Positions 1 through 59,159 of a stretch of 59,159 nucleotides of DNA are shown here, in pieces; positions within the stretch are counted from its first letter, which is position 1, and each line of letters opens with the position of its first letter. The stretch is from Porphyridium purpureum (Eukaryota). Both the position numbers and the translations under genes were made by a program. The stretch lies in contig VRMN01000028.1 of the NCBI GenBank assembly GCA_008690995.1, forward strand, positions 1-59,159. Direction: 5' to 3'. A model generated the notes under the pieces. It saw nothing but the letters and a program-made list of their open reading frames with translations, made no database searches and was not told the DNA's origin.

Positions 1-1804
1 AATTTGGGCGTTGGTTACAAGAACGGGGAGGGCGGGCTGCCGCAGGACGAGCGCGCCGCGGTCGAGTGGTACCGCAAGGCCGCAGACCAGGGAGACGCAG
101 AGGCGCAGTTCAATTTGGGCGTTAGTTACAAGAACGGGTGGGGCGGGCTGCCGCAGGACGAGGGCGCCGCGGTCGAGTGGTTTCGCAAGGCTGCAGACCA
201 GGGATTCGCAGCGGCGCAGAATAATTTGGGCGTTAGTTACAAGAACGGGGAGGGCGGGCTGCCGCAGGACGAGCGCGCCGCGGTCGAGTGGTTTCGCAAG
301 GCCGCGGAGCAGGGACTCGCAGCGGCGCAGTACAATTTGGGCGTTAGGTACAAGAACGGGGAGGGCGGGCTGCCGCAGGACGAGCGCGCCGCGGTCGAGT
401 GGTTTCGCAAGGCCGCGGAACAGGGAGACGCAAACGCGCAGTTTCTTTTGGGCGTTTGTTACCTGAAAGGGGAGGGCGGGCTGCCGCAGGACGCAGGCGC
501 GCCGCGGTCGGAGAGTGGTTTCGCAGGCCGCGGAGCAGGGAAACGCACACGCGCAGTTCAATTTGGGCGTTTGTTACGAGAACGGATGGGGCGGGCTGCC
601 GCAGGACGAGCGCGCCGCGGTCGAGTGGTTTCGCAAGGCCGCAGACCAGGGATTCGCAGCGGCGCAGTATAATTTGGGCGTTAGTTACGAGAACGGGGAG
701 GGCGGGCTGCCGCAGGACGAGCGCGCCGCGGTCGAGTGGTTTCGCAAGGCCGCGGAGCAGGGACACGCAGCGGCGCAGAATAATTTGGGCGTTAGTTACA
801 AGGACGGGAAGGGCGGGCTGCCGCAGGACACTCGCGCCGCGGTCGAGTGGTTTCGCAAGGCCGCGGAGCAGGGAAACGCACACGCGCAGTACAATTTGGG
901 CGTTAGTTACAAGAACGGGGAGGGCGGGCTGCCGCAGGACACTCGCGCCGCGGTCGAGTGGTACCGCAAGGCCGCGGAGCAGGGAGACGCAGAGGCGCAG
1001 TTCAATTTGGGCGTTAGTTACAAGAACGGGAAGGGCGGGCTGCCGCAGGACGAGCGCGCCGCGGTCGAGTGGTTTCGCAAGGCCGCGGAGCAGGGAGACG
1101 CAGAAGCGCAGTTCAATTTGGGTGTTTGTTACAAGAACGGGGAGGGCGGGCTGCCGCAGGACGAGCGCGCCGCGGTCGAGTGGTACCGCAAGGCCGCAGA
1201 CCAGGGATTCGCAGCGGCGCAGAATAATTTGGGCGTTTGTTACGAGGATGGGTCGGGCGGGCTGCCGCAGGACGAGCGCGCCGCGGTCGAGTGGTTTCGC
1301 AAGGCCGCAGACCAGGGATTCGCAGCGGCGCAGAATAATTTGGGCGTTAGTTACAAGGACGGGAAGGGCGGGCTGCCGCAGGACGAGCGCGCCGCGGTCG
1401 AGTGGTACCGCAAGGCCGCAGACCAGGGACTCGCAGCGGCGCAGAATAATTTGGGCGTTAGGTACAAGAACGGGGAGGGCGGGCTGCCGCAGGACGAGCG
1501 CGCCGCGGTCGAGTGGTTTCGCAAGGCCGCGGAACAGGGAGACGCAAACGCGCAGTTTCTTTTGGGCGTTTGTTACCTGAAAGGGGAGGGCGGGCTGCCG
1601 CAGGACGAGCGCGCCGCGGTCGAGTGGTTTCAGAAGGCCGCGGAGCAGAGGTACGCAGCGGCGCAGGTCTATTTGGGCTGTTATTACGAGAACGGGTGGG
1701 GCGGGCTGCCGCAGGACGAGCGCGCCGCGGTCGAGTGGTACCGCAAGGCCGCAGACCAGGGATTCGCAGCGGCGCAGAGTAGTTTGGAAAGACTAGGCTG
1801 CTAG
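1..1804 (+). CDS. Sel1-like repeat (SLR) protein, 5' end outside the window; about 16 tandem 37-aa repeats; frameshift at ~490-530
   Basis: 111-bp period (aatttgggc at 1, 112, ...); unit AQxNLGVxYxNGxGGLPQDERAAVEWxRKAAxQG matches the Sel1 consensus; ORFs 4..672 and 515..1804 join across a net +4 nt indel cluster. Confidence 0.93.
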
Positions 1805-2487
1805 CGTTGTTCAAAGGCGAAATGAAATTAGAATAACGTGACTGCTTTCGCGTTTCTGAACCAAACGTGAAGATCAAAGGGCTTTCCGGGCCGAAGTCTG
1901 CCGCTTTGCATGGTCATCCATGTGCGGAGGTGGCCAATCAACCATGACGCGTAAAGGGGTGAGCAGAACAGAGTCTTACGCTGCTCAGTCAGCGGTGTCC
2001 GTTGAGTCTGACGCACCTGCGCTGAAGCGAGACCTCAGTGAGCATTGGATGCGAAGATTGTCTAGCCATCTGCCGCACTGTTGCTTGTTCGCGCATGCGC
2101 CCTGATGAACCTGTTCTGGAGGGTTGTGTCGACGCGTTCGCAGCGAGTACATCGACAGCGGCTCTGCGCGATTTTCCTGTCGAGCACGTTGGTTACTCTA
2201 GGTTTATTACATTTCGTGCCATTTTAGACCATTTATTCAGGTTGAAGGTGCCGGTGAGACCGGAACATTTTGTGTTTATGCCAAGATTATGTTTGTACAA
2301 CATACTAGCAAAAATGATTGGTCGCACGAGTTACCCAGTAATAAATGCAGACACGTGCCGCTTGTTCTGGCACCTTTTCTTGTACTGAAATGATCCCTTT
2401 TTACTTGCGCTCCTTGATAAACCACTGAACCGATTGCGCCGAACCGCGCTGGCGCTCGCATGCTCGCCGTCGAACAAGGTTCGAAAG

Positions 2488-2673
2488 ATGGAGGGATTCG
2501 CGGAGGCTGTGCGGCGTGAGCGGGCGAGTGCAAGGGTTGCGGAGCTAGCGCGTGGCCATATTACCGCAGGGACACGCAAAACGTACCTGTCCAGTCAGTG
2601 CAAGTTTCTGAGGTATGTGCTTGCCCATTACAATGAAGACGTTGGAACTGGGTGGCCTTCGCATCCAACAGAG
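2488..2673 (+). pseudogene. N-terminal fragment of a Crypton-type tyrosine recombinase, cut off by the adjacent non-LTR element
   Basis: LARGHITAGTRKTYLSSQCKFLRYVLAHY aligns by eye with YARARIGESSRKTYKTYWKRLSDFLVQHY of the recombinase at 49506; sequence switches to the retroelement end at 2674. Confidence 0.55.
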
Positions 2674-5600
2674 CTCTAGGGTTACTCTGAATTGAGTTTA
2701 TTTTTAGAATTTAAACAATCCAGGAAATTGGTGACTCAGCCGGATCGGAGCTGAATTTGGATCAGCTCAGGAGCTGAATTAGAGGACGCCGACCTCGTGA
2801 ATTGGGGCGCTCGGGTCAGAGGAGCTGAGCATTCGCGCCACATGGGGGAGCCAGCGCAGCCCGCTCGCCGTGAGGGCCGAGTGTCCCGCCGGGTACCGCA
2901 AAAGAATGCCATGTGCGGCGGCGCGGTACACAGCGAGGGACACAGCCCGCGAAAGGACGGTCAGCGCCCAAACCCAGGCGAGAGGACCATGGCGCACGCA
3001 GGCAAAGTCGCGCGCAGGCCCAGCCCGGAAGAAGCGCACGTGCGGGCGCATACGTTGCCGTACGTGGTGACGATAAAGGCCACCATGTTGGCTGCGTGGC
3101 CCCGAGCAACCAACTGGGTGCCGCAGCGCGGCGGCGGCAAAGGCCACGCTTCCGAGCGCGAGCGGCTGGCGACGGTCTGGCGCGACCGCGGCAGCATCGA
3201 CGACATTGTTGTCGAAGGAAAAGTCGCCAGGTCGTGCTCCCCGTTGCCAGGTGCGTCCTCGGGGCGCACTCGCGGCGGAACCGATATTGTCCGCAGGTTG
3301 CAAAACGGACGAGCATCAATGACCGCGGCATGGCCGTACCGGGTCAGCCCCATTGCACCGGTTTTGCGCATGGTGGCCGTGATATTGCGTCCAGTGGCGC
3401 GTTGCGCACGTGGCCGTTGTCCCACGGACAATGGCGAGCAGCAAAATTACAGCGCTCGTGACGCCAGCCACAGGAGGCCCAGGCAGTGGCGCACGGCTGC
3501 AAACCACGTGTCGCGGCAATGCTGGAAGTGACCACGGAATGCCACCGAGCACTGTGCCGGATGGCATGCCCAGCCAGGCCGCTGCGTGCAGCGACGGCAA
3601 ACTCTGGCGGCGGAGGCGTTCAGACGGCGATGAGCCTGGCGCCGAGACCAGTCTCTCTTCAGGAGTGAATACAAAGCGGCGGGGCCTCGAACAGAGTCAG
3701 CAGGTCTTCGACTTCCGGCGTCCAGGACGCCCGGCACCTGTGCAGCCACGCCTCCTCGAGGTCGTGGAACTGTCTCCACCTGGCCAGGTGCGACGGACAG
3801 GCGCGGCGGCGAATCCCGCGGTTGCCGCGACAGAGGCGCCATCGGAGGCACGGCTTCCCGCTGAGCGCGTAGCACCTCACCCTCGTCCAGTGTGCGAGCA
3901 GCAGCGCGGCTGCCGGCAACGAAGCCTGGCAGGCTCATGTCGCGCAGGCTGGTCAGGCCCAGGCCGCCACACCGCAGCGGCAGGCGCCATTCTGCGCGCC
4001 AGGAGCCATCTGCGTTCTGGCCGTCGGCTGCCGTTACGCCGAGCGTACGCGCCACAATGTGCCGCCACGCGTCATCAAACGCGGCGAACCGGTCCAGCAC
4101 CGCCTCTGGCGGGAGCGTGCGGGCCAGATGCACGACTCGCGCGGGCCCCACGCTTGCCCGGAGCAGGTGGTATGCCTCCTCGGGCTCGTGAATGCCGGCC
4201 ACCTTGTCGGCCAGCTCGAGAGTCGCAGCCAGCGTCCTGTCCACGCAGCCCATGTCGCCGCTGGTGTCCAGGACGGTGCCGAGCAGTGTGACACGGCTCC
4301 ACGGCACCACAGGTAAGCCATGCAGGCTCGACAGCGCCGTAATGTCTGTCTCACAGCTACCCGGCGGCAGGACTAGCTCCGACTTGCGCCGATTAATCGA
4401 CAAGTCGATTTCTCGCGCAGAGTGGTCCAGAGCCTCCAGGAACGCCACCAGGGAGCGGACTGGACCTGCAATGGCGCCGTCATCCAGGTACCAGCATTGC
4501 ACCAGCGCCTGGCCGGGTGCGTGCGTGATGTCTCTGGTCTGACGGTGCAGCGCCAGTGAGAAGAGGAGTGGGGCCAGCGGGTCGCCCTGCTGCACCCCAG
4601 ACTCGCTCTTCAGGACGTGTTTGCCTGCTCGCAGCGGCGCAGGACAGGCGTAGCACGTGCGAACCAGCGGCCACAGGTGCGGAAACTGGGCCTGTACCAG
4701 TCGCATAAAGGCGGGGCGGCGCACCGTATTAAAGGCGTTCGAAATGTCCACCTTGAGCACGCCCCACCCGGGGTTGTCGAGCACGGCGAGGCGAGTGCGC
4801 ATCACCATAGCCTCGAGCCCGGCCTTGCGGCCCACGCCATACTGGTCCGGGGCGAGCGTCTCCACTGCGTCATGTGCGAGGCTCGTCACGGCCAGGCGGC
4901 CCAGCACGCGGCGGAAGATCTCGCCGATGGCAATGGGCCGCACGCCCCCATCTGGCTTGCGCAGAGGAATGAGCCTGGCGTGCGCCCAAAGCGCGCCAGC
5001 CTGCGGCTCCAGGCCTCGATGCACCACGCGGTCGAACAGCCCACACATGGCCGTCAGCACTTCAGCACCTGCGGCTGGCAAGCTGAGCGCCTGGTGCAGG
5101 AGGCTCGGAGACCACCGTGAGGGTCCCGCTGCACTGGTGTACGGGATACCCATCACTGCATTTTTCACCACTGCACGTTCGGCCAGCGGTGGCTGCGCAT
5201 CGCGCGCCTGGGCGCCCGCGCCGGGGGCTGCAAGCGGGCAGCCGCGTCGGTCGCTGGCGGGTGCAATTCCCGGAGCCGAGCGAGGACTGCGTCCGTAGTG
5301 TCGTGGACACCGGCAGACTCCACCAGCCGTGCCGCCGCGCCGAGGTGTCGGGCGCGCACGTGCTTGACCACCTTGCTGCTGACCGTATGCCACGGCAGGT
5401 CGGTGGGCTGCCCGCCAGTCAGCTCTGGCACGGACGCCAGCAGCGCGGTCAGCTCTCCCTGGCGCCACTGCTTGAGCCGCGCCGTCGTGAGCCGGACGCG
5501 CTCACGGGACGGCTGCTGGACCCCGGGCAGACACAGCACGAGTGTCGGAAACACCCACAGGCGTGCAATGGCGCGCACCTGGTCCGCCTCGGTCTCGGCC

Positions 5601-6430
5601 TCCTGCACGCCGGCCAAAAGACCAGCCAGCTCCAGGGCCACGTGCGTCGCCAGAGCCGGCGCCATGCGCTTCCACAGGTGGACCCGCAGTGCGAGTATCC
5701 TGTCCAGGTACTCGTGCACCACGGGCACCGGCAGCCCAGCAAAGATGCGCTCCGTATCGTTCGCTGCATCTTCGTCACCAAGAGGGGCGGGTGGAGCAGG
5801 TGCAGCATCTTCCTCGGCATCAGTCCGTGTGCTGAAACCCCCAGGAGACCTACGAGGAGACCAGAAAACGCTGTACATCCACAGTACATCAGGTATGTAC
5901 AATCGTGGTTGAACCGTGTATACACCGCCCCACCGACCTGCTGTACCTTGTTGTCGTCGCCGTCGTTTGCGCGTCTGCGAGGATGTATAAGCGGCGAGGT
6001 AAGAGCGGCGCAGAGCGCGACCCGATCTAAGAAAGGGTAAGAGAGATGTTAGTGTGATGGAGGTAAAGTTGGTCCTGTTTGCTTTGCTTCTTCCTCTCCA
6101 CCGTAACAATACGGTACACACGTGGTAGTAGTATCATTGACAATAGTGGTACTGTGAGTTACTGTGGCGGTTCTGTGTGGGAGGTGCCTAGGTACAGCGT
6201 TTTGCAGGAGACTTCTTAGTCTGTTCTGGGGAGACCTTCCTTACACCACTGTACTTAACGATGGTACTGTGGCTGTACGGCGGTTGTACAGCGTATTGCT
6301 GGAGACTTGTCAGTCTGACCTGAGGAGACCTACCGTACACACACGTAAGGTCTTGCGACGGGAGGAGAAACATGTGTTGGAGCGGGAGTAGGAGGCTGTT
6401 GCTCGACAAAAGAATGGAGAGAATAGTATC
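2674..6430 (-). mobile_element. Non-LTR retrotransposon, CRE-like (RT plus restriction-like endonuclease), copy 1; 3' third degraded by many indels; 5' boundary uncertain
   Basis: RT motifs KPDGGVRPIAIGE, DISNAFNTV, GVQQGDPL, YLDDG, LPLRCGGLG; homology to the copy at 55273 starts exactly at ctctagggttactctgaat. Confidence 0.85.
3447..5900 (-). pseudogene. Reverse transcriptase ORF of CRE-like copy 1, frameshifted at ~5200-5240 and repeatedly below ~3870
   Basis: ORFs 5165..6121 and 3447..5468 are consecutive parts of one protein; the endonuclease part is scattered across frames compared with copy 2. Confidence 0.8.
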
Positions 6431-6658
6431 TCATGTATGAATGTATCTTTGGATTCCCGCAAAGATTTTGGCGAGAGCTTTCTGAACAGTTTAGTGATTT
6501 ACGCTATATCGGCTTCTGTTGTTTTGTCGACGGTACGAACCGGTCTGGCCGCACGGAGTATTACGCATTTAGCATGCGCTGTATACACGGCAGAAGATAG
6601 GACGTGGATTGCAGATTCCATTTTGTCGAAGCGAAGTCCTAACGTGCGTGTGTGGTCC

Positions 6659-9600
6659 TTAGTTGTACGTCAAAACATCTTCGAACAGAGACGGATTCAC
6701 GATGAAGTACCAGTTGCGCGAAGAATTTGTGGAATCCAAGAACGCAGTGATTTTTCCTGTAACATCTTGTGCATGGACCACGGACACAACGTCGGGAGTC
6801 CATTCCGTATGCACAAACACTGGCTTGAGTGTCTAGCATTGACTTGCACATGTCTGACCGCATACATCGTCCGCAAATCGCTGTATTACCAAAGCACTGA
6901 TCGTCTTTGTATGGATTCCAGACGTCAAGACAATTTTGGCTATGAGGATACACTTCCCGTACGCAAATTCCGTGAGGTCTGTCGTTGGATTCCTGATTTC
7001 CACCAAGTCCCATCTTGGACAGCCGTAGTGGTTCGGATATGCTACGATAGTCTCCACGGGAAGGGAGTCCCGCGCTAGTCTTATTTGTCTGTATGCGTAT
7101 ATTTCCACGCTAAAGGAGTTCGCGTCCATCCTGTTCAGCATCACGAATCGACGGAGTTCTTCGTCCACGTTATGCCACAATACTTCGTTTGGGTTGGATG
7201 TACCCACCGGCGTTTCAGCTGGATTCCAGTCTACTGGCATCCATGAGACATCAGGCTGTGTCTGCGTGCTTCCGCATACATCAAACCGAGTGTGCGCACC
7301 CGGCCATTTTCCATACGCTTGCAGATTATCGTTGTTGTTTGTGCCGCCGAACCTGCGCCATACTTGTGTTCCATGTTTTGTGGATTCCCAAAGTTCAGAG
7401 AAAGGTTCCACACTGCTTGTTGAAATTTGGTCGCAACGTTCCGTATACATGTAATCCAGTTGTGTTTCTTCATCCTGCTGAACGCGTCGCATCATTCTTG
7501 AGATAAGATCTCTATGGTTCCACACGCCGGTGGACTTAAAGTGTTCCTTAATTTTCTTGAATGCTTTCTCGCCGTCAGTGGTATCCCAAAATTTCAGGGG
7601 TCCGCAGTCTGCAATGGATTCCGCAAAGTGGGTGAGGGCATGGATTTTTGGTGCATTCCATGGGAGTCCAACGACCTTCTTAAACAAATGAAGGCTTTTC
7701 TGGAGCTCGCGCGCGTGAGTTGCAACCTTTGCAATGTCTTCGCTTTGAAATCCTTCACGATACAGGAGAGTGTATGTTTGGATAGCCTTGCAGCCAAGAT
7801 GGACATATGCCTCGCGAGAAGCGGGCGACAAAATGGACTCCTGGGAAACGACCATGATCATCTGTAAAAGGAATCCGAGTGAGTATGTATGCTCTGCGAA
7901 TTTGGTGAGTTCTTGCAGAAACGGTGACTGACGCATAGGTGTATATACAGCGTGTCGACGATGGAGTCCCTCCGCGAATATTACCCTCGCGATCACTTTC
8001 CACTTTTTACCGGCCCCGGAGTCAATGATGGCGCGCAACTGGTCCGCGCTGCTGCCCTTCCGTTGCGATACTGCGAGTTCGCGGGGCGGGCCAACCACTT
8101 CGGCATCTGGGTCGTCGCCTGATCTACCAGCTGCCCCTTTGCGCTTCTTTGTTTGCCTTGTTGCACATAGATTCCAATTATCTTTTGAAGGTAAATGGCT
8201 TGCAGACATGTTTCCATCGCTTCCATGCACATTATCTGTGTCCGAATTCTCATCGTCTGTATCAAGTGTCCACAAGAGAGAAGATTCTGGATTCTTTGGA
8301 GCACGTTTCTTGGTCTGAAGCGTTGTGAGGCGTTGCATGATCTTCTTAACTTCCGTTTGTGTGTCTGGGCGTGTCAGCAACGCCTTGGGTGCTGCTGCGC
8401 AAACGCCTCGCAACCAGAAAGCAAGGAATCCATGGAGTCCGTCAACGCCGCAGATCTGAAAGCGCCCGCGGGGGTCGAAGCGATTCCATCCCTCTGCAAC
8501 TGGGCGTCCGATAAAGTGGAGACTTTCAGCGCTTCTTTTGGACTCCCCAACTGCGCCGAAATGATTCTTCACAACGTTGAGACTTTCAAGCTCGTTTCGA
8601 TACACAACCGGTTTGGTCGTAACCCAGAAATCATGGATTCTATCCTGGTTGTCATCAGGTGGGTCAATATCAACCGTCGGGCTTCCGACCATACATTGTT
8701 GACATGGCATCTTCTGCCCTCGAGTCCCGGAAATCATTGGAAGTTTCGTGAAAGACATTTTTGCAATCATTGGCATATCCATCGACAGCTTGTAAAACAT
8801 GGGTACGAGCAGAAGCTTCGTATCCCCCAGGTTGACGGGGATTCCCAATACGTTTGCTTTCAGTACATGCCGGAATACCTCGTGCTGGATTCTATGCCAC
8901 AATGCAGAGTTTAACTCATTCTTCAGGTTCTTATCGTCTAGAGACGGATGGGTCTGCCCAACCACCTTCTGCACGGATTCCCTGCTTACGTTAGGAAGGA
9001 AAGTGACCACCGTAGGGTCTCGTACAGAGTCCTTGCCGAACATTTCCCTGTGCATGACACGGATCTGCAGTGGAGTTAAGGCGTGTCGTCCGTTTTTGGT
9101 CATGTGCGCTTCATCTGCAAAGACTTGAATTGGAAGAAGTACAGCTTTTGGCGCGTCTTGGATACCATACCTCGTCTCAATTTCTGCTCGAATTTTTCGA
9201 CCTGCGTTCCTTACAAGGTGTCCGTCCTGCGCGCACACTATTTTGTCAGATGTAGCACCGCTGGATACATCTACGTGGAATGTCCGCAGTCCGTGACGCT
9301 GTATGATGATGGCAGCGGATCTTACTATAATCTCAAGCGGTTCACGATATTGCACCTGCTCTTGGATTCCATTCTCAAGTTGGATTCCGCAAATATTTCG
9401 CCCCTGTGCGAAGGTCACATTCGTCGTGCGTGTTTGTGTGCGCTTGTTCCCTATCGCCTTGGACATCTTTTCCCGTGTTCTTGGATTCCACTGAAGCTTC
9501 GCAGCGAGCTGCATTTCGCGATCGAGCATTTTGGGAATCCGCGCCCTCAACGCGTCGCGTATTCTACAAATGGAATTATCCTGCAATGCCTCACGTCGAA

Positions 9601-10408
9601 GCTCTTCACCGACAACGCTGGTAACTCTACCTAGCGCCCTCCGTAAACATATTCGTAATAGCTTGGATTCCAGCTTCTTCAGTTTCCCCGCTGTTCGACT
9701 TGTGATGCCACAACCACTCATCACAGAATTCTGTGTACATTTAAATCGAAGCATCTCTATGGAATCCTCAACGGCTTGTGTATCACTCGATGAACTCTCA
9801 CTGAAAGCACAAGCGAGCGCTGTGAGCGGATCTTTGGGATTTCGTAGGCGAGTGCGGAGCGATTTCGTTGACATCGTAAACTCCCAAATATCCTGACACT
9901 CTTTGCTGACTGCCTTAAAGCTGGATTCCGCGACATCTTCGTCCAAATCGGTTTCGAACGGATCCTTGCGTGCAACGTCCAGCTCTGTGTCCAATCCATC
10001 TTCGACCGAATCTGGCGCGTGCCCGACATTTGTGGAGTCCCTGTTGCCACCACTGTCGTAACCGTAAATAGACTCTTCCCCATCGTCCATGGAATCCTCA
10101 TCGCTGTTGATGTCGAAGTAGTCTTCATGCTCTCCATTGATGCGCTCCTGGACATTGAGCTCGTTGTGACCGCTGTCATGCGTACATGCGTACGCCGGCT
10201 TCGCGATTTGAGTGGATTCCGCAATCACACGAGCCGATGCTTTGCGGGCCTCTACCATCTCTGGAGTCGGATAAAAACAGAATTTTTTGTGGATTCGCAT
10301 TTCAGCATGCACAAGCTTTTGCGTCTTCCACCGCGTATCCTTGATGCGAAACCCGCATCCTTCGTTGACGCACGGGTGCATGTCACCGAACTCGAATCTT
10401 GTCGCCAT
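6659..10408 (-). pseudogene. Plavaka-like transposase with a premature TAG at 6833-6835; probable start MATRFEF at 10408
   Basis: Motifs LPIQVFADEAHMT, LSMDMP, PCQQC, VDGLHGF, WNAPKIHALTHF..GPLKFWDTTDGEK; the frame continues past the stop (TLKPVF...WYFIVNPSLFEDVLTYN*) and matches the C-terminus of ORF 40227..44093 (WYYLLNPSTFEGVLEYN*). Confidence 0.8.
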
Positions 10409-11101
10409 GCTTTTTCCTTTCGCCCTCCAACAAGTATACTCGCGAGCGCACACGTTCACGCACTCTTGCAGACAAAATTTTAGGCCATGTACCGCGTCGC
10501 GGGATTCTAAATACTGACGGTTTAAGGTTGCGGGACTCCACCATCCGGATGATCCAGTCAGTGGGATTTTTCGCGACGTCCCACAGCTCCTGATGTTGCG
10601 CTCACCAAGCCCGCATTTTTCGGCCGAATGGACAGTGGTCGACTGGATTCCCGTAGATTCGAACGAGCCAACGCATGGCGTATCGCTGCGGACACACAGG
10701 TTTGAGTGCGCTGATGTGCGCACCGGTGAAGGCGACGCAAGAGACATGCGATACATCAGTCTCGCCCGAGAGAGCTTGCGTCTCGCTCGGCGTCCCGAAT
10801 CGCATCTCCTCAGACGAATGAATGAGCTGAGTTGGGTGCCAGCTCGCTGGATTGGGAGTCCACTGTGGTTGAACATGAACCACGCTGTGAGTGACTTATA
10901 CAAGGCCTACCTGGAGGAATCGGAATGCTGAGATAAGGATATCACTGAGCGAGTGGACTCCATCCGACCGATAGAGTGGAAGGCAGTGAGACAAATCAGG
11001 ACTCCCTTGGTCGTAAAGGGTTGACATGGCATTGATGATTCCAGACATGTCCGGGACCTCGAGGCGCGGTTTGTGCAGTGGATTTTGAGCATTGAGATGT
11101 T

Positions 11102-11323
11102 TGTCAATTATTCGTGTGAATAATTGACCAAGTACAGGTGTAGCTGTACCAAGTTACTTTGAGGGTTACCCGAACCCTCAATTTCTTGACCAGCGTATAA
11201 ATACGCGGCGAACGGCGGCGGGAAAGTAGCACTAGAACAAAAATAAAAGGTTAAGGGTGTATGAAAAAAGAACAAACCTTCCGCCCCGTGGGATAGCCTG
11301 ACGGGGGATAGAGATGAACGACA
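11102..11323 (+). repeat. 5' LTR of copia 1
   Basis: Direct repeat of 16634..16855 with 3 mismatches seen. Confidence 0.95.
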
Positions 11324-11373
11324 GTGATCACTCGGGATCTCTCCAGTGTTAGAAGTGTGGTGTCTGACTTAAG

Positions 11374-14300
11374 ATGACTCGTCGGGGTGCTAACGTCGCG
11401 GCGGGTGCGAGTGGCGAACGTGAGAGAGAAGTGTCTCCCGCTGGAGAAGGGATCGATGCGGGACATATGACGCAAATCAGTCGCGACGAAGGCTCCACGG
11501 AGTCCAGCGACCAGTTCGATCCCTCTCTTCTAATTAGCATGGATCTTGGTAGTTTTTCTACCGAAAAGAGGCTGGCGATTGAGGACTTACGGGACTTCGT
11601 CGTCATGTTCCGAACCTACAGCGGTGTGGCCTTGATGGTGCAGATGACTCGCCGTCTTCCTCGTTCCAGTATCCTGGATTGTGGCCTCTTTGCACGCGAA
11701 CAGTTTGCTTCATTTCTGACAGCAGCACAAGTACCAGGTTTTCGTCTATCTGACCCCGGTGTACCCACGATTGATCGTTTTCGCCGGATTTATGAAGACA
11801 GCAATGATTCCCGATCTTCTGCGACGGTGCTAGATGCGAACGGACGTACTCCGCAACGGGGAGCCGCACCTGTGACGGATACTTGGCAGCAAGACTCTGG
11901 CCGATTGCAAGCAAGTACCGTAGGTCATAGTTCTCAGCCCGTGGTGCCACCAATCGTTTCTGTGCCCGGCAACGAATATGGTCTTGCAAGAAACTCATCC
12001 ACAGTTTCGAAAATGATTAGATCGGAGGACATTTTTTACATGGACGAATACAAGGATAAGATATCATATTACCGGTGGAAACAAGAAGCCCTTCTTACGT
12101 TTGCGCGAGCTGAAGTCACCGAACACCACCGTGCTCCGATCCTCGGCATGATGCTGGGCGGAACGATCAAGATGTTTTATACCGACAAAGTCCAGTACAA
12201 TAAGAGCCTGAACGATGCTTTCGAATTACTTGATTCCAAAGTTTTTACCGGGGAATTTCATGAACAGATGGTTGATTTATTTGACGGGGTGAAGTTCCGC
12301 CACATTGCGAATCGCATGCGTAATAGCGGCAACAAAGGGATTTTACATGTACTGTACCATGATACTCTGAAGTACGCGCAAGGCTGCTTACCGACGGAAT
12401 ATCATGGCGAACGCCGCCTCCTCCGGGCTCTGCGCAATGCAGTAAGAGATGAAAGTTTCGCATCTGCAGTCCTGCTGAAGGATTTCAACACTGCCGATGA
12501 CCTATACGCTCATCTGGTGGGATGCATCAATATACAGTCGCGGATTGTACGACCGTCTTTGCCTGCATCCCAGCCACGCGCCCAACATCAGTTGTTCACC
12601 AGAGATTTACGTCATCAAGTGTCTTCCTCCTCTGCCGCTGGATCGCACGCGAAGAAATCCAGTGCGCCGTTTTGCCGCAATTGCAGCTCTCCTGAGCACC
12701 TTGCCATGCAGTATCCAGAACCGCCCAAATGTCATAATTGTGGCTCTACAAGTCATTTCATTACACAGTGCTCGGAGACATTGAATCAAAAATTGCAACG
12801 AGCGCCTGTTCGAAATATTCGCGCGCTTCTCTTCAGTAATGAGGATATGCAAGCGTCCGATATTGATCCAGTGTTGGAAAGGGTTGAGTCGTTTGAAGAA
12901 CACAATGCTTCAGGACACGACAACAGCATAGAGGACGAACTATTTTATTCCGCTGTCAACGACATGCATATTAAGTATGAACATCTGCAAAGTATCGCGT
13001 CAGCAACTCGCTCGTCAGGAGCCATCGGGCTTGCGCTACTTTCGCAACGTATGATTTCAGACTTCTGGGGTGTATGCGTTGATACCGGAGCAAGCTCCAA
13101 CTTTTGCTCACTACCACAGTGGCAAGCGTTTTGCGCATTATCGAACAGCCCGTCTTCGCTGCGTCCAGTCACAACGCGCTCCGTCGGTCTCGATATCGGC
13201 ATATTTCGGATCATCGGAACTGGAGAGTTTCGTCTTCCGGTCTCGTCTGATGTGTTTTTGACCGTGGATGTGGACGTTCTTGATACTTCCAAAGCAGAAG
13301 ATCCTCAGTGGCCTCCACTGGTCTTGGGACTGTTGACCATGGATCATCACTCATGCTTTCCGAACAATTTGACCGACGCGTTGGTGTTTCCAACGCTTCA
13401 GATTGAGATACCTCTTATCCGCAAATTTGGAAAACTTTTCATCGACCCTGCCATTTTCGCTCGAGCGTCTCCGCTGTTGACGTACGCGGAGCTGCGAGAA
13501 ATTCACAGAAAGTTCAATCACGCGAGCAGCGAACGCATTCAGAGAATATTTGATATCGCCGACCAACCTTTGTCCGAAGACGAGTTCAGTATTCTAGCAA
13601 GACTATCGCGCCAATGTCACATCTGCCAGCGATTCTCGAAAGCACCCGCGACGTTTCGCCTGTCCGCCAATGTCGAAGTCAATTTCAATCATACTGTGCA
13701 GCTCGATACATTCTACCTGCCGCACACCCAAGGCGAACGACCTATGCCCGTGATGCATATCGTATGCGAAGGCACCCGTTTTATGTCTGGTCAATGGTTG
13801 AAGCACGACTCTACATCGGGTGCTTTATTCGAGATTTTCTTCCTGTGCTGGATTTCCGCGTACAATGGCGCACCACACATCGTCAAAGTCGACGCAGGAT
13901 CCGCTTACGCAAGCCGAGAATTTCAGGCCCTTGCAAATGTGCACGGTATTCACGTCGACGTACAGCCTATCGAAGGGCATCAATCGATCGGACGAGTGGA
14001 ACGCGCGCATGGTATAGTCGGTATTATGTACGAGAAAATGATACTTGAAGATCCAGACGCAGACGCAGATGAAACGCTTGCACACTGCTTCTTCGTCGCA
14101 AACTCATCCTGTGGGCTTTCGGGAATCCCACCATGCCTTATGGTGTTTGGCTCGATGCCTCGGATGGTAATCAGTTCGATTCAAGATGTTCCCTCTCAAG
14201 CCGCGCGGATCAATGCCCTTGTTCTCGCACGTCGTGTGTACGAAGAATTCATCGCGAAACAGTACTTAAACATCGCGCTGAGCCGTCGCCACGCAGCGCT

Positions 14301-16010
14301 CGGTTCCGAAATGCAAGACACCGGTCCTCCTGTGCCTGGCGACCTAGTAATAATCGCCCGGGAAAGAAACCGCAGACGGAATTATGATGGGCCCTATCTG
14401 TGCGTCGCTGTTGATGGCCATAAGGTCTCAGTTCGAATGCCGCCCACCGGTGCCGTCCGGATTTTTCATGTTGCATGTGTACGCAAATATCGGATCGAAC
14501 CCGCTGCTGAGCTGCTAACGCAGCCCATATCTGCCCGCGAATATCGCTTGAATCCAGACCTGCAACTTCGCTTCAAGAGTTCTGATGAGGAGGAGCTTTC
14601 CTGGCTTTACAACCAGGGAGCTTTTATTATTGCAGAACGTGTACCCACCAACGCCGTCATCGTCCCTGCAAAAATGGTTCGTGTTCTCAAAAACTACCGT
14701 ACTGCTCACGAGACCACAAAATCACGCTTGGTCGCACTCGGACATGTGGACGCTCAGAAACGCTCTCTTATTGTCGAGTCTCCGATGCTGTCGCAGTGGG
14801 CACTCAAAGTTATTGTGTCCACCACAGTTCAATTCGGCTGGACAATTCATACTCAGGATGCGAAAAAAGCCTACTTGCAAGCAACGAAATCATTGCAGCG
14901 CCCCGTATATATTGTCTTGCGTAGCGTCTTGTGCAATCTATTCTGCAACGCGGTCAACATTCCGCCCCGTGACATCTTGTACCTGCTCGTCGTCAAACCG
15001 CTCTACGGCCTATCCGAATCCGGCATGTATTGGTGGTTTTCCGTCCAGCACGCATTATCAACACTGTCGCTTGTTCCGACACCAATGGATCCGTGTTTCT
15101 TTATTCAGGCTTCAGATGGCCTGGTAGGCGTCCTATCGGACAATATCATTTACGCTGGAACGCGCTCATTTCTCGGCTCCTTGCAGCAAAAACTCGCAGA
15201 ATTTATTATGTCACCAGCTGAAACGCCTCCGCTCGAATACAATGGCGTACGCCTTGAGCAGAATTTGCGCATGCACCAAACTGAATACCTACAAACGCTG
15301 CGCCGCTCCGCATTGGAAGCGCTTACGCCTGAGCAATTTTGGGACGCATTCGTTGGCTTGGTCAAACTCGCCCAGATTTACTACCTCTTTCGCCATCGGC
15401 GCTCGATCTAGCGGATACCGCGAAACGTGTTGGCAAATACCTCGCTGAAACCAAACGTTGGTATCTGCCGTACGACCGCCTTGATGCGGATTTCCGCGTT
15501 CATGCGTACAGTGATGCAAGCTTCGCAACCGATGGCACCCGGTCGCGCCTGGCTTTCTGCATTTTCCTGGTGGACGGTGTGCACCGTGCTCATCTTCTTC
15601 ATGCAAGGAGCTATTTATCTCCGCGGGTTGTACGCAGTGTCCTTGCCGCCGAGCTGTATGCCGCAAGTGACTGTTTGGATTTCTGTCTAGCCCTGCAGCC
15701 CACGCTGTGCTCCGTGCATGTACGTGATGTGCCGATCACTTTATTCACCGACAGCCAAAGCATTTTTGATACGGTGCACAAGGCCAAGGTTTTCACTGAG
15801 AAACGGCTGATGGTTGATGTCGTGCAGCTGCGAGAGGCGATCGCCACGGGCGAGCTACAAGACCTCGCTCACCTTCGAGCTTCCTCAAACATCGCAGATA
15901 GCCTTACGAAGTTTGATACTCGCCGTCTAATGTGGCACCAGTACTTCATGACGGGAAAGCTTGACCACGATGTACACATGGCAACCCAGCGGTATTCTCC
16001 GGAACTGTAA
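11374..16010 (+). pseudogene. Copia gag-pol polyprotein; frameshift near 15400; RT xVDD motif reads LSDN
   Basis: Zn knuckle CHNCGSTSHFITQC; protease VDTGAS; integrase HRKFNH..CHIC, QLDTF, VDAG, VERAH; RT KSRLVALG, KPLYGL; RNase H YSDASFA, TDSQS, IADSLTK. Confidence 0.9.
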
Positions 16011-16633
16011 TGTTGACCTGTAACCTGCCTGGTCGGTGAAAGGCCTTGAGTTTCATATCACATTCGACCAGTATACTATACACATGTGTGCAACAATATC
16101 TCGGCCTACCGCTTCCCAATCGCGTCCTCGTTTTCGTCGGCACAACTGCCGCACTGTGTACTATGCGTCACCAGAGCGTCAAGTCATTCCTGCGCGTTGT
16201 CTTTGCGTCAGAGCTCGATGCAAATTTACAAGGCCATTCAAGTTCAGCAAGTTCCTTCGCTCAGTGTGGCGAATTATTGCGCGCCATCGATCATTCAAGC
16301 TATCAACAACATATTGGTGCTCCCACAAGCTTGCGCCTGACTCGTTTTCTCTCGTCATTTCATCTGCCAAGTCTCGACATGTCGTTTTGCCCGTTTCGGT
16401 ACCGTACAATGACCAAATGCCGCCCATTTTTTGCGAGGGCGCCGGTCAATTGGTTTTTTTACAATCTCCAGTCCGCATTTCGCACGCTGTTTTTCGTGCT
16501 CCGTGCCTGCTTGAATGTCCCGTCGACTTCCTCCTCTTCGCTCGCGCACGTGTTTTCACACTCGCTCTGTGATTCAGCATTGCATTCTGGAGTATGTCAT
16601 TCGTGTGCCATCCCAGAAAGAAAAATAAGGGAA

Positions 16634-16855
16634 TGTCAATTATTCGTGTGAATAATTGACCAAGTACAGGTGTAGCTATACCAAGTTACTTTGAGGGTTA
16701 CCCGAACCCTCAATTTCTTGACCAGCGTATAAATACGCGGCGAACGGCGGCGGGAAAGTAGCACTAGAACAAAAATAAAAGGTTAAGGGTGTATGGAAAA
16801 AGAACAAACCTTCCGCCCCGTGGGATAGCCTGACGGGGAATAGAGATGAACGACA
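16634..16855 (+). repeat. 3' LTR of copia 1
   Basis: Direct repeat of 11102..11323, followed by TSD ATGTT. Confidence 0.95.
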
Positions 16856-17140
16856 ATGTTCACGCGCCGGGTCACGATTCTAGACTGGCGGCGTGCGATT
16901 GAAATGAACGTAGCGCGGTGGAACAGGCAGGTGAGTATGAACAAAGTCGCCGAGCCGAGTGGGTTGTACGACGTGTATCTCGAAGATTCCCGGCTGGCTG
17001 GCGCTGTGCGAACGCAGAGGAAGTCGGGAATTGAAGAAATTGACCAGGAACAGTGGAGGACTCCAGTCTCACCAAAAAAACTTAATAATGAAAGACATCG
17101 TGTTGATCTCTTTGATCTCGTCAACGTCGACGGATCCAGA

Positions 17141-18292
17141 TTACTGCAGTATTAATTGTGTGTTGATGACGTTGTGTGCCACGAGGCAGTCTGCGGCAAA
17201 CTGTCCCGCCTTCCCACGAGAAGCACGTACCTTTCGGACTCCATGACAGAACTCCGAACAAGGGCCTCGTCCAAATCGAGCACAACTGGAACCCCATACC
17301 TTTTCGTAACACTCAAACGCGCCACGAACCTCGGCCTTTGGAATCCAAGAATAGTTTGACCACGGATACAATGGATTAGCTTCAACATTCCAACACACTA
17401 AAAGATAGGACTCCATCTTTGCCCATACACGGGTCACGACAACATCAGCTACCGACTCAACCGATGAGACATTCATTGGCACACACTTCAGGCGCTGAAT
17501 TACATGCCCAATGCTTGCATTCTGAGAGACTGTTTTCCTGTCGAAGATGGGATGGGCTAGCAGAATATCATTTGGAATCCCCACGTCTAATGCATTAACT
17601 CTCTCGATACGGCATGGCCAGAAGTTCTTGGAGTCCCAGTCAACGATGACAATCCAGGATGCGCGGTGCCATTCTTTTTCTTCCACACTTTTCCTCTTGA
17701 CGCAATTGAAGGTACAATCATAGGAATCCAAATACAGATCCAAGCCACTTTGGGCGTTGGCCAACGACTGACGTACCCAAGCGATTTCCCGGATACCTTT
17801 ATTCCCGAGTTCCTTTGGCAAATGTACAGCTGGACCAACTCTGGGCTTAGCCAACTCACTGAGCTCGCCGAACTGGGTCCCGCGCACTTCCACTAATTGC
17901 ACCAAACGTTGCAGACTCGACTCCATGTCTCCGACAACGACCCCCAATTGCGTGATCTCGGCCTGTAGCTGAGCCATGCGGTTCTCGGCATACATAGACT
18001 GCAAGGCGTACTCCTGCCTATTGGAATCCCTATCACGCCTGGCCAACTCTGCGGTATTCTGTGCCAGAACTGCAGAGTTCAACAAGGATGCGACCCGTGC
18101 CCGCAAGACCTTATTCTCGTCTTCAGCGGAGACCGCTGGGGACTCCGTCGACCCGCCGGACGAGACTTCGGGACTCCCTATACCGCCCTGCCCGCGGACA
18201 ACATTGCGTCCTTCTCCCGGTTCCATCTTGACTTTGTGTGTAGCTTCACGTACATCACGTACGTGCGCGCACCAGCCCGCAGTTCGGTCCAC
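17141..18292 (-). CDS. Accessory protein of Plavaka-like element 1: coiled coil, PWWP-like region, Cys/His tail; start uncertain
   Basis: Colinear similarity to ORF 35118..36074 (AQNTxEL, EYALxSM, VDW..WPxxIER, LVCWNV..YPW.N.SW, RGxFECYE). Confidence 0.75.
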   Translation of the reverse strand: MDRTAGWCAHVRDVREATHKVKMEPGEGRNVVRGQGGIGSPEVSSGGSTESPAVSAEDENKVLRARVASLLNSAVLAQNTAELARRDRDSNRQEYALQSMYAENRMAQLQAEITQLGVVVGDMESSLQRLVQLVEVRGTQFGELSELAKPRVGPAVHLPKELGNKGIREIAWVRQSLANAQSGLDLYLDSYDCTFNCVKRKSVEEKEWHRASWIVIVDWDSKNFWPCRIERVNALDVGIPNDILLAHPIFDRKTVSQNASIGHVIQRLKCVPMNVSSVESVADVVVTRVWAKMESYLLVCWNVEANPLYPWSNYSWIPKAEVRGAFECYEKVWGSSCARFGRGPCSEFCHGVRKVRASRGKAGQFAADCLVAHNVINTQLILQ

Positions 18293-18561
18293 TCATACAA
18301 CGCTAAGCCAAAACCGATTGAGACTTTATCTTTTGGAGAGTACAGTCCTGGCCAAGATGTTTGCAACACCTGCATTTTGGTCCCAAAAAATTAGATCGTA
18401 TAGTAAATTAGCCCATTTTAATAGAAAACTTTTTTTTTACTCTTTTTTAACATTGTTAACATCGAGCATGACGATGAACCAAGGCGCGGCGCGCGCGTCT
18501 TTGTTTTCCCCAGACCATCAGAAGGTGCTCAAAGGATCTTCGCTCGCTCATCCATCTCGTC

Positions 18562-19629
18562 GTGCGCAAGTGGAGAGTCTCCAGATCGAAATTGAGCGCG
18601 CAACGGCCGAACGATGGCGCCGTGACTGTCGGAACACGAAAAAGGGCAGATCGACGCCCTTGCGGGCCAGGAGCTGTCGGCACGAGCAATTGCGAAGGCT
18701 TCATGACGCGCCCAGATCGCTCGCGGCCATCCTATGCAACTGTCAGTCATTTTCTTGTGCCAACGGGGCACCGGATCGTCCGCAAGAAGCCAGGTCCGAA
18801 ACGGCTTTTGAGTCGCAAATCGGAACGCCGCACCATTCGCGCCGTATCTGTTGATGCACTGACGTCCGGACAGGTGGTTCACGAGCTGCACTTGCAGTGC
18901 TCGGCCAGGACAGTGCGTCGGACGCTTCAAGCAGCAGGCTTTCTTCGCTACAAGCGAGTCTCGCGGAAACCTTCGCCGTCGTCTGACAACATCAGGAAGC
19001 AATTGGCGTTTGCCACCGCATTCATTGCAAAACCAATGGCTTTCTGGTATCAAGTGGTCTTTTCAGACGAGAAGATTTGGAGCTGCGATGGCCCGTTCGG
19101 CTCCTCACAGCGATGGGTCGACTGTCGCGCCAAGTCAAGTTCGTACGCCAGGCGCCAGCAATCTGGAGGTGGCAAGGTTCACATGTGGGCCGGTATGTCC
19201 CTGCGCGGCCTAACAATGGCCGTCTTCGTCGAGGGTGGCTTGAATGCCGTGAAGTATCAACAAGTCTTGCTGGAAGCCTTGCTTCCGCTTGGCCTGGAAA
19301 TGTATGACTTCAATTTCACTTTCCAGCAAGACAATGCCCTGGCACATACGGCCAACTCGACCAAGGCGTGGCTCGACGCACTCGGCGTCACTGTGCTGCC
19401 GTGGTCTGCAAGGTCTCCGGACCTTAACCCAATTGAAAACATTTGGGGCGTCTTGTCGCGCGTGGTTTACCGAAAAGGCCGCCAGTTTGCACGCGTCGCA
19501 GAACTTAAGGCTGTCGTGCTTGCGGCGTGGGCGACCGTGGCCCAAAAGTACGTAGTTCCACTCTTGGAGTCCATGCCTCGCCGTCTTCAAGCTGTACTAG
19601 ACGCGCGCGGCCACCACACCAAGTACTAA
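18562..19629 (+). CDS. Tc1-like DD34E transposase; N-terminal HTH appears to be out of frame
   Basis: FSDEK, FQQDNA, SPDLNPIENIW; 34 residues between the second D and the E. Confidence 0.9.
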   Translation: MRKWRVSRSKLSAQRPNDGAVTVGTRKRADRRPCGPGAVGTSNCEGFMTRPDRSRPSYATVSHFLVPTGHRIVRKKPGPKRLLSRKSERRTIRAVSVDALTSGQVVHELHLQCSARTVRRTLQAAGFLRYKRVSRKPSPSSDNIRKQLAFATAFIAKPMAFWYQVVFSDEKIWSCDGPFGSSQRWVDCRAKSSSYARRQQSGGGKVHMWAGMSLRGLTMAVFVEGGLNAVKYQQVLLEALLPLGLEMYDFNFTFQQDNALAHTANSTKAWLDALGVTVLPWSARSPDLNPIENIWGVLSRVVYRKGRQFARVAELKAVVLAAWATVAQKYVVPLLESMPRRLQAVLDARGHHTKY

Positions 19630-19725
19630 AGTCTCATCCTTCTTGATTTTCGTGTTTCTTTCTTACGTTCCAAAACTCGCGTCCCCCGCCGAATCCCTCC
19701 TTTTTGCCGTCTCCATTGCCCACCC

Positions 19726-20034
19726 TGTTACCAATGCTGTGCCTTTTACTCTGCTTCTTCTTCTTCTTACCTCTTCTTACCTCTTCTCTCTCCGAGCAAG
19801 ACCTGACCGGCTAGTCCGGGCAGGCGCGTCGCCTTTTTATACCCTTACTTCCGCCAGGGACAGCAAGGCGCCAAGAGAAATGACAATGCAAACCATTGGC
19901 ATTTCTGCGCGCGTCTAGAAGGTTCTGGAACCTCTAGAAGCTTCTCGAAACGGTTAAACGGTCTGCCGGTTTAACGGCTTACCGGTTTCGGATTAACCGA
20001 ACCGTTCTAGGTGACTGGGGTCGAACGGATAACA
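19726..20034 (-). repeat. 3' LTR of gypsy
   Basis: tgttacc...ataaca, repeat of 24908..25216. Confidence 0.95.
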
Positions 20035-20153
20035 TCTCCCCCCCTCTTGGCTCGACGTCTCGGCGAGACTCCAAACTAAGTTGCATTCTTGGCTCGAGGA
20101 ACCCGCGCTCCGGGAGAAAACCTCTGCCTAGCAAACTTCTCACAATTCCCAAG

Positions 20154-23100
20154 TCATTCAGAGTCAGACTCTTCGATAATTTTCAACAAGTCTGGCTTAG
20201 AATCGGACGCTGGCAGGCCGTCGGGTACTTCTTCATCATTTTCCCCTGCCATGTAGTCTTCGCGTCCATAGTATGGCTTCAGATGTTGGATCGGAAAAAC
20301 ATCATGACAAGCCACACCCTCGGGCAAAATCACTCGGTAAGCATGCGAGCTTACCTTCTCAATGACAGGCACCGGACCAAGAAACTTTGGTGCCGCCAAA
20401 TCACTCTTATTCGGCCGCAATTGCGGCGCCGTGACCAACACTTGATCACCAACTTGAAACTCCCGGGCATCCTTGCTTCGATCGAAGAACTTCTGCATTC
20501 TCCCCTGGGCTTCGATCAAATTGTCGCGGACTTCTTCATGGACTTTGCACAGGCGAAACCAGTGCTCCGCCATGTCCTTCGTCTGTCCGTCACGCGCAGG
20601 CGTCCACCCTTCGCTCGGCGGAAACCACGGATCCCTTCCATATACCACTTTGAACGGCGCGAATCCAGTGGCACTGCTTGGTGCAGAGTTGTACGCAAAC
20701 TCGTACAACGGCAAGTCTCGCACCCAGCCACTATTCGTCGCCATTAACTTGAGCATTTCCCGAATCACGCGGTTCACTCGCTCAGTTTGGCCATCTGTCT
20801 GCGGGTGGTTGGCGGTAGACATTGCCAACTTCATGCCCACCCGCTTGCTCAGCTGCTGCCAAAACGTGGACGTAAACAGCGGATCTCGGTCCGACACAAT
20901 CGACTTGGGGTATCCGAAACGGCTCACGACGTGCTTCACGAACAAGTCAGCACAACGTTTTGCTGTCAAGTCCTTGCGCGTCGGGATAAACAGCGCCATC
21001 TTCGAATAGCGATCCACCACAGTCATGATTGCATCACAGCTGCCTTCGCTCCGAGGCAGCTCTGTCACAAAGTCCATCGAAATGTCGACCCAAGGTCCTT
21101 CTGGGATCGACAAGGGCTTCAGCTTTCCAAACGACCGATTCTCTGACTTTGTCACTTGGCATGCGTGACAAGTCTTCACAAAACGGCTCACGTCTCGCTT
21201 CATCTTTGGCCAGTAGAAGCGAGTTATCAAAGATGCATAAGTTGTGTCCGCTCCACGGTGCCCTGCTGTCGGGATATCGTGGTGGAGTTGCATGACACGC
21301 TCTCTGAACTTCCTCGGTACGCAAACGCGATTCCTCAAGTACAAGAGCCCAGCTTCGGTTCGGAAACCTTGGTGGGTCGGTAAGTCACCCATCAAAGTAT
21401 TAAAGTCTGGGTCACTCGAGTACGAACCCACGAATGCCTGGAAACCTGTACCAAATTCATCACACCGAACTTGGTACTCTAGCGCATGTAACTCCGGCTT
21501 CCTCGACAAAGCATCGGCCACCACGTTCGACTTTCCCTTCACATAGTCGATTGTGATATCAAACTCGGCTAAAAAGTCCAGCCACCGTGCCTGTCGGCCA
21601 CTCAGCTCCTTCTGCGTCATCAGATGTTTCAACGCCTCATGATCCGTATGAAGCACAAACTTTGCTCCGTACAGATAAGGTCGAAACTCTCGCAGACAAT
21701 GAATGACGGCCATGAGCTCTCCTTCATAGCTGCTGTACCTGGTCTCTCGGTCCAGCAGCTTCCTCGACGTAAACGCGACCGGTCTGCCTTCCTGTGCCAG
21801 CCATCCCCCCACCGCGACTTCAGAGCGGTCCGTGTACACCTCGAATGGCTTTTCAGGGTCTGGCAAGGCCAACACCGGCGCTTCCGTCAACATGCTCACA
21901 ATCTTCTTGAAGGCCGACTTGCCTTCATCTCCCAGTTCGATCAGCTGCTTCTTCGACTTTGCGTTCTGCAACAGCGAAGTCAGCGGCGCCACGACAGTAG
22001 AGTATCCTTTGACAAACCTGCGAAACCAGTTTGTCACTCCCAAAAAGGATCTCAACTCTGTCACCGTCTTTGGCACTGGCCAATCTTTCAAAGCTTCCAC
22101 CTTCCGTGGATCCATGTTCACGCAACCGTTGCCGACAATGTTCCCCAGGTATTCGACTTCAGAAACGAAGAAGCTACACTTCTTGTGCTTCAAACGATAC
22201 CCCGCCTTTTGCAAGCGCGACAACACTTCCTTCAGGACCTCGCCGTGCGACTGCCTATCCTTGGTGAAGACCAAAATATCGTCCAAGTAGACAATGACGG
22301 TCTTGTCCAGCAGATCTGCAAACAGCTCGTTCATGGCCCTCTGAAAAGTTGCCGGCGCGTTGCAAAGACCAAACGGCATCACACGGAACTCGAACTGTCC
22401 GTACCTGGTCTGGAACGCGGTCTTCGGCACGTCCTCTCTCCGAACACGCAATTGGTGGTACCTCGATGCCAAATCCAACTTTGAGAAACAATGAGCTGCG
22501 CCCAGTCGATCCAGCAACTCATCCATGTTTGGCAACGGATACCGGTCCTTCACAGTTGCGTCGTTCAACGCCCGATAATCAACGCACATCCTCATGCTGC
22601 CGTCTTTCTTCTTCACGAACAGCACGGGTGCTCCAAACGGGCTCTGACTTGGCTGGACGAATCCTTTGTCCAGTAAGTCATCCAAAGTCTCTCGGAGGAC
22701 TTTCAACTCCGCAGGGCTCAGTCGGTAGACCCTGCCCACTCTCACAGGCTTTTCATCTTTCAGCCTAATCACATGCTCCACTGTTCGGCTCTCAGGCAGC
22801 CCTCGCGGCTCCTCGAACAGATTTTCGAAATCCTTGAGCATCTTTCTCACAGAGTCATCTCCTTTGCGCTTCACTGAACAGGGCTCCTCCCTTCCTTTCA
22901 GCACGCCGAGGTAGCACTCTTCTACCTCCTGACTCTTCAACAGCCGACGGAGCTCTTTCCGCGGCACCAGCATCTGCGTCATGCTCCAGGCCCTCTTCTT
23001 TCCGTAGGCCAACATGCCAGACTGCCAATCAATCACTGGGTTCTCCCGCTTCAGCCACTCCATGCCCAAGATTGCGTCTTGTCCCGCAATCCGGCAAATG

Positions 23101-23552
23101 GCAAAGTTAGCGGCTCCCGAGTACCCATCGCTCAGTTCAAACTTGACATTGGAGACTTCTCCGGCTGTTTCCAATACAGACCCATCCGCTAGGGTCACAT
23201 GATCTCTCTTCCACGACGCCTTCTGCTTCAGGCCGTCGGATTTCTGCACAAAGTCCACGCTCATGAAGTTGTCCGTCGCGCCACTGTCAATCAAAAACGT
23301 GGCCTCTCCGTCGGACTTGTGCACTTTTCCTCGAACTCGAAGAAGCATGGCAGCTCCCATCCCTCCAAGTTCCTTGATCACGGGCTGATTTGCGCTCGAG
23401 TTTCGCCCACAAGGTGTCGGACAGCCAGACCTTGGCTTACCAAGGCCACCACAGCGGTCTTCATTACCGCCCCTAGAAGTTTCGTAACGTGTGCGAGCCT
23501 CCTTTCCCTCTGACTGTCCGAGGAACCTCTCTACTCGAGCTCCTCGTTTTTT
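20154..23552 (-). CDS. Gypsy Pol (protease, RT, RNase H, integrase), probably entered by -1 frameshift from gag
   Basis: LIDSGA, YLDDIL, YTDRS..VADALSR, HDIPTAGH..CHAC, SMDFV, SDRD, GQTER; the frame stays open upstream to the AAAAAAC site. Confidence 0.93.
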   Translation of the reverse strand, partial: KKRGARVERFLGQSEGKEARTRYETSRGGNEDRCGGLGKPRSGCPTPCGRNSSANQPVIKELGGMGAAMLLRVRGKVHKSDGEATFLIDSGATDNFMSVDFVQKSDGLKQKASWKRDHVTLADGSVLETAGEVSNVKFELSDGYSGAANFAICRIAGQDAILGMEWLKRENPVIDWQSGMLAYGKKRAWSMTQMLVPRKELRRLLKSQEVEECYLGVLKGREEPCSVKRKGDDSVRKMLKDFENLFEEPRGLPESRTVEHVIRLKDEKPVRVGRVYRLSPAELKVLRETLDDLLDKGFVQPSQSPFGAPVLFVKKKDGSMRMCVDYRALNDATVKDRYPLPNMDELLDRLGAAHCFSKLDLASRYHQLRVRREDVPKTAFQTRYGQFEFRVMPFGLCNAPATFQRAMNELFADLLDKTVIVYLDDILVFTKDRQSHGEVLKEVLSRLQKAGYRLKHKKCSFFVSEVEYLGNIVGNGCVNMDPRKVEALKDWPVPKTVTELRSFLGVTNWFRRFVKGYSTVVAPLTSLLQNAKSKKQLIELGDEGKSAFKKIVSMLTEAPVLALPDPEKPFEVYTDRSEVAVGGWLAQEGRPVAFTSRKLLDRETRYSSYEGELMAVIHCLREFRPYLYGAKFVLHTDHEALKHLMTQKELSGRQARWLDFLAEFDITIDYVKGKSNVVADALSRKPELHALEYQVRCDEFGTGFQAFVGSYSSDPDFNTLMGDLPTHQGFRTEAGLLYLRNRVCVPRKFRERVMQLHHDIPTAGHRGADTTYASLITRFYWPKMKRDVSRFVKTCHACQVTKSENRSFGKLKPLSIPEGPWVDISMDFVTELPRSEGSCDAIMTVVDRYSKMALFIPTRKDLTAKRCADLFVKHVVSRFGYPKSIVSDRDPLFTSTFWQQLSKRVGMKLAMSTANHPQTDGQTERVNRVIREMLKLMATNSGWVRDLPLYEFAYNSAPSSATGFAPFKVVYGRDPWFPPSEGWTPARDGQTKDMAEHWFRLCKVHEEVRDNLIEAQGRMQKFFDRSKDAREFQVGDQVLVTAPQLRPNKSDLAAPKFLGPVPVIEKVSSHAYRVILPEGVACHDVFPIQHLKPYYGREDYMAGENDEEVPDGLPASDSKPDLLKIIEESDSE

Positions 23553-24337
23553 GACTCCAGCGAGTCTCCCTCCAGCTGCTGGATAGTCTTACTTGCCTCG
23601 GGACACGTCCTGGCGATGTGCCCCGGCTTTCCACAATTCCAGCATTTGAGCTCGCTTCGAACACGCCTCTGACCCTGCACATGTCCCAGCTCCATCGGGA
23701 CGGGTCCTTCCTGCGCTGCACGACCGAAAAATGGCGTCCTCACACTTGAATCACGCACGCCGCGGGTCGCATGAATGGCGTCGTCCACGACCACCGCCAC
23801 CTGCGCAGCCTCCGCGAACGTACTCACTCCTCGCTTGTACACTTCCAAGCGGACCTCGGGCTTCAGACCCCTCACGAAGCGGTCCATCATTTCTGCGTCC
23901 GACAAGTCCGGAATCACAAGTGCCGCGTCCTGAAAAGCCGCCACATACGCATGGGCCGGGCCTTTCTGCGAAAGACGCGTCAACTTGTCCCTTGCACGCC
24001 TGATCGAATCCTGCGGCGTGAACCGAGCACTCACGAGGGCAGCAAAATCATTCCACGTCGTGGGGATCTCCTGCGGGTAGCGCTCGCAGTTCAGAACCCA
24101 CCAATGAAGCGCCTCTCCCTCGAAATAGTCAGAAGTCAAGTCCACAGCACGCCTCTCCGCAAGCAGACGTTTCTCCAAATCGTCCGGGTGGATGCTCTCC
24201 AACAGCCGGCCCAAGATCTTCTTTCTCGCCTGGAACAACCACGTCTTCACAACCAGAAGGTCACGCTTCCCGTCGAAGCTCATCAGACGGGCCTCCTTCG
24301 GGCCACGTGGTCCCAGCGTCTCCGAATCAATCTCCAT
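23531..24337 (-). CDS. Gypsy Gag
   Basis: Retrotransposon capsid-like region (FVRGLKPEVR), PVPMELG, Zn knuckle CWNCGKPGHIARTC. Confidence 0.93.
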   Translation of the reverse strand: MEIDSETLGPRGPKEARLMSFDGKRDLLVVKTWLFQARKKILGRLLESIHPDDLEKRLLAERRAVDLTSDYFEGEALHWWVLNCERYPQEIPTTWNDFAALVSARFTPQDSIRRARDKLTRLSQKGPAHAYVAAFQDAALVIPDLSDAEMMDRFVRGLKPEVRLEVYKRGVSTFAEAAQVAVVVDDAIHATRGVRDSSVRTPFFGRAAQEGPVPMELGHVQGQRRVRSELKCWNCGKPGHIARTCPEASKTIQQLEGDSLESKNEELE

Positions 24338-24907
24338 GCTTTCTGAACTAAAGCACGCTCAACGATCACGACAACGACACAAACAGCAAGCCTCCGATGC
24401 TCACGTTCTCCAACAGCTGCGCGCAACACGAACGGGCTCGGTCGCCCTCAGGACCACAAATCGACACACGAAGCGGTCCTCTCACGCACACGCACGCACA
24501 GCAATCTTCTCACGCACACACAACAAAGCACACAGCAATCCTCCTCTGTTGCGCTGGATGGGGAGCGGCCCGGGCCTTTGCACTGGGGCGGGGATTATAG
24601 ATGCGATCTTGTATGGAGGTGTTCGGCGCCTACCTTCGCAAAGGTGGTCGTGCGACACTAGGATGAATCCTAGTGAAGGCTGACCGTTACGGCTCTTGCC
24701 TACTAATACGTGCTAAGGCAGAGAGCGAGTCCGCCGTCAAGGCCTAGGCCTATCGTACAGCCAAGACTGAGACCCGCTTCCGCCCGTCGCACCCTCCGGA
24801 TCGACTTACTCGAACCCCCTCACCCGCAGACTCTCCCACCCAGGCAACCCCAGAGAAACTCTAAGAGAACCTTAGAGCAACCCCAGGTAACCAGCGATGA
24901 TACCAAA

Positions 24908-25216
24908 TGTTACCAATGCTGTGCCTTTTACTCTGCTTCTTCTTCTTCTTACCTCTTCTTACCTCTTCTCTCTCCGAGCAAGACCTGACCGGCTAGTCCG
25001 GGCAGGCGCGTCGCCTTTTTATACCCTTACTTCCGCCAGGGACAGCAAGGCGCCAAGAGAAATGACAATGCAAACCATTGGCATTTCTGCGCGCGTCTAG
25101 AAGGTTCTGGAACCTCTAGAAGCTTCTCGAAACGGTTAAACGGTCTGCCGGTTTAACGGCTTACCGGTTTCGGATTAACCGAACCGTTCTAGGTGACTGG
25201 GGTCGAACGGATAACA
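24908..25216 (-). repeat. 5' LTR of gypsy
   Basis: Repeat of 19726..20034, adjacent to the PBS. Confidence 0.95.
25016..25132 (-). promoter_or_regulatory. Gypsy U3 promoter: TATA box (25016-25023) and two consensus heat-shock elements (25099-25132)
   Basis: TATAAAAA on the minus strand; aGAAggTTCtgGAAc and aGAAgcTTCtcGAAa; same motifs at 19834-19950. Confidence 0.7.
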
Positions 25217-25733
25217 CACCCGCTCTTTCCTTGCCTTTCCCTCCCGGTTGGACGATTCCCAGTGTTTCGCGGGACGTGCAATCGATTGGCGTGCTCAAAA
25301 CACACCCTTGTCTATCAAGATTCTTCACTTTTACACGAACTTCACTTTTTATGAGGGTGTTGCAAACATCTTGGCCAGGACTGTACTCACAAACCCTGAA
25401 CTAGAAGAAACAACAGAGTAAGAGAGGAAGAGCGGCGGGCCAAAAATCTCGTGCGGGCTAAAAGTCCCTCCTCCCTTGATAGGCAGCTTTGGCGCCTCTT
25501 TCCAAACCTGAGGGGTCGCCCTTTCGTGCCTCTCCACATTCCAAACCTGCGCGGGCTCAGATTGCGACCCTTCGCTTTCGACCAAAGAGATCGAAACCTG
25601 GTCATCGCTCGAAACGGGCGCTGCGCCCGGTGGCGATCCGTGAGCTGACGTGTGGATTCGTCACAGGGACCGGTAGTGCGCGGAGGCGACGGTGGTGAAG
25701 AATTTTTGTGTGGGGATTGGTTGGGTTGGCAGT

Positions 25734-27911
25734 ATGGCGGATATTCGTCTTCAGGCGGTGCACTCCGTGCCTGCCTCCGGGCCGCGGGGCGCTGGCGCTT
25801 CCGATGGTGGGGCGCTTGACATGGCAGACTTGCTGGCGGGGCTGGGTGACGAGAAGCAGCTGATGCGCGAGCGTGCGCTTCTGGCGCTTCGCAAGTGGTT
25901 GGGAAGCAGTGGCGCCAACGAGGATCTTGGGACGGTTGTGGATGCGTTGCTTGGCGCGCTGGAGAAAGAGGCCGGGGCGGGGCATGCGGAGGAACAGATG
26001 TGGCAGCTACGATGCGGCCTACTTTTGGCGCTTCGCGACGTCGTGCTGTATTTGGAAACCCATCGTGTGGATCCTGCGAACGGAAAGGACGTGAGTGCGG
26101 TCTTAAAGCCGCAGGACGAGGAGAGGATGGTCCAGCAGGCCATGATCGGGGTGGGCCGCGCAGAGCTGCGAGAGAGGCAGGCCGGTGCCCAGCTGCTCGG
26201 CGCAATGGCCAAGCTTCGCGGTGCGATTGTTTGGCGACAGACGGGTGACGCTCTGCTAGGGAGCGTCGAGGCGTCGTTTGAGCTGGACGAGAAGCAGCGC
26301 TCGCAGGAGAGTGCCGAGCTAGTGAAGCGTACCGCAAACGACTCAGCTCTGCAAAAGTCCGGCACGCAGCTGCTGCATGACACGGAAGGCTGGCGGAATC
26401 TTGAGACAAGCCTCAGCGCGGTGCGCTGCATTTTCGAGGCGTGCGGTGCGCAGATCTTTATGATGGCTAGTTCCGAGTCGCCGGCTTCGGGCGACAATGT
26501 TCACGCGCGGCTTCTCCCACTTGTGCTGCGCGCGCGCGAACACACCAACCGATTTGTGCGTGAGACGGCGCTGTTTGTGCTGACGGCGCTGGTGGTGGGT
26601 GCGTCTGAATGCGATCAGGCGAAGAAGGATGCACAAGACACGTCCCTACTGGCCCTCGCCGAGCGTGTGGCCGAGTCCATTGCGCGCGGGCTCGATGACA
26701 ACTGGAGCCAGGTGCGCTTTGCAGGTTGCGTGTGTGCGCGCGAGTTCATGTCGCGACTGGATCCTTCGCACCGCGAGGCATTCTACCCGCTTCTGCTGGC
26801 GCGCATGTGCTTGAACCGCCATTACGTGGCGGAGGGCGTGCGGTTGTACTCGCAAACGAGTTGGAAGCTTGTGATGGGTTCGCAGGGACGTCAAACGCTC
26901 ACAGAATACATTGCGAATGTCGTGGCATATTATACGACGCAGTGTGATGCAGACAACCACGCGGTGCGCGAGGCAGCTTGTCAGGCCTTTTCTGAGCTCG
27001 CCACGAAGCTTCCGGACGAGGCGGCCGTTATTCCGTTCATCCCAAGCATGCTTGGCGCACTTGTCAACTGCTTCAAGGATGAGAGCTGGCCAGTGCGCGA
27101 CTGTGCGTGCACGGCGAGCGCGCAAATTGTGTCACGCTTTGGCGCTTTGTCTGAAAATGGCGGCGCTGAGGCGTGCGCATCGTTCTTACCAGAGCTGCAC
27201 AGCCTTTGGGTGGCGCATCTAGCCGACAACATTCCGACTGTTCGTGCCAACTCGGCACGCGCGCTCGCGGAGCTTGCCGCAGTATTTGATGGGGATCATG
27301 CGCTTTGTGGGGCGAAGCGCGCTGTTGCAGAATGCCGTGCGCTGCTGCCGCGCGTACATGAGCAGCCGCGCGACTCGAAGAGATACGCTGCCGCACAGGA
27401 CACACAGTTTGGCGCTTCGCACAAGCTGGCGCGCGATAATGACCCCCAGTTGCACGAGAACCAAACCATGTATTCGTGTTGTTCGCCAGCACCAAAGCTA
27501 AAGCGCGGTGGCGGGTGCATGGACCACGGTTTTGCGCGCCACAAGCAGCCATGGGAGGAAACCGACGGAGCTCTGCGCCTGTTTGGCGCACTCCACCGCG
27601 TACAAAATAAGAACATCCACCCATGCGCCGAGCTGCTCGGCGACTTTGTGCAGCTCGCAGCTCAGATGAACACTGAATTTGCGCACGCGCCGTACCTGAT
27701 CGAAGCCTTATGGCTCTCGCTGATCGAAGCGCTGCCAGCCATCTCGAAGGAGCAGCTCGAGCCTTTCGTTGCGGCACTGCTGCCGCCGCTGCACGCGGCG
27801 GAAAAGTGTAATCATCCGTTGGCTGAGAACGCGGCGCGCAGCGCGGGCACGAAACTTCGTTCCAAACTTGGCTTCACGACGTGGAAGCAGGCAAGCGAAG
27901 CCGAACACTAG
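25734..27911 (+). CDS. Host HEAT/ARM-repeat protein of unknown function, intronless
   Basis: Long open frame with repeated HEAT signatures: GLDDNWSQVR, CDADNHAVREAAC, CFKDESWPVRD, HLADNIPTVR. Confidence 0.85.
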   Translation: MADIRLQAVHSVPASGPRGAGASDGGALDMADLLAGLGDEKQLMRERALLALRKWLGSSGANEDLGTVVDALLGALEKEAGAGHAEEQMWQLRCGLLLALRDVVLYLETHRVDPANGKDVSAVLKPQDEERMVQQAMIGVGRAELRERQAGAQLLGAMAKLRGAIVWRQTGDALLGSVEASFELDEKQRSQESAELVKRTANDSALQKSGTQLLHDTEGWRNLETSLSAVRCIFEACGAQIFMMASSESPASGDNVHARLLPLVLRAREHTNRFVRETALFVLTALVVGASECDQAKKDAQDTSLLALAERVAESIARGLDDNWSQVRFAGCVCAREFMSRLDPSHREAFYPLLLARMCLNRHYVAEGVRLYSQTSWKLVMGSQGRQTLTEYIANVVAYYTTQCDADNHAVREAACQAFSELATKLPDEAAVIPFIPSMLGALVNCFKDESWPVRDCACTASAQIVSRFGALSENGGAEACASFLPELHSLWVAHLADNIPTVRANSARALAELAAVFDGDHALCGAKRAVAECRALLPRVHEQPRDSKRYAAAQDTQFGASHKLARDNDPQLHENQTMYSCCSPAPKLKRGGGCMDHGFARHKQPWEETDGALRLFGALHRVQNKNIHPCAELLGDFVQLAAQMNTEFAHAPYLIEALWLSLIEALPAISKEQLEPFVAALLPPLHAAEKCNHPLAENAARSAGTKLRSKLGFTTWKQASEAEH

Positions 27912-28266
27912 ACCTAAATACTGTGGAAAATCCAACAGGCCCGGACCCACAGGTACAACTGCTCCACTATAAGCAAACGCCACTGTTCCGAGAGGCCTTC
28001 TTTATGATACCAAGTATTTCGATGCTAAATGCTGAAGCCTCTATGTCAAAACTTTGGAGTTTCTCCTACAAAACTGTACTTCCACTGTGCAAGGTTAAAT
28101 ATTTCATGCAGGTAGCTGCCTCTTGCAGCTGTCGCAGACGGCGTCGTGGGGCGTACAGCACAGCCTCACCTCGTGCGTAAATAGCGCGCCCCACTTTCGA
28201 GGTGCGCCGTGCGGTGCGAAGGTTAGAAGTAGACATTAGCGTGGAGAATAGACAATACTAAAAGTT

Positions 28267-29435
28267 TGTTGTGCTAAAAAGTGCCAAGGGGCGGAGAAGC
28301 TACCTCCTGCGAAGCCGACCGCGCGTACGCTGTGGGAATCCCATTGGCGGCCGCGTAGCAGCCTTCTCCGCGCTGTGTAGGTCTCTCCGGGGTTGCTCAC
28401 ACCCCGTGAAACCAGTTAGAAAAAGCGACACTCGAACTCTAAAGACAGGCCAATCCTGCTCCGCGCTGCTGCACCAGCCCTTTATATAGAGCAGCCGCGA
28501 GGGCTGGGACCATCGCACCCTCCGCGCGAACGTCCGGCCGGGTCGCTCTCGCCCCGGATACCGGTCGTGTCGACCACTAGCTGATCAGCAGGTCGTACGC
28601 TCGCTCGCGCCCCCTCAATTGAGCATCCTCGGGCGAGTTCGCTTTTTCAACACGCCCCCTCAAACTAGCGTCGGTTAAATGTCTGCGAAATGAATCCGCG
28701 CTTAGATGTTTCGTCAGCATGTCAGCCATATTGTCTTTCGTGCCCACCTTGTCCAGCTCCGTATCTCCGCGACAATAAAGATTGTGTAGCATACTCACAC
28801 TGATCCCATGATACTTCAAGGAGGCACGCAGACGTGCGGAACAACCTTTTCGGATGGTCGAGATGACGGCCGCGTTGTCCGTGAGGGTCTTCCCACAGAC
28901 GCTCTTCCCCAGGGAGCTTTCCATTAATTCGAGGGAAGGCACCATGGAATGATTAGTCGCTTCGTTCAGCACAATAATCTCGGCTTCCGTCGTACTGTCC
29001 GCTGTCGTCCGTTGCAACTAACTTCTCCAACCTAGTATGCCCACACGCCTTTGCCCCTGAACTGAGTCTTGAACCTCATAAAACGTTACCCATCCACTCG
29101 TGGACTTCCTCGTTGTGGCGCACCCCCCGCGATCTGCATCTAGTAACATGACCACGCATGCCCTGCTTGATTCTTCTGCATTGTGTGTGACGGACGTAAT
29201 TTGAGACTGTGTCTGCGTTGGACAACAACGTCGCCGATGGCGGATGCGTGCACGATCAGTCTGTTCGCCATGCGGATGGATTCCTTTCATAGGCGCGGAT
29301 CCATGAGGGCTTCGAAGTTGTTGGTCATGTGGCTGGATGCCCCTGAGTCCAAAACCCAGCCGTCGTTCCGGTCTGCGCGCACGACGTCGGCCCAAGTCCG
29401 CCCTTCAGTCCGTGTGTTAAAATATGAGGAAGGTA
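28267..29435 (-). mobile_element. Internally deleted Ty1/copia remnant: protease joined to RNase H, with a probable 3' LTR at 28267..28652
   Basis: WVLDSGASSHM lies within ~200 bp of DAD..RKSTSG, STTEAE, NMADMLTK; purine tract GAGGGGGCG then TGTTG...CAACA; TATA-like site near 28485; in-frame stops. Confidence 0.75.
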
Positions 29436-29693
29436 CAGTCCTGGCCAAGATGTTTGCAACACCCTCATAAAAAGTGAAATTCGTGTAAAAGTGAAGAATC
29501 TTGATAGGCAAGGGCATGTTTTGAGCACGCCACTCGATCGCGCGTCCCAAGAAACACTGGGGCGCGTCCAACCGGGAGGGAAAGGCAAGGAAAGAGCGGG
29601 TGGGCAATGGAGACAGCAAAAAGGGGGTATTGGCGAGCGGCGCAGGTTTTGGAATGTGAGAAAGAAAACACGAAGATCAAGAAGGATGAGACT

Positions 29694-30761
29694 TTAGTAC
29701 TTGGTGTGGTGGCCGCGCGCGTCCAGTACAGCTTGAAGACGGCGAGGCATGGACTCTAAAAGTGGAACTACGTACTTTTGGGCCTCGGTCGCCCACGCCG
29801 CAAGGACGGCAGCCTTAAGTTCTGCGACGCGTGCGAACTGGCGGCCTTTTTGGTAAACCACGCGCGGCAAGACGCCCCAAATGTTTTCAATTGGGTTAAG
29901 GTCCAGAGACCTTGCAGGCCACGGCAGCACAGTGACGCCGAGTGCGTCGAGCCACGCCTTGGTCGAGTTGGCCGTATGTGCCGGGGCATTGTCTTGCTGG
30001 AAAGTGAAATTGAAGTCATACATTTCCAGGCCGAACGGAAGCAAGGCTTCCAGCAAGACTTGTTGATACTTCACGGCATTCAAGCCACCCTCGACGAAGA
30101 CGGCCATTGTTAGGCCGCGCAGGGACATACCGGCCCACATGTGAACCTTGCCACCTCCAGATTGCTGGCGCCTGGCGTACGAACTTGACTTGGCGCGACA
30201 GTCGACCCATCGCTGTGAGGAGCCGAACGGGCCATCGCAGCTCCAAATCTTCTCGTCTGAAAAGATCACTTGATGCCAGAAAGCCATTGGTTTCGCAATG
30301 AATGCGGTGGCAAACGCCAATCGCTTGCTGGTGTTGTCAGACGACAGCGAAGGTTTCCGCGAGACTCGCTTGTAGCGAAGAAAGCCTGCTGCTTGAAGCG
30401 TCCGACGCACTGTCCTGGCCGAGCACTGCAAGTGCAGCTCGTGAACCACCTGTCCGGACGTCAGTGCATCAACAGATACGGCGCGAATGGTGCGGCGTTC
30501 CGATTTGCGACTCAAAAGCCGTTTCGGACCTGGCTTCTTGCGGACGATCCGGTGCCCCGTTGGCACAAGAAAATGACTGACAGTTGCATAGGATGGCCGC
30601 GAGCGATCTGGGCGCGTCATGAAGCCTTCGCAATTGCTCGTGCCGACAGCTCCTGGCCCGCAAGGGCGTCGATCTGCCCTTTTTCGTGTTCCGACAGTCA
30701 CGGCGCCATCGTTCGGCCGTTGCGCGCTCAATTTCGATCTGGAGACTCTCCACTTGCGCAC
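29694..30761 (-). CDS. Tc1-like DD34E transposase, copy B
   Basis: Near-identical protein to 18562..19629. Confidence 0.9.
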   Translation of the reverse strand: MRKWRVSRSKLSAQRPNDGAVTVGTRKRADRRPCGPGAVGTSNCEGFMTRPDRSRPSYATVSHFLVPTGHRIVRKKPGPKRLLSRKSERRTIRAVSVDALTSGQVVHELHLQCSARTVRRTLQAAGFLRYKRVSRKPSLSSDNTSKRLAFATAFIAKPMAFWHQVIFSDEKIWSCDGPFGSSQRWVDCRAKSSSYARRQQSGGGKVHMWAGMSLRGLTMAVFVEGGLNAVKYQQVLLEALLPFGLEMYDFNFTFQQDNAPAHTANSTKAWLDALGVTVLPWPARSLDLNPIENIWGVLPRVVYQKGRQFARVAELKAAVLAAWATEAQKYVVPLLESMPRRLQAVLDARGHHTKY

Positions 30762-30988
30762 GACGAGATGGATCAGCGAGCGAAGATCCTTTGAGCACCT
30801 TCTGATGGTCTGGGGAAAACAAAAACGCGCGCGCCGCGCCTTGGTTCATCGTCATGCTCGATGTGAACAATGTTAAAAAAGAGTTAAAAATAAGCTTTCT
30901 ATTAAAATGGGCTATTTTACTATAAGATCCATTTTTTGGACCAAAATGCAGGTATAAACAGTTAATTTCTGTCTCCGCAAACGGTTTA

Positions 30989-31184
30989 TGTCGCTACCGA
31001 GGTATGTGGGTACAGTTGCCTGCGATATAAGATAGCGGCCGGTCTGGCAAACCTGTGGCGACAGTGGTGGAGAGAGAGAGAGTGGACAGAGAGTAGTAAA
31101 GAGGACTTATAGTTCCCGGCCCATGGTAGCGGGTGAGAGCCCCCCAAAGCTGACTACTCGTCCACACGGAAGATAGCAACAGCA
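30989..31184 (+). repeat. 5' LTR of copia 2
   Basis: Repeat of 48916..49111. Confidence 0.93.
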
Positions 31185-31297
31185 TTGAATTCAATCCGTT
31201 GCGTGGATTGTCTTCGGGGAGAAGGAAGGAATATTCCTATCACAATGAGAAAACAAAGAGAACTTTCGCCCTCTGGGCAGGCCTGTGTAGGCACAGG

Positions 31298-31593
31298 ATG
31301 TCTCAGTTAAGCGGATCGGCTCTATCCACCCGCGTGCTAGAGGCACGCGAGTTGACGGAAGAGTACAAAGCACAAATGGCAGACAAGGACACGGCGGAGA
31401 TCTTGGAGTCCCTTCAGGTTATGTTCACCGGCGAGATCATCAAGAATCTGGGGCCTGTCGGCCAGTTCTCATTCTACAGGTGGCTTGTAGACAAAGGAGT
31501 CACGATTCCTGAGAAAGACCATGGTGGGAACATAATCCCTGTTCTTTTCCGCCTTTTACCATTGTTGTCAGTCAGCCAGCGGGATCCGGGATC
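31298..31593 (+). pseudogene. First part of copia 2 gag
   Basis: ATG at 31298; rejoins 44449 in frame (DPGS-TSNV) when the insertion and one TSD are removed. Confidence 0.8.
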
Positions 31594-31644
31594 CAGTCCG
31601 TGTGTTGAATATTTGCCCGTACTTTGAGAACCGAATACACCCAG

Positions 31645-31762
31645 GAAAAACTGACCGAAAAACTGACCGAAAAACTGAAATAAAGTGTAAGCAGGCCAAG
31701 ATCAGCTTTTCGGTCAGTTTTTCGGTCAGTTTTTCGGCCAGTTTTTCGGTCAGTTTTTCGGT
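31645..31762. repeat. Left subterminal 12-bp repeat array in both orientations (AAAAACTGACCG / CGGTCAGTTTTT)
   Basis: About 3 forward then 4 reverse units forming an inverted repeat. Confidence 0.9.
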
Positions 31763-31911
31763 TACGCCCATTACATTTAAGCATTACCCATTTATAAATT
31801 ACTTTCTTAGACATTACCAGATTTTAGAAATTACGTTTCGCGACATTACCAGACTTTGAAACCGGAATCTTTATCGGTTCACTTTTATTTCAAATTTGAG
31901 TCCTTACTTTT

Positions 31912-34563
31912 TTAGAAAAACGCATCCACACAGTCGTCGTCGTTGATCTGTCGATTCGCATCTTGTGCAAGATGGAGGTTAATCTTTTTGTCCGTCAGGA
32001 TGTTGATCAATGAAGATTTACCGTATGCAATCACTGCCTCCCACAATCCGCGGCGCAACTCGACAATGTTGTCTGTATCCGTGTTGATATGTACCATCGT
32101 ACTGTCCGAAAGTATACGAGGCATTGAAGCGACAATATTCTGGATGTAAATTTTGAGGCACTTCGCATCCGACAAAAGTTTACGCTGCTCCATCATCCGG
32201 GTCATGCTGTCGTTGACTAAGCATGGATCGAACTCGTCACTTCTCAATCCGGATCTGTACAACATCGTCGACATCGGAAACGGCTTCCCCCACTGACCAG
32301 GTAAAGATCCGAAGTTGATTCTCTTCAGCGCTTCATTGAGACTCGTCCCCTCTCCGAATGTACGAAGAAAGTCGATGATGTTTCCGTGTTCATCAGTGAA
32401 ACGTTTTGTCGATTTCGGATGAAGAATGTAGTTGGTACGCTCTTTCGACTTCAGCATTCGGTAATGTGTGACAAGTCGCCGTGTTCGTAGATTCTGTGCA
32501 CTGCATGTGACTTGAGCTCCATATATGGAACAATCCGGATTGTCTGAATCATGTGTACAGGAAAGCATATACGATAAAACTGTCGTTACGGCTTGCTCAA
32601 AGTTTCGATTGTCCTGACACTCGGTGATCAATACATCTTCGAAGTCATTCGCTGTCCAGGCAACTGATACGGATTGACGAGTAGGCGTCCTTCCGGATCG
32701 AAGCGAACGCATTGTAGCGTAGAGTAGTGCGTAAATCCGAAGTCCAGTTGCGATAAGCTCAACAAATATCCCTGAATTCGCATCTTCGAAATCGTCGAGT
32801 CTGAGAATGTTGAGATCTTTCAGCGGCCTTGGGATGTGCTTGCAGACGAATGTTGCTGGATTCAGGAATACCGGCCACACTTGATGTCCGATTACGCATC
32901 GTGTCACATGGCGAAGAAGCAGGATGGATTTTTGATCGGATGATAAGTTTGTCTCACCGAGAGATTGAAGAAATGCGTATGTGGTTTCGTCATTAGCATG
33001 TGCATTGTTTGGTAAGTGCGCATCGCTGTTTCGCACGTCGAATGTATGCGACAGCAGAATATTTCCAGCCTTCGGTGACTTGAGCGACAAGCCGACGAAC
33101 AAGTTCTTTCGTATCGTCGTATATATCAGGTTCAATGATCGCTCGCGTGCGGCTCTCAATTCGACGACTTGAATCGTACTCAGCTTTGTCATATCCGTAG
33201 GAATGTATGAGTTACACAAATCACCAATCGTGTCTGATGTATTATTCGAATAGTATGCATTGTACCACGCACCGCTCTTTTGCGTGATTGGTTTTGTCAA
33301 ACCTTCGTCGAGCTTTGATGTGGATGAGCATGCCTTGGATTTGGATCGCTGTCTCATCGAATGTTCTGCATACGCTGGTTCGGATACCTTGCGGTTGTCG
33401 TCTTCATTTCTGCTATGCGCATCGAGTGCAGCCAAACATTCTTCGGTGATAGTCAGTGGTACGAGTGGTGCCGCTCCACTTCGAAAAAATGCGAGAAGAT
33501 CCAAATCACAAATGCTGCCTGGAGTGTATGGTTTAATTCGCGACGTGTTTCGCATCTTCAGTTTAGACTTCTGCTTGAACTGTGAACGGGTATTCGATAA
33601 CGTGAGCGCGACCGTTGCATCTGAGTTGGTCATTGTTATTGTCGCAGCGCCGTCGAATACCGGAGTAGGACGATGAGTCTCAAAAACTGCGTCATTCGCT
33701 TGATCCGGATACGTATTATTCGGATTATCATCGCATAATACGTTTGCCTGTGATGGACTTTCATCCTTGTCCATCGGCGACTGCATTACTTCGGTCTCAC
33801 TTTCGCGAAGTGGTGGTAGCATCGGATGTTGCGGATCAACAGTCTGAGGAAGACCAGTGCATTCAATCGCAGCATATGGTGGGAAACCAGCATCGAGAAG
33901 AGTCAATGACTCATACGGTTCGTCATCTGTACTCGCAGAATTCGTTGGTTTGTGTTTGATCCGAGCAGCCGTTGTCGTCGGTGCCCGTGTTTCCGTGTGA
34001 AGCTGTTGAATCCGCGTGGTATTTGTGTTCGTTCTTGTTGCCAGGTTCGCGGATTTCTTTCGACACTTGCGCTTATTCGGATGGTTGAAGGGCGAGTCAT
34101 TGTCTGTATCGTCAATCCTTTGTGTTGCATTCTTTTCTGTTTCGGCGAATGTATCATATGTGTGGTCAGCGCATGTATTTTTGCCGAACAATTTCAATGC
34201 AGCACAGGTCGTATGCATCGTCTTTTGGCATCCATCTGCTAGACATGTGATTGTGTCGTACTGGTCGTCGTCGGATGCGATTGTATTCGACGAATTCAAA
34301 CGACTGCATTCTCCGGATATGTGAACTGCGAAACACGGTTGCCGATCACTGGCGGTAGTGGGTTGAAGAATCGCATCGGTCGACGCCTTGATGTACCGCT
34401 TTCTTTGAGCTGCCTTCCCGGTCTTGCTCGTTATCTTCTCCAAATCCGTGTTCCCTAGCAATGACGGTGCGTCAGCCTTTGACAGACATCCGGATCTTCC
34501 GCGCCCTTTACGCCGCCCTGAATCCACAGTTTCTTTGTACATCCTTTTACCGATTCCGCGCAT
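31912..34563 (-). CDS. Transposon accessory protein, 883 aa, N-terminal PHD-like zinc finger, unknown C-terminal domain
   Basis: Long ORF; C-x8-C...C-x4-C-x4-H-x2-C...C-x2-H at 34162-34335. Confidence 0.75.
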   Translation of the reverse strand: MRGIGKRMYKETVDSGRRKGRGRSGCLSKADAPSLLGNTDLEKITSKTGKAAQRKRYIKASTDAILQPTTASDRQPCFAVHISGECSRLNSSNTIASDDDQYDTITCLADGCQKTMHTTCAALKLFGKNTCADHTYDTFAETEKNATQRIDDTDNDSPFNHPNKRKCRKKSANLATRTNTNTTRIQQLHTETRAPTTTAARIKHKPTNSASTDDEPYESLTLLDAGFPPYAAIECTGLPQTVDPQHPMLPPLRESETEVMQSPMDKDESPSQANVLCDDNPNNTYPDQANDAVFETHRPTPVFDGAATITMTNSDATVALTLSNTRSQFKQKSKLKMRNTSRIKPYTPGSICDLDLLAFFRSGAAPLVPLTITEECLAALDAHSRNEDDNRKVSEPAYAEHSMRQRSKSKACSSTSKLDEGLTKPITQKSGAWYNAYYSNNTSDTIGDLCNSYIPTDMTKLSTIQVVELRAARERSLNLIYTTIRKNLFVGLSLKSPKAGNILLSHTFDVRNSDAHLPNNAHANDETTYAFLQSLGETNLSSDQKSILLLRHVTRCVIGHQVWPVFLNPATFVCKHIPRPLKDLNILRLDDFEDANSGIFVELIATGLRIYALLYATMRSLRSGRTPTRQSVSVAWTANDFEDVLITECQDNRNFEQAVTTVLSYMLSCTHDSDNPDCSIYGAQVTCSAQNLRTRRLVTHYRMLKSKERTNYILHPKSTKRFTDEHGNIIDFLRTFGEGTSLNEALKRINFGSLPGQWGKPFPMSTMLYRSGLRSDEFDPCLVNDSMTRMMEQRKLLSDAKCLKIYIQNIVASMPRILSDSTMVHINTDTDNIVELRRGLWEAVIAYGKSSLINILTDKKINLHLAQDANRQINDDDCVDAFF

Positions 34564-35117
34564 TCTCCAAATCCCTCCGCGTTGTCAATATCCGCGTTGA
34601 CCTCATGCGCATAGACCTTTGTCTTGTTCACCCGGATCCGCGTGCCACCCCGTCAGCGCTTTGTCCCTTCCGTCCCCTCCGCCTTCTCCGCTCCCTCCAT
34701 CCCCTTCGCTCCTGTCTTTCTTCAGCCGGAATCTACATAGTCCCTCCCGCCCTCTGGTCTGCAGATTAGTTTCCTCGCTTGGCTTAATTTGCGCGCGCTC
34801 AGGCAATAAATCATCAAATGATGTTGTTTTATTATAATTTTGAATATGCATGAAAAGTCATCGAATTGTGATGAGGTATCCGGTTCATACTCAAATAGCT
34901 CTTTTTCATCCATAGCCATTCCTGACTTTGATGTGCATGGCTCACTTCGTTCGTGTGACGAAGTCGAGCATGGGCGTGGATCGTATGAAGGTGTCGAGGT
35001 TCGGGCTCTCTGTGCTTGTGTGTCAGAGGTGACGTTGCGCATGCGAATTGTCGGGCTACAACACACGGATAGGAACTGATACGCGGATATGCTGCCGTCT
35101 TACTCCTAAGCCCAGCA

Positions 35118-36074
35118 ATGTCGGATAGTGAAGAAGTCGATCGACTGCGAACGCAACTCGCTTTGGCGCTTAGTTCGAATATCATTGCTCAGAATACTAC
35201 CGAATTGAAGGCACGAGAATATGCGCTTTATTCGATGATCACCGAGTCCAAGCTCATGAGCGTTGAAAAGGAAATTCAAGGTCTGCGGCGTGATATCGAC
35301 GAGATAATCCGAATGCTCCGCGAACGCGAACGAGATCGTATCGCGGATCCGATTGCTGTGCGGGAACCGAGAAGTGGTGAAAACATACAGGGTGCAGGCT
35401 TCAATACGGACGTTATCTGGATGCGTACGTCTATGATCAATGCACAGCGCAATTTATCCGAGTTTCTGTCGCGGATCAATTGCCGTTACATGGCGTGCCA
35501 GAATTCGCATGTGGTTCCCGAATTGGTCATGGTGGATTGGCCAGTGCAACATTCGGATGGATGGCCTGCCAAGATCGAACGCATTGATGATTTGCAGTAT
35601 CCAATTCCTGAACATGTTTTGTTAGAGCATCCGGCATTCGGTGTACGACAGAAGAGCAAGATTCAGCGTATAAGTCGAGTATACGTTCATTTCCAAGGTC
35701 AAGCGTTGACAAGCGATCTGTTGAAGTTCCATCCTCATCCGGATGCATCTACTGTCTGGTCCAATCTTTTATCGTATATTCTGGTTTGCTGGAATGTCAC
35801 GGGGAGCCGTCGGTATCCGTGGGAGAACTTTTCGTGGGTGACAAAGGAAAAGATCCGTGGGGTTTTCGAATGCTACGAATCGACATACGGCTCTGCCTGT
35901 CTTCGTTTCTGTCATTTGTACGGGTTCGATGAGGTGGACACGGATCCTCCCATAGCGTGCTCTCGCGCATGTACACAAGGTTGCCTTCGTAGGCGTGGAA
36001 GAACCTTGCATGATTTCGCGACTGACTGTAAACGCATGCACGATACGTTGATCCGTATGAAATGTAGCCTTTAA
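35118..36074 (+). CDS. Transposon accessory protein, 318 aa: coiled coil, PWWP-like region, Cys/His tail
   Basis: Homologous to 17141..18292; ELVMVDW..GWPAKI and ILVCW..FSWV.KEKI resemble the PWWP strands. Confidence 0.78.
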   Translation: MSDSEEVDRLRTQLALALSSNIIAQNTTELKAREYALYSMITESKLMSVEKEIQGLRRDIDEIIRMLRERERDRIADPIAVREPRSGENIQGAGFNTDVIWMRTSMINAQRNLSEFLSRINCRYMACQNSHVVPELVMVDWPVQHSDGWPAKIERIDDLQYPIPEHVLLEHPAFGVRQKSKIQRISRVYVHFQGQALTSDLLKFHPHPDASTVWSNLLSYILVCWNVTGSRRYPWENFSWVTKEKIRGVFECYESTYGSACLRFCHLYGFDEVDTDPPIACSRACTQGCLRRRGRTLHDFATDCKRMHDTLIRMKCSL

Positions 36075-36138
36075 TAAAACATCTTGGACGAAATCTAGGT
36101 CTACTTCACATTAAAATGTATGCTCATATCGGATCATT

Positions 36139-37173
36139 TCACTCGATCGAATGCGAGTCGTTGTCCAGCATTGCCATATCTTCAGCCAAAGTATCCGCCT
36201 CTTTATACGATTCCGCTGCTGCATTCCATTCGTCCCTGCACTGGTCGTGGGCAAGCGTGAACGCTTCAAAGCTTCCGGATGAAGGTACAAGAACACAATC
36301 CTGGATTATCTTTTTCAATGCAATGTTCGACCTGCTGTAGCGCGTGCCCGGCGCGAGCTCTGCACGGATGACCTGGAGTATGCGGTGCTTGAATCCGATG
36401 AAACTCTTATTATGCTCCTCGGCCAATTCGAAATACTTGCTGGCAAGCTCCGTTCGGAGCTTGCGATTCATCTGACCGATCCTCATCGAGGTCTCTTCCC
36501 CCGTATGCCGCATTCTTGACCATGTCGTTGTTCTACGCGAAATGAGTCCATCCGGTTCGAAGAGAATTCGAAGCTTGATCAGTTCATCCGATATCGTGCG
36601 CACTTGTCCGTAGTCAGCGTATTCGGACATAGCGTCAATATCAGGATCTCTCATACGTTGCTGAAAACCATTGTTGCTCAGATCCTTGGGCTCGACGAGG
36701 ATCTGCCACGAATGCAAGAAATGTGGCGTCGGATTCAACCACATCAATACTTCTGGCACATTTGCAAATATCGCAGCCGTACAAGAATCCGTATGCATCG
36801 TCCTAGTGATTGAATCAATGTATCCGGGTGAGAGCCATACGCGCGGTGGCATTTCCCATGGTCTTGCCGACGTTCGACGGCGACGCGAACCCACCTTGTA
36901 TTCGTCTTCGTCATCTTCCACCGGATTCTCAGCACGACGAAATAGATCCCATGTAAATTCGACAATCGCTGGAACTGCACGAACGAAGTATTCGATGATA
37001 TCATTCATTGCCGGATCATGCTTTTCGTAGTCCTTGAATACATATCGGCTCTGAAACTGGTCCACGATCTGCCGCGTGATACGAATTTGAGCTGCAAAGT
37101 AATGCCATGCGATGTGATAGCGTGCGACCCACAGTCGTGCATGAAGTTCGCTGAATCGATTATACTGGTCCAT
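36139..37173 (-). CDS. Transposon accessory protein, 344 aa, unknown function
   Basis: ATG-initiated ORF with protein-like composition, tightly packed between neighbours. Confidence 0.7.
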   Translation of the reverse strand: MDQYNRFSELHARLWVARYHIAWHYFAAQIRITRQIVDQFQSRYVFKDYEKHDPAMNDIIEYFVRAVPAIVEFTWDLFRRAENPVEDDEDEYKVGSRRRRTSARPWEMPPRVWLSPGYIDSITRTMHTDSCTAAIFANVPEVLMWLNPTPHFLHSWQILVEPKDLSNNGFQQRMRDPDIDAMSEYADYGQVRTISDELIKLRILFEPDGLISRRTTTWSRMRHTGEETSMRIGQMNRKLRTELASKYFELAEEHNKSFIGFKHRILQVIRAELAPGTRYSRSNIALKKIIQDCVLVPSSGSFEAFTLAHDQCRDEWNAAAESYKEADTLAEDMAMLDNDSHSIE

Positions 37174-37197
37174 TCGAAAGCTCCTTCCGTGTTTATC

Positions 37198-39819
37198 CTA
37201 ATCAGCGTGATGGCGCGTTACATCGAATACAGGCCATTGCCTCCTCCATTCAATCACACTTTCTACTCGCACCTGGAACGACGGCCAGTAGGCACAGATC
37301 TCATGGAATGCAGTAATCGTATGCACGCTCGATAGGTACGAACCACTCGGATAACCATTCATTGTATCCATTTCTGGCGAGAAGCTCGTGGAGGTATCCG
37401 AATATTTTCTGAGCACCTGGTCATACGCGAAAACATCAATTTCCTTTGTTTCAGCGAGCAACATTCGCCGCGTCACTTGATTCCGACCGAATCCAACCCT
37501 GGCATCCATCGACCGTTTGTAATACGCATGTTCATATGCTGCTTCGATGCATCGTTGTTCTTGATCACCCCCCATCGTTTTCTTCCGGCACAACAAGAAT
37601 CGATGTGCGTATCGGATGCCACGCAGCACATCCTGAAGAGGATGAACCGGAAGGCGCTCCACAGTGCCAATCGGATTCGTATACACATCTTCGTAAGAGA
37701 AATCATCGCATGAACATCCGTATCGAGAATCACATTTGTTTCCCATCGAAGCCGTATGCGTGTATCGACATGGTCTGTATGCCATACAGGCAAGCGCGCC
37801 TTGGACTGCGCAAGTCACCGCATACCATTCGTTGGCTAGAGATTCAAAGTGACCTAAGGCATCAAATCCACGTCGCATCTCCGCTGGTTGCATTAATTCC
37901 GTATTATCCATCGGATGTGCAAATCGGAGCCTTGCGTACGCATTATTCATATTCAAGGCATTGATACGGATTAGATCCCAGAGCATTGCTGTATCTCTCA
38001 GCATCCATGAAAACATGCCGCTATCCGCTATCGTGAAGCCGGTTGGGTCTGATGGATGATTCATCACCCGAATAATATAATCCTCGGATGCAAACTTTCG
38101 TCCTCGGTAACCCGTCGTCTTCTTCGTCGCCAGGTGGGGTACCTCCTGAATGAGGTACGCACCGATATCCGCGTGCAGGAATTGACAGTCATCCGAAGTA
38201 AACGCGAATTCATCCGTAAAGTATTCGTCTACTGTGTAGTTGCTGAACAGCAGCGCATTCGGAAGCTCTGCACCGTTATAGTCTTCGCGTGGAGAGTCTT
38301 CGCACGGAGTGACTTCGAAAAATTCGAGCCCGGTCAGACCGTCGGTGAAGTTCTGATGCGGATCTTTGTTCTCGAACGACCATGCCGTAAGCATTCGCAT
38401 GTAGAAGTCGACGTTCAGAATCACATCCAAAAGATGCAGACCCACCTTGTCATTTTCCTTGGCCTCTATGTGAATGGCCTTATACGTATTCTCACTTGCA
38501 TCCTTGTACATCGCACTGAATCGATCTATGATGTCGTAATGCGAAAAGCCTCGTCTGATGGACTTAGGTTGCTGCATCGGATGACTGCTTCGACCGAGAG
38601 TGCACGTATCTGTCCGTGCACGCTTCGGATCCTGACGTGAAGCAAATATCCCAGGCACATTTCGGATATCACTTCGAATTTCTCCTCGGATATAGCTAGG
38701 TCCCGGATCGTCTTCGCGGCTGTATGAAGCCGTGTCATACTTGACATTCCCATATCCGCGGGGAATCTGTCCCGGGCGCGGGAGCGAACTGCTTCCTCGC
38801 CTTTCGAATGGCGCACGGTACGTTCCGGATCCAGAACCACTTGGCATATCGATTCTACCATACCCAGGCGGGCCTCGTAGCGTTTTCTGGGTATTCGGAT
38901 TCAGCGCAGCGGCCCCAAGTCGCAGCGAACTCGCCGAATTACTACGGATGAGTCCACCACGAATGCGACGGCTGCGCTCATCAGCATCCGATGCTTCACT
39001 ACTTTCGATCGAATCTGACATTCGTCGTTTCCCTTTGTCAACAGTCGAGACCCTTTTCGATCGCCGAGTATTCGGATTTACGTCAGACTCAGCATGCTGT
39101 CCTGAAGGTGCGTTCGAATCACGCAAATTCGTTTCAGGCGTTCTCTTGACACGCATATCCGTATCCATTTTCGCAGCGTCCAACGAATCTCCGGATGCAT
39201 ATTTCTCTGCACCAGCACCTGCTGCAGGTAGTCCGGTATCCGCTGGAACGTGTCCGCGCAATGCTCTTGCCGACACACTCTGCGAATCCGACGACACAGA
39301 AACCGCGCGAATCGGAGATCGACGGCCAACACTGGACATGGGTGTGGTCGACTTCTTCGCAGTATCCGAAGCCTTTCCCACGATATCGGACGGTTTCGCA
39401 CCGACGTCCTTCACTGGATCCTCCTTCGGATTTGCACCGACGTCCTTCACTAGATCCTCCTTCGGATTCGTCTCCGCGTCCGCGCATTTCGCACCAATCG
39501 GATCACCTACTGCAACCGTCTCAGCTGAAGCCGTAGCTGGCGCGGACTCCGACGGCATTTTTTCCACATCCCTCTCAACTTCATCATTCGGATGACCTCT
39601 GACGGCTGCCTTCAGTTTCGACGATGCTCCACGCACTGCCGAACCCTGACCCGCACCGGACGCACGCCCAGGCTCCACCTTTTTCGTCGCCGCCGGATTC
39701 GTCGCTTTACCCCCCTTGCCCTGCGCACTTCCGGATACCACTTTCCTTCCTTTCGACGGATTCGGATCCGCCACTTTCTTCCCGGTGTTCTCCATCTCGT
39801 CCCGCTCACCACCACTCAC
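37198..39819 (-). CDS. Transposon accessory protein, 873 aa: low-complexity N-half, globular Cys/His-containing C-half
   Basis: Long ORF divergent from the transposase; includes a 12-aa tandem repeat NPKED(L/P)VKDVGA. Confidence 0.75.
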   Translation of the reverse strand: MSGGERDEMENTGKKVADPNPSKGRKVVSGSAQGKGGKATNPAATKKVEPGRASGAGQGSAVRGASSKLKAAVRGHPNDEVERDVEKMPSESAPATASAETVAVGDPIGAKCADAETNPKEDLVKDVGANPKEDPVKDVGAKPSDIVGKASDTAKKSTTPMSSVGRRSPIRAVSVSSDSQSVSARALRGHVPADTGLPAAGAGAEKYASGDSLDAAKMDTDMRVKRTPETNLRDSNAPSGQHAESDVNPNTRRSKRVSTVDKGKRRMSDSIESSEASDADERSRRIRGGLIRSNSASSLRLGAAALNPNTQKTLRGPPGYGRIDMPSGSGSGTYRAPFERRGSSSLPRPGQIPRGYGNVKYDTASYSREDDPGPSYIRGEIRSDIRNVPGIFASRQDPKRARTDTCTLGRSSHPMQQPKSIRRGFSHYDIIDRFSAMYKDASENTYKAIHIEAKENDKVGLHLLDVILNVDFYMRMLTAWSFENKDPHQNFTDGLTGLEFFEVTPCEDSPREDYNGAELPNALLFSNYTVDEYFTDEFAFTSDDCQFLHADIGAYLIQEVPHLATKKTTGYRGRKFASEDYIIRVMNHPSDPTGFTIADSGMFSWMLRDTAMLWDLIRINALNMNNAYARLRFAHPMDNTELMQPAEMRRGFDALGHFESLANEWYAVTCAVQGALACMAYRPCRYTHTASMGNKCDSRYGCSCDDFSYEDVYTNPIGTVERLPVHPLQDVLRGIRYAHRFLLCRKKTMGGDQEQRCIEAAYEHAYYKRSMDARVGFGRNQVTRRMLLAETKEIDVFAYDQVLRKYSDTSTSFSPEMDTMNGYPSGSYLSSVHTITAFHEICAYWPSFQVRVESVIEWRRQWPVFDVTRHHAD

Positions 39820-40226
39820 GCACCCGCACTGTCCACCGCGCTACCGCCCTCTCCGCCTTGTCCGCCTTCCCAGCGCTTCCCACCTTCGCACAACCCACCT
39901 TCTCCGGATCACACCAACTTCCCCACACGATCTGCTCTTCGCCCCACGGCCACTGCGGCCTGCGCGTTTGACTTGTATCGAATTTGATGGACCCAAATGA
40001 AAAAAATGGCAGAATTGAATGGCATGTGGGGTTTTGTCGGGAAAATTACGCATTCACAGAGAGAAAGCTTTATATTAACTACCTCTTTGGCTTGCCGTGG
40101 TACAAACGCTACGCCTGCGTCCAGGAAAGACGCGTGCGTCGGATTGACGGAAGGCTTTGGAGGCGGAACGGATACAGCGTGACGTGCGCGAAAACATACG
40201 GATAGGAAGACTTCCCCAAACCGCGA

Positions 40227-43200
40227 ATGGACAGACAGCAAGGCCTCGAGAGCAACGCTTGGCATCGACGTAGAAACAAACGTATCCGATGCGATGGGAC
40301 CCGATGCGACTTCACCGTACCAGAGGATGAGGGATTGACTTACTCCACGCGACTTCACATGATGCAGTCACACAAGCGCAAGTGTAAACTTCGCATGCAT
40401 CCGAATCGACTCCCGTATACGCAGGCCTACTTATTTGATGCGGACGACGGTAGTTTGCAGAGGGAGGACAGTCCGGATGATACGGGAAGCGCAAATACAG
40501 AAACGCGGACTGGACGAGGCAGTGAGCTTCCTGATATCCGGATGGATGACGAGGACCCGGAAATGCAATTTCATTCGGATCGTGACATTGACAGCGGTTG
40601 CGAGAGCTTGCATGCAAACCTGACACAGGATGCGGAAATGTATCTAAGACCGATGGAGCCGGTGCGTGGCGGAGAAGAAGGAGAAGAGCAAGTCGAATAT
40701 ATCTTAGGTCCGTATGCCAAGCACTTTAATGCGTTATTAAACCAAAAGACTTTACGAGAGCGCTTGCAAGATCGTGACGACGAGATGTCAAAATTCGTAC
40801 GGAGTCTGACAGGCGCGGGTGAAATGGAAGATGTTGATCTGGATGAAGCAATCGAGATGATACGATTTAAAAACGACCAGGAAGTATTCATCCAGAAGCA
40901 TGGGATATCCGTACGTCATGCCACGGACTTAAAGTCGATTGAAGCCAAACTCTTACGAATTGCTATCCGTATGACTCTGCGCCAAGTAAGCCAGCTGACA
41001 AAACACTCATTTACCATGTTGAAAAGGTATCCGTTAAACCACGAGGCGTCTCGAATCGACGCTGTATACGCTGCATTACAAAGCAAATTGAACATAGCTT
41101 CCTCTCACGTGCTGAAACGAGCAACAAAACTTCTTTTCACATTCAGATCTTCGAAGCGGATGTCTTCGCTTCTTGGCAATCCGAGTATTAAACCTGTTGA
41201 GACGTACGTCGAGTATGGTCGCGGAATCCGACTGAGACGAAACACCCTACGCCGGAACGTGAAGCAAACGATCCGATTTCGTGAACCGATGGACATCGTC
41301 ATGCGTTCAGCTGCAGCTATTATTGATGAATACGGATTGGAGCCATTCGTTATCGACTTATTCAAAACCCGGGATCGCGAAATAGTGATGCATCCGCAGG
41401 ATGGAAACCTCTGCATCAGCGCAGCCCGTCGGATAGAATTTGAAGTGAATCGAAAACATGGACCGGATCCACCTCAGGTTGTAATTCTTCCAATACAGAT
41501 ATTTGCGGATGAGTCCCATATGACCCAGAATGGACGACACACAGTGACGCCACTGAAGATACGAATAGTACATCGAAGGCTGTTTGATACACACTCTTCC
41601 CGTATTCCTCAAGTCGTCGCATACTTACCACCTGTGGATACCCGAAGTATTGCACGAGCATTTGGTGAGGAAACAAGTATCCGCATTGATCCGAAGCTAG
41701 CCAAAAGAGAGCTCGAATCGTCCATGTACCATGCAATTATGAATAAGGCATTCCACCATCTCATGATCGCGAATAAATTCGGAGTGCCAGTCCTGTGGAA
41801 TCATCGCCGCTTGCTTCTTTTTCCTATTGCATACAAGTTGTCAATGGACATGCCGATGATCTCAAAATGCTCATTTACGAAAGCTTCTTTTGTATCCGGA
41901 TCCCGTGCTCGAACCATGCCATGCCATCAATGCATGGTGATAGCGCCAGAGGCCACAACTCGAGCAGTCGAAGCAGGACCAAATTCGGATGCATCCAAGG
42001 CAGAAGAGTTCTGGATTACGCGTATTCCTCTGCAATATCGCTGTGAGAAGCAGGTTGAACCTTTCATCACGCAGAATTTATCTGCATGGGGCACGCTACA
42101 GAGAAAAGAACAATCTCTCCACTTTCTCGGTGACTCAGCGGCTATCGGATGGAATCGATTTGATGATGACGATGACGTTGCATTCAATGCAACGATATCC
42201 GCATTCAAACACAAAATACATCTGCGCAACCGCGGGAGATTTCAACTGACAGGCATAGATGGCTTGCACGGATTCCTTGCATTTTGGCTTCGAGGTATCA
42301 CAATCGCTGGTCTCAAAGCATTGCTGAGCAAACCGAATACTGTACACGAGGTAGGCCTCGTCGCTGAGAGACTCACGGAAGCGCAGCAGCGAGCTACGCG
42401 ACACTTGAACGAAGTAGAACATTCGGATTTTCCACGCATGTGGGCTTCACTCGATTTCGATGAACAAAGACATGGAAGTGCATCCGAAGATACCAGTGGC
42501 GATGATTCAGAGTCGCATGACGAATACTCTTCGGATGATGACATTGTCCGCGCGAATGAAAGAAATTCGTCACAAACGAATACACGTCAAAGACCAAAGG
42601 CCAAAGCAAAGACGAACGACTCTCACATCAATCCGAGGAGGGCAGAGTCCAACAGAAAGGGCAGCGTATCTGACCAACTTCGAGGTATCATCGACTCAGC
42701 AGCAGGTAAAGCTTGGAACCAAATTGCGACGGAGATAACGGATGAGGCGAGGTTCCGGCGACCAGCGACATACTCTCCGATACGATTATCTTCGTTTTTA
42801 TCCGACTTACCCAAATTCGCAGAACAATCATATTCGCTGGGCTTTCTACTTCAAATGATTGTTCTTGTACACCAGGAGCATTTACTCTCGGATCGTACAC
42901 GTGAAAGCTTTACCGAACTTGCAACCAGATGTATCCGACTGTATGGCGTACTATACAAAGAAAAGCTGCGTCGACCATGGCTTGAACTCATCCCAAGGCT
43001 CACATCCGACTTGCAATCCCGACTCGATTCATACAAGCGGCAGATCAATCTACGTTGGAATGCTCCGAAAATACATGCACTGTCTCACTTCGGGGACAAC
43101 TTGACGGATCTGGGACCGATAAAGTTTTGGGATACTACGGATGGAGAGAAATCGTTTCAAATCGACAAGGCGTGGTTCAAATCACTGGTCAGCGCAGATA

Positions 43201-44093
43201 CGAATATCCCACATAATGTCATGCTGCAGCGCGCAGAGGTGTTCGAAATCGGATCTTCTTCTTCGTACTGGTTTGATAAGCTTGCAAGGAACAAGGATTC
43301 GAATGCAATTGCATACACACACGAACAAGTATCCGATGAAGCATACACACATACACGAGAATCGGATGCCGCTCGAGCGTGGTACCGGCACCGCTCGTCT
43401 TCTGTGAACTGTTCATCGATCCTTTTCGGAATCTGGCAGAACGCGTGCACTACTCTGAGGTACAGCAGCGAATCCGGATTCGAGGCTGCCCCTTCATGGC
43501 GACCAACATCGTGGAACCCTTCTATATCATTCGAATCCGCTGATGACGAAGAAACGAACATGCTCTGGTTGCACACGGATACGGCTTTGAAGACGTATGC
43601 ATCCGAGAAACTCCAAACGGCTGTGAATGATGGTACTGCAACCTTCCAAGCTTTCAGACAAGTTCAACTGAAAAAGCCTCGCGACGAAGCCGAATGCATT
43701 GTTGCACATCCGAATCACTATCGTTCTCCGAGATGGGACATTCTCGAATACGCACTACAAACTGGTCACCCTGAACGCCACGGATATGGAAAATGCATCC
43801 TAATTGTCCGGATCAAATTACAGGGACCTTACGACGAATCCTTTGACGTGGTGGTGATACAAGATTTAGAGGCGCACGATGGAGAAATCGAAAAGTCAGA
43901 GTGCAAATGCAAATGCAAGCGCCTAGATCCGGTGTTTCATCATTACCGACTCAGTAATAATTCGGTAAAAGTATTGGACACAGAAACGATAACCGGGCGA
44001 GTGACAGCATTCAAGGATATCCGCATGAAGGACAGCCGATGGTACTACCTTTTAAACCCAAGCACATTCGAAGGCGTACTAGAATACAATTAA
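40227..44093 (+). CDS. Plavaka-like transposase, intact, 1288 aa
   Basis: ILPIQIFADESHMT, LSMDMP, PCHQC, IDGLHGF, WNAPKIHALSHF..GPIKFWDTTDGEK match the Plavaka pattern as I recall it (D..DxP..CxxC..DxLH..PKxH..H..G....T..E); N-terminal C-x4-C..H-x3-C. Confidence 0.82.
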   Translation: MDRQQGLESNAWHRRRNKRIRCDGTRCDFTVPEDEGLTYSTRLHMMQSHKRKCKLRMHPNRLPYTQAYLFDADDGSLQREDSPDDTGSANTETRTGRGSELPDIRMDDEDPEMQFHSDRDIDSGCESLHANLTQDAEMYLRPMEPVRGGEEGEEQVEYILGPYAKHFNALLNQKTLRERLQDRDDEMSKFVRSLTGAGEMEDVDLDEAIEMIRFKNDQEVFIQKHGISVRHATDLKSIEAKLLRIAIRMTLRQVSQLTKHSFTMLKRYPLNHEASRIDAVYAALQSKLNIASSHVLKRATKLLFTFRSSKRMSSLLGNPSIKPVETYVEYGRGIRLRRNTLRRNVKQTIRFREPMDIVMRSAAAIIDEYGLEPFVIDLFKTRDREIVMHPQDGNLCISAARRIEFEVNRKHGPDPPQVVILPIQIFADESHMTQNGRHTVTPLKIRIVHRRLFDTHSSRIPQVVAYLPPVDTRSIARAFGEETSIRIDPKLAKRELESSMYHAIMNKAFHHLMIANKFGVPVLWNHRRLLLFPIAYKLSMDMPMISKCSFTKASFVSGSRARTMPCHQCMVIAPEATTRAVEAGPNSDASKAEEFWITRIPLQYRCEKQVEPFITQNLSAWGTLQRKEQSLHFLGDSAAIGWNRFDDDDDVAFNATISAFKHKIHLRNRGRFQLTGIDGLHGFLAFWLRGITIAGLKALLSKPNTVHEVGLVAERLTEAQQRATRHLNEVEHSDFPRMWASLDFDEQRHGSASEDTSGDDSESHDEYSSDDDIVRANERNSSQTNTRQRPKAKAKTNDSHINPRRAESNRKGSVSDQLRGIIDSAAGKAWNQIATEITDEARFRRPATYSPIRLSSFLSDLPKFAEQSYSLGFLLQMIVLVHQEHLLSDRTRESFTELATRCIRLYGVLYKEKLRRPWLELIPRLTSDLQSRLDSYKRQINLRWNAPKIHALSHFGDNLTDLGPIKFWDTTDGEKSFQIDKAWFKSLVSADTNIPHNVMLQRAEVFEIGSSSSYWFDKLARNKDSNAIAYTHEQVSDEAYTHTRESDAARAWYRHRSSSVNCSSILFGIWQNACTTLRYSSESGFEAAPSWRPTSWNPSISFESADDEETNMLWLHTDTALKTYASEKLQTAVNDGTATFQAFRQVQLKKPRDEAECIVAHPNHYRSPRWDILEYALQTGHPERHGYGKCILIVRIKLQGPYDESFDVVVIQDLEAHDGEIEKSECKCKCKRLDPVFHHYRLSNNSVKVLDTETITGRVTAFKDIRMKDSRWYYLLNPSTFEGVLEYN

Positions 44094-44184
44094 AAGACAA
44101 AGTCCGATGAAGTCTCATCTTCTCATGATTGAAATTATTCGCTACCACCCATCTCGCAAACTTTAAAGTTGCAGACAGTATCGA

Positions 44185-44426
44185 GCAGTTTTTCGGGCAG
44201 TTTTTCGGGCACTTGATTTTGCAGCCTTTCTTTATTGCCTAGTAAATCGCTGTACGCACGGAAAGTCTACTGTACCTACAGTTTTTCGATCAGTTTTTCG
44301 ATCAGTTTTTCGACACTTCAGTATGACAGTTTTTCGAACGCTGCGAGAGAGGTACAGCAAATAGCTGTACTTTACATGCTTACATCAATTTCAGTTTTTC
44401 GTTTAGTTTTTCGGTCAGTTTTTCGC
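44185..44426. repeat. Right subterminal repeat array (CAGTTTTTCG core)
   Basis: About 9 units in clusters at 44185-44210, 44279-44337 and 44392-44425. Confidence 0.88.
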
Positions 44427-44446
44427 TCCATTTGTGTCACGGACTG

Positions 44447-47400
44447 TCCACTTCTAATGTGCAGGCTACATTCGAGGTGGGGAGTATGGAAATCCAATCT
44501 GACAACGACAGGTCCGACGTGCCATACACTGATGGTACATCTCAAGGAGCGCGCGTTGCTATGAGCAAAAGCGAGGAAACCTTCATGAGACGCTACAGTG
44601 CATTCACCAAGGCATATCAGAGTGTAGATTCAAAGTTCTACGGTACCGACGAGGAAAATTTCGCCGCATGGCGAATGCAACTCGTAAATCATTTAGCTCT
44701 ACACAATCTGGATGATCAGTACACTGCACAGGTGATCCAAGCCTGTCTCGCAGGCGATGCTCTGACGTTTTATCTTGGGACGTATGTTGACGAAGATTTG
44801 ACAAAGTTCACCATAGCAGATGTTCTGGTGGGCTTAAGGGACCACTTTTACACCATCGAGAAGCTTGAACGCCTGCAGGAGCAGTGGGAAAAGGCAAACT
44901 TCGCGGAATTCCAGGCTAACAATTCCAATATCTCTGAAGTGGAAAATTGTAAGTCTTTGACCCAAAGACTCAAAAGAATCCAGCCAAATTTGAAAAAACC
45001 ATACAGATCCCATGAAATGCTACGTGACAAGTATAAGCAAATCATGTTCAGACATCCCGTATACGAGCGCCTCGTCATGACCCCGCTGCCAACATCGGCT
45101 GACGCACTATGCAGCAAAATTGAAGCCTTGCTTCTGCATATGCAACCCAGTACAGTCTCGCCCAAGCCGCAGCTTGCTTTCACTGCGCAGCAGACGTCAA
45201 GGGCACCTATGGCTCAGCCGAATCACTCGGTGACTCTGTATCAAGAGCGATACAGGCGTTCGCGTGCAAAACCGCAGGCTAATCGGGCAAGATCTACTCC
45301 TCGACCGATTAGCATCGCATCCGCCAGCAATCCTCGTACGGCAAACGGCACACAGCTTCTTTGCGACATTTGCCAATCCGAAAAACATTTTCGGCGGTTC
45401 TGCCCCGACAAGGAAGCCAAAAGGAAATTTTATACTGCAAATTCAAACTACATGGTGGCAGATTTTCTAGGCTCCGACTCTTCTTCGGGTGCAGACGCAA
45501 GCGACAGCACCGACGATGTCACTCACACAGACCTCGTTTGGCTTTCGCCAAGTCTTGTTCTTTTTCAACATGACACCGCTTTTGTTATTGTCGACAGCGG
45601 CGCTAGCGGTGGAAACTTAGTGGGTGAACGATTCTGTCAAGCCCGACAAACCGTCCAAGTTACAGCCCCGCCAAGACGCGTAAAAATGGGCACAAGTGTC
45701 TTCGACACTCGCGGTCAAGCCAAAATTGTCATGCTAGACATAGGTGGAGCAAAGCTCGAATTCTTTGCTGATGTCATACAACTTGACATCCCACCACTTC
45801 TTGGATGGCGCGAGCAAAAGGCGCGACACATGACAGTGGACGCGGGCGCCGGCATATTAACGGCCCTTGCCGACAGCGAACAGCTCAAATTTAGGGTCCA
45901 CACAATTGCTGGTCTCCCTTGCATTTTACTTCCAAATCCAGAAAATCCAGATTCGGTCAAAGAGCAACGTGATGATATAGTCCTGTTCACTGCTACAGAA
46001 TTGCGCAGATTACACGTGCACTTTGGGCACGCACATCTCGACAAAATCCGCGATCTGTTGCAGCGCAGTGGTCAACGTCTGACTTCTGCCGAAATTCGCT
46101 GGTATGCAGATATCGTACAGAAGTGCAAAGCTTGCCAATTCTACGCGGATGTACCACGGCGCCCCATTGTGGCCATGCCAGTCAACCCTTTCTTCAACCG
46201 CGATATCGCCATAGACACTGTATACTTCGACGGCCTCGCTGTGCTACACATTGTGTGCAAAGGAACCAAATATGCCAGGAATCCTATTTTACGACGCACG
46301 GATGCGGTAACCGTCATCAGTACGTTCTATACTTCTTGGATCACCATCTTCGGCATTCCGGCCACATTATCCATGGACCGCGGTACTGAGTTTCTGAATG
46401 CAGCTTTACTCGAATTCTGTGATGGACTCGGCATTGTGATGCGTCCAGCCGCGACTGCAGCAGCCTGGTCGATAGGTATCGTGGAACGACACCATAAGCC
46501 CCTGAAAACTGTGTAATTCCGCTTGAAAACAACATTCCCAGACCGCGATTGCGAATTATTGCTCGCACAAGCAGAATTTGCACTGAATGCCACGCTTGGC
46601 AACCGTGACACATGTCCATTTTTACTGGTCTTCGGTCAATTACCCGTGTTCACGCTTGGCACAGTCCAGGACCAACACAAAATGACTACAGACCGCCATA
46701 TGGCTATGGAAGTCGCGCGTAGAACGACCGAAGGTATCATTGCTACCAGGCGCATTCGCGAGGCAACGCACATAAGCGTTTCAAAAAGCGCACCAGCTTT
46801 GCTGAGCCGTGGAGACCGGGTGCTGTTCTGGCGCCCAAGTGAGAGAGCTTGGGTCGGACCCGCGACCGTGGTCCATGTACACGGAGATGCGAAAACGGTA
46901 AAAGTTGAATACAAAACGCGGAACTACCACCCAGCTCTCCACCAAGTCAAATTGTTCGTCGCGGATCAAGTGCTATGGGCCGACGAGACTGAGACTTTCT
47001 CCAAGATTCTGCAAGTATCAGAACATTCACTCAGAAGAAAATGTGACTTTACGATATCGCGCGCCAAAGAAATCGATGGATGGCATGCAAAGGGCGTAGT
47101 GGAAGCCGTTCGCACGACAGAGCGCGCGAATCTAGACACGCGGTGGGTGGACTCCATCAAACTTTCAGATGGAAAAGAGTTCCCGAAATCACGTCTCGCC
47201 TTGCGAGAGTTTGCAAAATCGCAACCACATGGTTCCATGCTTCGAGACTCACCTACGACATCACGATGGACTGTGCGCGTTCTGCTCTCAGTAGCACTTA
47301 ATCAATCATGGTCCATATCATCCTCGGACGTCGAACAAGCCTTTCTTCAGAGCCAGCCTCTGAAACGTCGCGTTTTGGTGCAACCTCCAAAAGAAGCTGG

Positions 47401-48484
47401 TCTACCATCTGGTGTCCTCTGGCTTCTGAAGAAAGCCGCCTACGGTCTGGTGGATGCTGCGTACATCTGGTACGAGTCTCTCCGCGACGTGCTCGTCAAC
47501 AAAATGCAAATGAAAGAGTCCATGGTAGACCCGTGCTTGTTTGTTGCGAACGAGGGTGCATGCACAACCCAAGTCGACGATATCTTAACCGTGGGCACGC
47601 CCCAATTTCTCGAAGCTCAAAAAGAAATTCGCAAGTATCTACAGCTCCATCGAGAAAAACGTGACAAGTTCATTTTCAACGGAGCCCAGCTCACAGTCAA
47701 GGAGAACTGTGTCAGTATTGATTTACGAGCGTATATCGAGAAATCTCGCATTGTGGCAGTGAGAATCACCACTTATAGTGACTTCCAGCGCTTCCGCGGC
47801 CAACTGCTATGGCTTGCTGCCAATTCGAGACCAGACTTAGCGTATCCTGCTGCACAACTCTCGCAAATCTCACAAGACATGTTCGACCATAAGGTGTACA
47901 AAGAGTTAGTAGACCAAGCGCGGGGTGCAGTCTGCACAATGCCATATTTGCACTTCAACCGCCTTCACGGCACCGTGGCAATTCAAGTATTTGCGGACGC
48001 CAGTTTCGCAAACAATGTTGACTTGAGCAGCCAGCTCGGCTTTATCATCTGTCTCGCGGACAGCCAAGGCCATTATAATATTGTGCACTGGCGCTCGGGA
48101 AAATCCCGCCGTGTTGTCAAATCGACTCTCGCAGCCGAGACGCTCGCAGTCATCGACGCATTCGACCACGCCGGTGCAGTGAAGCATATGCTCCAGGAAC
48201 TAGGAATTCCCAGCCCGGAAGTTATTCTTTACACGGACAATCGATCCGTATTTGACGCCATGTCCAAGCGCACGGCCTGCACCGAGAAAGCCGTACAGAT
48301 ATCTGTCGCCATCCTGCGACAAGCATTGCAAGAAGCAGCGCTCACCAAAATCGGACTTCTGTTGTCTGCTGACAATCCAGCCGATGCATTGACCAAAGCG
48401 CGCGGCAACTCTGAGCTAGACTCGCTCCTGCGTGCTGAAGTCTATCACCCTAAGGTTGTGGAATGGTTTGAAGTGAAAAAGTAA
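44447..48484 (+). pseudogene. Remainder of copia 2 gag-pol, with an in-frame TAA at 46514-46516
   Basis: CDICQSEKHFRRFC, VDSGAS, HVHFGH..CKAC, MDRG, VERHH, AAYGL, QVDDIL, FADASFA, KSRRVVKSTLAAE, ADALTK. Confidence 0.92.
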
Positions 48485-48915
48485 AGTACACTGCACTTTA
48501 TGGGTGTTCACTTACACACCAATATAGATTCTGACGGAAATTGAACTGTTCCGTGGGTCTGAAGGAAGGTGAACAGGAAGCAACAGTTTTCGTCGATTAC
48601 GCTGTCTGTCGTCGTGTCCCACGCGGTGGTTACGTGTTACAAGCCAAATGCGCTTCGCCCACAAGCTTGTGCGGGCATGAAGGGCAACGCGTGAGGGTTT
48701 GATGTTTTATTCTTTTTCTTTGTTTGTTTGAGTCTGTTGAATTCAGCAATTTTCGAGTGCGTGTTTTTGTCCTGAGAAGGTTTTTCCGCCGTGCTGATTT
48801 GAATTTGTTTCTTCTGTTCTAAGAACTCCATTTCGTTGTCCAAGACTCACGTTGATGTAACAATTCCGTGTCGCCTCGGTTGATGCGCTCATGCCACAAA
48901 AGGAAAAGGGTTGTG

Positions 48916-49111
48916 TGTCGCTACCGAGGTATGTGGGTACAGTTGCCTGCGATATAAGATAGCGGCCGGTCTGGCAAACCTGTGGCGACAGTGGTGGAGA
49001 GAGAGAGAGTGGACAGAGAGTAGTAAAGAGGACTTATAGTTCCCGGCCCATGGTAGCGGGTGAGAGCCCCCCAAAGCTGACTACTCGTCCACACGGAAGA
49101 TAGCAACAACA
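48916..49111 (+). repeat. 3' LTR of copia 2
   Basis: Repeat of 30989..31184, followed by GTTTA. Confidence 0.93.
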
Positions 49112-49505
49112 GTTTACTAGCTTATCTTCTATCATTTTGGCAGAAAATAATTTGAAAGCGAAAATCATTTCTAGGTACTGTGATAGTAAAAATCATCTGT
49201 TTTCCTATGAAATTTACTTATCGCGTCGCTTCGTGTAAAGTTGAAAACTATTGTCTGTGGAAATGATAGAAGATAATTTACATATGCCAATCTCCTGTTT
49301 TATAAGTAAGACGTTACCATCACTCTTTTGGGTTGCGATTAAGCAAGTCAAGCAAGTGCCAAGCATTGAGAGAAAAAAGAGGCGAGTGGGCGAGCCTGTG
49401 TGAGGCGAAGTGCGCCCTTTGTTTTTGTGTTTGAAGCGAATCGCGGTGAGAGTAGACGAAGTGGTGCGAGTTGATTGCCGCAGAAGAGCGAACTGGGCGG
49501 CGCCA

Positions 49506-51670
49506 TGGACTTGAACGAAAGCGCGGCATTGATCAACGCGCTCGTTGAGCAAGAAGAAACCGTCGACAACGACTGGAGACAGGATGCTCAAGAGTATGCG
49601 AGAGCGAGGATAGGCGAAAGTTCGAGGAAAACTTATAAGACGTACTGGAAGCGCCTCTCTGACTTTTTAGTCCAGCATTATGCGAATACTGGCGCTATCA
49701 GCCTTACTGATGAACGAGGCTCTGCTGAGACGCACTTTGGTATCCAAGCCGGCGCATTGACGAAAGAAATGGTTACAAGATTCCTCGTGACTCTCAAGAA
49801 GAGCAAGTCAGGTGCTCCTATCGGCCCTGATGGCCTAGCATCCGCAAAGTCGGCTTTGCGAGCACTATTCGCCGATCAAAAAGTCGCAGTGCGTGTCTTC
49901 TTCAAGACAGAAATCAGCCAGCTGGCGCGCGGAATGAAGAAAAAGAGGTTGCAGGACAAACATAAGGGAAAAGAAAAGGATGACGACGGTAAAATGTACC
50001 TGGCGTACTCTTTGTATGTTTTCCTTTGCTCTTTCTTAATCTCTAACGTCTCCACCCCCGCGCGGGCCGCAGGTCAGAAGGGCAGAGCATCAGGCTCCAG
50101 TGATACAACAACTGCTCCGTTTACTCACTTGTTCTCCATTCTCTGTTGGAATCTGATGTGCCGAGGAGATAGTACGTAAGACGTTACATTCAGACACCTT
50201 CATTGGGCGGGCGATGCTCTTGGTGTCCATTTTACAACGGCCAAAAATGATACGGACGGAGAAGGCCTCGCACGGGAGACAAAACACGTTTATGCAAACC
50301 CGACCGAACCACGGATCTGCGCAATCCTTTCGCTGGCGATATACTGCGTGCGCGGGCTAACCGCAACCGGCGTCGAACTATTTCCTGGAAGTCATCAAGC
50401 CGAGCGCGTCCGTAGAGGCATGCAAGATGCATTTTCAAGCCCTTCTTGCTCTATCCTTCTTTCGACATTGGGCACAAAACCGAAGGAGTTTGGACTTCAC
50501 TCATTGCGAAAAGGTGCAGCAATGTACGCGACATGCGGTTCGGTTGGTGGGTCAAGCTTGATATCGATCCTGCGCAGAGGAGGCTGGTCAGTTGGGGACA
50601 CGCTCCCGAGGTACTTGGGGGCAGACAGCGCTGGTGACCAATTTGTGGGTCGTTGCCGCGCTGGCCTTCCGATAAACAAGGCTACCTTTGCCCTGCTTCC
50701 GCCGCACTTTAAGACTGAGTCTCTGTGTAACCAGTTGATTAGCACGAAGATCAACACTGCCATTCACATGGTTTTTTCGTTTGTCGACCTAGCTGAGTAC
50801 ACGAACATGCGTGAAATTCTGCTCATGCGTCTGGCCTCTTTAATATTTCATCGCGAGTGGCTACAAAGTACGCTACCAGCCAACCATCCTTTAAGGCAAA
50901 AGTTTGTCACGACTGCACCGGAGCTTACAGAGCTTGCAGACTACGTAGTCACATCGAGTGAAAGTGGCATGACGGCGACAGGTATCCCGCCTCAGACTGC
51001 GATCCTTAAGCAGCTTCAAGAGTTGCGTCCAGAAAACTTGTTGGACGGAGTGAAGCGCATTTTAGAGGAATGTGCCGTAAGCGGAGACCGCGCGTACCTG
51101 GAGCAGCGGCTCGTCGCGATGGAGCAAAGAATCTAGAGCTCGCTGGCCCGCCTTCTGAGCGGCCATCGTGTGAATAAAGATGAGCGTCGACATGATCGCC
51201 CGGTTAAAGCAGAGTCTCTTCTGCACTTCTGGAAAGGAAAGTACCGCCTTGTGCCCAAGAAATGGCCCGGCTTGCCCACTGTCTCGCCGGCAGCAGATTG
51301 GCAACTCTGGTGGGAAGGATATCAACACAAGTTCTCAGAAACAGAGTCCGTACGCATTCCTGCCTTCCGGCTGTTGAAAGCGTCTGACTTCGCGACCAGG
51401 TCCCGTCAATGCGCACTGAGTGAGTGGCGCAACCTGATGACGTATTACACGGATACGGTACGCGTCTTGGAGCCTGCGATGGATCACACACATCCAAGCC
51501 TAGCCGACATGCAAAATATGTGGAAGGCTCTTGAAAAGTATGGCATCGCGCCAAAGCTTGCTGAAAAGATAACGCAGCGCACAATTCGTGCGTCGAATCG
51601 CACAGTCCTAACCACTGCAAAAGTCATTCGAAAGCCGAGGCGTGCTGAAAATGTATCCACACTGCCTTAA
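49506..51670 (+). pseudogene. Crypton tyrosine recombinase with in-frame stops at 50177-50179 and 51134-51136
   Basis: Three ORFs in one frame; catalytic pattern CR..KND..HSLRKG..GGW..RY. Confidence 0.85.
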
Positions 51671-51794
51671 CAGGCTCGCACAGCGCCTGGTGCGTGAATC
51701 AAAGGAAAACATTTAGAATAAAGCTACGTTGCGCATTGATCACTTGACTCGAACTGCTTACGTTCCTCTGTGAGACAATTATGAATCCATCATC

Positions 51795-52025
51795 CCCCTC
51801 CCGCTCCCTCCCTCCTTCCCCCTCCGCCCTCCGCCCTCCGCCCCGCCTCCGCCCTCCGCCCCTCCGCCCTCCGCCCTCCGCCCTCCGCCTCCGCCCCTCC
51901 GCCTCCGCCCTCCGCCCTCCGCCCTCCGCCCCGCCTCCGCCCTCCGCCCTCCGCTCCCTCCGTCCTCCGCCCTTTCCCCTTTCTCCCCTTCCGCTCCCTC
52001 CCGCCCTCCTCCTGCCCCCTCCCTC
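51795..52025. repeat. C-rich degenerate microsatellite, about (CCCTCCG)n
   Basis: Visible tandem 6-7 bp units. Confidence 0.9.
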
Positions 52026-52364
52026 ATTCCCTTTCTTCGTACCTTGGACCACACACAAACCCGATATCGTTAAAACATGCCATTTTACTATATCTTTATC
52101 GTCTGTCATTTTGATATACAATAGTGATGGATAATTGTGTTGCAAACATCTTGGCCAGGACTGTCCCCTATCCGATTTGGTCGCACCTCAAGAAGGAGAA
52201 GAAGAAGAAGAAGTCGAAGGCAATGTTATAAGCTTTGGACATCACGGATGATCATTTTGTTGATATTTTTCTTGGTGAGAGGGAAGGGGGGAATGAAAAA
52301 GAGACAGTAGGTTCTGGAAAGGGTTGGGGTTGTGGTGTGGGTGTGGACGACGGAAGATTGAGCG

Positions 52365-53249
52365 ATGTGTCGTGTGTTTGTTGGTAGGGTGGCGGTGATG
52401 GCGATGGTATTGATGCTGGTGGTCGTCTTGGCGGCGCTGGTTGGTGCCGTGGCTGAAGGAGCCAGAATCCCTGCCAGCTCGGCCGCAGCGGCGGCGCCGC
52501 CGCGGCATGGCGTGGTGCGCTTGAACGCCACCCCCCGTCGCGCACAGACAGATGACAGCATGCTTGATATGTGCGACGGAATCATCGTGCGTAAGTCCAA
52601 GAAGACTGGCTCGTCGTCATTCGCTTCAATTTTGAAACGGTACATTACAAGGACGGGCGTCATCGCGTTAGATACCATATGGAAAAATCCCGGTCTTGGG
52701 TTGGGCAACCATCGCTGGGTGCTTCTCAATCATAACTCGTTGACACGCCAGCAGATGTGGATGGACGCGGGTAAGACAGTTTGCATCACGGATACGTTTC
52801 GCAGCGCGGCAAAGCAGGTCACTTCGCATTGTGTATTTTTTTACAATGTATCTGACTGCGGTGACGCTCTGATTCGCTGCATGAAGGACCCGAAAGTCAT
52901 CGAAGAGATTCTCAATTATAGGTACCCGCCCGCAGGCAGGCTCGATGCTTCCAACCGGATCGATTTTGTTTTCAACTTTGACTATCCCGAAATGAATCGC
53001 CGGGTCATCAAGCGCGTGCTCGGCGAGGAGCTGCACGTTGATGTGCATGGAAGACCCAGTCGATTTTCGTGCACGGAGTCCTTTCGGGTGCGCAGTGTGA
53101 TCGACAAGTATTACAGTGCGCTTGAGAAAGAGAACGAGGCCCTTGCGCATACGTTTGCTGGGCTCCTTGGTTACTCTTTCAATGATACGGGTGTACATTG
53201 GGAACATGTTTTATGGTCCATTGAGAGCCTGCTTGAAGGTGGTCGTTAG
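52365..53249 (+). CDS. Putative Golgi-type sulfotransferase-like protein with an N-terminal membrane anchor
   Basis: Hydrophobic N-terminus; VRKSKKTGSSSF resembles the 5'-PSB loop; FRSAAKQVTS resembles the 3'-PB motif. Confidence 0.6.
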   Translation: MCRVFVGRVAVMAMVLMLVVVLAALVGAVAEGARIPASSAAAAAPPRHGVVRLNATPRRAQTDDSMLDMCDGIIVRKSKKTGSSSFASILKRYITRTGVIALDTIWKNPGLGLGNHRWVLLNHNSLTRQQMWMDAGKTVCITDTFRSAAKQVTSHCVFFYNVSDCGDALIRCMKDPKVIEEILNYRYPPAGRLDASNRIDFVFNFDYPEMNRRVIKRVLGEELHVDVHGRPSRFSCTESFRVRSVIDKYYSALEKENEALAHTFAGLLGYSFNDTGVHWEHVLWSIESLLEGGR

Positions 53250-53772
53250 ATGGAAGCCGTCATGCTGGGCGTCATACGCATGCAAAGAAATGTGTGCGCG
53301 TAAAGCTTGGATCTCGCCCTGCTTGTGAAAGCACGTACATACTCATATTTTTTTTGATAATGCTCGGCGATCTTGGCCGTTTCTATGGTGCGCATGTGTG
53401 GCAGACACAGCGTCGTGCATCGAGTGGTACATCCCCACTACTCCTATTGCTGAGAAAAGCTCGGCGCTGGGTGATTAGCATTTATGATCAGAATGAATTT
53501 GGTTCCTTCAAGAGCTCGAAAGAGGAAAGACGAACTCAGCCTGCTTTTCACGTGTGGATGTGCGGACTCGCGTACCATGAGCATTCGTCATTTGTGACGG
53601 ATACAAAGTGCTCCTACTGTTTTTGTGCCGACCGCAGGATCGTTTTTGGCTTAGAAGCGCACACACACACACACGATCATGCTCGCAAAGTCCGCGAGCT
53701 CCAGAAATCCTTTCATTGACAAGACGTGAAGGCGCGAAAGCGTTCATTCTAAAGCCCGAGTGGCGCGAAGAA

Positions 53773-55197
53773 ATGCGAGACGTGAGTCTGGTGGAAGCGT
53801 CGGCGCAGTGTGGGATGGGCGAATACGCCGAGCTGTGCGCAGATCTCGCACGGGCATTTGAGCGCGGCCGGAGCGTGGATTTGGGTTGACGGGATGGTCA
53901 GCTTGCCGCGTTGCAGAGGATGATGAGCGAGTGCGAGAACGCGTTGGCTGAAGCTCTAGCGGCAGATTTGGGTAGGTCGCACATGGAGGCATGGTTTACT
54001 GAAACTAGGTATGTAGCGCAGGACGCCAAATACATGCGCAGGCACTTGCGAAAGTGGGCGGGACCTCGCCATGTGAGTACGCCATTGGTGGGCTTCCCTG
54101 GAAGGAGCTGGACGCAAGCCAGGCCACGGGGCGTCGTTCTGATCATAGGTGCATGGAACTATCCCATTCAGACTGTATTATCAGGTGCGGCCGCCGCTAT
54201 TGCGGCAGGGAATTGCGTTGTGTTCAAGTCATCGGAGAAAGCTCCAGCTTCGTCCGCATTGCACGCACGGATCGTTGCTGAGTACCTGGATGAGCAGTGC
54301 ATCAGAATTATGGAAGGGGGTGCCGCCGAAGCTGCATGCTTGCTCGAGCTTCCTTGGTATTATATCATGTACACGGGCGGTGGGTGCGTAGTCCTACAAG
54401 CCGCTGCCAAGTATTTGACGCCAGTGACCCTTGAGCTTGGGGGGAAGGGCCCCTGCGTGGTGGTGGCCGACGCAGACCTTGGTGTTGCGGCAAAGCGTAT
54501 TGCCTGGGGCAAGTTTGTGAACGCCGGGTAGACGTGTATTGTGCCTGACTATGTCATTGCTCTGGGTACAGCGGCACAGCAGTCATTGGTCGCTGCGCTG
54601 CGGCTGGCGATCACGCGAATGTTAGGATATCAACCGAAGTTTTGAGACAGCTTTGGTCGGATTGTGAATGCGTTCCGCTTTGGGCGCTTGCAGGCGTTGG
54701 TTAGCGACGCGAATGCACACGTAGCCATCGGGGGCCAGACGAATGCCGAGACGCGTTACATCGCACCCACTGTTCTGACAAGTGTGCAGGAGGACAGTGC
54801 GGTCATGGAGGAAGAGCTTTTCGGGCCAGTGCTACCCATTCTTTGCTTTGAGAATCTGGATAGCGCTATTCACCTCATTTGTGCACGCGATAAGCCGCTT
54901 GCCAGCTACCCTTTCATCAAGGACTCGGCGACCGAGAGGCGTTTTGTTGAGCGCGTGAGCTGTGGGAACATGTGCATCAATGACACCATGTATTTCGCAG
55001 CCGTACATAAATTGCCATTTGGTGGTGTAGGTGCCAGTGGCATGGGCTGCTGGAGCGGCGAGCAGGGTTTCAAGACATTCAGCTACGTCAAAGCGGTTAT
55101 TAAGCGTGGTTGGTGGCCTGACTCTGACGTTCGTTTCGCGCCGTACTCTCAGAAAAAGCTCGCGCTGTTCAAACTGATTTTTGAACTGTCATCTTGA
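53773..55197 (+). pseudogene. Aldehyde dehydrogenase (ALDH3-like) pseudogene
   Basis: IGAWNYP, TLELGGK, NAG*TC, EELFGP, PFGGVGASGMG in one frame; stops at 53887, 54529 and 54643; short deletion at YTGG. Confidence 0.92.
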
Positions 55198-55272
55198 CGT
55201 GCTTGTCATGAATCGATGATCAAACCACGCCGCGCAGCAGCCACCGTGCTCTGTCTGCCTGACGGATGATTA

Positions 55273-58200
55273 CTCTAGGGTTACTCTGAATCGAGTTTAT
55301 TTTTAGAATTTAAACAATTCAGTGAATTGGCGACTCAGCCGGATCGGAGCTGAATTTGGATCAGCTCAGGAGCTGAATTGGAGGGCGCCGACCTCGTGAA
55401 TTGGGGGTGCTCGGTTCGGATGAGCTGAGCGCCCGCGTCACGTGGGGGAGCCAGCGCAGGCCGCTCGCCGTCAGGGCCGAGTGTCCGGCCGGGTACCGCA
55501 GGAGGATACCATGTGCGGCGGCGCGGTACACCGCTAGGGACACGGCCCGCGAGAGGACGGTCAGCGCCCAAGCGGGGCGGGACCTGGCGCACGCGGGCAA
55601 AGTCACGCGCGAGCCCGGAAAGAAGCGCACGTGCGGGCACATCCACGTTGCTGTACGTGGTGACGATGAAGGCCACCATGTTGGCGGCGTGGCCCGAGGA
55701 TCCGACTGGCGACGCAGCGCGGGCGGCAGCAAAGGAGCCGCGCTTGCGGGAACGAGCAGCGGCAACCCCGTCGGGCGCGACCACGGCAACGTCGACGACA
55801 TTGTTGTCGAAGGAAAAGTCGCCGGGTCGTGCGCTCGTTATGCCGGGCACGTCCTCGAGGCGCACCTCGCGGCGGACCGTGTGTCCCGCTGAGGTCGCAA
55901 AGCGGACGAGCACGTCAATGACCGCGGCATGGCGGCCGTACCGGGTCGGCCCCAGTGCGCAGTTTTGTGCATGGTGACCGAGCGCGTCCAGGAGTGCATC
56001 GCACGTGGCCGTTGTCCCGCGGACAATGGCCGGGCAGCGGAGGCCCGCAGAGCTCGCCACGCCAGCTACAGGCAGGCCCAGGAAGTGGCGCACTGCGGTG
56101 AACCAGGTGTCGCGGCCCAGGGCGGGTGACCACGGGATGCCACCGAGCACTGTGCCGGACGGCATGCCCAGCCAAGCCGCTGCATGCGGCGACGACAGGC
56201 TCTGGCGGCGGAAGCGTTCAGACGGCGTGGAGCCAGGCGCCGAGACCCAGTCTTTCTTCAGCAGTGAATAAAAGCGACTGAGGCCTCGGGCCTGGGAATC
56301 CAGCAGATCTTCGACTTCGGCGTCCGGGACGCCCGGCACCTGTTGCAGCCACGCCTCTTCGAGGTCGTGGAACTGTCGCCACCTCGCCAAATGCGACGGA
56401 CGAGCGCGCGGCGGCGGCGGGGGCTCCGGCGGTTGCCGCGACTGAGGCGCCACCGGAGGCGCGGCTTCCCGCTGGGCGCGTAGCACCTCACCTTCGTCCA
56501 GTGTGCGAGCAGCAGCGCGGCTGCCGGCAACGAAGCCTGGCAGGCTCATGTCGCGCAGGCTGGTCAGGCCCAGGCCGCCACACCGCAGCGGCAGGCGCCA
56601 TTCTGCGCGCCAGGAGCCATCTGCGTTCTGGCCGTCGGCTGCCGTTACGCCGAGCGTACGCGCCACAATGTGCCGCCACGCGTCATCAAACGCGGCGAAC
56701 CGGTCCAGCACCGCCTCTGGCGGGAGCGTGCGGGCCAGATGCACGACTCGCGCGGGCCCCACGCTTGCCCGGAGCAGGTGGTATGCCTCCTCGGGCTCGT
56801 GGATGCCGGCCACCTTGTCGGCGAGCTCGAGCGTCGCGGCCAGCGTCCTGTCCACGCAGCCAATGTCGCCGCCGGTATCCAGGACGGTGCCGAGCAGTGT
56901 GACACGGCTCCACGGCACCACAGGTAAGCCATGCAGGCTCGACAGCGCCGTAATGTCTGTCTCACAGCTACCCGGCGGCAGGACTAGCTCCGACTTGCGC
57001 CGATTAATCGACAAGTCGATTTCTCGCGCAGAGTGGTCCAGAGCCTCCAGGAACGCCACCAGGGAGCGGACTGGACCTGCAATGGCGCCGTCATCCAGGT
57101 ACCAGCATTGCACCAGCGCCTGGCCGGGTGCGTGCGTGATGTCTCTGGTCTGACGGTGCAGCGCCAGTGAGAAGAGGAGTGGGGCCAGCGGGTCGCCCTG
57201 CTGCACCCCAGACTCGCTCTTCAGGACGTGTTTGCCTGCTCGCAGCGGCGCAGGACAGGCGTAGCACGTGCGAACCAGCGGCCACAGGTGCGGAAACTGG
57301 GCCTGTACCAGTCGCATAAAGGCGGGGCGGCGCACCGTATTAAAGGCGTTCGAAATGTCCACCTTGAGCACGCCCCACCCGGGGTTGTCGAGCACGGCGA
57401 GGCGAGTGCGCATCACCATAGCCTCGAGCCCGGCCTTGCGGCCCACGCCATACTGGTCCGGGGCGAGCGTCTCCACTGCGTCATGTGCGAGGCTCGTCAC
57501 GGCCAGGCGGCCCAGCACGCGGCGGAAGATCTCGCCGATGGCAATGGGCCGCACGCCCCCATCTGGCTTGCGCAGAGGAATGAGCCTGGCGTGCGCCCAA
57601 AGCGCGCCAGCCTGCGGCTCCAGGCCTCGATGCACCACGCGGTCGAACAGCCCACACATGGCCGTCAGCACTTCAGCACCTGCGGCTGGCAAGCTGAGCG
57701 CCTGGTGCAGGAGGCTCGGAGACCACCGTGAGGGTCCCGCTGCACTGGTGTACGGGATACCCATCACTGCATTTTTCACCACTGCACGTTCGGCCAGCGG
57801 TGGCTGCGCATCGCGTACCTGCCCGCGCTGGCCAGTAGCGGGCAGCCGCGTCGGTCGCTGGCGGGTGCAATTCCCGGAGCCGAGCGAGGACTGCGTCCGT
57901 AGTGTCGTGGACACCGGCAGACTCCACCAGCCGTGCCGCCGCGCCGAGGTGTCGGGCGCGCACGTGCTTGACCACCTTGCTGCTGACCGTATGCCACGGC
58001 AGGTCGGTGGGCTGCCCGCCAGTCAGCTCTGGCACGGACGCCAGCAGCGCGGTCAGCTCTCCCTGGCGCCACTGCTTGAGCCGCGCCGTCGTGAGCCGGA
58101 CGCGCTCACGGGACGGCTGCTGGACCCCGGGCAGACACAGCACGAGTGTCGGAAACACCCACAGGCGTGCAATGGCGCGCACCTGGTCCGCCTCGGTCTC

Positions 58201-59159
58201 GGCCTCCTGCACGCCGGCCAAAAGACCAGCCAGCTCCAGGGCCACGTGCGTCGCCAGAGCCGGCGCCATGCGCTTCCACAGGTGGACCCGCAGTGCGAGT
58301 ATCCTGTCCAGGTACTCGTGCACCACGGGCACCGGCAGCCCAGCAAAGATGCGCTCCGTATCGTTCGCTGCATCTTCGTCACCAAGAGGGGCGGGTGGAG
58401 CAGGGGCAGCATCTTCCTCGGCATCAGTCCGTGTGCTGAAACCCCCAGGAGACCTACGAGGAGACCAGAAAACGCTGTACATCCACAGTACATCAGGTAT
58501 GTACAATCGTGGTTGAACCGTGTATACACCGCCCCACCGACCTGCTGTACCTTGTTGTCGTCGCCGTCGTTTGCGCGTCTGCGAGGATGTATAAGCGGCG
58601 AGGTAAGAGCGGCGCAGAGCGCGACCCGATCTAAGAAAGGGTAAGAGAGATGTTAGTGTGATGGAGGTAAAGTTGGTCCTGTTTGCTTTGCTTCTTCCTC
58701 TCCACCGTAACAATACGGTACACACGTGGTAGTAGTATCATTGACAATAGTGGTACTGTGAGTTACTGTGGCGGTTCTGTGTGGGAGGTGCCTAGGTACA
58801 GCGTTTTGCAGGAGACTTCTTAGTCTGTTCTGGGGAGACCTTCCTTACACCACTGTACTTAACGATGGTACTGTGGCTGTACGGCGGTTGTACAGCGTAT
58901 TGCTGGAGACTTGTCAGTCTGACCTGAGGAGACCTACCGTACACACACGTAAGGTCTTGCGACGGGAGGAGAAACATGTGTTGGAGCGGGAGTAGGAGGC
59001 TGTTGCTCGACAAAAGAATGGAGAGAATAGTATCTCATGTATGAATGTATCTTTGGATTCCCGCAAAGATTTTGGCGAGAGCTTTCTGAACAGTTTAGTG
59101 ATTTACGCTATATCGGCTTCTGTTGTTTTGTCGACGGTACGAACCGGTCTGGCCGCACG
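55273..59159 (-). mobile_element. CRE-like non-LTR retrotransposon copy 2, running to the window end
   Basis: Repeat of 2674..6555. Confidence 0.88.
55335..58500 (-). pseudogene. CRE-like RT, CCHC finger and restriction-like endonuclease; a single frameshift near 57820
   Basis: YLDDG; CDALLDALGHHAQNC; RHAAV..EV..RPGD..VDVAV; ORFs 57673..58725 and 55335..57914. Confidence 0.85.

Follow-up and report, generated by a model that had tools for sequence, protein, structure and literature searches.

Two sister transposons of Porphyridium purpureum carry different palindromes dispersed through their genes: a possible self-recognition code

A transposon of the unicellular red alga Porphyridium purpureum (E1) carries the short palindrome GGANTCC again and again, also inside its genes, and the question raised by this locus is what maintains so many copies of one word. 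The window analysed, the whole stretch of 59,159 nucleotides, contains E1, a sister element (E2) and other mobile elements (Table 1). Exact counting gave 33 GGANTCC in 6421-11101, 10 in 16856-18340, two in the copia retrotransposon nested between both parts and 57 in the whole window; the original prediction had estimated about 33, 10 and 2, and the nine sites that it gave as examples are all real.

Table 1. Position of the features of E1, E2 and nested elements in the window.
Feature	Position	Strand	Remarks
E1 left terminus (TIR) CAGTCCGTG	5821-5829	+	15/16 bases identical to E2 left terminus
E1 subterminal region	5821-6450		CTGTAC x6 and GGAGAC x6 as own repeated words; no GGANTCC
Palindromes, left part of E1	6451-11005		33 GGANTCC, dispersed
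E1 transposase	6659-10408	-	~1250 aa from conserved start; 27 GGANTCC
Nested copia LTR retrotransposon	11102-16855	+	5-bp TSD at 11097-11101 and 16856-16860
Palindromes, right part of E1	17058-18177		10 GGANTCC, dispersed
E1 accessory gene ACC (P0005)	17141-18226	-	361 aa; 9 GGANTCC; candidate reader
Tc1/mariner element with nested Ty3	18343-25383	+	Cuts E1 off in the window; E1 right arm missing
Sister element E2	31594-44446	+	12853 bp; TIR CAGTCCGTG...CACGGACTG; 2-bp TSD TC; in copia gag
E2 left subterminal repeats	31656-31760		CAGTTTTTCG x6; differ from body-wide motif
E2 gene A (P0021)	31912-34563	-	883 aa; candidate reader or effector
E2 accessory gene ACC	35118-36074	+	318 aa; 33% identical to E1 ACC
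E2 gene X	36139-39795	-	Two ORFs in window; recorded product P0018/P0019, 1196 aa
E2 transposase	40227-44093	+	1288 aa; 50 ATCCG/CGGAT sites
E2 right subterminal repeats and right TIR	44186-44446		CAGTTTTTCG x8; TIR 44438-44446
Second E1 left-end copy, identical	58425-59159	+	Includes GGANTCC site at 59055

E1 is inserted in the ORF of a non-LTR retrotransposon, and its second left end sits in a duplicated LINE+E1 block (55273-59159 corresponds to 2674-6555). The transposase frame is open to 10906, with a single in-frame TAG at 6833-6835, and shows the motifs D, D, C(2)C, DxxH, H(3)H and E at 9121, 8785, 8707, 7648 and 7588. An independent run, X5, yielded a contig 98% identical to E1 across 6140-11096, the empty site of the copia element, and 3.5 kb beyond 18342 whose sequence is absent from the window; the length of E1 in this run is >10 kb. 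For E2, the copia gag frame is continuous at the reconstructed empty site.

The left terminus of E1 is the same as that of E2, its right end being absent from the window, and both elements have this 9-bp terminus and EnSpm/Plavaka-type transposase motifs in common. FADE, SMDMP, PCxQC, DGLH, KIHALxHF and WDTTDGE are found in the transposases of E1, E2 and a third family, E3; the E1 protein is 33-34% identical to the other two, and a search for transposase homologues found only three proteins, from one species. CMCT elements are defined by 5'-CA..TG-3' termini and a TSD of 2-5 bp, and E2 shows CAGTCCGTG...CACGGACTG flanked by TC. This motif pattern supports the assignment of E1 and E2 as CMCT/EnSpm-Plavaka-type DNA transposons. 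The name Plavaka-like, originally given to E1, fits in the motifs and the class of termini, but the terminal sequence CAGTC..GACTG differs from PlavakaA (TGT..ACA) and PlavakaB (CATCA..TGATG), both of them fungal definitions. With E-values of up to 10 allowed, none of the three transposases matched the Plavaka profile of Pfam, in a search where the HMMER filters drop weak matches.

The density of GGANTCC is 6.36 per kb in E1 (43 in 6757 bp), 0.23 in E2 (three in 12853 bp) and 0.26 in the other window DNA (10 in 38817 bp), these 38.8 kb of the same window being the background for both palindromes. The latter value agrees with the one site per 4 kb expected beforehand, and GGANTCC is at background in the unrelated window DNA tested; the nested copia, with sites only at 11499 and 14122, serves as an internal negative control. 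Markov simulations trained on E1 (orders 1-4, 150 runs each) gave means of 1.7, 2.8, 5.5 and 15.7 sites and maxima of 6, 8, 13 and 32, against the 43 observed. In 1000 synonymous shuffles per ORF, which keep the protein, the E1 transposase ORF showed 29 sites versus 5.7±2.1 (maximum 14) and ACC nine versus 2.3±1.2 (maximum 7), so the enrichment survives codon preservation; none of 11 other ORFs tested in this way was enriched. The shuffle expectation of 5.7 exceeds that from base composition (~2), so that some of the excess follows from the proteins themselves.

As had been proposed, the sites are written into the ORFs: coding DNA, taken from the conserved start, holds 36 of the 43, seven lie outside the two CDSs, and all frames are used (frames 0/1/2: 10/6/13 in the transposase and 1/3/5 in ACC). 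All central bases occur (25 A/T, 18 C/G), T or G is mildly preferred just outside the palindrome, and the sites are dispersed, with differing flanks and no tandem array. One-mismatch neighbours are not enriched (32 versus 25±5 and 40±5), a pattern equally compatible with a binder and with an exact site of the enzyme type. The sites are spaced more evenly than expected by chance in E1 (CV 0.72 versus 0.97, p=0.016) and E2 (0.79 versus 0.99, p=0.0004), while longest-gap tests on the sites were not significant (p=0.13, 0.06 and 0.86).

E2 carries another word. It contains 53 ATNCGNAT (about 20-fold) and 385 ATNCG half-sites, 106 of which extend to the full palindrome; ATNCGNAT reaches 4.12 per kb in E2, 0.44 in E1 and 0.21 in other window DNA. 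ATCCG/CGGAT is enriched over synonymous shuffles in all five E2 ORFs (50/15.4, 14/6.9, 30/9.8, 11/4.3 and 38/19.6, observed/expected), and in none of the two E1 ORFs or six copia, gypsy, LINE and host ORFs. As with GGANTCC in E1, each E2 gene tested carries the word in all three frames. The E2 motif profile is graded and binding-site-like, with C>T>A~G at the centre. Two different palindromes in sister elements are predicted by a family-specific, element-encoded reader and not by a host-wide bias, and this result supports the former.

GGANTCC has reshaped the protein sequences of E1. The transposase contains 41 motif-compatible peptide sites versus 14.1±3.2 in shuffled residues, and ACC contains 13 versus 4.8; real GGANTCC occupy 27/41 and 9/13 of them, and 2/24 in E2. 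Control for amino-acid pairs, which the original prediction regarded as decisive, does not simply remove the signal: the amino-acid sequence is itself skewed toward GGANTCC. At the columns aligned with E1 sites upstream of the internal stop, the motif is not encodable in 20/25 cases in E2 and 21/25 in E3. The trimmed sequence of P0006, an accessory homologue with 35% identity to E1 ACC, holds 21 compatible sites versus 4.2, and only 4/22 of the sites in full-length P0006 share a column with E1; the imprint being mostly at other positions, sites turn over while the specificity persists. When 1280 palindromic patterns were ranked from proteins alone, the top pattern was GGANTCC in both E1 and P0006, and ATNCGNAT in E2. 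The E3 family has transposase, ACC and gene A, and its best palindromic imprint (log10p -3.4) falls within the null of 12 shuffles (-2.6 to -3.8), with a marginal non-palindromic signal (-4.8 versus -3.7 in controls); the trait is thus not established for every family, and ACC by itself may be insufficient to account for it.

The candidate readers ACC, gene A and gene X gave no match to DNA-binding or DNA-modifying families in Pfam (to E=10), NCBIfam, PHROGs or PDB sequences. E1 ACC consists of a long N-terminal coiled coil and a Trp/Cys-rich C-terminal domain, which by eye we liken to a PWWP/chromo-type (Royal-family) pattern; the chromo lead scored 0.81, inside the range of shuffled proteins, and fold searches with a weak structure model (pLDDT 57) matched coiled coils only. 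Gene A has a weak PHD-like N-terminal stretch (PHD_NSD, E=0.4, under cutoff), and its C-terminal domain is helical and conserved in E3; its structure model was unusable (pLDDT 33). Gene X is confined to E2 copies and has no family match. CpG depletion is absent (o/e 1.07 in E1, 1.32 in E2, 1.22 in copia and 1.02 in gypsy), so there is no trace of 5mCG silencing to escape, which argues against a literal 5mCG-demethylation role.

On balance we favour a self-recognition code, in which palindromes are dispersed through the genes, each family has a private word and a predicted, unclassifiable DNA-binding protein, and selection for coating of the whole body is sufficiently strong to alter amino acids of the transposase and accessory proteins. 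Such a code would be HIP1-like on the scale of one eukaryotic element, with a new family of sequence-specific readers that switched specificity between GGANTCC and ATNCGNAT. We give an even chance to the account that the words are selected sites bound by a predicted protein, encoded by the element and specific to the family, which is probably a dimer and would coat the element that encodes it, keeping it active against host silencing. Site-creating point mutations, synonymous or not, would be favoured in that a copy with more sites would bind more protein. As the ends, to which the transposase binds, have other repeats, the role of reader would fall to an accessory protein (from ACC, gene A or gene X) rather than to the transposase. 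The element may benefit by being shielded from chromatin silencing, more probably a histone-based form than CG methylation, and reader and motif would diverge jointly into a private address per family. The coiled coil of ACC is counted in support of this explanation.

The same element-encoded reader might instead serve the mechanics of transposition, coating or compacting the element for end synapsis, cis-preference or self-insertion immunity. Specificity, imprint and spacing bear equally on this function, the missing CpG depletion agrees with it, and Spm transposition requires TnpA-type accessory proteins (bioRxiv 10.64898/2026.08.24.746577). The elements are also long (E2 12.9 kb; E1 >10 kb in run X5). 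However, dense subterminal repeats, the usual place of transpososome assembly, already stand at the element ends, and copia and Tc1 entered E1 despite any coating, so we consider this function rather unlikely.

A molecular drive would require neither function: an element-encoded modifying enzyme, such as an adenine or cytosine methyltransferase located in gene A, gene X or the missing arm of E1, would act jointly with biased repair and continually convert near-matches into sites of little or no benefit. The exactness of GGANTCC, restriction-site-like and with no halo of near-matches, and the turnover of sites, which fits replenishment, are in its favour; furthermore, red-algal Plavaka PAG2 carries an N6-adenine methylase domain, and for HIP1 there is a methylation-coupled repair model. 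We judge the drive unlikely, since an enzyme free to diffuse would be active across the genome, whereas the flanks and the nested copia stay at background, one-mismatch neighbours are not clearly depleted, the graded E2 profile is not enzyme-like, even spacing is not expected of drive alone, and ACC, A and X match no methyltransferase.

It is quite improbable that each family recruits a different host transcription or chromatin factor, or that the motifs are left over from a former host or carrier replicon where the word was genome-wide. No element-encoded reader was recognised among the candidates, E3 lacks a clear imprint, and transposons often carry host factor sites according to one preprint (bioRxiv 10.64898/2026.08.24.746577). 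Against these readings stand two sister families with unrelated motifs in one genome and the origin of every named homologue from a single species. Host factor sites normally cluster at promoters or termini, unlike sites occurring throughout ORFs, and, as to a relic, the 27/41 occupancy and the persistence in a 35%-identical relative indicate a long-lasting process and not decay. Finally, an artefact, whether from codon usage, amino-acid composition, tandem duplication or the assembly, in whose favour only the raised shuffle expectation speaks, is scarcely credible and is refuted by the shuffles, the protein imprint and the Markov and density results, as the counts exceed every synonymous shuffle and Markov run, all frames are used, flanks differ, seven sites lie outside the two CDSs and the 98%-identical contig (6140-11096) comes from the independent run X5.

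Among known systems, VANC and TnpA bind family-specific motifs and require a high motif density (PMC5735166, PMC10398659; bioRxiv 10.64898/2026.08.24.746577). The parallel originally drawn with Arabidopsis VANDAL elements holds for the family-specific motif: related families have different short motifs, and the accessory gene adjoins the transposase. It fails for their placement, since the VANC motifs, words of 8-9 bases, sit in tandem repeats of non-coding DNA, with coding regions free of them (PMC5735166, PMC10398659), whereas those of E1 and E2 are palindromic and dispersed, 36/43 being coding in E1, and change the proteins. VANDALs are Mutator-like, and E1 and E2 show no detected VANC homology and no CpG depletion. 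Spm/CACTA belongs to the same EnSpm/CMCT clade and likewise has a dense family-specific motif, bound by TnpA in Spm; TnpA motifs and effects are limited to the termini, and TnpA is reported to be transposase-derived (bioRxiv 10.64898/2026.08.24.746577), whereas E1 and E2 have subterminal repeats plus a second, body-wide motif, and profile comparison of ACC and gene A with the transposase gave no similarity.

Fungal and red-seaweed Plavaka elements resemble E1 and E2 in the C(2)C + H(3)H DDE transposase, CA..TG ends, a TSD of 2 bp, great length, several accessory genes and a red-algal host. E1 and E2 differ from them in the terminal sequence (CAGTCCGTG, not TGT or CATCA) and gave no Pfam Plavaka hit. 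Red-algal Plavaka elements carry chromatin-type accessory genes and are reported only in Bangiophyceae and Florideophyceae, and Bostrychia PAG3 is a proposed binder of tandem inverted-repeat arrays (PMC12730594; bioRxiv 10.1101/2025.02.11.637652), in contrast to the dispersed, coding sites described here. PAG2-type N6-adenine methylase+SET and PAG3-type ParB-like/2OG oxygenase had no Pfam match in ACC, A or X, and methylase, SET and 2OG-oxygenase genes were not detected in E1 or E2, the right arm of E1 being missing. The cyanobacterial HIP1 and alternate HIPs are also over-represented palindromes, coding, in all frames, swapped for another word in some lineages and of debated mechanism (PMC4390886, PMC5861425). 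HIP1 is, however, bacterial and genome-wide, whereas here single eukaryotic transposon families carry two words in one genome at 4-6 per kb, and GGANTCC is at background in 38.8 kb of other window DNA. Bacterial DNA uptake sequences are comparable short over-represented words.

The self-recognition systems VANC and TnpA have their sites in non-coding repeats or ends; those of E1 and E2 lie inside genes, at 4-6 per kb, with a visible cost in protein sequence. Should an element-encoded reader be confirmed, these elements would offer a compact, testable model for the origin and switching of iterated palindromes such as HIP1, with only three to four candidate genes per element. They would also provide a new family of sequence-specific DNA binders whose specificity varies naturally, and evidence that transposons and host are in an arms race in a red alga that is unicellular and shows no CpG-depletion signature. 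As it needs no DNA sequence, the imprint scan on proteins alone could also be used to detect comparable systems in other genomes. The E1 transposase is transcribed at a low level, in two RNA runs of one study.

E1, the transposon that begins at 5821 and is split by a copia element nested at 11102-16855, is saturated with the palindrome GGANTCC. The original prediction gave manual counts, and exact counting returned the same numbers: 33 sites in 6421-11101, 10 in 16856-18340 and two in the copia element between them. The complete E1 sequence (5821-11101 and 16867-18342) shows 43 sites in 6757 bp, or 6.36/kb, its second segment being counted from 16867 instead of 16861, with no GGANTCC between both positions; the other DNA of the window shows 10 sites in 38817 bp (0.26/kb). 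Markov models of order 1 to 4 trained on E1 gave mean counts of 1.7-15.7, and 43 sites were never reached in 150 runs each. As had been predicted, the central base is free and the sites extend into coding DNA (36 of 43, counted from the conserved start). All three reading frames are occupied. The prediction also survived codon-preserving shuffling with the protein fixed (1000 shuffles): the transposase ORF contains 29 sites versus 5.7 ± 2.1 (maximum 14), and the E1 ORF of ACC, the accessory gene beside the transposase, contains nine versus 2.3 ± 1.2 (maximum 7). Eleven other ORFs are at expectation under synonymous-codon shuffling. Single-mismatch variants of GGANTCC are at background level, and the first 630 bp of E1 are free of sites. 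GANTC, which we take to be a CcrM/HinfI-type word, was ruled out as the real core, because variants at the outer G/C sit at background.

The sister element E2 shows only three GGANTCC and carries a palindrome of its own, ATNCGNAT, in 53 full copies, as well as 154 ATCCG/CGGAT and 385 ATNCG half-sites. The density of ATNCGNAT is 4.12/kb in E2, 0.44/kb in E1 and 0.21/kb elsewhere in the window, and ATCCG/CGGAT exceeds synonymous shuffles in all five E2 ORFs and in none of eight other ORFs. Family-specific palindrome saturation of coding DNA is a real and strong property of two sister transposons, larger than first noted. A host-wide mutational or codon bias is excluded, since the sister elements differ in their word and the nested copia is untouched. 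Both elements also show clustered subterminal repeats, CAGTTTTTCG (14 copies) in E2 and CTGTAC and GGAGAC (six copies each) in E1, which are distinct from the respective body-wide motif; therefore, each of these families combines a terminal motif system with a body-wide one. The sites are spaced more evenly than expected by chance in E1 (CV 0.72, p=0.016; two of 79 control 4-mers are equally low) and in E2 (CV 0.79, p=0.0004). Longest-gap tests on the spacing gave no significance, and no helical or nucleosomal periodicity was found at eight periods (R≤0.15).

As read from their sequences, the E1 proteins have evidently been rewritten by the palindrome. The E1 transposase shows 41 peptide places compatible with GGANTCC versus 14.1 ± 3.2 after residue shuffling, and E1 ACC shows 13 versus 4.8. 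Real GGANTCC sites occupy 27 of the 41 and nine of the 13 places, and two of 24 in E2. Of the transposase sites, 25 lie upstream of the internal stop; 20 of these are not encodable at the aligned columns of E2 and 21 at those of E3, a third family known from proteins, in a comparison of three sequences that does not fix the polarity of change. P0006, a homolog of ACC (35% identical to that of E1), has 21 compatible places versus 4.2 expected, and over its full length four of 22 coincide with those of E1 ACC. From the P0006 protein alone, we infer that GGANTCC specificity lasted while single sites turned over. When 3744 and then 1280 patterns were ranked on proteins, with no DNA used in the ranking itself and pattern classes picked with the answers known, the top pattern was GGANTCC or its sub-word GAATCC for E1, GGANTCC for P0006, and ATCCG followed by ATNCGNAT for E2. 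In the E3 proteins, no palindrome exceeded the null from shuffling and the asymmetric signal was only marginal, which counts against generality of the imprint. A search for the DNA of relatives confirmed none of 31 candidate stretches in viral contigs and none of 220 in metagenome contigs; therefore, the motifs of E3 and P0006 are derived from proteins only.

The large minus-strand ORF of E1, which has no Pfam match, contains the motif series D, D, C(2)C, DxxH, H(3)H and E, by which transposases of the EnSpm/Plavaka type (CMCT) are defined (PMC12730594). Its database homologs form only three Porphyridium purpureum clusters, E1 itself, E2 and the five-member E3, and, of 1.84 billion cluster representatives, only three belong to ACC. 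E2 is complete (31594-44446): its terminal inverted repeat is CAGTCCGTG, the duplication at its insertion site is 2 bp long (TC), and the interrupted copia gag reads through at the empty site. The left ends of E1 (5821) and E2 are alike in 15 of 16 bases. The label "Plavaka-like" of the original prediction is fair insofar as the termini fit CMCT; however, they match neither fungal Plavaka subgroup, and membership is putative. In 10.1101/2025.02.11.637652, Plavaka elements are described from Bangiophyceae and Florideophyceae alone. A contig matching E1 in the independent sequencing run X5 shows 88 differences over 6140-11096, has no copia and runs 3.5 kb past 18342; therefore, the copia inserted later, and a Tc1 element cuts E1 short in this window. 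E1 and E2 genes (P0004, P0012, P0018, P0019) neighbour each other on three contigs, which suggests segmental duplication or haplotype redundancy of the whole nest and not independent transposition. In two RNA runs, both from one study, sense-strand reads of the E1 transposase are low in number and 3'-biased; the Tc1 gene on the plus strand served to orient them, and they may derive from other copies. Tc1-like reads are far deeper than those of the rest of the stretch examined in both runs.

ACC and the further E2 genes A and X encode candidate body-wide readers. The structure model of ACC shows a long coiled coil; Foldseek gave nothing at E≤0.001, and the VIA-align matches were all coiled coils (Z about 7). 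The model of gene A has a pLDDT of 33. Profile searches gave no family match for ACC, A and X, and the fold searches, which covered ACC, gave no match beyond the coiled coil. By eye, ACC resembles PWWP/chromo and gene A a helix-hairpin-helix glycosylase, both resemblances with no tool support. A bZIP reading was rejected, as its weak matches (E 0.2-2.5) mirror the coiled coil only, and derivation from the transposase was rejected for ACC and gene A (hhalign probabilities of 0.1 and 0.7%, respectively).

The mechanism that we infer, and to which we give about even chances, is that the words are selected binding sites of a family-specific, element-encoded protein, which would coat its element along the body and shield it from silencing. 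The palindromy suggests that the predicted reader would be dimeric, noted here alongside the coiled coil of ACC, and the separate end repeats suggest an accessory protein rather than the transposase as body-wide reader. None of the elements here shows CpG depletion (o/e 1.0-1.3); therefore, histone-based silencing would be the likelier target. According to the review PMC8566409, repeats of a different unicellular red alga carry H3K27me3, and the literature searched contained nothing on silencing marks in Porphyridium purpureum. The original analogy with VANC, the anti-silencing protein of Arabidopsis VANDAL elements, holds for the family-private motifs, which are also common to TnpA, the Spm accessory protein; however, E1 and E2 fail the defining site placement of both systems, as VANC sites lie in non-coding tandem repeats (PMC5735166, PMC10398659) and TnpA sites at the termini (10.64898/2026.08.24.746577). 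The Plavaka protein PAG3 of Bostrychia is a proposed binder of tandem inverted repeats that adjoin the PAG3 gene (10.1101/2025.02.11.637652). The GGANTCC word and concept had no match in the literature searched, whose coverage is incomplete, and the Porphyridium methylation and TE literature held nothing on these elements among the matches listed.

The same reader could instead serve transposition mechanics, which we consider rather unlikely. Next comes an enzyme-plus-repair drive, as proposed for HIP1, a cyanobacterial iterated palindrome. The exact, halo-free E1 site and the methylase genes of other red-algal Plavakas (10.1101/2025.02.11.637652) favour such a drive, but it is hard to restrict to the element, and we regard it as unlikely. 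In distribution, the E1 and E2 words resemble HIP1, which occurs in excess and is conserved in every frame of coding DNA (PMC4390886, PMC5861425), but they are confined to single transposon families. That the readers are host proteins, or that the words are left over from a former host, is improbable, and an artefact is scarcely credible.

Features of the window and gene content of the three element families
Feature	Position	Strand	Remarks
Repeat array	1-1823	+	111-bp unit repeated about 15 times; encodes Sel1-like repeats (by eye)
Non-LTR retrotransposon	2674-5820, 55273-58424		RT, C-terminal CCHC and PD-(D/E)xK-like stretch (by eye)
E1 genes			transposase and one accessory gene, ACC, here
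In-frame stop, E1 transposase	6833-6835		single, 58 codons before conserved end; protein on record splices around it
Tc1/mariner copies	18343-25383, 29433-30953		97% identical, inverted orientation
Third CAGTCCGTG terminus	29406-29432		Tc1 insertion after 27 bp; remnant of another same-family element
E2 genes			transposase, ACC, gene A, gene X
E3 genes			transposase, ACC, A; adjacent locus tags
Two in-frame ORFs	49475-51136		one stop between; no Pfam match
C-rich (CCGCCCT)n tract	51794-52051		about 250 bp
Further Tc1 TIR	52137-52169
Aldehyde dehydrogenase gene	53890-55197		several in-frame stops; adjoins duplicated block

The first Tc1/mariner copy holds a Ty3 element with near-identical LTRs. 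The two in-frame ORFs resemble a Crypton-type tyrosine recombinase (HSLRKG...Y pattern). The non-LTR retrotransposon is duplicated with the left end of E1; its copies are 77-93% identical at the 3' end and, beyond about 4000, 98-100% identical in most bins, a mosaic that suggests gene conversion or a chimera. The aldehyde dehydrogenase gene is probably a pseudogene.

Follow-up and report, generated by a model that had tools for sequence, protein, structure and literature searches.

The window, that is, the whole stretch of 59,159 nucleotides of Porphyridium purpureum contig VRMN01000028.1 that was analysed, contains a complete DNA transposon, element A, at 31594-44446 (12,853 bp, 86% coding, no strand assigned). 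Its 9 bp terminal inverted repeats, CAGTCCGTG at 31594-31602 (+ strand) and the reverse complement of this sequence at 44438-44446 (- strand), give termini CAGTCCGTG..CACGGACTG of the 5'-CA..TG-3' type, and they are flanked by a 2 bp target-site duplication (TSD), TC, at 31592-31593 and 44447-44448 (both + strand). The host is a copia retrotransposon with a 5' LTR at 30989-31184 (+ strand, 196 bp), pol domains at 44486-48484 and a 3' LTR at 48916-49111 (+ strand, one mismatch in 196 bp); the LTR pair is thus identical at 195 of 196 sites, with GTTTA on either side. Subterminal arrays of a 12 bp unit, likewise without an assigned strand, lie at 31645-31762 on the left (2.8 + 5.1 copies in opposed orientation) and at 44181-44425 on the right (the same unit in three clusters), and a 10-mer of this unit, with one mismatch allowed, matches the window at 22 places, 17 of them inside the two arrays. 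The initial annotation had listed the inverted repeats, the 2 bp duplication with restoration of the host frame, the subterminal arrays and the single LTR difference, and all were recovered here. In the frame-restoration test four offsets (0-3) were tried; removal of element A plus two bases was the sole one that kept the upstream host frame open over the junction, for 825 codons. Furthermore, an empty site was observed in four of four DNA runs and three of three RNA runs as a joint 31591->44447 that skips 12,855 bases (12,853 + 2). In DNA samples X4 and X5 single contigs cross this empty site without a break, and the insertion is apparently missing from both.

Element A contains stop-free frames of 1288 (40227-44093), 883, 318, 344 and 865 codons. 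The longest encodes a transposase of 1288 aa (+ strand), intact as had been claimed, while the accessory genes are gene 1 (ORF1, 883 aa, 31912-34563, - strand), gene 2 (ORF2, 318 aa, 35118-36074, + strand) and gene 3 (36139-39795, - strand), the last a single 1218-codon frame that one TAG interrupts. The transposase carries the motifs D428, D541 and E974, C566-x2-C569, D678-x2-H681 and H950-x3-H954, which are invariant in ten of ten aligned proteins except for the first D (nine of ten); D428, D541 and E974 are the putative catalytic residues. The predicted fold comprises a RAG1/Transib-like core (approximately aa 321-1021) and a BAH-like domain (approximately aa 1061-1275). The core resembles those of RAG1 (PDB 9jpu; Z 13.5, rmsd 4.5, 410 residues aligned), ProtoRAG (6b40; Z 12.4) and HzTransib (6pqx; Z 10.5, rmsd 5.0, 355 aligned) at 7-9% identity, and Foldseek ranked RAG1 first (prob 0.97, E 0.018), with no match at E 0.001 for either the transposase or the gene 2 model, whose mean pLDDT values are 66 and 57, respectively. 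The C-terminal domain, an addition relative to all three proteins, matched the BAH domain of ORC1 at a borderline Z of 8.0 (rmsd 3.4, 129 aligned, in the whole-protein model), and the best structural matches other than RAG/Transib were nearly all BAH domains. RAG1, ProtoRAG and HzTransib produce a TSD of 5 bp, whereas that of element A is 2 bp, and no RAG2-like partner was detected in the element.

For the transposase, phmmer returned 12 matches among 1.84 billion representatives, none of them named from fungi or seaweeds, and the search for related loci gave no confirmed relative in metagenome contigs, viral contigs or prokaryote genomes. None of the searches brought up a reference Plavaka or EnSpm protein. 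The Pfam check passed no family for the transposase, nine relatives or five sub-regions; the Plavaka model, PF18759, was absent at E <= 0.05 for the transposase and at E <= 10 for the relatives and sub-regions, a negative obtained with HMMER filters that discard weak matches and without a known-Plavaka positive control. At least ten public P. purpureum models named 'hypothetical protein' are transposases of this lineage.

No element protein gave a significant match in sequence searches of Pfam, NCBIfam and the PDB. Gene 1 contains a conserved orphan domain (aa 345-883) with 50% identity to FVE85_4587 of a sister family, preceded at approximately aa 78-128 by a possible PHD-like Cys/His finger that is sub-threshold (Pfam PHD E 0.081 for a 120-aa piece, in which SLX1_C reached E 0.018) and is missing from the sister-family gene 1 model. 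Gene 2 is predicted to form a long N-terminal helix (coiled coil) followed by a possible PWWP-like domain at aa 111-252; here PWWP domains make up eight of the 11 structural matches listed, at Z 2.6-3.0, which is below the tool's 'common' level, in a model of pLDDT 57. Pfam gave no PWWP match for gene 2 and a wide structural search returned coiled coils alone. The possible domain has aromatic (W/Y) residues conserved across the three families compared. For genes 1 and 3 the ESM Atlas gave no match at >= 0.9, all values being <= 0.81 and in the range of shuffled proteins. Genes 1 and 2 had no homologue apart from these elements within the length range searched, and all three accessory genes appear from sequence comparison to lack relatives outside P. 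purpureum (for gene 3, in Pfam, NCBIfam, PDB sequences and the Atlas). A HEAT-repeat gene at 25734-27911 was considered as further cargo and rejected; it has no similarity to gene 1.

The sister family, approximately 50% diverged, and a third family represented by element B allow the history of these genes to be followed. An ORF2 homologue stands beside the transposase at five of five sister-family loci on five contigs, which bears out the earlier expectation that transposase and accessory genes move together. Judged by locus tags rather than DNA, the two are consecutive at four loci, gene 2 forms the N-terminus of the model at the fifth, and the gene 1 homologue FVE85_4587 adjoins the pair at the one sister-family locus where it was seen. 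Identity to the sister family is 48% for gene 1, 54% for gene 2 and 51% for the transposase; three pairs of sister-family transposases are 98.7-99.1% identical to each other. In element B, whose ends were looked for and not identified, the transposase (6662-10906, - strand) is 35% identical to that of element A and has an internal stop at 6833-6835, the gene 2 homologue (361 aa, 17141-18226, - strand) is 30% identical, and a decayed remnant at 10518-10928 (+ strand) resembles the 3' part of gene 3 (E 5e-6 in a comparison confined to the window). A copia element at 11102-16866 now lies between the transposase and the gene 2 homologue. In each of the three families examined, gene 2 is a neighbour of the transposase. 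Divergence has kept pace between the transposase and genes 1 and 2, so that these two genes are long-standing components of the lineage.

The CMCT clade is defined in one study by CA..TG termini, a TSD of 2-5 bp, D-D-E, C(2)C and H(3-4)H motifs and a RAG1-like fold (PMC12730594). Element A has CA..TG ends, a 2 bp TSD, D-D-E, C(2)C and H(3)H motifs and a predicted RAG1/Transib fold; the motifs, together with this fold and its BAH-like end, place the transposase in the CMCT (EnSpm/Transib) clade, to which, as judged from sequence and model, element A belongs. It had been called Plavaka-like, and this is borne out as a resemblance: the CA..TG ends and the TSD, which fits the Plavaka range of 2-3 bp, stand, but Pfam gave no support and the termini match neither fungal subgroup. 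In its workings element A would resemble a giant Plavaka/EnSpm element, but it is best described as a sequence-distant lineage inside or beside Plavaka. That it is instead an ordinary Plavaka, too diverged for the Pfam model and perhaps already in Repbase or in red-algal supplements, is given slightly less than an even chance. A C-terminal BAH/BAM domain belongs to the Pfam description of Plavaka, which the predicted BAH-like end might fit, and size, termini, TSD and the three accessory genes recall the Bostrychia elements discussed below. In one survey Plavaka are reported across Archaeplastida, red algae included, through NR and WGS searches (PMC13519894). However, neither the Pfam model nor any fungal protein matched the transposase at the sequence level, the ends begin with CAGTCC rather than with the TGT or CATCA of fungal Plavaka (PlavakaA, TGT..ACA; PlavakaB, CATCA..TGATG), and the fungal TET/JBP cargo was not detected, although element A and the fungal elements have in common CA..TG ends, a TSD within 2-5 bp, D-D-E with C(2)C and H(3-4)H motifs and a RAG1-like fold, predicted in the case of element A (PMC12730594). 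A literature search, with Repbase, Dfam and the red-algal survey supplements outside its scope, found no description of the element A family and no link of BAH to Plavaka or EnSpm or of PWWP to EnSpm.

Seaweeds and fungi are already known to harbour large transposons of this general type that carry passenger genes. The statement in the initial annotation that Plavaka is mainly fungal is out of date, since giant Plavaka (EnSpm/CACTA) elements with the accessory genes PAG1-3 are described, in the available part of the preprint, from Bostrychia moritziana and other Florideophyceae (bioRxiv 10.1101/2025.02.11.637652). These share with element A a red-algal host, giant size (17.4-19.1 kb against 12.9 kb), an EnSpm-type DDE transposase and three accessory genes that are proposed to help modify chromatin or DNA. 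The cargo itself differs. As far as the same text extends, PAG2 combines DNA methylase (PF01555) and SET (PF00856) domains and PAG3 is ParB-like with a 2OG oxygenase, PAG3 and PAG1 having no InterPro domains (bioRxiv 10.1101/2025.02.11.637652), whereas Pfam and NCBIfam found neither the N6-adenine methylase nor the SET domain in the accessory proteins of element A, and ParB and 2OG oxygenase were not seen in its proteins in Pfam, PDB sequences or the Atlas, without profile-profile searching; the missing methylase and SET domains also speak against an ordinary Plavaka. The preprint's PAG2-anchored screen found Plavaka in Bangiophyceae and Florideophyceae alone; P. purpureum lies outside both classes, and Porphyridium is not mentioned in its main text (bioRxiv 10.1101/2025.02.11.637652). 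With element A, the range of giant EnSpm/Plavaka-like transposons that carry cargo comes to include a unicellular red alga, with another cargo set. Plant CACTA/En-Spm elements have a CACTA/CACTG terminus, a 3 bp TSD, subterminal repeat arrays, alternatively spliced TnpA/TnpD, extra non-catalytic genes and internally deleted derivatives. Element A is like them in its short inverted repeat, subterminal tandem/inverted arrays, deleted derivatives and extra non-catalytic genes, but it lacks a CACTA terminus and a Transposase_21 or TnpA-type Pfam match, its TSD is 2 bp rather than 3 bp, and its three accessory genes are nearly intron-free.

The initial view that element A is complete and recent, carries cargo and moves by cut and paste as kin of EnSpm/Plavaka is upheld, with exact ends and a 2 bp TSD, and element A has likely moved recently. 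Its recency is also indicated by the host LTRs, alike at 195 of 196 sites, and by the near-identity of the sister-family transposases (98.7-99.1%). Copies were followed through locus tags and Logan contigs. Contigs of 4117 and 5849 nt from X1, which may be the source sample, align to element A without a single difference, and an internally deleted derivative has the joint 37852->42770. Right-hand flanks other than that of the window occurred in all five contig runs, and the flanks at exactly 44446 vary among contigs and samples; together with the apparent absence from X4 and X5, this indicates that insertions took place independently after the samples had diverged. Depth of X1 contigs is 225-365 over the element and 169 over copia, values that were not taken as copy numbers. 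The suggestion of potential activity is upheld in part: differing flanks and near-identical copies favour it, but RNA over 15.2 kb is very low (38, 360 and 99 reads in 10.9-12.9 million records, partly antisense) and no excision footprint was seen. A rather unlikely explanation is that a recent family has since fallen silent or died, its copies having arisen by segmental duplication or as assembly haplotigs rather than by ongoing transposition. Proteins encoded outside the element do recur on the same contigs (406,628, 583,409 and 40,834 bp), and several assembly 'copies' that share such neighbours are therefore probably duplicates of the whole region; RNA is near background, element B is broken, and the gene model of FVE85_4214, a 96% copy, continues into copia gag. 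However, duplication of this kind is opposed by the differing flanks at 44446 and by the insertion apparently absent in X4 and X5.

Taken together, element A is, with good confidence, a complete four-gene transposon in a young copia host, with a transposase of predicted RAG1/Transib fold that likely moves it by cut-and-paste and two conserved passengers that are likely helpers, possibly on chromatin. The transposase would bind the 9 bp ends, cut with D428/D541/E974 and insert with a 2 bp stagger; these steps are expected from the motifs, the predicted fold and the established biochemistry of EnSpm, Transib and RAG. In En/Spm, TnpA binds the subterminal arrays and helps to pair the ends, and the 12 bp arrays of element A are likely binding sites for an element protein that would do the same. 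More tentatively, histone marks might be read by the BAH-like domain that ends the transposase, by the PWWP-like domain in gene 2 and by the PHD-like finger in gene 1, and this reading might steer insertion into repeat-rich chromatin or shield the element from silencing. It is improbable, though worth stating, that this is an unnamed CMCT lineage apart from Plavaka that became giant independently in unicellular red algae by carrying these chromatin readers in place of modifying enzymes, and that it continues to move between strains of a culturable alga; if true, it would represent a reader-based route to target choice or to escape from silencing. Quite unlikely is the view that the accessory genes play no part in transposition and ride along passively, whether as genes captured from the host or as leftovers in decay. 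Gene 3, the largest of them, does look dispensable; it is annotated in family A alone, interrupted here by a stop or intron, reduced to a remnant in element B and unannotated in the sister family, and the very low RNA fits the same view. Against it, genes 1 and 2 are open, are conserved as well as the transposase across families approximately 50% diverged and lack homologues elsewhere in the length range searched, and 14 of the 30 listed strain variants in the ORFs, a small and tool-selected subset, are synonymous. Copies of Bostrychia-type elements are mostly degenerate in the available account (bioRxiv 10.1101/2025.02.11.637652), which makes the accessory genes of published giants hard to test, whereas the intact, near-identical and apparently sample-polymorphic copies of element A in an easily cultured alga make the function of such genes testable.

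The initial annotation counted five genes with four intact accessory ORFs; there are in fact four genes, since ORF4 (865 codons, 37198-39795, - strand) and ORF3 (344 codons, 36139-37173, - strand) share the single frame of gene 3 and are separated by one TAG at 37198-37200. The N-terminus of gene 3 is of low complexity and the protein has no known domain. Public gene models fuse the two ORFs through a 66 nt GT-AG intron at 37165-37230 into a protein of 1196 aa, and RNA, at a depth of about 1-2, listed no spliced joint. X1 keeps the TAG. That ORF3 and ORF4 are two separate genes is highly improbable, even though ORF3 has its own ATG eight codons past the TAG, one public contig gives them as separate genes and the similarity in element B is confined to the ORF3 part, because the 24 nt between these in-frame ORFs leave no space for a promoter, the other public models fuse them, and base 37199 differs to give a sense codon in four of four other DNA samples (X3, in part of its depth, X4, X5 and X6).

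Element A, the transposon at 31594–44446 of the window, comprises 12,853 bp and is bounded by CAGTCCGTG on the left and the reverse complement of CAGTCCGTG on the right, confirming the 9-bp terminal inverted repeat of the initial annotation; TC adjoins the element at both ends. The CACTA-like subterminal arrays were likewise recovered as clusters of a 12-bp unit at 31645–31762 and 44181–44425, which hold 17 of the 22 matches to a 10-mer of this unit across the window. Excision in silico of the element together with 2 bases restored a host frame of 825 codons, the frame staying broken at offsets of 0, 1 and 3. The empty site of element A occurs in nature: a joint of 31591 to 44447, skipping 12,855 bases, was observed in four of four DNA contig runs and three of three RNA read runs, and was absent from the listing for a fifth contig run, X6. 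The reopened frame and this joint together establish the ends of the element and the proposed 2-bp target-site duplication. The retrotransposon holding the element (the host copia), in which Pfam detected RVT_2 and, weakly, rve, has GTTTA on both sides, and its LTRs differ, as originally noted, at a single site (one of 196 positions); this sole mismatch sits 3 bases from the LTR end, an alternative reading being 193 identical bases.

Element A most likely consists of the transposase and three accessory genes, and not of five genes with four intact accessory ORFs as first described, because two of those ORFs, ORF4 (37198–39795) and ORF3 (36139–37173), share one frame split by a single TAG (37198–37200), because base 37199 varies and because public models join them. 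The TAG lies 24 bases ahead of the ORF3 ATG. Among the DNA samples, the variant at base 37199 made up 583 of 1512 depth in X3, 1416 of 1768 in X4 and all depth in X5 and X6, with none in X1, and one of the two RNA reads covering the position carried it (X23 but not X22). Two public gene models fuse ORF4 and ORF3 through a 66-nt GT–AG intron to give 1196 aa, and one public contig annotates them as separate; RNA depth over the junction was too thin for splicing to be visible.

The expectation that the accessory ORFs travel with the transposase held for gene 2; gene 1 was seen at one further locus and gene 3 as a remnant. In a sister family, five transposase models on five contigs (FVE85_2738, 8722, 9359, 4585 and 4208) are 98.7–99.1% identical in the three pairs compared and 51% identical to that of A. 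The gene-2 homologues FVE85_2739, 8721, 9360 and 4586 each carry a locus tag consecutive with such a transposase and the fifth model opens with a gene-2 homologue, placing gene 2 beside the transposase at all five loci with no gene annotated in between. A gene-1 homologue, FVE85_4587, comes next at one locus, and is the one member listed of a cluster of four. In element B, a decayed member of a third family (6662–18226) that lies on the minus strand with the gene order of A, the transposase is broken by an internal stop and is 35% identical to that of A, a gene-3 remnant is detectable (E 5e-6 within the window) and the gene-2 homologue is 30% identical, a copia (LTRs at 11102–11334 and 16634–16866, 97% identical) being inserted between the latter two. 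Because accessory and transposase identities drop in step, the comparison argues for long co-inheritance under selection. Repeated motifs near 6117–6350 may be the right end of element B.

The HMM search against Pfam Plavaka and CMC/EnSpm profiles proposed in the initial annotation gave no assignment, as no Pfam family passed for the transposase, nine relatives or five sub-regions. A phmmer search with aa 321–1038 against 1.84 billion representatives returned 12 proteins, five from P. purpureum and seven unnamed JGI/ENA records. In a ten-protein alignment, D428 is kept in nine, and D541, C566-x2-C569, D678-x2-H681, H950-x3-H954 and E974 are conserved; a D-D-E triad with C-x2-C and H-x3-H spacing is the pattern of the CMCT (EnSpm/Transib-type) clade in PMC12730594. 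An AlphaFold2 model of aa 321–1288 (pLDDT 66, pTM 0.67) matched RAG1 (Foldseek probability 0.97 but E 0.018; Z 13.5, rmsd 4.5, 410 aligned), ProtoRAG (Z 12.4) and HzTransib (Z 10.5), and its final 215 residues resembled BAH domains, the best match having Z 8.0 and an rmsd of 3.4 with 129 residues aligned. The transposase thus shows every tested feature of the CMCT clade. Membership of Plavaka in the narrower sense does not follow from this: the Plavaka Pfam model did not match in a search run without a positive control, and the termini differ from those of the fungal subgroups PlavakaA and PlavakaB. The same lineage includes two further transposase families in P. purpureum, P0023/P0028 (two near-identical members) and P0024/P0029/P0030 (three), which are 22–27% identical to A.

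The accessory ORFs had been called unassignable to known proteins, and indeed no significant match was found in Pfam, NCBIfam, PDB sequences or Atlas; gene 1 (aa 345–883) and gene 2 had no homologues outside P. purpureum within the lengths searched. The predicted fold of gene 2 is a long N-terminal helix followed by a strand-strand-insert-strand-strand region, whose aromatic residues are conserved across three families. A PWWP domain was suspected from the alignment and model ahead of the fold search, in which PWWP took eight of the 11 rows listed (Z 2.6–3.0, weak model); a wide structural search found a coiled coil only. The Cys/His cluster of gene 1 matched PHD at E 0.081 and SLX1_C at E 0.018, both sub-threshold, and the sister-family gene-1 model lacks this region. 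A PWWP-like gene 2 and a PHD-like gene 1 are leads only. By analogy with the RAG1/Transib/EnSpm group, the DDE enzyme would perform cut-and-paste, and the subterminal arrays would be putative protein-binding sites. Speculatively, and with rather more doubt than belief on our part, the BAH-like, PWWP-like and PHD-like modules might recognise histone marks, serving to choose targets or to counter silencing; transposon silencing by H3K27me3 in a unicellular red alga is cited in a Bostrychia preprint (bioRxiv 10.1101/2025.02.11.637652).

The closest database matches are P. purpureum proteins. Genes 1 and 2 are encoded in identical form on three contigs, and these copies probably represent duplications of the entire nest, because proteins encoded beyond the element's ends reappear there as well. 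Distinct loci of the A type are FVE85_4214, 96% identical across 1123 aa before its model continues into a copia gag, and a deletion derivative, FVE85_9445 (88%) with FVE85_9447 (82%), which agrees with a joint of 37852 to 42770 in X1. Among the loose ends listed, where contigs leave the window alignment (23 of 129 and nine of 19 rows, left and right flanks unpaired), flank bases exactly at 44446 read AG in X1, X3, X4 and X6 and CT in X5, an X4 end at 44447 reads TT, and the left-hand flanks finish with AG in X4 and with GT in X6; several insertion sites of the element are shown. We infer that some samples carry the insertion and others lack it, because single contigs in X4 and X5 cross the empty site and extend at least 255 bases on their shorter side, against only 26 in X1 and X3; rare variants can, however, be lost from contigs. 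The internally deleted derivative in X1 skips 4917 bp, a pattern expected of non-autonomous partners, and sequences of a subfamily sharing about 86% identity with A occur in X1, X3 and X4 (35886–37852 and 42770 onward).

Element A looks largely silent in three RNA runs of one study: over 15.2 kb, of which about 2.3 kb belongs to the copia, they yielded 38 reads from 10.9 million records, 360 from 12.9 million and 99 from 12.7 million. Assuming a standard stranded library, the X22 strand pattern fits sense transcripts of gene 2 and of the 3' portions of genes 1 and 3, with antisense reads across the central transposase. Among 30 strain variants in ORFs, hand-picked from the rows listed and leaving most variants outside the set, 14 were classified as synonymous and none creates a stop, which lends weak support to constraint.

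A giant cargo-bearing element of this kind is already known, because comparable reports exist for Bostrychia, Archaeplastida and Amoebidium. The giant Plavaka of the Bostrychia preprint (17.4–19.1 kb, against 12,853 bp here) likewise has three accessory genes, namely one of unknown type, methylase+SET and ParB+2OG oxygenase; in that work Plavaka was found only in Bangiophyceae and Florideophyceae, and the name Porphyridium is absent from the main text (bioRxiv 10.1101/2025.02.11.637652). In two further sources, Plavaka is reported throughout Archaeplastida (PMC13519894) and giant repeats flanked by Plavaka are described in Amoebidium (bioRxiv 10.1101/2024.01.08.574619). The lineage, host class and cargo are new here as far as the literature and protein searches reach, Repbase and Dfam lying outside their scope.

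This copy is embedded among nested retrotransposons and Tc1 elements, though a single locus is no evidence of an insertion bias. Pfam identified a Tc1/mariner pair (DDE_3, 97% identical, opposite orientation) at 18343–25385, which contains a gypsy element with LTRs near 19726 and 24908 (98–100% identical), and at 29435–30953, which has no matching right end beside the copia; a solitary Tc1 terminus lies at 52137–52165. Within the nest, a HEAT-repeat gene (Pfam; 725 aa, 25734–27911) showed no similarity to the accessory genes of element A. At 29406–29432, a 14-bp stretch preceded by TT agrees with the left end of element A in 13 bases and is truncated by Tc1 after about 27 bp; it may mark the terminus of a further family member. 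Similar 13/14 matches occur at 5821 and in its duplicate at 58425, within LINE-like DNA, and all three may be due to chance. A direct duplication of 3.9 kb (2674–6555 and 55273–59159; 94%, parts 100%) at both contig ends, containing a LINE-like RT region and sequence beyond the element B transposase, could have arisen by tandem segmental duplication or through an error of assembly. At 1–1777, a 111-bp unit repeated 16 times in tandem encodes 37-aa repeats that resemble Sel1-like repeats, with a frame break near 330–560.

Follow-up and report, generated by a model that had tools for sequence, protein, structure and literature searches.

Most of what is known about transposon self-recognition comes from flowering plants, from systems whose motifs lie in non-coding repeats or at element ends. 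The proteins VANC and TnpA act on their own elements by binding motifs specific to the family, for which motif density is required (PMC5735166; 10.64898/2026.08.24.746577). In Arabidopsis, VANDAL elements with their VANC proteins are DNA transposons with accessory genes that hold dense, family-specific short motifs, which differ between related families (PMC5735166, PMC10398659). The VANC motifs, 9 bp long for VANC21, are clustered, share one orientation and reside for the most part in non-coding tandem repeats; simple substitutions were judged insufficient to explain them (PMC5735166). TnpA of Spm/CACTA elements, a broad superfamily that likewise combines family-specific motifs with a need for density, acts on the termini, which it binds and demethylates, with little change in internal methylation (10.64898/2026.08.24.746577). 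The main text of a report on red algae describes Plavaka elements as large EnSpm-type transposons with three accessory genes, PAG1-3, for whose products binding or modification of the element's own DNA has been proposed (10.1101/2025.02.11.637652). According to the same text, the proposed target of PAG3 is a tandem array beside the gene, and Plavaka is placed in Bangiophyceae and Florideophyceae only, with Porphyridium unnamed there (10.1101/2025.02.11.637652).

We analyzed a stretch of 59,159 nucleotides from Porphyridium purpureum (contig VRMN01000028.1; the window), which contains two homologous transposons, element 1 and element 2 (Table 1). Element 2 was found to be inserted in a copia retrotransposon, close to one copia end. 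In contigs from 4 of 4 DNA runs, position 31591 is joined to 44447, and there are also loose ends at 31594 and 44446 with differing flanks. Element 2 is a multi-copy transposon, and a sister sequence roughly 85% identical to it was seen across 35886-37852. The span of 31850-44100 originally given for it is corrected to the limits in Table 1.

Table 1 Features of element 2 and of the related element 1 in the window.
Feature	Position	Strand	Size	Description
Element 1 transposase	6833-10380	-		35% identical to element 2 transposase; GGANTCC 28 vs 5.5 expected
Element 1 fragment	10518-10931	+		Homologous to C part of gene CD; tblastn E 1.3e-5
Element 1 gene B	17141-18226	-		30% identical to element 2 gene B; 9 GGANTCC sites vs 2.5 expected
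Target site duplication, left	31592-31593		2 bp	Read from sequence and contig joint
Element 2	31594-44446		12,853 bp	DNA transposon; limits from joins and loose ends in DNA-run contigs
Terminal inverted repeat, left	31594-31602	+	9 bp	Read from sequence
Left subterminal arrays	31645-31762	both	12-bp unit	Unrelated to internal word
Gene A	31912-34563	-	883 aa	Weak N-terminal PHD-like finger; uncharacterised conserved C-terminal domain
CGGAT/ATCCG field	32046-44023	both		154 sites, 84 on +, 70 on -; about 1 per 80 bp, under-dispersed
Gene B	35118-36074	+	318 aa	N-terminal coiled coil; possible chromo-like domain
Gene CD	36139-39795	-		One in-frame stop at 37198-37200 in this copy; disordered N-terminus, Cys/His-rich middle
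Transposase	40227-44093	+	1288 aa	EnSpm/Plavaka-type motifs
Right subterminal arrays	44181-44425		12-bp unit	Unit as in left arrays
Terminal inverted repeat, right	44438-44446		9 bp	Read from sequence
Target site duplication, right	44447-44448		2 bp	Read from sequence and contig joint

The five open reading frames (ORFs) first recognized in element 2 probably represent four genes. Those of 865 aa (37198-39795) and 344 aa (36139-37173), taken at first as separate, are in frame across a single stop that is read through in another copy, and were merged as gene CD, for which we found no known domain, no protein-family match and no Atlas match. In gene A, the PHD match was below the cut-off (E 0.038), the predicted structure was unusable (pLDDT 30) and the Atlas matches scored at most 0.81 and serve as leads only; the protein is 48% identical to P0007, which comes from a third family. 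The predicted structure of gene B contains a helix at residues 3-75 (pLDDT about 80) and a strand-strand-helix arrangement at residues 220-257 (pLDDT about 55). A match to Chromo_MIT1 was below the cut-off (E 0.057). Foldseek gave no match for the chromo fold at E 0.001, with all chromodomain rows non-significant; the wider structure search for this protein took in the coiled coil. Searches of the element 2 proteins against NCBIfam and PHROGs returned 0 matches, and sequence searches of the PDB returned nothing useful.

Element 2 has the transposase residues and terminal inverted repeats of CMC/EnSpm-type elements, and its 2-bp target duplication falls in their range of 2-3 bp. In the transposase, D, C, D-x-x-H, H-x3-H and E are invariant across 10 sequences; in the aligned piece of these, D220, C248, H629, H633 and E653 are invariant and C245 nearly so. 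EnSpm proper, which has CAC..GTG termini and a 3-bp duplication, was rejected, as element 2 has CAG..CTG termini and a 2-bp duplication. The termini are also unlike those of fungal PlavakaA (TGT..ACA) and PlavakaB (CATCA..TGATG), a comparison that covers fungal Plavaka termini. The transposase itself did not match PF18759 directly. The link to this family is remote and runs through P0018, the weakest of 13 hits and the only one of 11 relatives scanned to score with PF18759; its 25 bits (E 1.3e-5) fall short of the cut-off of 26.3. Element 2 is an EnSpm/Plavaka-like DNA transposon, and such elements with accessory genes are now extended to a unicellular red alga. No relatives were found among 220 and 181 pattern matches in two metagenome scans, or among 14 in a viral scan.

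The interior of element 2 is filled with the word CGGAT/ATCCG. It is the top-ranked 5-mer of 31850-44100, with 154 sites against 38.8 expected under a first-order Markov model (z 18.5), and the ORFs hold 143 of these sites against 56.2 expected from synonymous-codon shuffling (z 15). As originally noted by eye, the density persists through all five ORFs on both strands: in none of them was the count matched by 300 synonymous or 300 codon-order shuffles (p 0.003, the floor of the test). The enrichment is indifferent to strand and to all three reading frames, and the larger spacers are also enriched (6 sites in 554 bp and 4 in 431 bp). The count of 15 sites in 39001-39780 was reproduced (10 + 5), but the expectation of about 1.5 given with it presumed uniform bases; for the element as a whole, an enrichment of 2.5- to 4-fold is the more appropriate figure.

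All 12 one-kb bins between 32001 and 44000 contain 8-16 sites, whereas the remaining 48 bins of the window contain 0-5 each. The field opens with a site at 32046 and its last site is at 44019; no site occurs in the non-coding ends tested (31640-31911 and 44094-44440), so the field stops inside both ends of the element, in agreement with the drop originally noted in the flanking copia. In 11 other ORFs tested, p for enrichment was never below 0.08. The variant CGAAT/ATTCG, said to accompany the word, is indeed enriched in the element 2 ORFs (103 against 59 by synonymous shuffle), but more weakly, reaching significance in 3 of 5 ORFs. Codon and dinucleotide bias, and failure to stop at the element boundaries, had been named as what would overturn the original observation. 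The enrichment survived the dinucleotide, synonymous and codon-order controls and ends before both boundaries, and the observation is stronger than first reported.

The word could be a leftover of former-host composition, decayed tandem duplications or codon-pair preference. The GC content of the element (46-57%) does deviate somewhat from parts of the window, and the word occurs in a 36-bp duplication within gene CD. However, this duplication is the only tandem repeat, and a short one, in the coding body, which rules out a tandem-repeat origin; the enrichment survives codon controls and extends to two larger spacers; and two relatives in one genome carry different words. These results largely refute the explanation, which we consider very improbable.

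We then analyzed the placement of the sites. Pairs of CGGAT/ATCCG sites 6-23 bp apart were found 11 times against 35 expected, a z below that of every other 5-mer in a set of 35 frequent ones, and from about 31-40 bp the pair counts are again as expected. Gaps of 5-23 bp between neighbours numbered 9 against 31.7, a value matched by 0 of 2000 random placements, where the null was uniform placement and not codon-aware. The coefficient of variation of the gaps was 0.77 against 0.93 expected. CGAAT shows no such avoidance of CGGAT, with 17 pairs against 19.0 expected at 6-12 bp and 26 against 29.9 at 13-23 bp, and therefore does not act as the equal of a CGGAT site. The flanks are biased: 73 of the 154 sites have A at -3, 73 have T at -2, and G is rare. 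Because of this bias, the sites suggest a loose dyad centred on the CpG, as might be expected for a dimeric reader. Long-period spacing signals were weak and scattered, and a helical phasing of about 10 bp, an impression gained by eye, was unsupported by the spacing analysis.

The word also left an imprint on the proteins. From the residue order of element 2, with no motif supplied, the word and two middle-base variants rank 1-3 of all 5-mers (z 5.0-5.4), and in element 1 GGANTCC ranks first (z 9.2). The word family is recoverable from amino-acid order alone and has therefore shaped the protein sequence; for the element 2 transposase taken alone, its own word was not recovered. Among 10 further relatives, one, the metagenomic P0011, has a clear word at the protein level, a different one and as strong as in element 1 (z 7.1 against a null of 4.6). 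Eight others (P0002, P0008, P0009, P0012, P0013, P0014, P0018 and P0022) were marginally above the 95% null for at least one word class and were not counted, because 3 of 4 controls also exceeded it marginally. P0010 gave no word signal in this test. The pattern would provide a purely computational signature by which such systems could be found, usable even on protein sequences.

An imprint on amino acids that is indifferent to frame and strand is the pattern expected from mutation pressure. An element-encoded or recruited DNA-modifying or repair activity might drive the sequence to the word, or shield its sites from mutation, with no selection for binding; if so, the transposon would bear a new sequence-specific mutation or repair bias. 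HIP1 in cyanobacteria and very-short-patch repair are proposed precedents for the build-up of words by drive. Both words look, in our judgement, like methylase recognition sequences, and 10 of the 12 one-base neighbours changed at an outer position fall below expectation. However, no one source word is depleted: among the 12 neighbours the lowest z is -2.4, the CpG-deamination product is found 34 times against 38.8, and the neighbour deficit comes partly from the codon-keeping shuffle. Context-dependent mutation alone also predicts no 25-bp exclusion zone, although a bound enzyme could produce one. Among the genes of red-algal Plavaka elements are a putative N6-adenine methylase and a 2OG oxygenase (10.1101/2025.02.11.637652), but no methylase, SET or oxygenase family matched in the element 2 genes. 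We regard this explanation as the main rival of self-recognition, but as the less likely of the two.

The CpG in the word had also raised the prospect of a link to methylation, which received no support. CpG observed/expected is 1.25-1.47 across element 2 and at least 0.9 throughout the window. Comparison with a second copy gave 10 inferred C>T or G>A differences, of which a single one is at a CpG position. These ratios and copy differences gave no footprint of CpG methylation. In run X1, 112 of 336 changes were C>T/G>A and 90 were A>G/T>C. We found no report of 5mC or 6mA in Porphyridium in main texts and part of the supplementary files.

The two elements carry different words, as originally noted. 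GGANTCC occurs 37 times in the element 1 ORFs against 7.4 expected, and it is not prominent in element 2 (3 in its ORFs against about 4). P0029, a transposase identical to that of element 1, was not counted as an independent copy: genes of element 2 lie on its contig at a distance of a few locus tags, and it may therefore represent a second assembly of the same locus. The predicted family-specific co-evolution of a protein with its sites stands in part. The spacing and the protein imprint are consistent with the action of a sequence-specific protein on the element, but the search for a DNA-binding protein was negative, protein-family searches having found no DNA-binding domain in any element 2 gene. 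The families read as DNA were two, both in one window, too few for co-evolution to be demonstrated. The lineage contains at least six transposase clusters.

That the genes of the element yielded no reader would be expected if the words were sites of host transcription or chromatin factors, with each family recruiting another one. Short GA-rich words are typical of plant-type factor sites. However, neither word was enriched in the one host gene and other mobile-element ORFs tested (CGGAT in 0 of 9), and a switch of words between related families is simpler with a reader that travels on the element. Recruitment of host factors therefore appears quite improbable.

In element 2, as in VANDAL, a family-specific motif is dense inside the element and rare outside it, for two families in one window. 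Unlike VANC motifs, the word is 5 bp long, dispersed in coding DNA rather than in non-coding tandem repeats, present on both strands, spaced and imprinted on proteins. VANDAL belongs to the Mutator-like superfamily, whereas element 2 is EnSpm/Plavaka-type, and protein-family searches found no VANC homology (DUF1985/DUF287) in its genes. Spm/CACTA elements belong to the same broad superfamily as element 2. Unlike in TnpA systems, the word fills the interior and is absent from the ends tested; the TnpA family had no match in the element 2 genes. With red-algal Plavaka, element 2 shares a large size, the EnSpm type and a set of three accessory genes. Its dispersed sites differ from the proposed PAG3 array, and the PAG2 domains PF01555 and SET had no match in any gene. 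In known systems the motifs occupy non-coding tandem repeats or terminal regions; in element 2 the coding body is filled. Bacterial DNA uptake sequences and cyanobacterial HIP1 are short words that run across coding DNA in all frames and alter protein sequence. They are bacterial and genome-wide, whereas the element 2 word is restricted to a single transposon family, and the word varies from family to family. We found no report of element 2 or of motif saturation of a coding body, in literature that covered few subscription papers and no Repbase.

We propose, with a probability of about 0.5, that the word is the binding site of an element-encoded sequence-specific protein that serves self-recognition as VANC and TnpA do, and that the sites were gained by point mutation. 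Gene A, B, CD or the transposase would be the candidate reader. It would coat copies of its own element and keep them out of silent chromatin, to which the PHD-like and chromo-like parts would tie it. Sites would arise singly through point substitution, some altering amino acids, and selection among element lineages would retain them because self can be distinguished from host DNA by the density of sites (about 13 against about 2 per kb). A new site inside an existing footprint of about 25-30 bp would add little, which would explain the short-range gap in spacing. Between families the specificity of the reader would have switched. Against self-recognition, a five-base word alone is of little specificity, and an amino-acid change for one site in 150 demands strong selection or mutation pressure. 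There is no trace of CpG methylation to escape from, and the PHD and chromo signals below cut-off, with no DNA-binding domain seen in any gene, also argue against it. We hold only tentatively the fuller version, in which an element-encoded reader drives a family barcode word to saturation, one site per footprint and at the cost of amino-acid changes, with each family having its own word.

If true, a coding body saturated with a word, under a spacing rule and at a cost to the protein, would be a different solution to self-recognition, and a self/non-self code within coding DNA would be the transposon-scale counterpart of bacterial uptake sequences. It would also predict protein-DNA pairs with switched specificity in an alga; Porphyridium is transformable.

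Like Spm/CACTA elements, element 2 bears subterminal repeat arrays, and these 12-bp repeats are likely a separate system that would serve transposition.

The word CGGAT/ATCCG was found to be concentrated in element 2, a DNA transposon. Each of the 12 1-kb bins in 32001-44000 held 8-16 occurrences (sites), compared with 0-5 in the other 48 bins. Element 2 contained 154 sites vs 38.8 expected under a first-order Markov model, and dinucleotide bias was not borne out as the source of the excess; that the words are a compositional leftover is very improbable. In its five ORFs we counted 143 sites vs 56.2 expected from synonymous-codon shuffles, and in every ORF the count stayed above that of each of the 300 synonymous and 300 codon-order shuffles, while none of 11 other ORFs reached p < 0.08 in the same tests. 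The bins and per-ORF shuffles confirmed the original prediction of a density running through all five ORFs on both strands and falling outside, and a recount reproduced exactly its hand count of 15 in 39001-39780. The word enrichment is real and well controlled.

The sites were split 84 and 70 between the strands, occupied all three reading frames, and also occurred in the two larger intergenic spacers. Among the 15 one-base neighbours of the word, only the three middle-base changes had z > 1.5 (7.0, 2.4, and 2.0). Base composition beside the sites was biased: 73/154 had A at -3 and 73/154 had T at -2, which suggests a loose dyad around CpG. With uniform placement as the null, gaps of 5-23 bp between neighbouring sites numbered 9 vs 31.7 expected (reached by 0 of 2000 random placements), and site pairs at 6-23 bp numbered 11 vs 35. 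This pair deficit (z -4.1) was the lowest among 35 frequent 5-mers (median -0.55), and pair counts recovered by 31-40 bp. CGAAT showed no such short-range avoidance, and no 10-bp phasing of sites was found. Tandem repeats as carriers of the sites were ruled out by a repeat scan.

Element 1, whose transposase shares 35% identity with that of element 2, retains gene B and a fragment of the C part of gene CD. As predicted, the two homologous elements carry different words: in element 1 ORFs, GGANTCC was observed 37 times vs 7.4 expected from synonymous-codon shuffles, and CGGAT 14 vs 12.7. Residue order in the five element 2 ORFs, with no motif supplied, ranked the word and two middle-base variants 1-3 among all 5-mers, and GGANTCC ranked first for the element 1 proteins. 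This test is weak on single proteins; the element 2 transposase alone failed to recover its own word. Among relatives, 1 of 10 was clearly above the null, and 3 of 4 controls crossed it marginally. The homologue P0011, a metagenomic transposase, favoured a gapped 3+1+3 word (z 7.1 vs null 4.6), and homologue P0012 weakly preferred a related word. A 3.9-kb duplicate lies in the window, and its second copy is cut off by the contig end; either a tandem repeat of element 1 or a misassembly of the contig may therefore be present.

The 865-aa and 344-aa ORFs of element 2 share a frame with one stop between them, 3/4 runs have a different base at this stop, and homologue P0005 reads through its position. 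Element 2 therefore probably has four genes; the predicted enrichment in five ORFs stood, but these two are probably one gene. No element 2 gene matched the methylase and SET domains reported for PAG2, an accessory gene of red-seaweed Plavaka elements (10.1101/2025.02.11.637652).

Contigs in 4/4 DNA runs connect 31591 to 44447, although copies elsewhere of the copia around element 2 may be the source of this empty form. Other contigs have loose ends at 31594 and 44446, beyond which their flanks differ. At these limits we found an inverted repeat of 9 bp and a target duplication of 2 bp, with arrays of 12-bp units just inside both ends. In 3/4 runs, other copies carry ~31 additional bases in the right array, so the subterminal arrays vary in length. 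The three homologues from the first search were named Porphyridium purpureum proteins. The 13 matches from a transposase profile search comprised members of additional P. purpureum families, proteins from metagenomes, and a single remote protein whose own match to Plavaka fell below threshold. The alignment retains the D, C(2)C, D-x-x-H, H(3)H and E pattern described for EnSpm, Plavaka and kin (PMC12730594). Since the termini matched neither EnSpm nor fungal Plavaka termini, we call element 2 EnSpm/Plavaka-like, not a member. Near-identical proteins on up to six contigs, three of which may be one locus, make a recent spread of the family likely.

The sites are dispersed and unrepeated in coding DNA, so we infer an origin by point substitution; bacterial uptake sequences and HIP1, a cyanobacterial repeated word, are parallels for saturation of coding regions. 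At a probability of about one half, the words are sites for a putative element-encoded reader that marks self against silencing. Such a protein would saturate element 2 and leave a one-footprint gap round each site, because a second site beneath the same footprint would contribute little. It would travel with the element, as the word differs by family; recruitment of a host factor by the words is improbable. The self-marking purpose is drawn by analogy with the plant transposon proteins VANC (PMC5735166, PMC10398659) and TnpA (10.64898/2026.08.24.746577), reported to bind dense family-specific motifs, as in element 2. Unlike the element 2 word, VANC motifs are described in non-coding tandem repeats (PMC5735166) and TnpA motifs at ends (10.64898/2026.08.24.746577). 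Domain scans detected no VANC domains in element 2 genes, and the literature searched, of limited coverage, held no description of element 2 or of a coding-body word pattern. A bias in modification, repair or protection that is specific to the family would account for the amino-acid cost more easily than self-marking, but no neighbour word was drained and no modification or repair enzyme was detected among the element 2 genes, and we consider this origin unlikely. The suggested methylation link of the CpG-containing word gained no support: neither window composition nor element 2 copy differences held a CpG footprint. With H3K27me3 transposon silencing in C. merolae cited in a Bostrychia preprint (10.1101/2025.02.11.637652), the silencing that a self-marking reader would resist need not be DNA methylation.

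Features of the window and their coordinates
Feature	Coordinates (strand)	Observation
Element 2	31594-44446	
Element 2 gene A	31912-34563 (-)	weak PHD-like finger; domain 48% identical to a third-family protein
Element 2 gene B	35118-36074 (+)	coiled coil, possible chromo-like part (weak signals; domain scan, predicted structure)
Element 2 gene CD	36139-39795 (-)	no match in family/domain or protein-atlas searches
Element 2 transposase	40227-44093 (+)	
Sister family	35886-37852	contigs ~85% identical to element 2, same runs
Right-array insertion	44285-44286	
Element 1 transposase	6833-10380 (-)	annotated N-terminus is antisense of C-like fragment
Element 1 C-like fragment	10518-10931 (+)	~160 bp from likely transposase start; no space between for D part
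Element 1 gene B	17141-18226 (-)	
3.9-kb duplicate	2674-6555, 55273-59159	94%; non-LTR retroelement and element 1 end
111-bp units	1-1777	16 copies; by eye a Sel1-like repeat gene
Copia	11374-16600	4-base palindrome, milder excess (29 vs 11)
Nested region	18333-30953	two inverted Tc1/mariner copies (97%), the first interrupting element 1, flank a gypsy element (near-identical LTRs) and a HEAT-repeat gene
Gypsy	20026-24900	4-base palindrome, milder excess (17 vs 6.9)
Two ORFs	49505-51136	by eye like a disrupted gene for a Crypton-like tyrosine recombinase; Pfam gave no match

Follow-up and report, generated by a model that had tools for sequence, protein, structure and literature searches.

The window, a stretch of 59,159 nucleotides (positions 1 to 59,159 of the Porphyridium purpureum contig VRMN01000028.1), holds two diverged DNA transposons, here called elements 1 and 2, each of which carries a copy of the same small accessory gene (Table 1). 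The 318-residue copy lies inside a mobile element, element 2. An empty-site joint from 31591 to 44447 was present in reads and contigs of 4 of 4 runs, with other flanks also found at 44446, and the element is bordered by a TC target duplication (31592–31593 on the left and 44447–44448 on the right). Its CAG..CTG ends, 9-bp inverted repeat, 2-bp duplication and empty site agree with the CMCT clade, which the accessible text of PMC12730594 defines by C(2)C and H(3)H motifs and describes as having 5'-CA..TG-3' termini and target duplications of 2–5 bp. Both motifs occur in the element-2 transposase, together with an N-terminal C-x4-C...H cluster and FADE, MDM and DGE acidic motifs; C-H/Q-Q-C and H-A-L-S/T-H are present in 3 of 3 transposases, with catalytic residues assigned by position only. 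The 12-bp repeats near the two ends have no copy in the interior of element 2 and are likely transposase sites. A word-limited search for transposase relatives gave 2 matches among 6,824 candidates, both from Porphyridium, and none was found in 220 metagenome stretches.

Table 1 Features of the two elements and of the 318-residue accessory protein. Positions are those of the window; residue numbers are those of the 318-residue protein.
Feature	Position	Strand	Basis or remark
Element 2, complete CMCT-clade DNA transposon, 12,853 bp, inside a copia element	31594..44446		Empty-site joint
Left terminal inverted repeat CAGTCCGTG, 9 bp	31594..31602	+	
Right terminal inverted repeat, 9 bp	44438..44446	-	
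Left subterminal 12-bp repeats, CAGTTTTTCGGT type	31645..31762		7 copies
Right subterminal 12-bp repeats	44186..44427		9 copies in 44094-44446
Accessory gene, 883 aa, PHD-like Cys/His cluster near residues 77-132	31912..34563	-	Pfam
Accessory gene of element 2, 318 aa	35118..36074	+	ORF call
Long amphipathic helix, residues 3-76, predicted coiled coil	35124..35345	+	AF2, heptad scan
C122-x4-C127-x3-H131, candidate zinc ligands before the core	35481..35510	+	Invariant in 4 subfamilies; zinc binding putative
Residues 136-153, LVMVDW-x7-WPAKI, predicted strands 1 and 2; W141, W149 and P150 invariant	35523..35576	+	
Residues 161-218, helical insert	35598..35771	+	AF2, alignment
Residues 220-248, YILVCW...YPW...FSWV..., predicted hairpin (strands 3-4) and short helix	35775..35861	+	AF2
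Residues 252-308, Cys/His tail, candidate zinc and DNA-contact module	35871..36041	+	Alignment
Gene X, 865-aa and 344-aa ORFs	36139..39795	-	No family match
Transposase of element 2, 1288 aa	40227..44093	+	Alignment
Transposase of element 1, in-frame stop 6833-6835 near C-terminus	6662..10408	-	
Gene X C-terminal homologue, decayed, in-frame stops	10500..17140	+	tblastn E 1.3e-5; left limit approximate
Paralogue in element 1, 361 aa, frame intact	17141..18226	-	tblastn

Two further genes accompany the transposase in element 2, and they are unrelated to each other. The 883-residue protein matched Pfam PHD (E 0.17) and PHD_NSD (E 0.081) below the cut-off; its PHD-like cluster (33900–34563, minus strand), although sub-threshold, looks like a better candidate for a histone reader than the 318-residue protein. 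Gene X is elsewhere annotated as one 1196-residue protein, and the two ORFs seen here point to a short intron at 37174–37230, for which the sparse RNA reads contained no splice joint. No Rfam family was detected in element 2. The copia element that it splits runs from 30979 to 49111 (LTRs at 30979–31184 and 48905–49111, 98% alike), with the start of gag (31298–31593) and the remainder (44447–48484) standing on either side of the insertion.

The accessory gene, gene X and the transposase gene have the same order and relative orientation in element 1, which is decayed: there are stops in its transposase and X genes and copia and mariner insertions, one of which (copia, 11102–16866) splits the X remnant, whereas the accessory gene is intact. 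No clear inverted repeat was found at the ends of element 1, and its flanks are broken by a LINE and a mariner element. In a third family, the accessory genes FVE85_2739, 8721, 9360 and 4586 adjoin the transposase tags 2738, 8722, 9359 and 4585 in 4 of 4 cases; among the proteins retrieved, one of five third-family transposases (FVE85_4208) had no accessory-gene neighbour. The accessory gene thus co-occurs with a transposase in three families. Transcripts biased to one strand, reaching about 110x in one run, cover 6037–8100; they start near the 5' end of the adjacent LINE and, by the usual library convention, run antisense to the transposase of element 1. A 3.9-kb duplication (2674–6555 and 55273–59159, 94% alike) comprises a GC-rich non-LTR retroelement and the end of element 1, and the window ends within its second copy.

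The rest of the window is also rich in repeats. A Tc1/mariner element at 18343–25384 contains a nested Ty3/gypsy element (LTRs at 19726–20048 and 24908–25227), and a second mariner copy lies at about 29433–30953 (96.6% alike over 1,359 bp). Three ORFs at 49505–51670, with no Pfam match, make up a broken tyrosine recombinase gene, which we take to be Crypton-like from motifs such as HSLRKG; a tandem array with a 111-bp unit (1–1787) presumably codes for Sel1-type repeats. Ordinary-looking host genes stand amid the repeats at 25734–27911 and 52365–54531, encoding a HEAT-repeat protein, a 294-residue protein with no Pfam match and an aldehyde dehydrogenase fragment.

The first-pass annotation had described the 318-residue product as a conserved protein shared by both elements, and both the ORF and its paralogue proved real: the two align with 30% identity (100 of 338 positions; tblastn E 4e-42), and this is the sole homologue in the window, the remaining tblastn matches shown having E values of at least 0.5. 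The motifs given for both homologues are also present, as LVMVDW-x7-WPAKI ... YILVCW-x12-FSWVTKEKIR in element 2 and IVIVDW-x5-WPCRI ... YLLVCW-x12-YSWIPKAEVR in element 1, except that the first position is I, not L, in the element-1 copy. Two more subfamilies have VEW/LVRW and FQW/HVLVCW at these positions. The family is tiny, with four subfamilies that are 33–54% identical to the query and three of which come from P. purpureum; all homologues matched, whether 2 of 673 candidates, 3 of 1.84 billion representatives or, with a domain profile, 4 of 7,992 candidates, fall within these four. Locus scans found no relative of the protein in 60 metagenome stretches, and scans of viral contigs were likewise empty (0 of 22 and 0 of 31). 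Between the two window copies, pS is 0.82 (saturated) and pN 0.47, a sign of purifying selection, with invariant Trp and Cys/His residues kept despite synonymous saturation. RNA reads covered the 318-residue gene at a depth of about 2–3x in one of two runs and at zero in the other; they may stem from other copies, and their strand is sense under the usual library convention, read with no host-gene strand control. In a literature search that covered few subscription journals, we found no description of these Porphyridium elements or of the accessory protein, nor any PWWP accessory gene in a CMC element.

The predicted anatomy of the protein comprises a long N-terminal helix, a small core with an insert and a Cys/His tail. 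The AlphaFold2 (AF2) model of the full-length protein, built from four sequences, has a mean pLDDT of 57.5 and a pTM of 0.41, and a domain-only model has a pLDDT of 51.7. The proposed N-terminal coiled coil was borne out as a prediction, both by the modelled helix at residues 3–76 (pLDDT 69–84 over residues 1–70) and by heptads with hydrophobic a and d positions in all four subfamilies; a second helix spans residues 94–118. In the full model the core has short strands at about residues 137–139 and 152–153, then the helical insert at 165–218 and strands at 220–225, 238–242 and 246–248, with the tail unresolved. Strands 1 and 2 (residues 136–153) have pLDDT values of only 37–48. The domain-only model keeps four strands and turns the last into a helix, so that strand 5 appears in one model only and the models differ after residue 243, but residues 220–242 form a β-hairpin in both. 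Fifty-nine positions are invariant in the four-sequence alignment, including W141, W149, P150, W214, W225, Y233-P234-W235 and W240; I163-P164, L168-L169 and H171-P172 are invariant within the insert. Eight Cys/His residues are likewise invariant (C122, C127, H131, C252, C261, C281, C285 and H308, with the C127 column loosely aligned in one of the four rows), and they lie on both sides of the core, extending to its N-terminal side the Cys/His tail that had been noted. The tail also contains an invariant R293-G294. Segment net charges range from -4 to +4, and the protein is not basic.

The two elements differ in the DNA words that they carry. Two words had been named at first reading, GGANTCC and CGGAT; both were confirmed, each as specific to one element. 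The two parts of element 1 contain 32 copies of GGANTCC (1.1 expected) and 10 copies (0.4 expected), and element 2 contains 154 copies of CGGAT (39.5 expected). Neither is enriched in the opposite element or in the copia, gypsy, Crypton-like or host regions; the LINE gave a z of 3.1, resting on one TGGAWTCC site. CGGAT extends to the loose palindrome ATNCGNAT, both being dispersed throughout element 2, and GGANTCC, dispersed in the element-1 transposase gene, is itself palindromic. In 15,828 bp of control DNA, there were 4 copies of GGANTCC and 5 of ATNCGNAT, compared with 43 in 6,448 bp and 53 in 12,350 bp of the respective elements. Each of the two elements read has its own palindrome. In synonymous shuffles that held amino acids and codon usage fixed, for words chosen on the same DNA and in the only two elements read as DNA, 0 of 300 reached the observed count of CGGAT/ATCCG in each of 5 of 5 element-2 ORFs and of GGANTCC in each of 2 of 2 element-1 ORFs, and 6 of 6 control ORFs had no enrichment. 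ATNCGNAT alone was significant in 3 of 5 element-2 ORFs.

The distribution of the sites bears on their origin. In element 2, 143 of the 154 CGGAT sites are in ORFs and 11 in spacers; sites occur in all reading frames, and the words are absent from both element ends. In the transposase genes, 44 of 50 and 24 of 25 sites fall in ungapped alignment columns, and only 2 of 25 element-1 sites lie within one column of an element-2 site, so substitutions within each lineage created the words. The ATNCGNAT sites are spaced more evenly than expected at random (22 of 5,000), the CGGAT sites marginally so (158 of 5,000) and the GGANTCC sites not (625 of 5,000), and one-off variants of CGGAT are enriched as well (CGAAT 109, CGTAT 62 and CGCAT 59).

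Element-specific palindromes imply a family-specific reader or writer, probably a dimeric one, as palindromic words fit a dimeric binder. Among the element proteins, we chose the accessory protein as the candidate because three families share it, because it combines a predicted coiled coil with candidate zinc modules and because a decayed copy of the element still has it intact. Our tentative proposal, possible but on the doubtful side, is that it is a coiled-coil dimer that reads the palindrome of its own family, by analogy with VANC or TnpA. The protein would likely dimerize through its N-terminal helix, and the dimer would likely bind the word carried across its own family's genes. Binding would single out cognate copies for activity, on the model of VANC or TnpA. 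Dimerization, the binding of zinc and of DNA, a small β-barrel core and any silencing effect are all features that we infer. The transposase, X or the 883-residue PHD-like protein could equally serve as the reader, and transposases themselves can act as sequence-specific activators according to the available part of Sasaki et al. Several observations count against the accessory protein as reader: it is not basic; RNA over its gene was sparse; profile and structure searches identified no fold; ATNCGNAT is not significant in its own gene (88 of 500 shuffles reach the count); and its divergence (pN 0.471) does not exceed that of the transposase (0.474), and so lacks the excess that changed specificity might leave. 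A broader and fairly doubtful reading is a self-recognition system of new build, in which point substitutions would have written a private palindrome into each family's own genes every ~85–240 bp, to be read by a dimeric coiled-coil, barrel and zinc protein that switched from chromatin marks and coats the element.

The first-pass annotation had likened the core to a PWWP/Tudor barrel and named the protein as a good candidate for the motif-binding or methyl-histone-reading component. As a whole this interpretation is partly supported: the predicted strand order, the helical insert modelled in both AF2 runs and the invariant W141, W149 and W225 resemble a PWWP domain, but one cage residue is absent, and the PWWP label is unproven, with models of low confidence (pLDDT 52–58). 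The profile and structure searches named as its check (Pfam, PDB-profile, Foldseek and VIA) gave nothing significant. Three complete proteins, two cuts of the domain and four half-domains gave no Pfam PWWP or Tudor match at E <= 10, and the whole query gave none at E <= 0.1; the helical insert matched Chromo_MIT1 below the cut-off (E 0.057–0.14). The AF2 model of residues 137–248, with three strands of at least three residues plus short ones (pLDDT ~37–65), had no structural match. A divergent barrel of this type might still recognize a methylated lysine of a histone, or nucleosomal DNA irrespective of its sequence, tethering a transposition or anti-silencing complex to chromatin and leaving the palindrome to another element protein, which we consider rather unlikely. 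The accessible text of PMC3119473 describes the PWWP domain as a barrel in which an insertion separates strands 2 and 3, and the predicted order here (strand, strand, insert, strand, strand, short helix, strand) follows that plan, with a W-P opening strand 2 and a Trp ending strand 3. The same text places the aromatic cage at i, i+3 and the end of strand 3 (for example, Y18/W21/F44). By sequence register, W149-P150 and W225 are invariant at two of these positions, whereas position i, three residues before W149, is S, A, K and S in the four subfamilies, leaving only the W-P of the motif; the invariant W141 might substitute for the absent residue, and Y233-P-W235 adds further invariant aromatics. 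The insert is some 60 helical residues long, and a Cys/His-rich region (residues 249–318, pLDDT < 50) stands where PWWP domains have a C-terminal bundle of 1–5 helices. Among the 27 Foldseek rows listed, 11 are small SH3-like barrels, judged by their titles, including the BRPF2 PWWP and the RBBP1 chromobarrel. A PHD-like gene adjoins, and Chromo and PHD readers are commonly captured by transposons, according to 10.1101/2021.11.30.470311.

Other accounts dispense with a barrel, or with a reader altogether. The protein could be a scaffold or cofactor of the transposase or X, built of a coiled coil and zinc modules, with the palindromes left to the zinc finger at the transposase N-terminus, to X or to the PHD-like protein as reader. 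We regard this as unlikely, although the near-neutral charge of the protein, a divergence that matches the transposase's, a transposase N-terminal Cys/His cluster that differs between families and the presence of an X remnant in element 1 too all fit such a role; the invariant Trp residues and the R-G motif suggest instead a ligand surface, and the reading frame is still open in element 1, where the transposase has a stop. The GCR1_C family is linked to Crypton elements and to DNA binding, and a core related to this helical domain would still make the protein a self-recognition DNA binder. Clusters bearing GCR1_C came first in both Atlas language-model searches (scores 0.85–0.89, with 163–188 of 256 features in common), the domain is present on 20–47% of members in the top three rows and 9 of the 10 best named Atlas matches have a family in common. 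As leads to a DNA-binding family, these results also favour the reader proposal. Scores below 0.9 are a lead only, however, and the queries of both searches were overlapping stretches of a single protein; there is no Pfam GCR1_C match at E <= 10, hhalign against the C-terminal Crypton-like ORF of the window gave a probability of 0.3% (a weak control, as that ORF itself has no Pfam match) and the β-hairpin at 220–242 in both AF2 models ill suits a helical domain, so that we hold this relationship to be very doubtful. About as improbable, in our judgement, is that the palindromes are a mutational footprint, in which DNA modification and repair tied to the element generate the word with no selection for a binder, the accessory protein being unrelated to the words or merely targeting the enzyme. 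The words are indeed palindromic and dispersed in all frames, with one-off variants enriched, and precedents appear in the portions available of PMC4390886 (a model for the cyanobacterial HIP1) and of 10.1101/2025.02.11.637652 (a putative adenine methylase gene in Plavaka elements of red seaweeds). Against a footprint, domain searches of the genes of both elements revealed no methylase or other enzyme, confinement to one element would still require a family-specific targeting step and ATNCGNAT, unlike the word of element 1, is spaced more evenly than chance predicts. If the protein proved to be only a divergent PWWP domain or a scaffold, its value would be modest, as one more chromatin-type domain captured by a transposon.

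The elements resemble several known systems in part. Giant Plavaka elements of Bostrychia and other red seaweeds, as described in the accessible part of 10.1101/2025.02.11.637652, share the red algal host and the EnSpm clade and carry three accessory genes, PAG1–3, of which PAG1 has no known domain; that part proposes a self-binding protein and reports Plavaka only from Bangiophyceae and Florideophyceae. In the Porphyridium elements, by contrast, we detected no ParB, SET, adenine-methylase or 2OG-oxygenase domain and no Pfam match to the Plavaka transposase, and the element-2 termini are unlike the fungal types TGT..ACA and CATCA..TGATG. TnpA of Spm/CACTA, according to the text available of 10.64898/2026.08.24.746577, is likewise a separately encoded regulator with family-specific motifs in the same transposase clade, but has tandem tri-helical HTH domains, binds clusters at the termini and is reported only from flowering plants; the words described here tile the whole body and avoid the ends. 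VANC, which acts against silencing in Arabidopsis VANDAL elements, is in the accessible text of PMC5735166 also a separate accessory gene of a DNA transposon in which every family has an excess of a short word of its own, and both window elements have such a dense, family-specific motif. VANDAL elements are, however, Mutator-like, and the VANC motifs, which lack palindromic symmetry, sit in tandem repeats outside coding sequence, whereas the element words are palindromic, came about by substitution and fall mostly within genes; the VANC domains DUF1985 and DUF287 have no Pfam match in any element gene. With these domains absent and the known motifs non-coding or terminal, a point that also weighs against the reader proposal, the accessory protein appears to belong to neither the VANC nor the TnpA type. 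Two diverged elements with different words and paralogous candidate readers in one transformable alga make a clean swap possible. If the protein does read its own palindrome, it would add a new DNA-binding domain and show how protein and site co-evolve when sites must fit codons. Transposon-encoded, sequence-specific self-recognition has so far been shown mainly in flowering plants (VANC and TnpA), and a VANC-like system would then have evolved independently in red algae, its address lying within coding sequence and its reader belonging to no known family.
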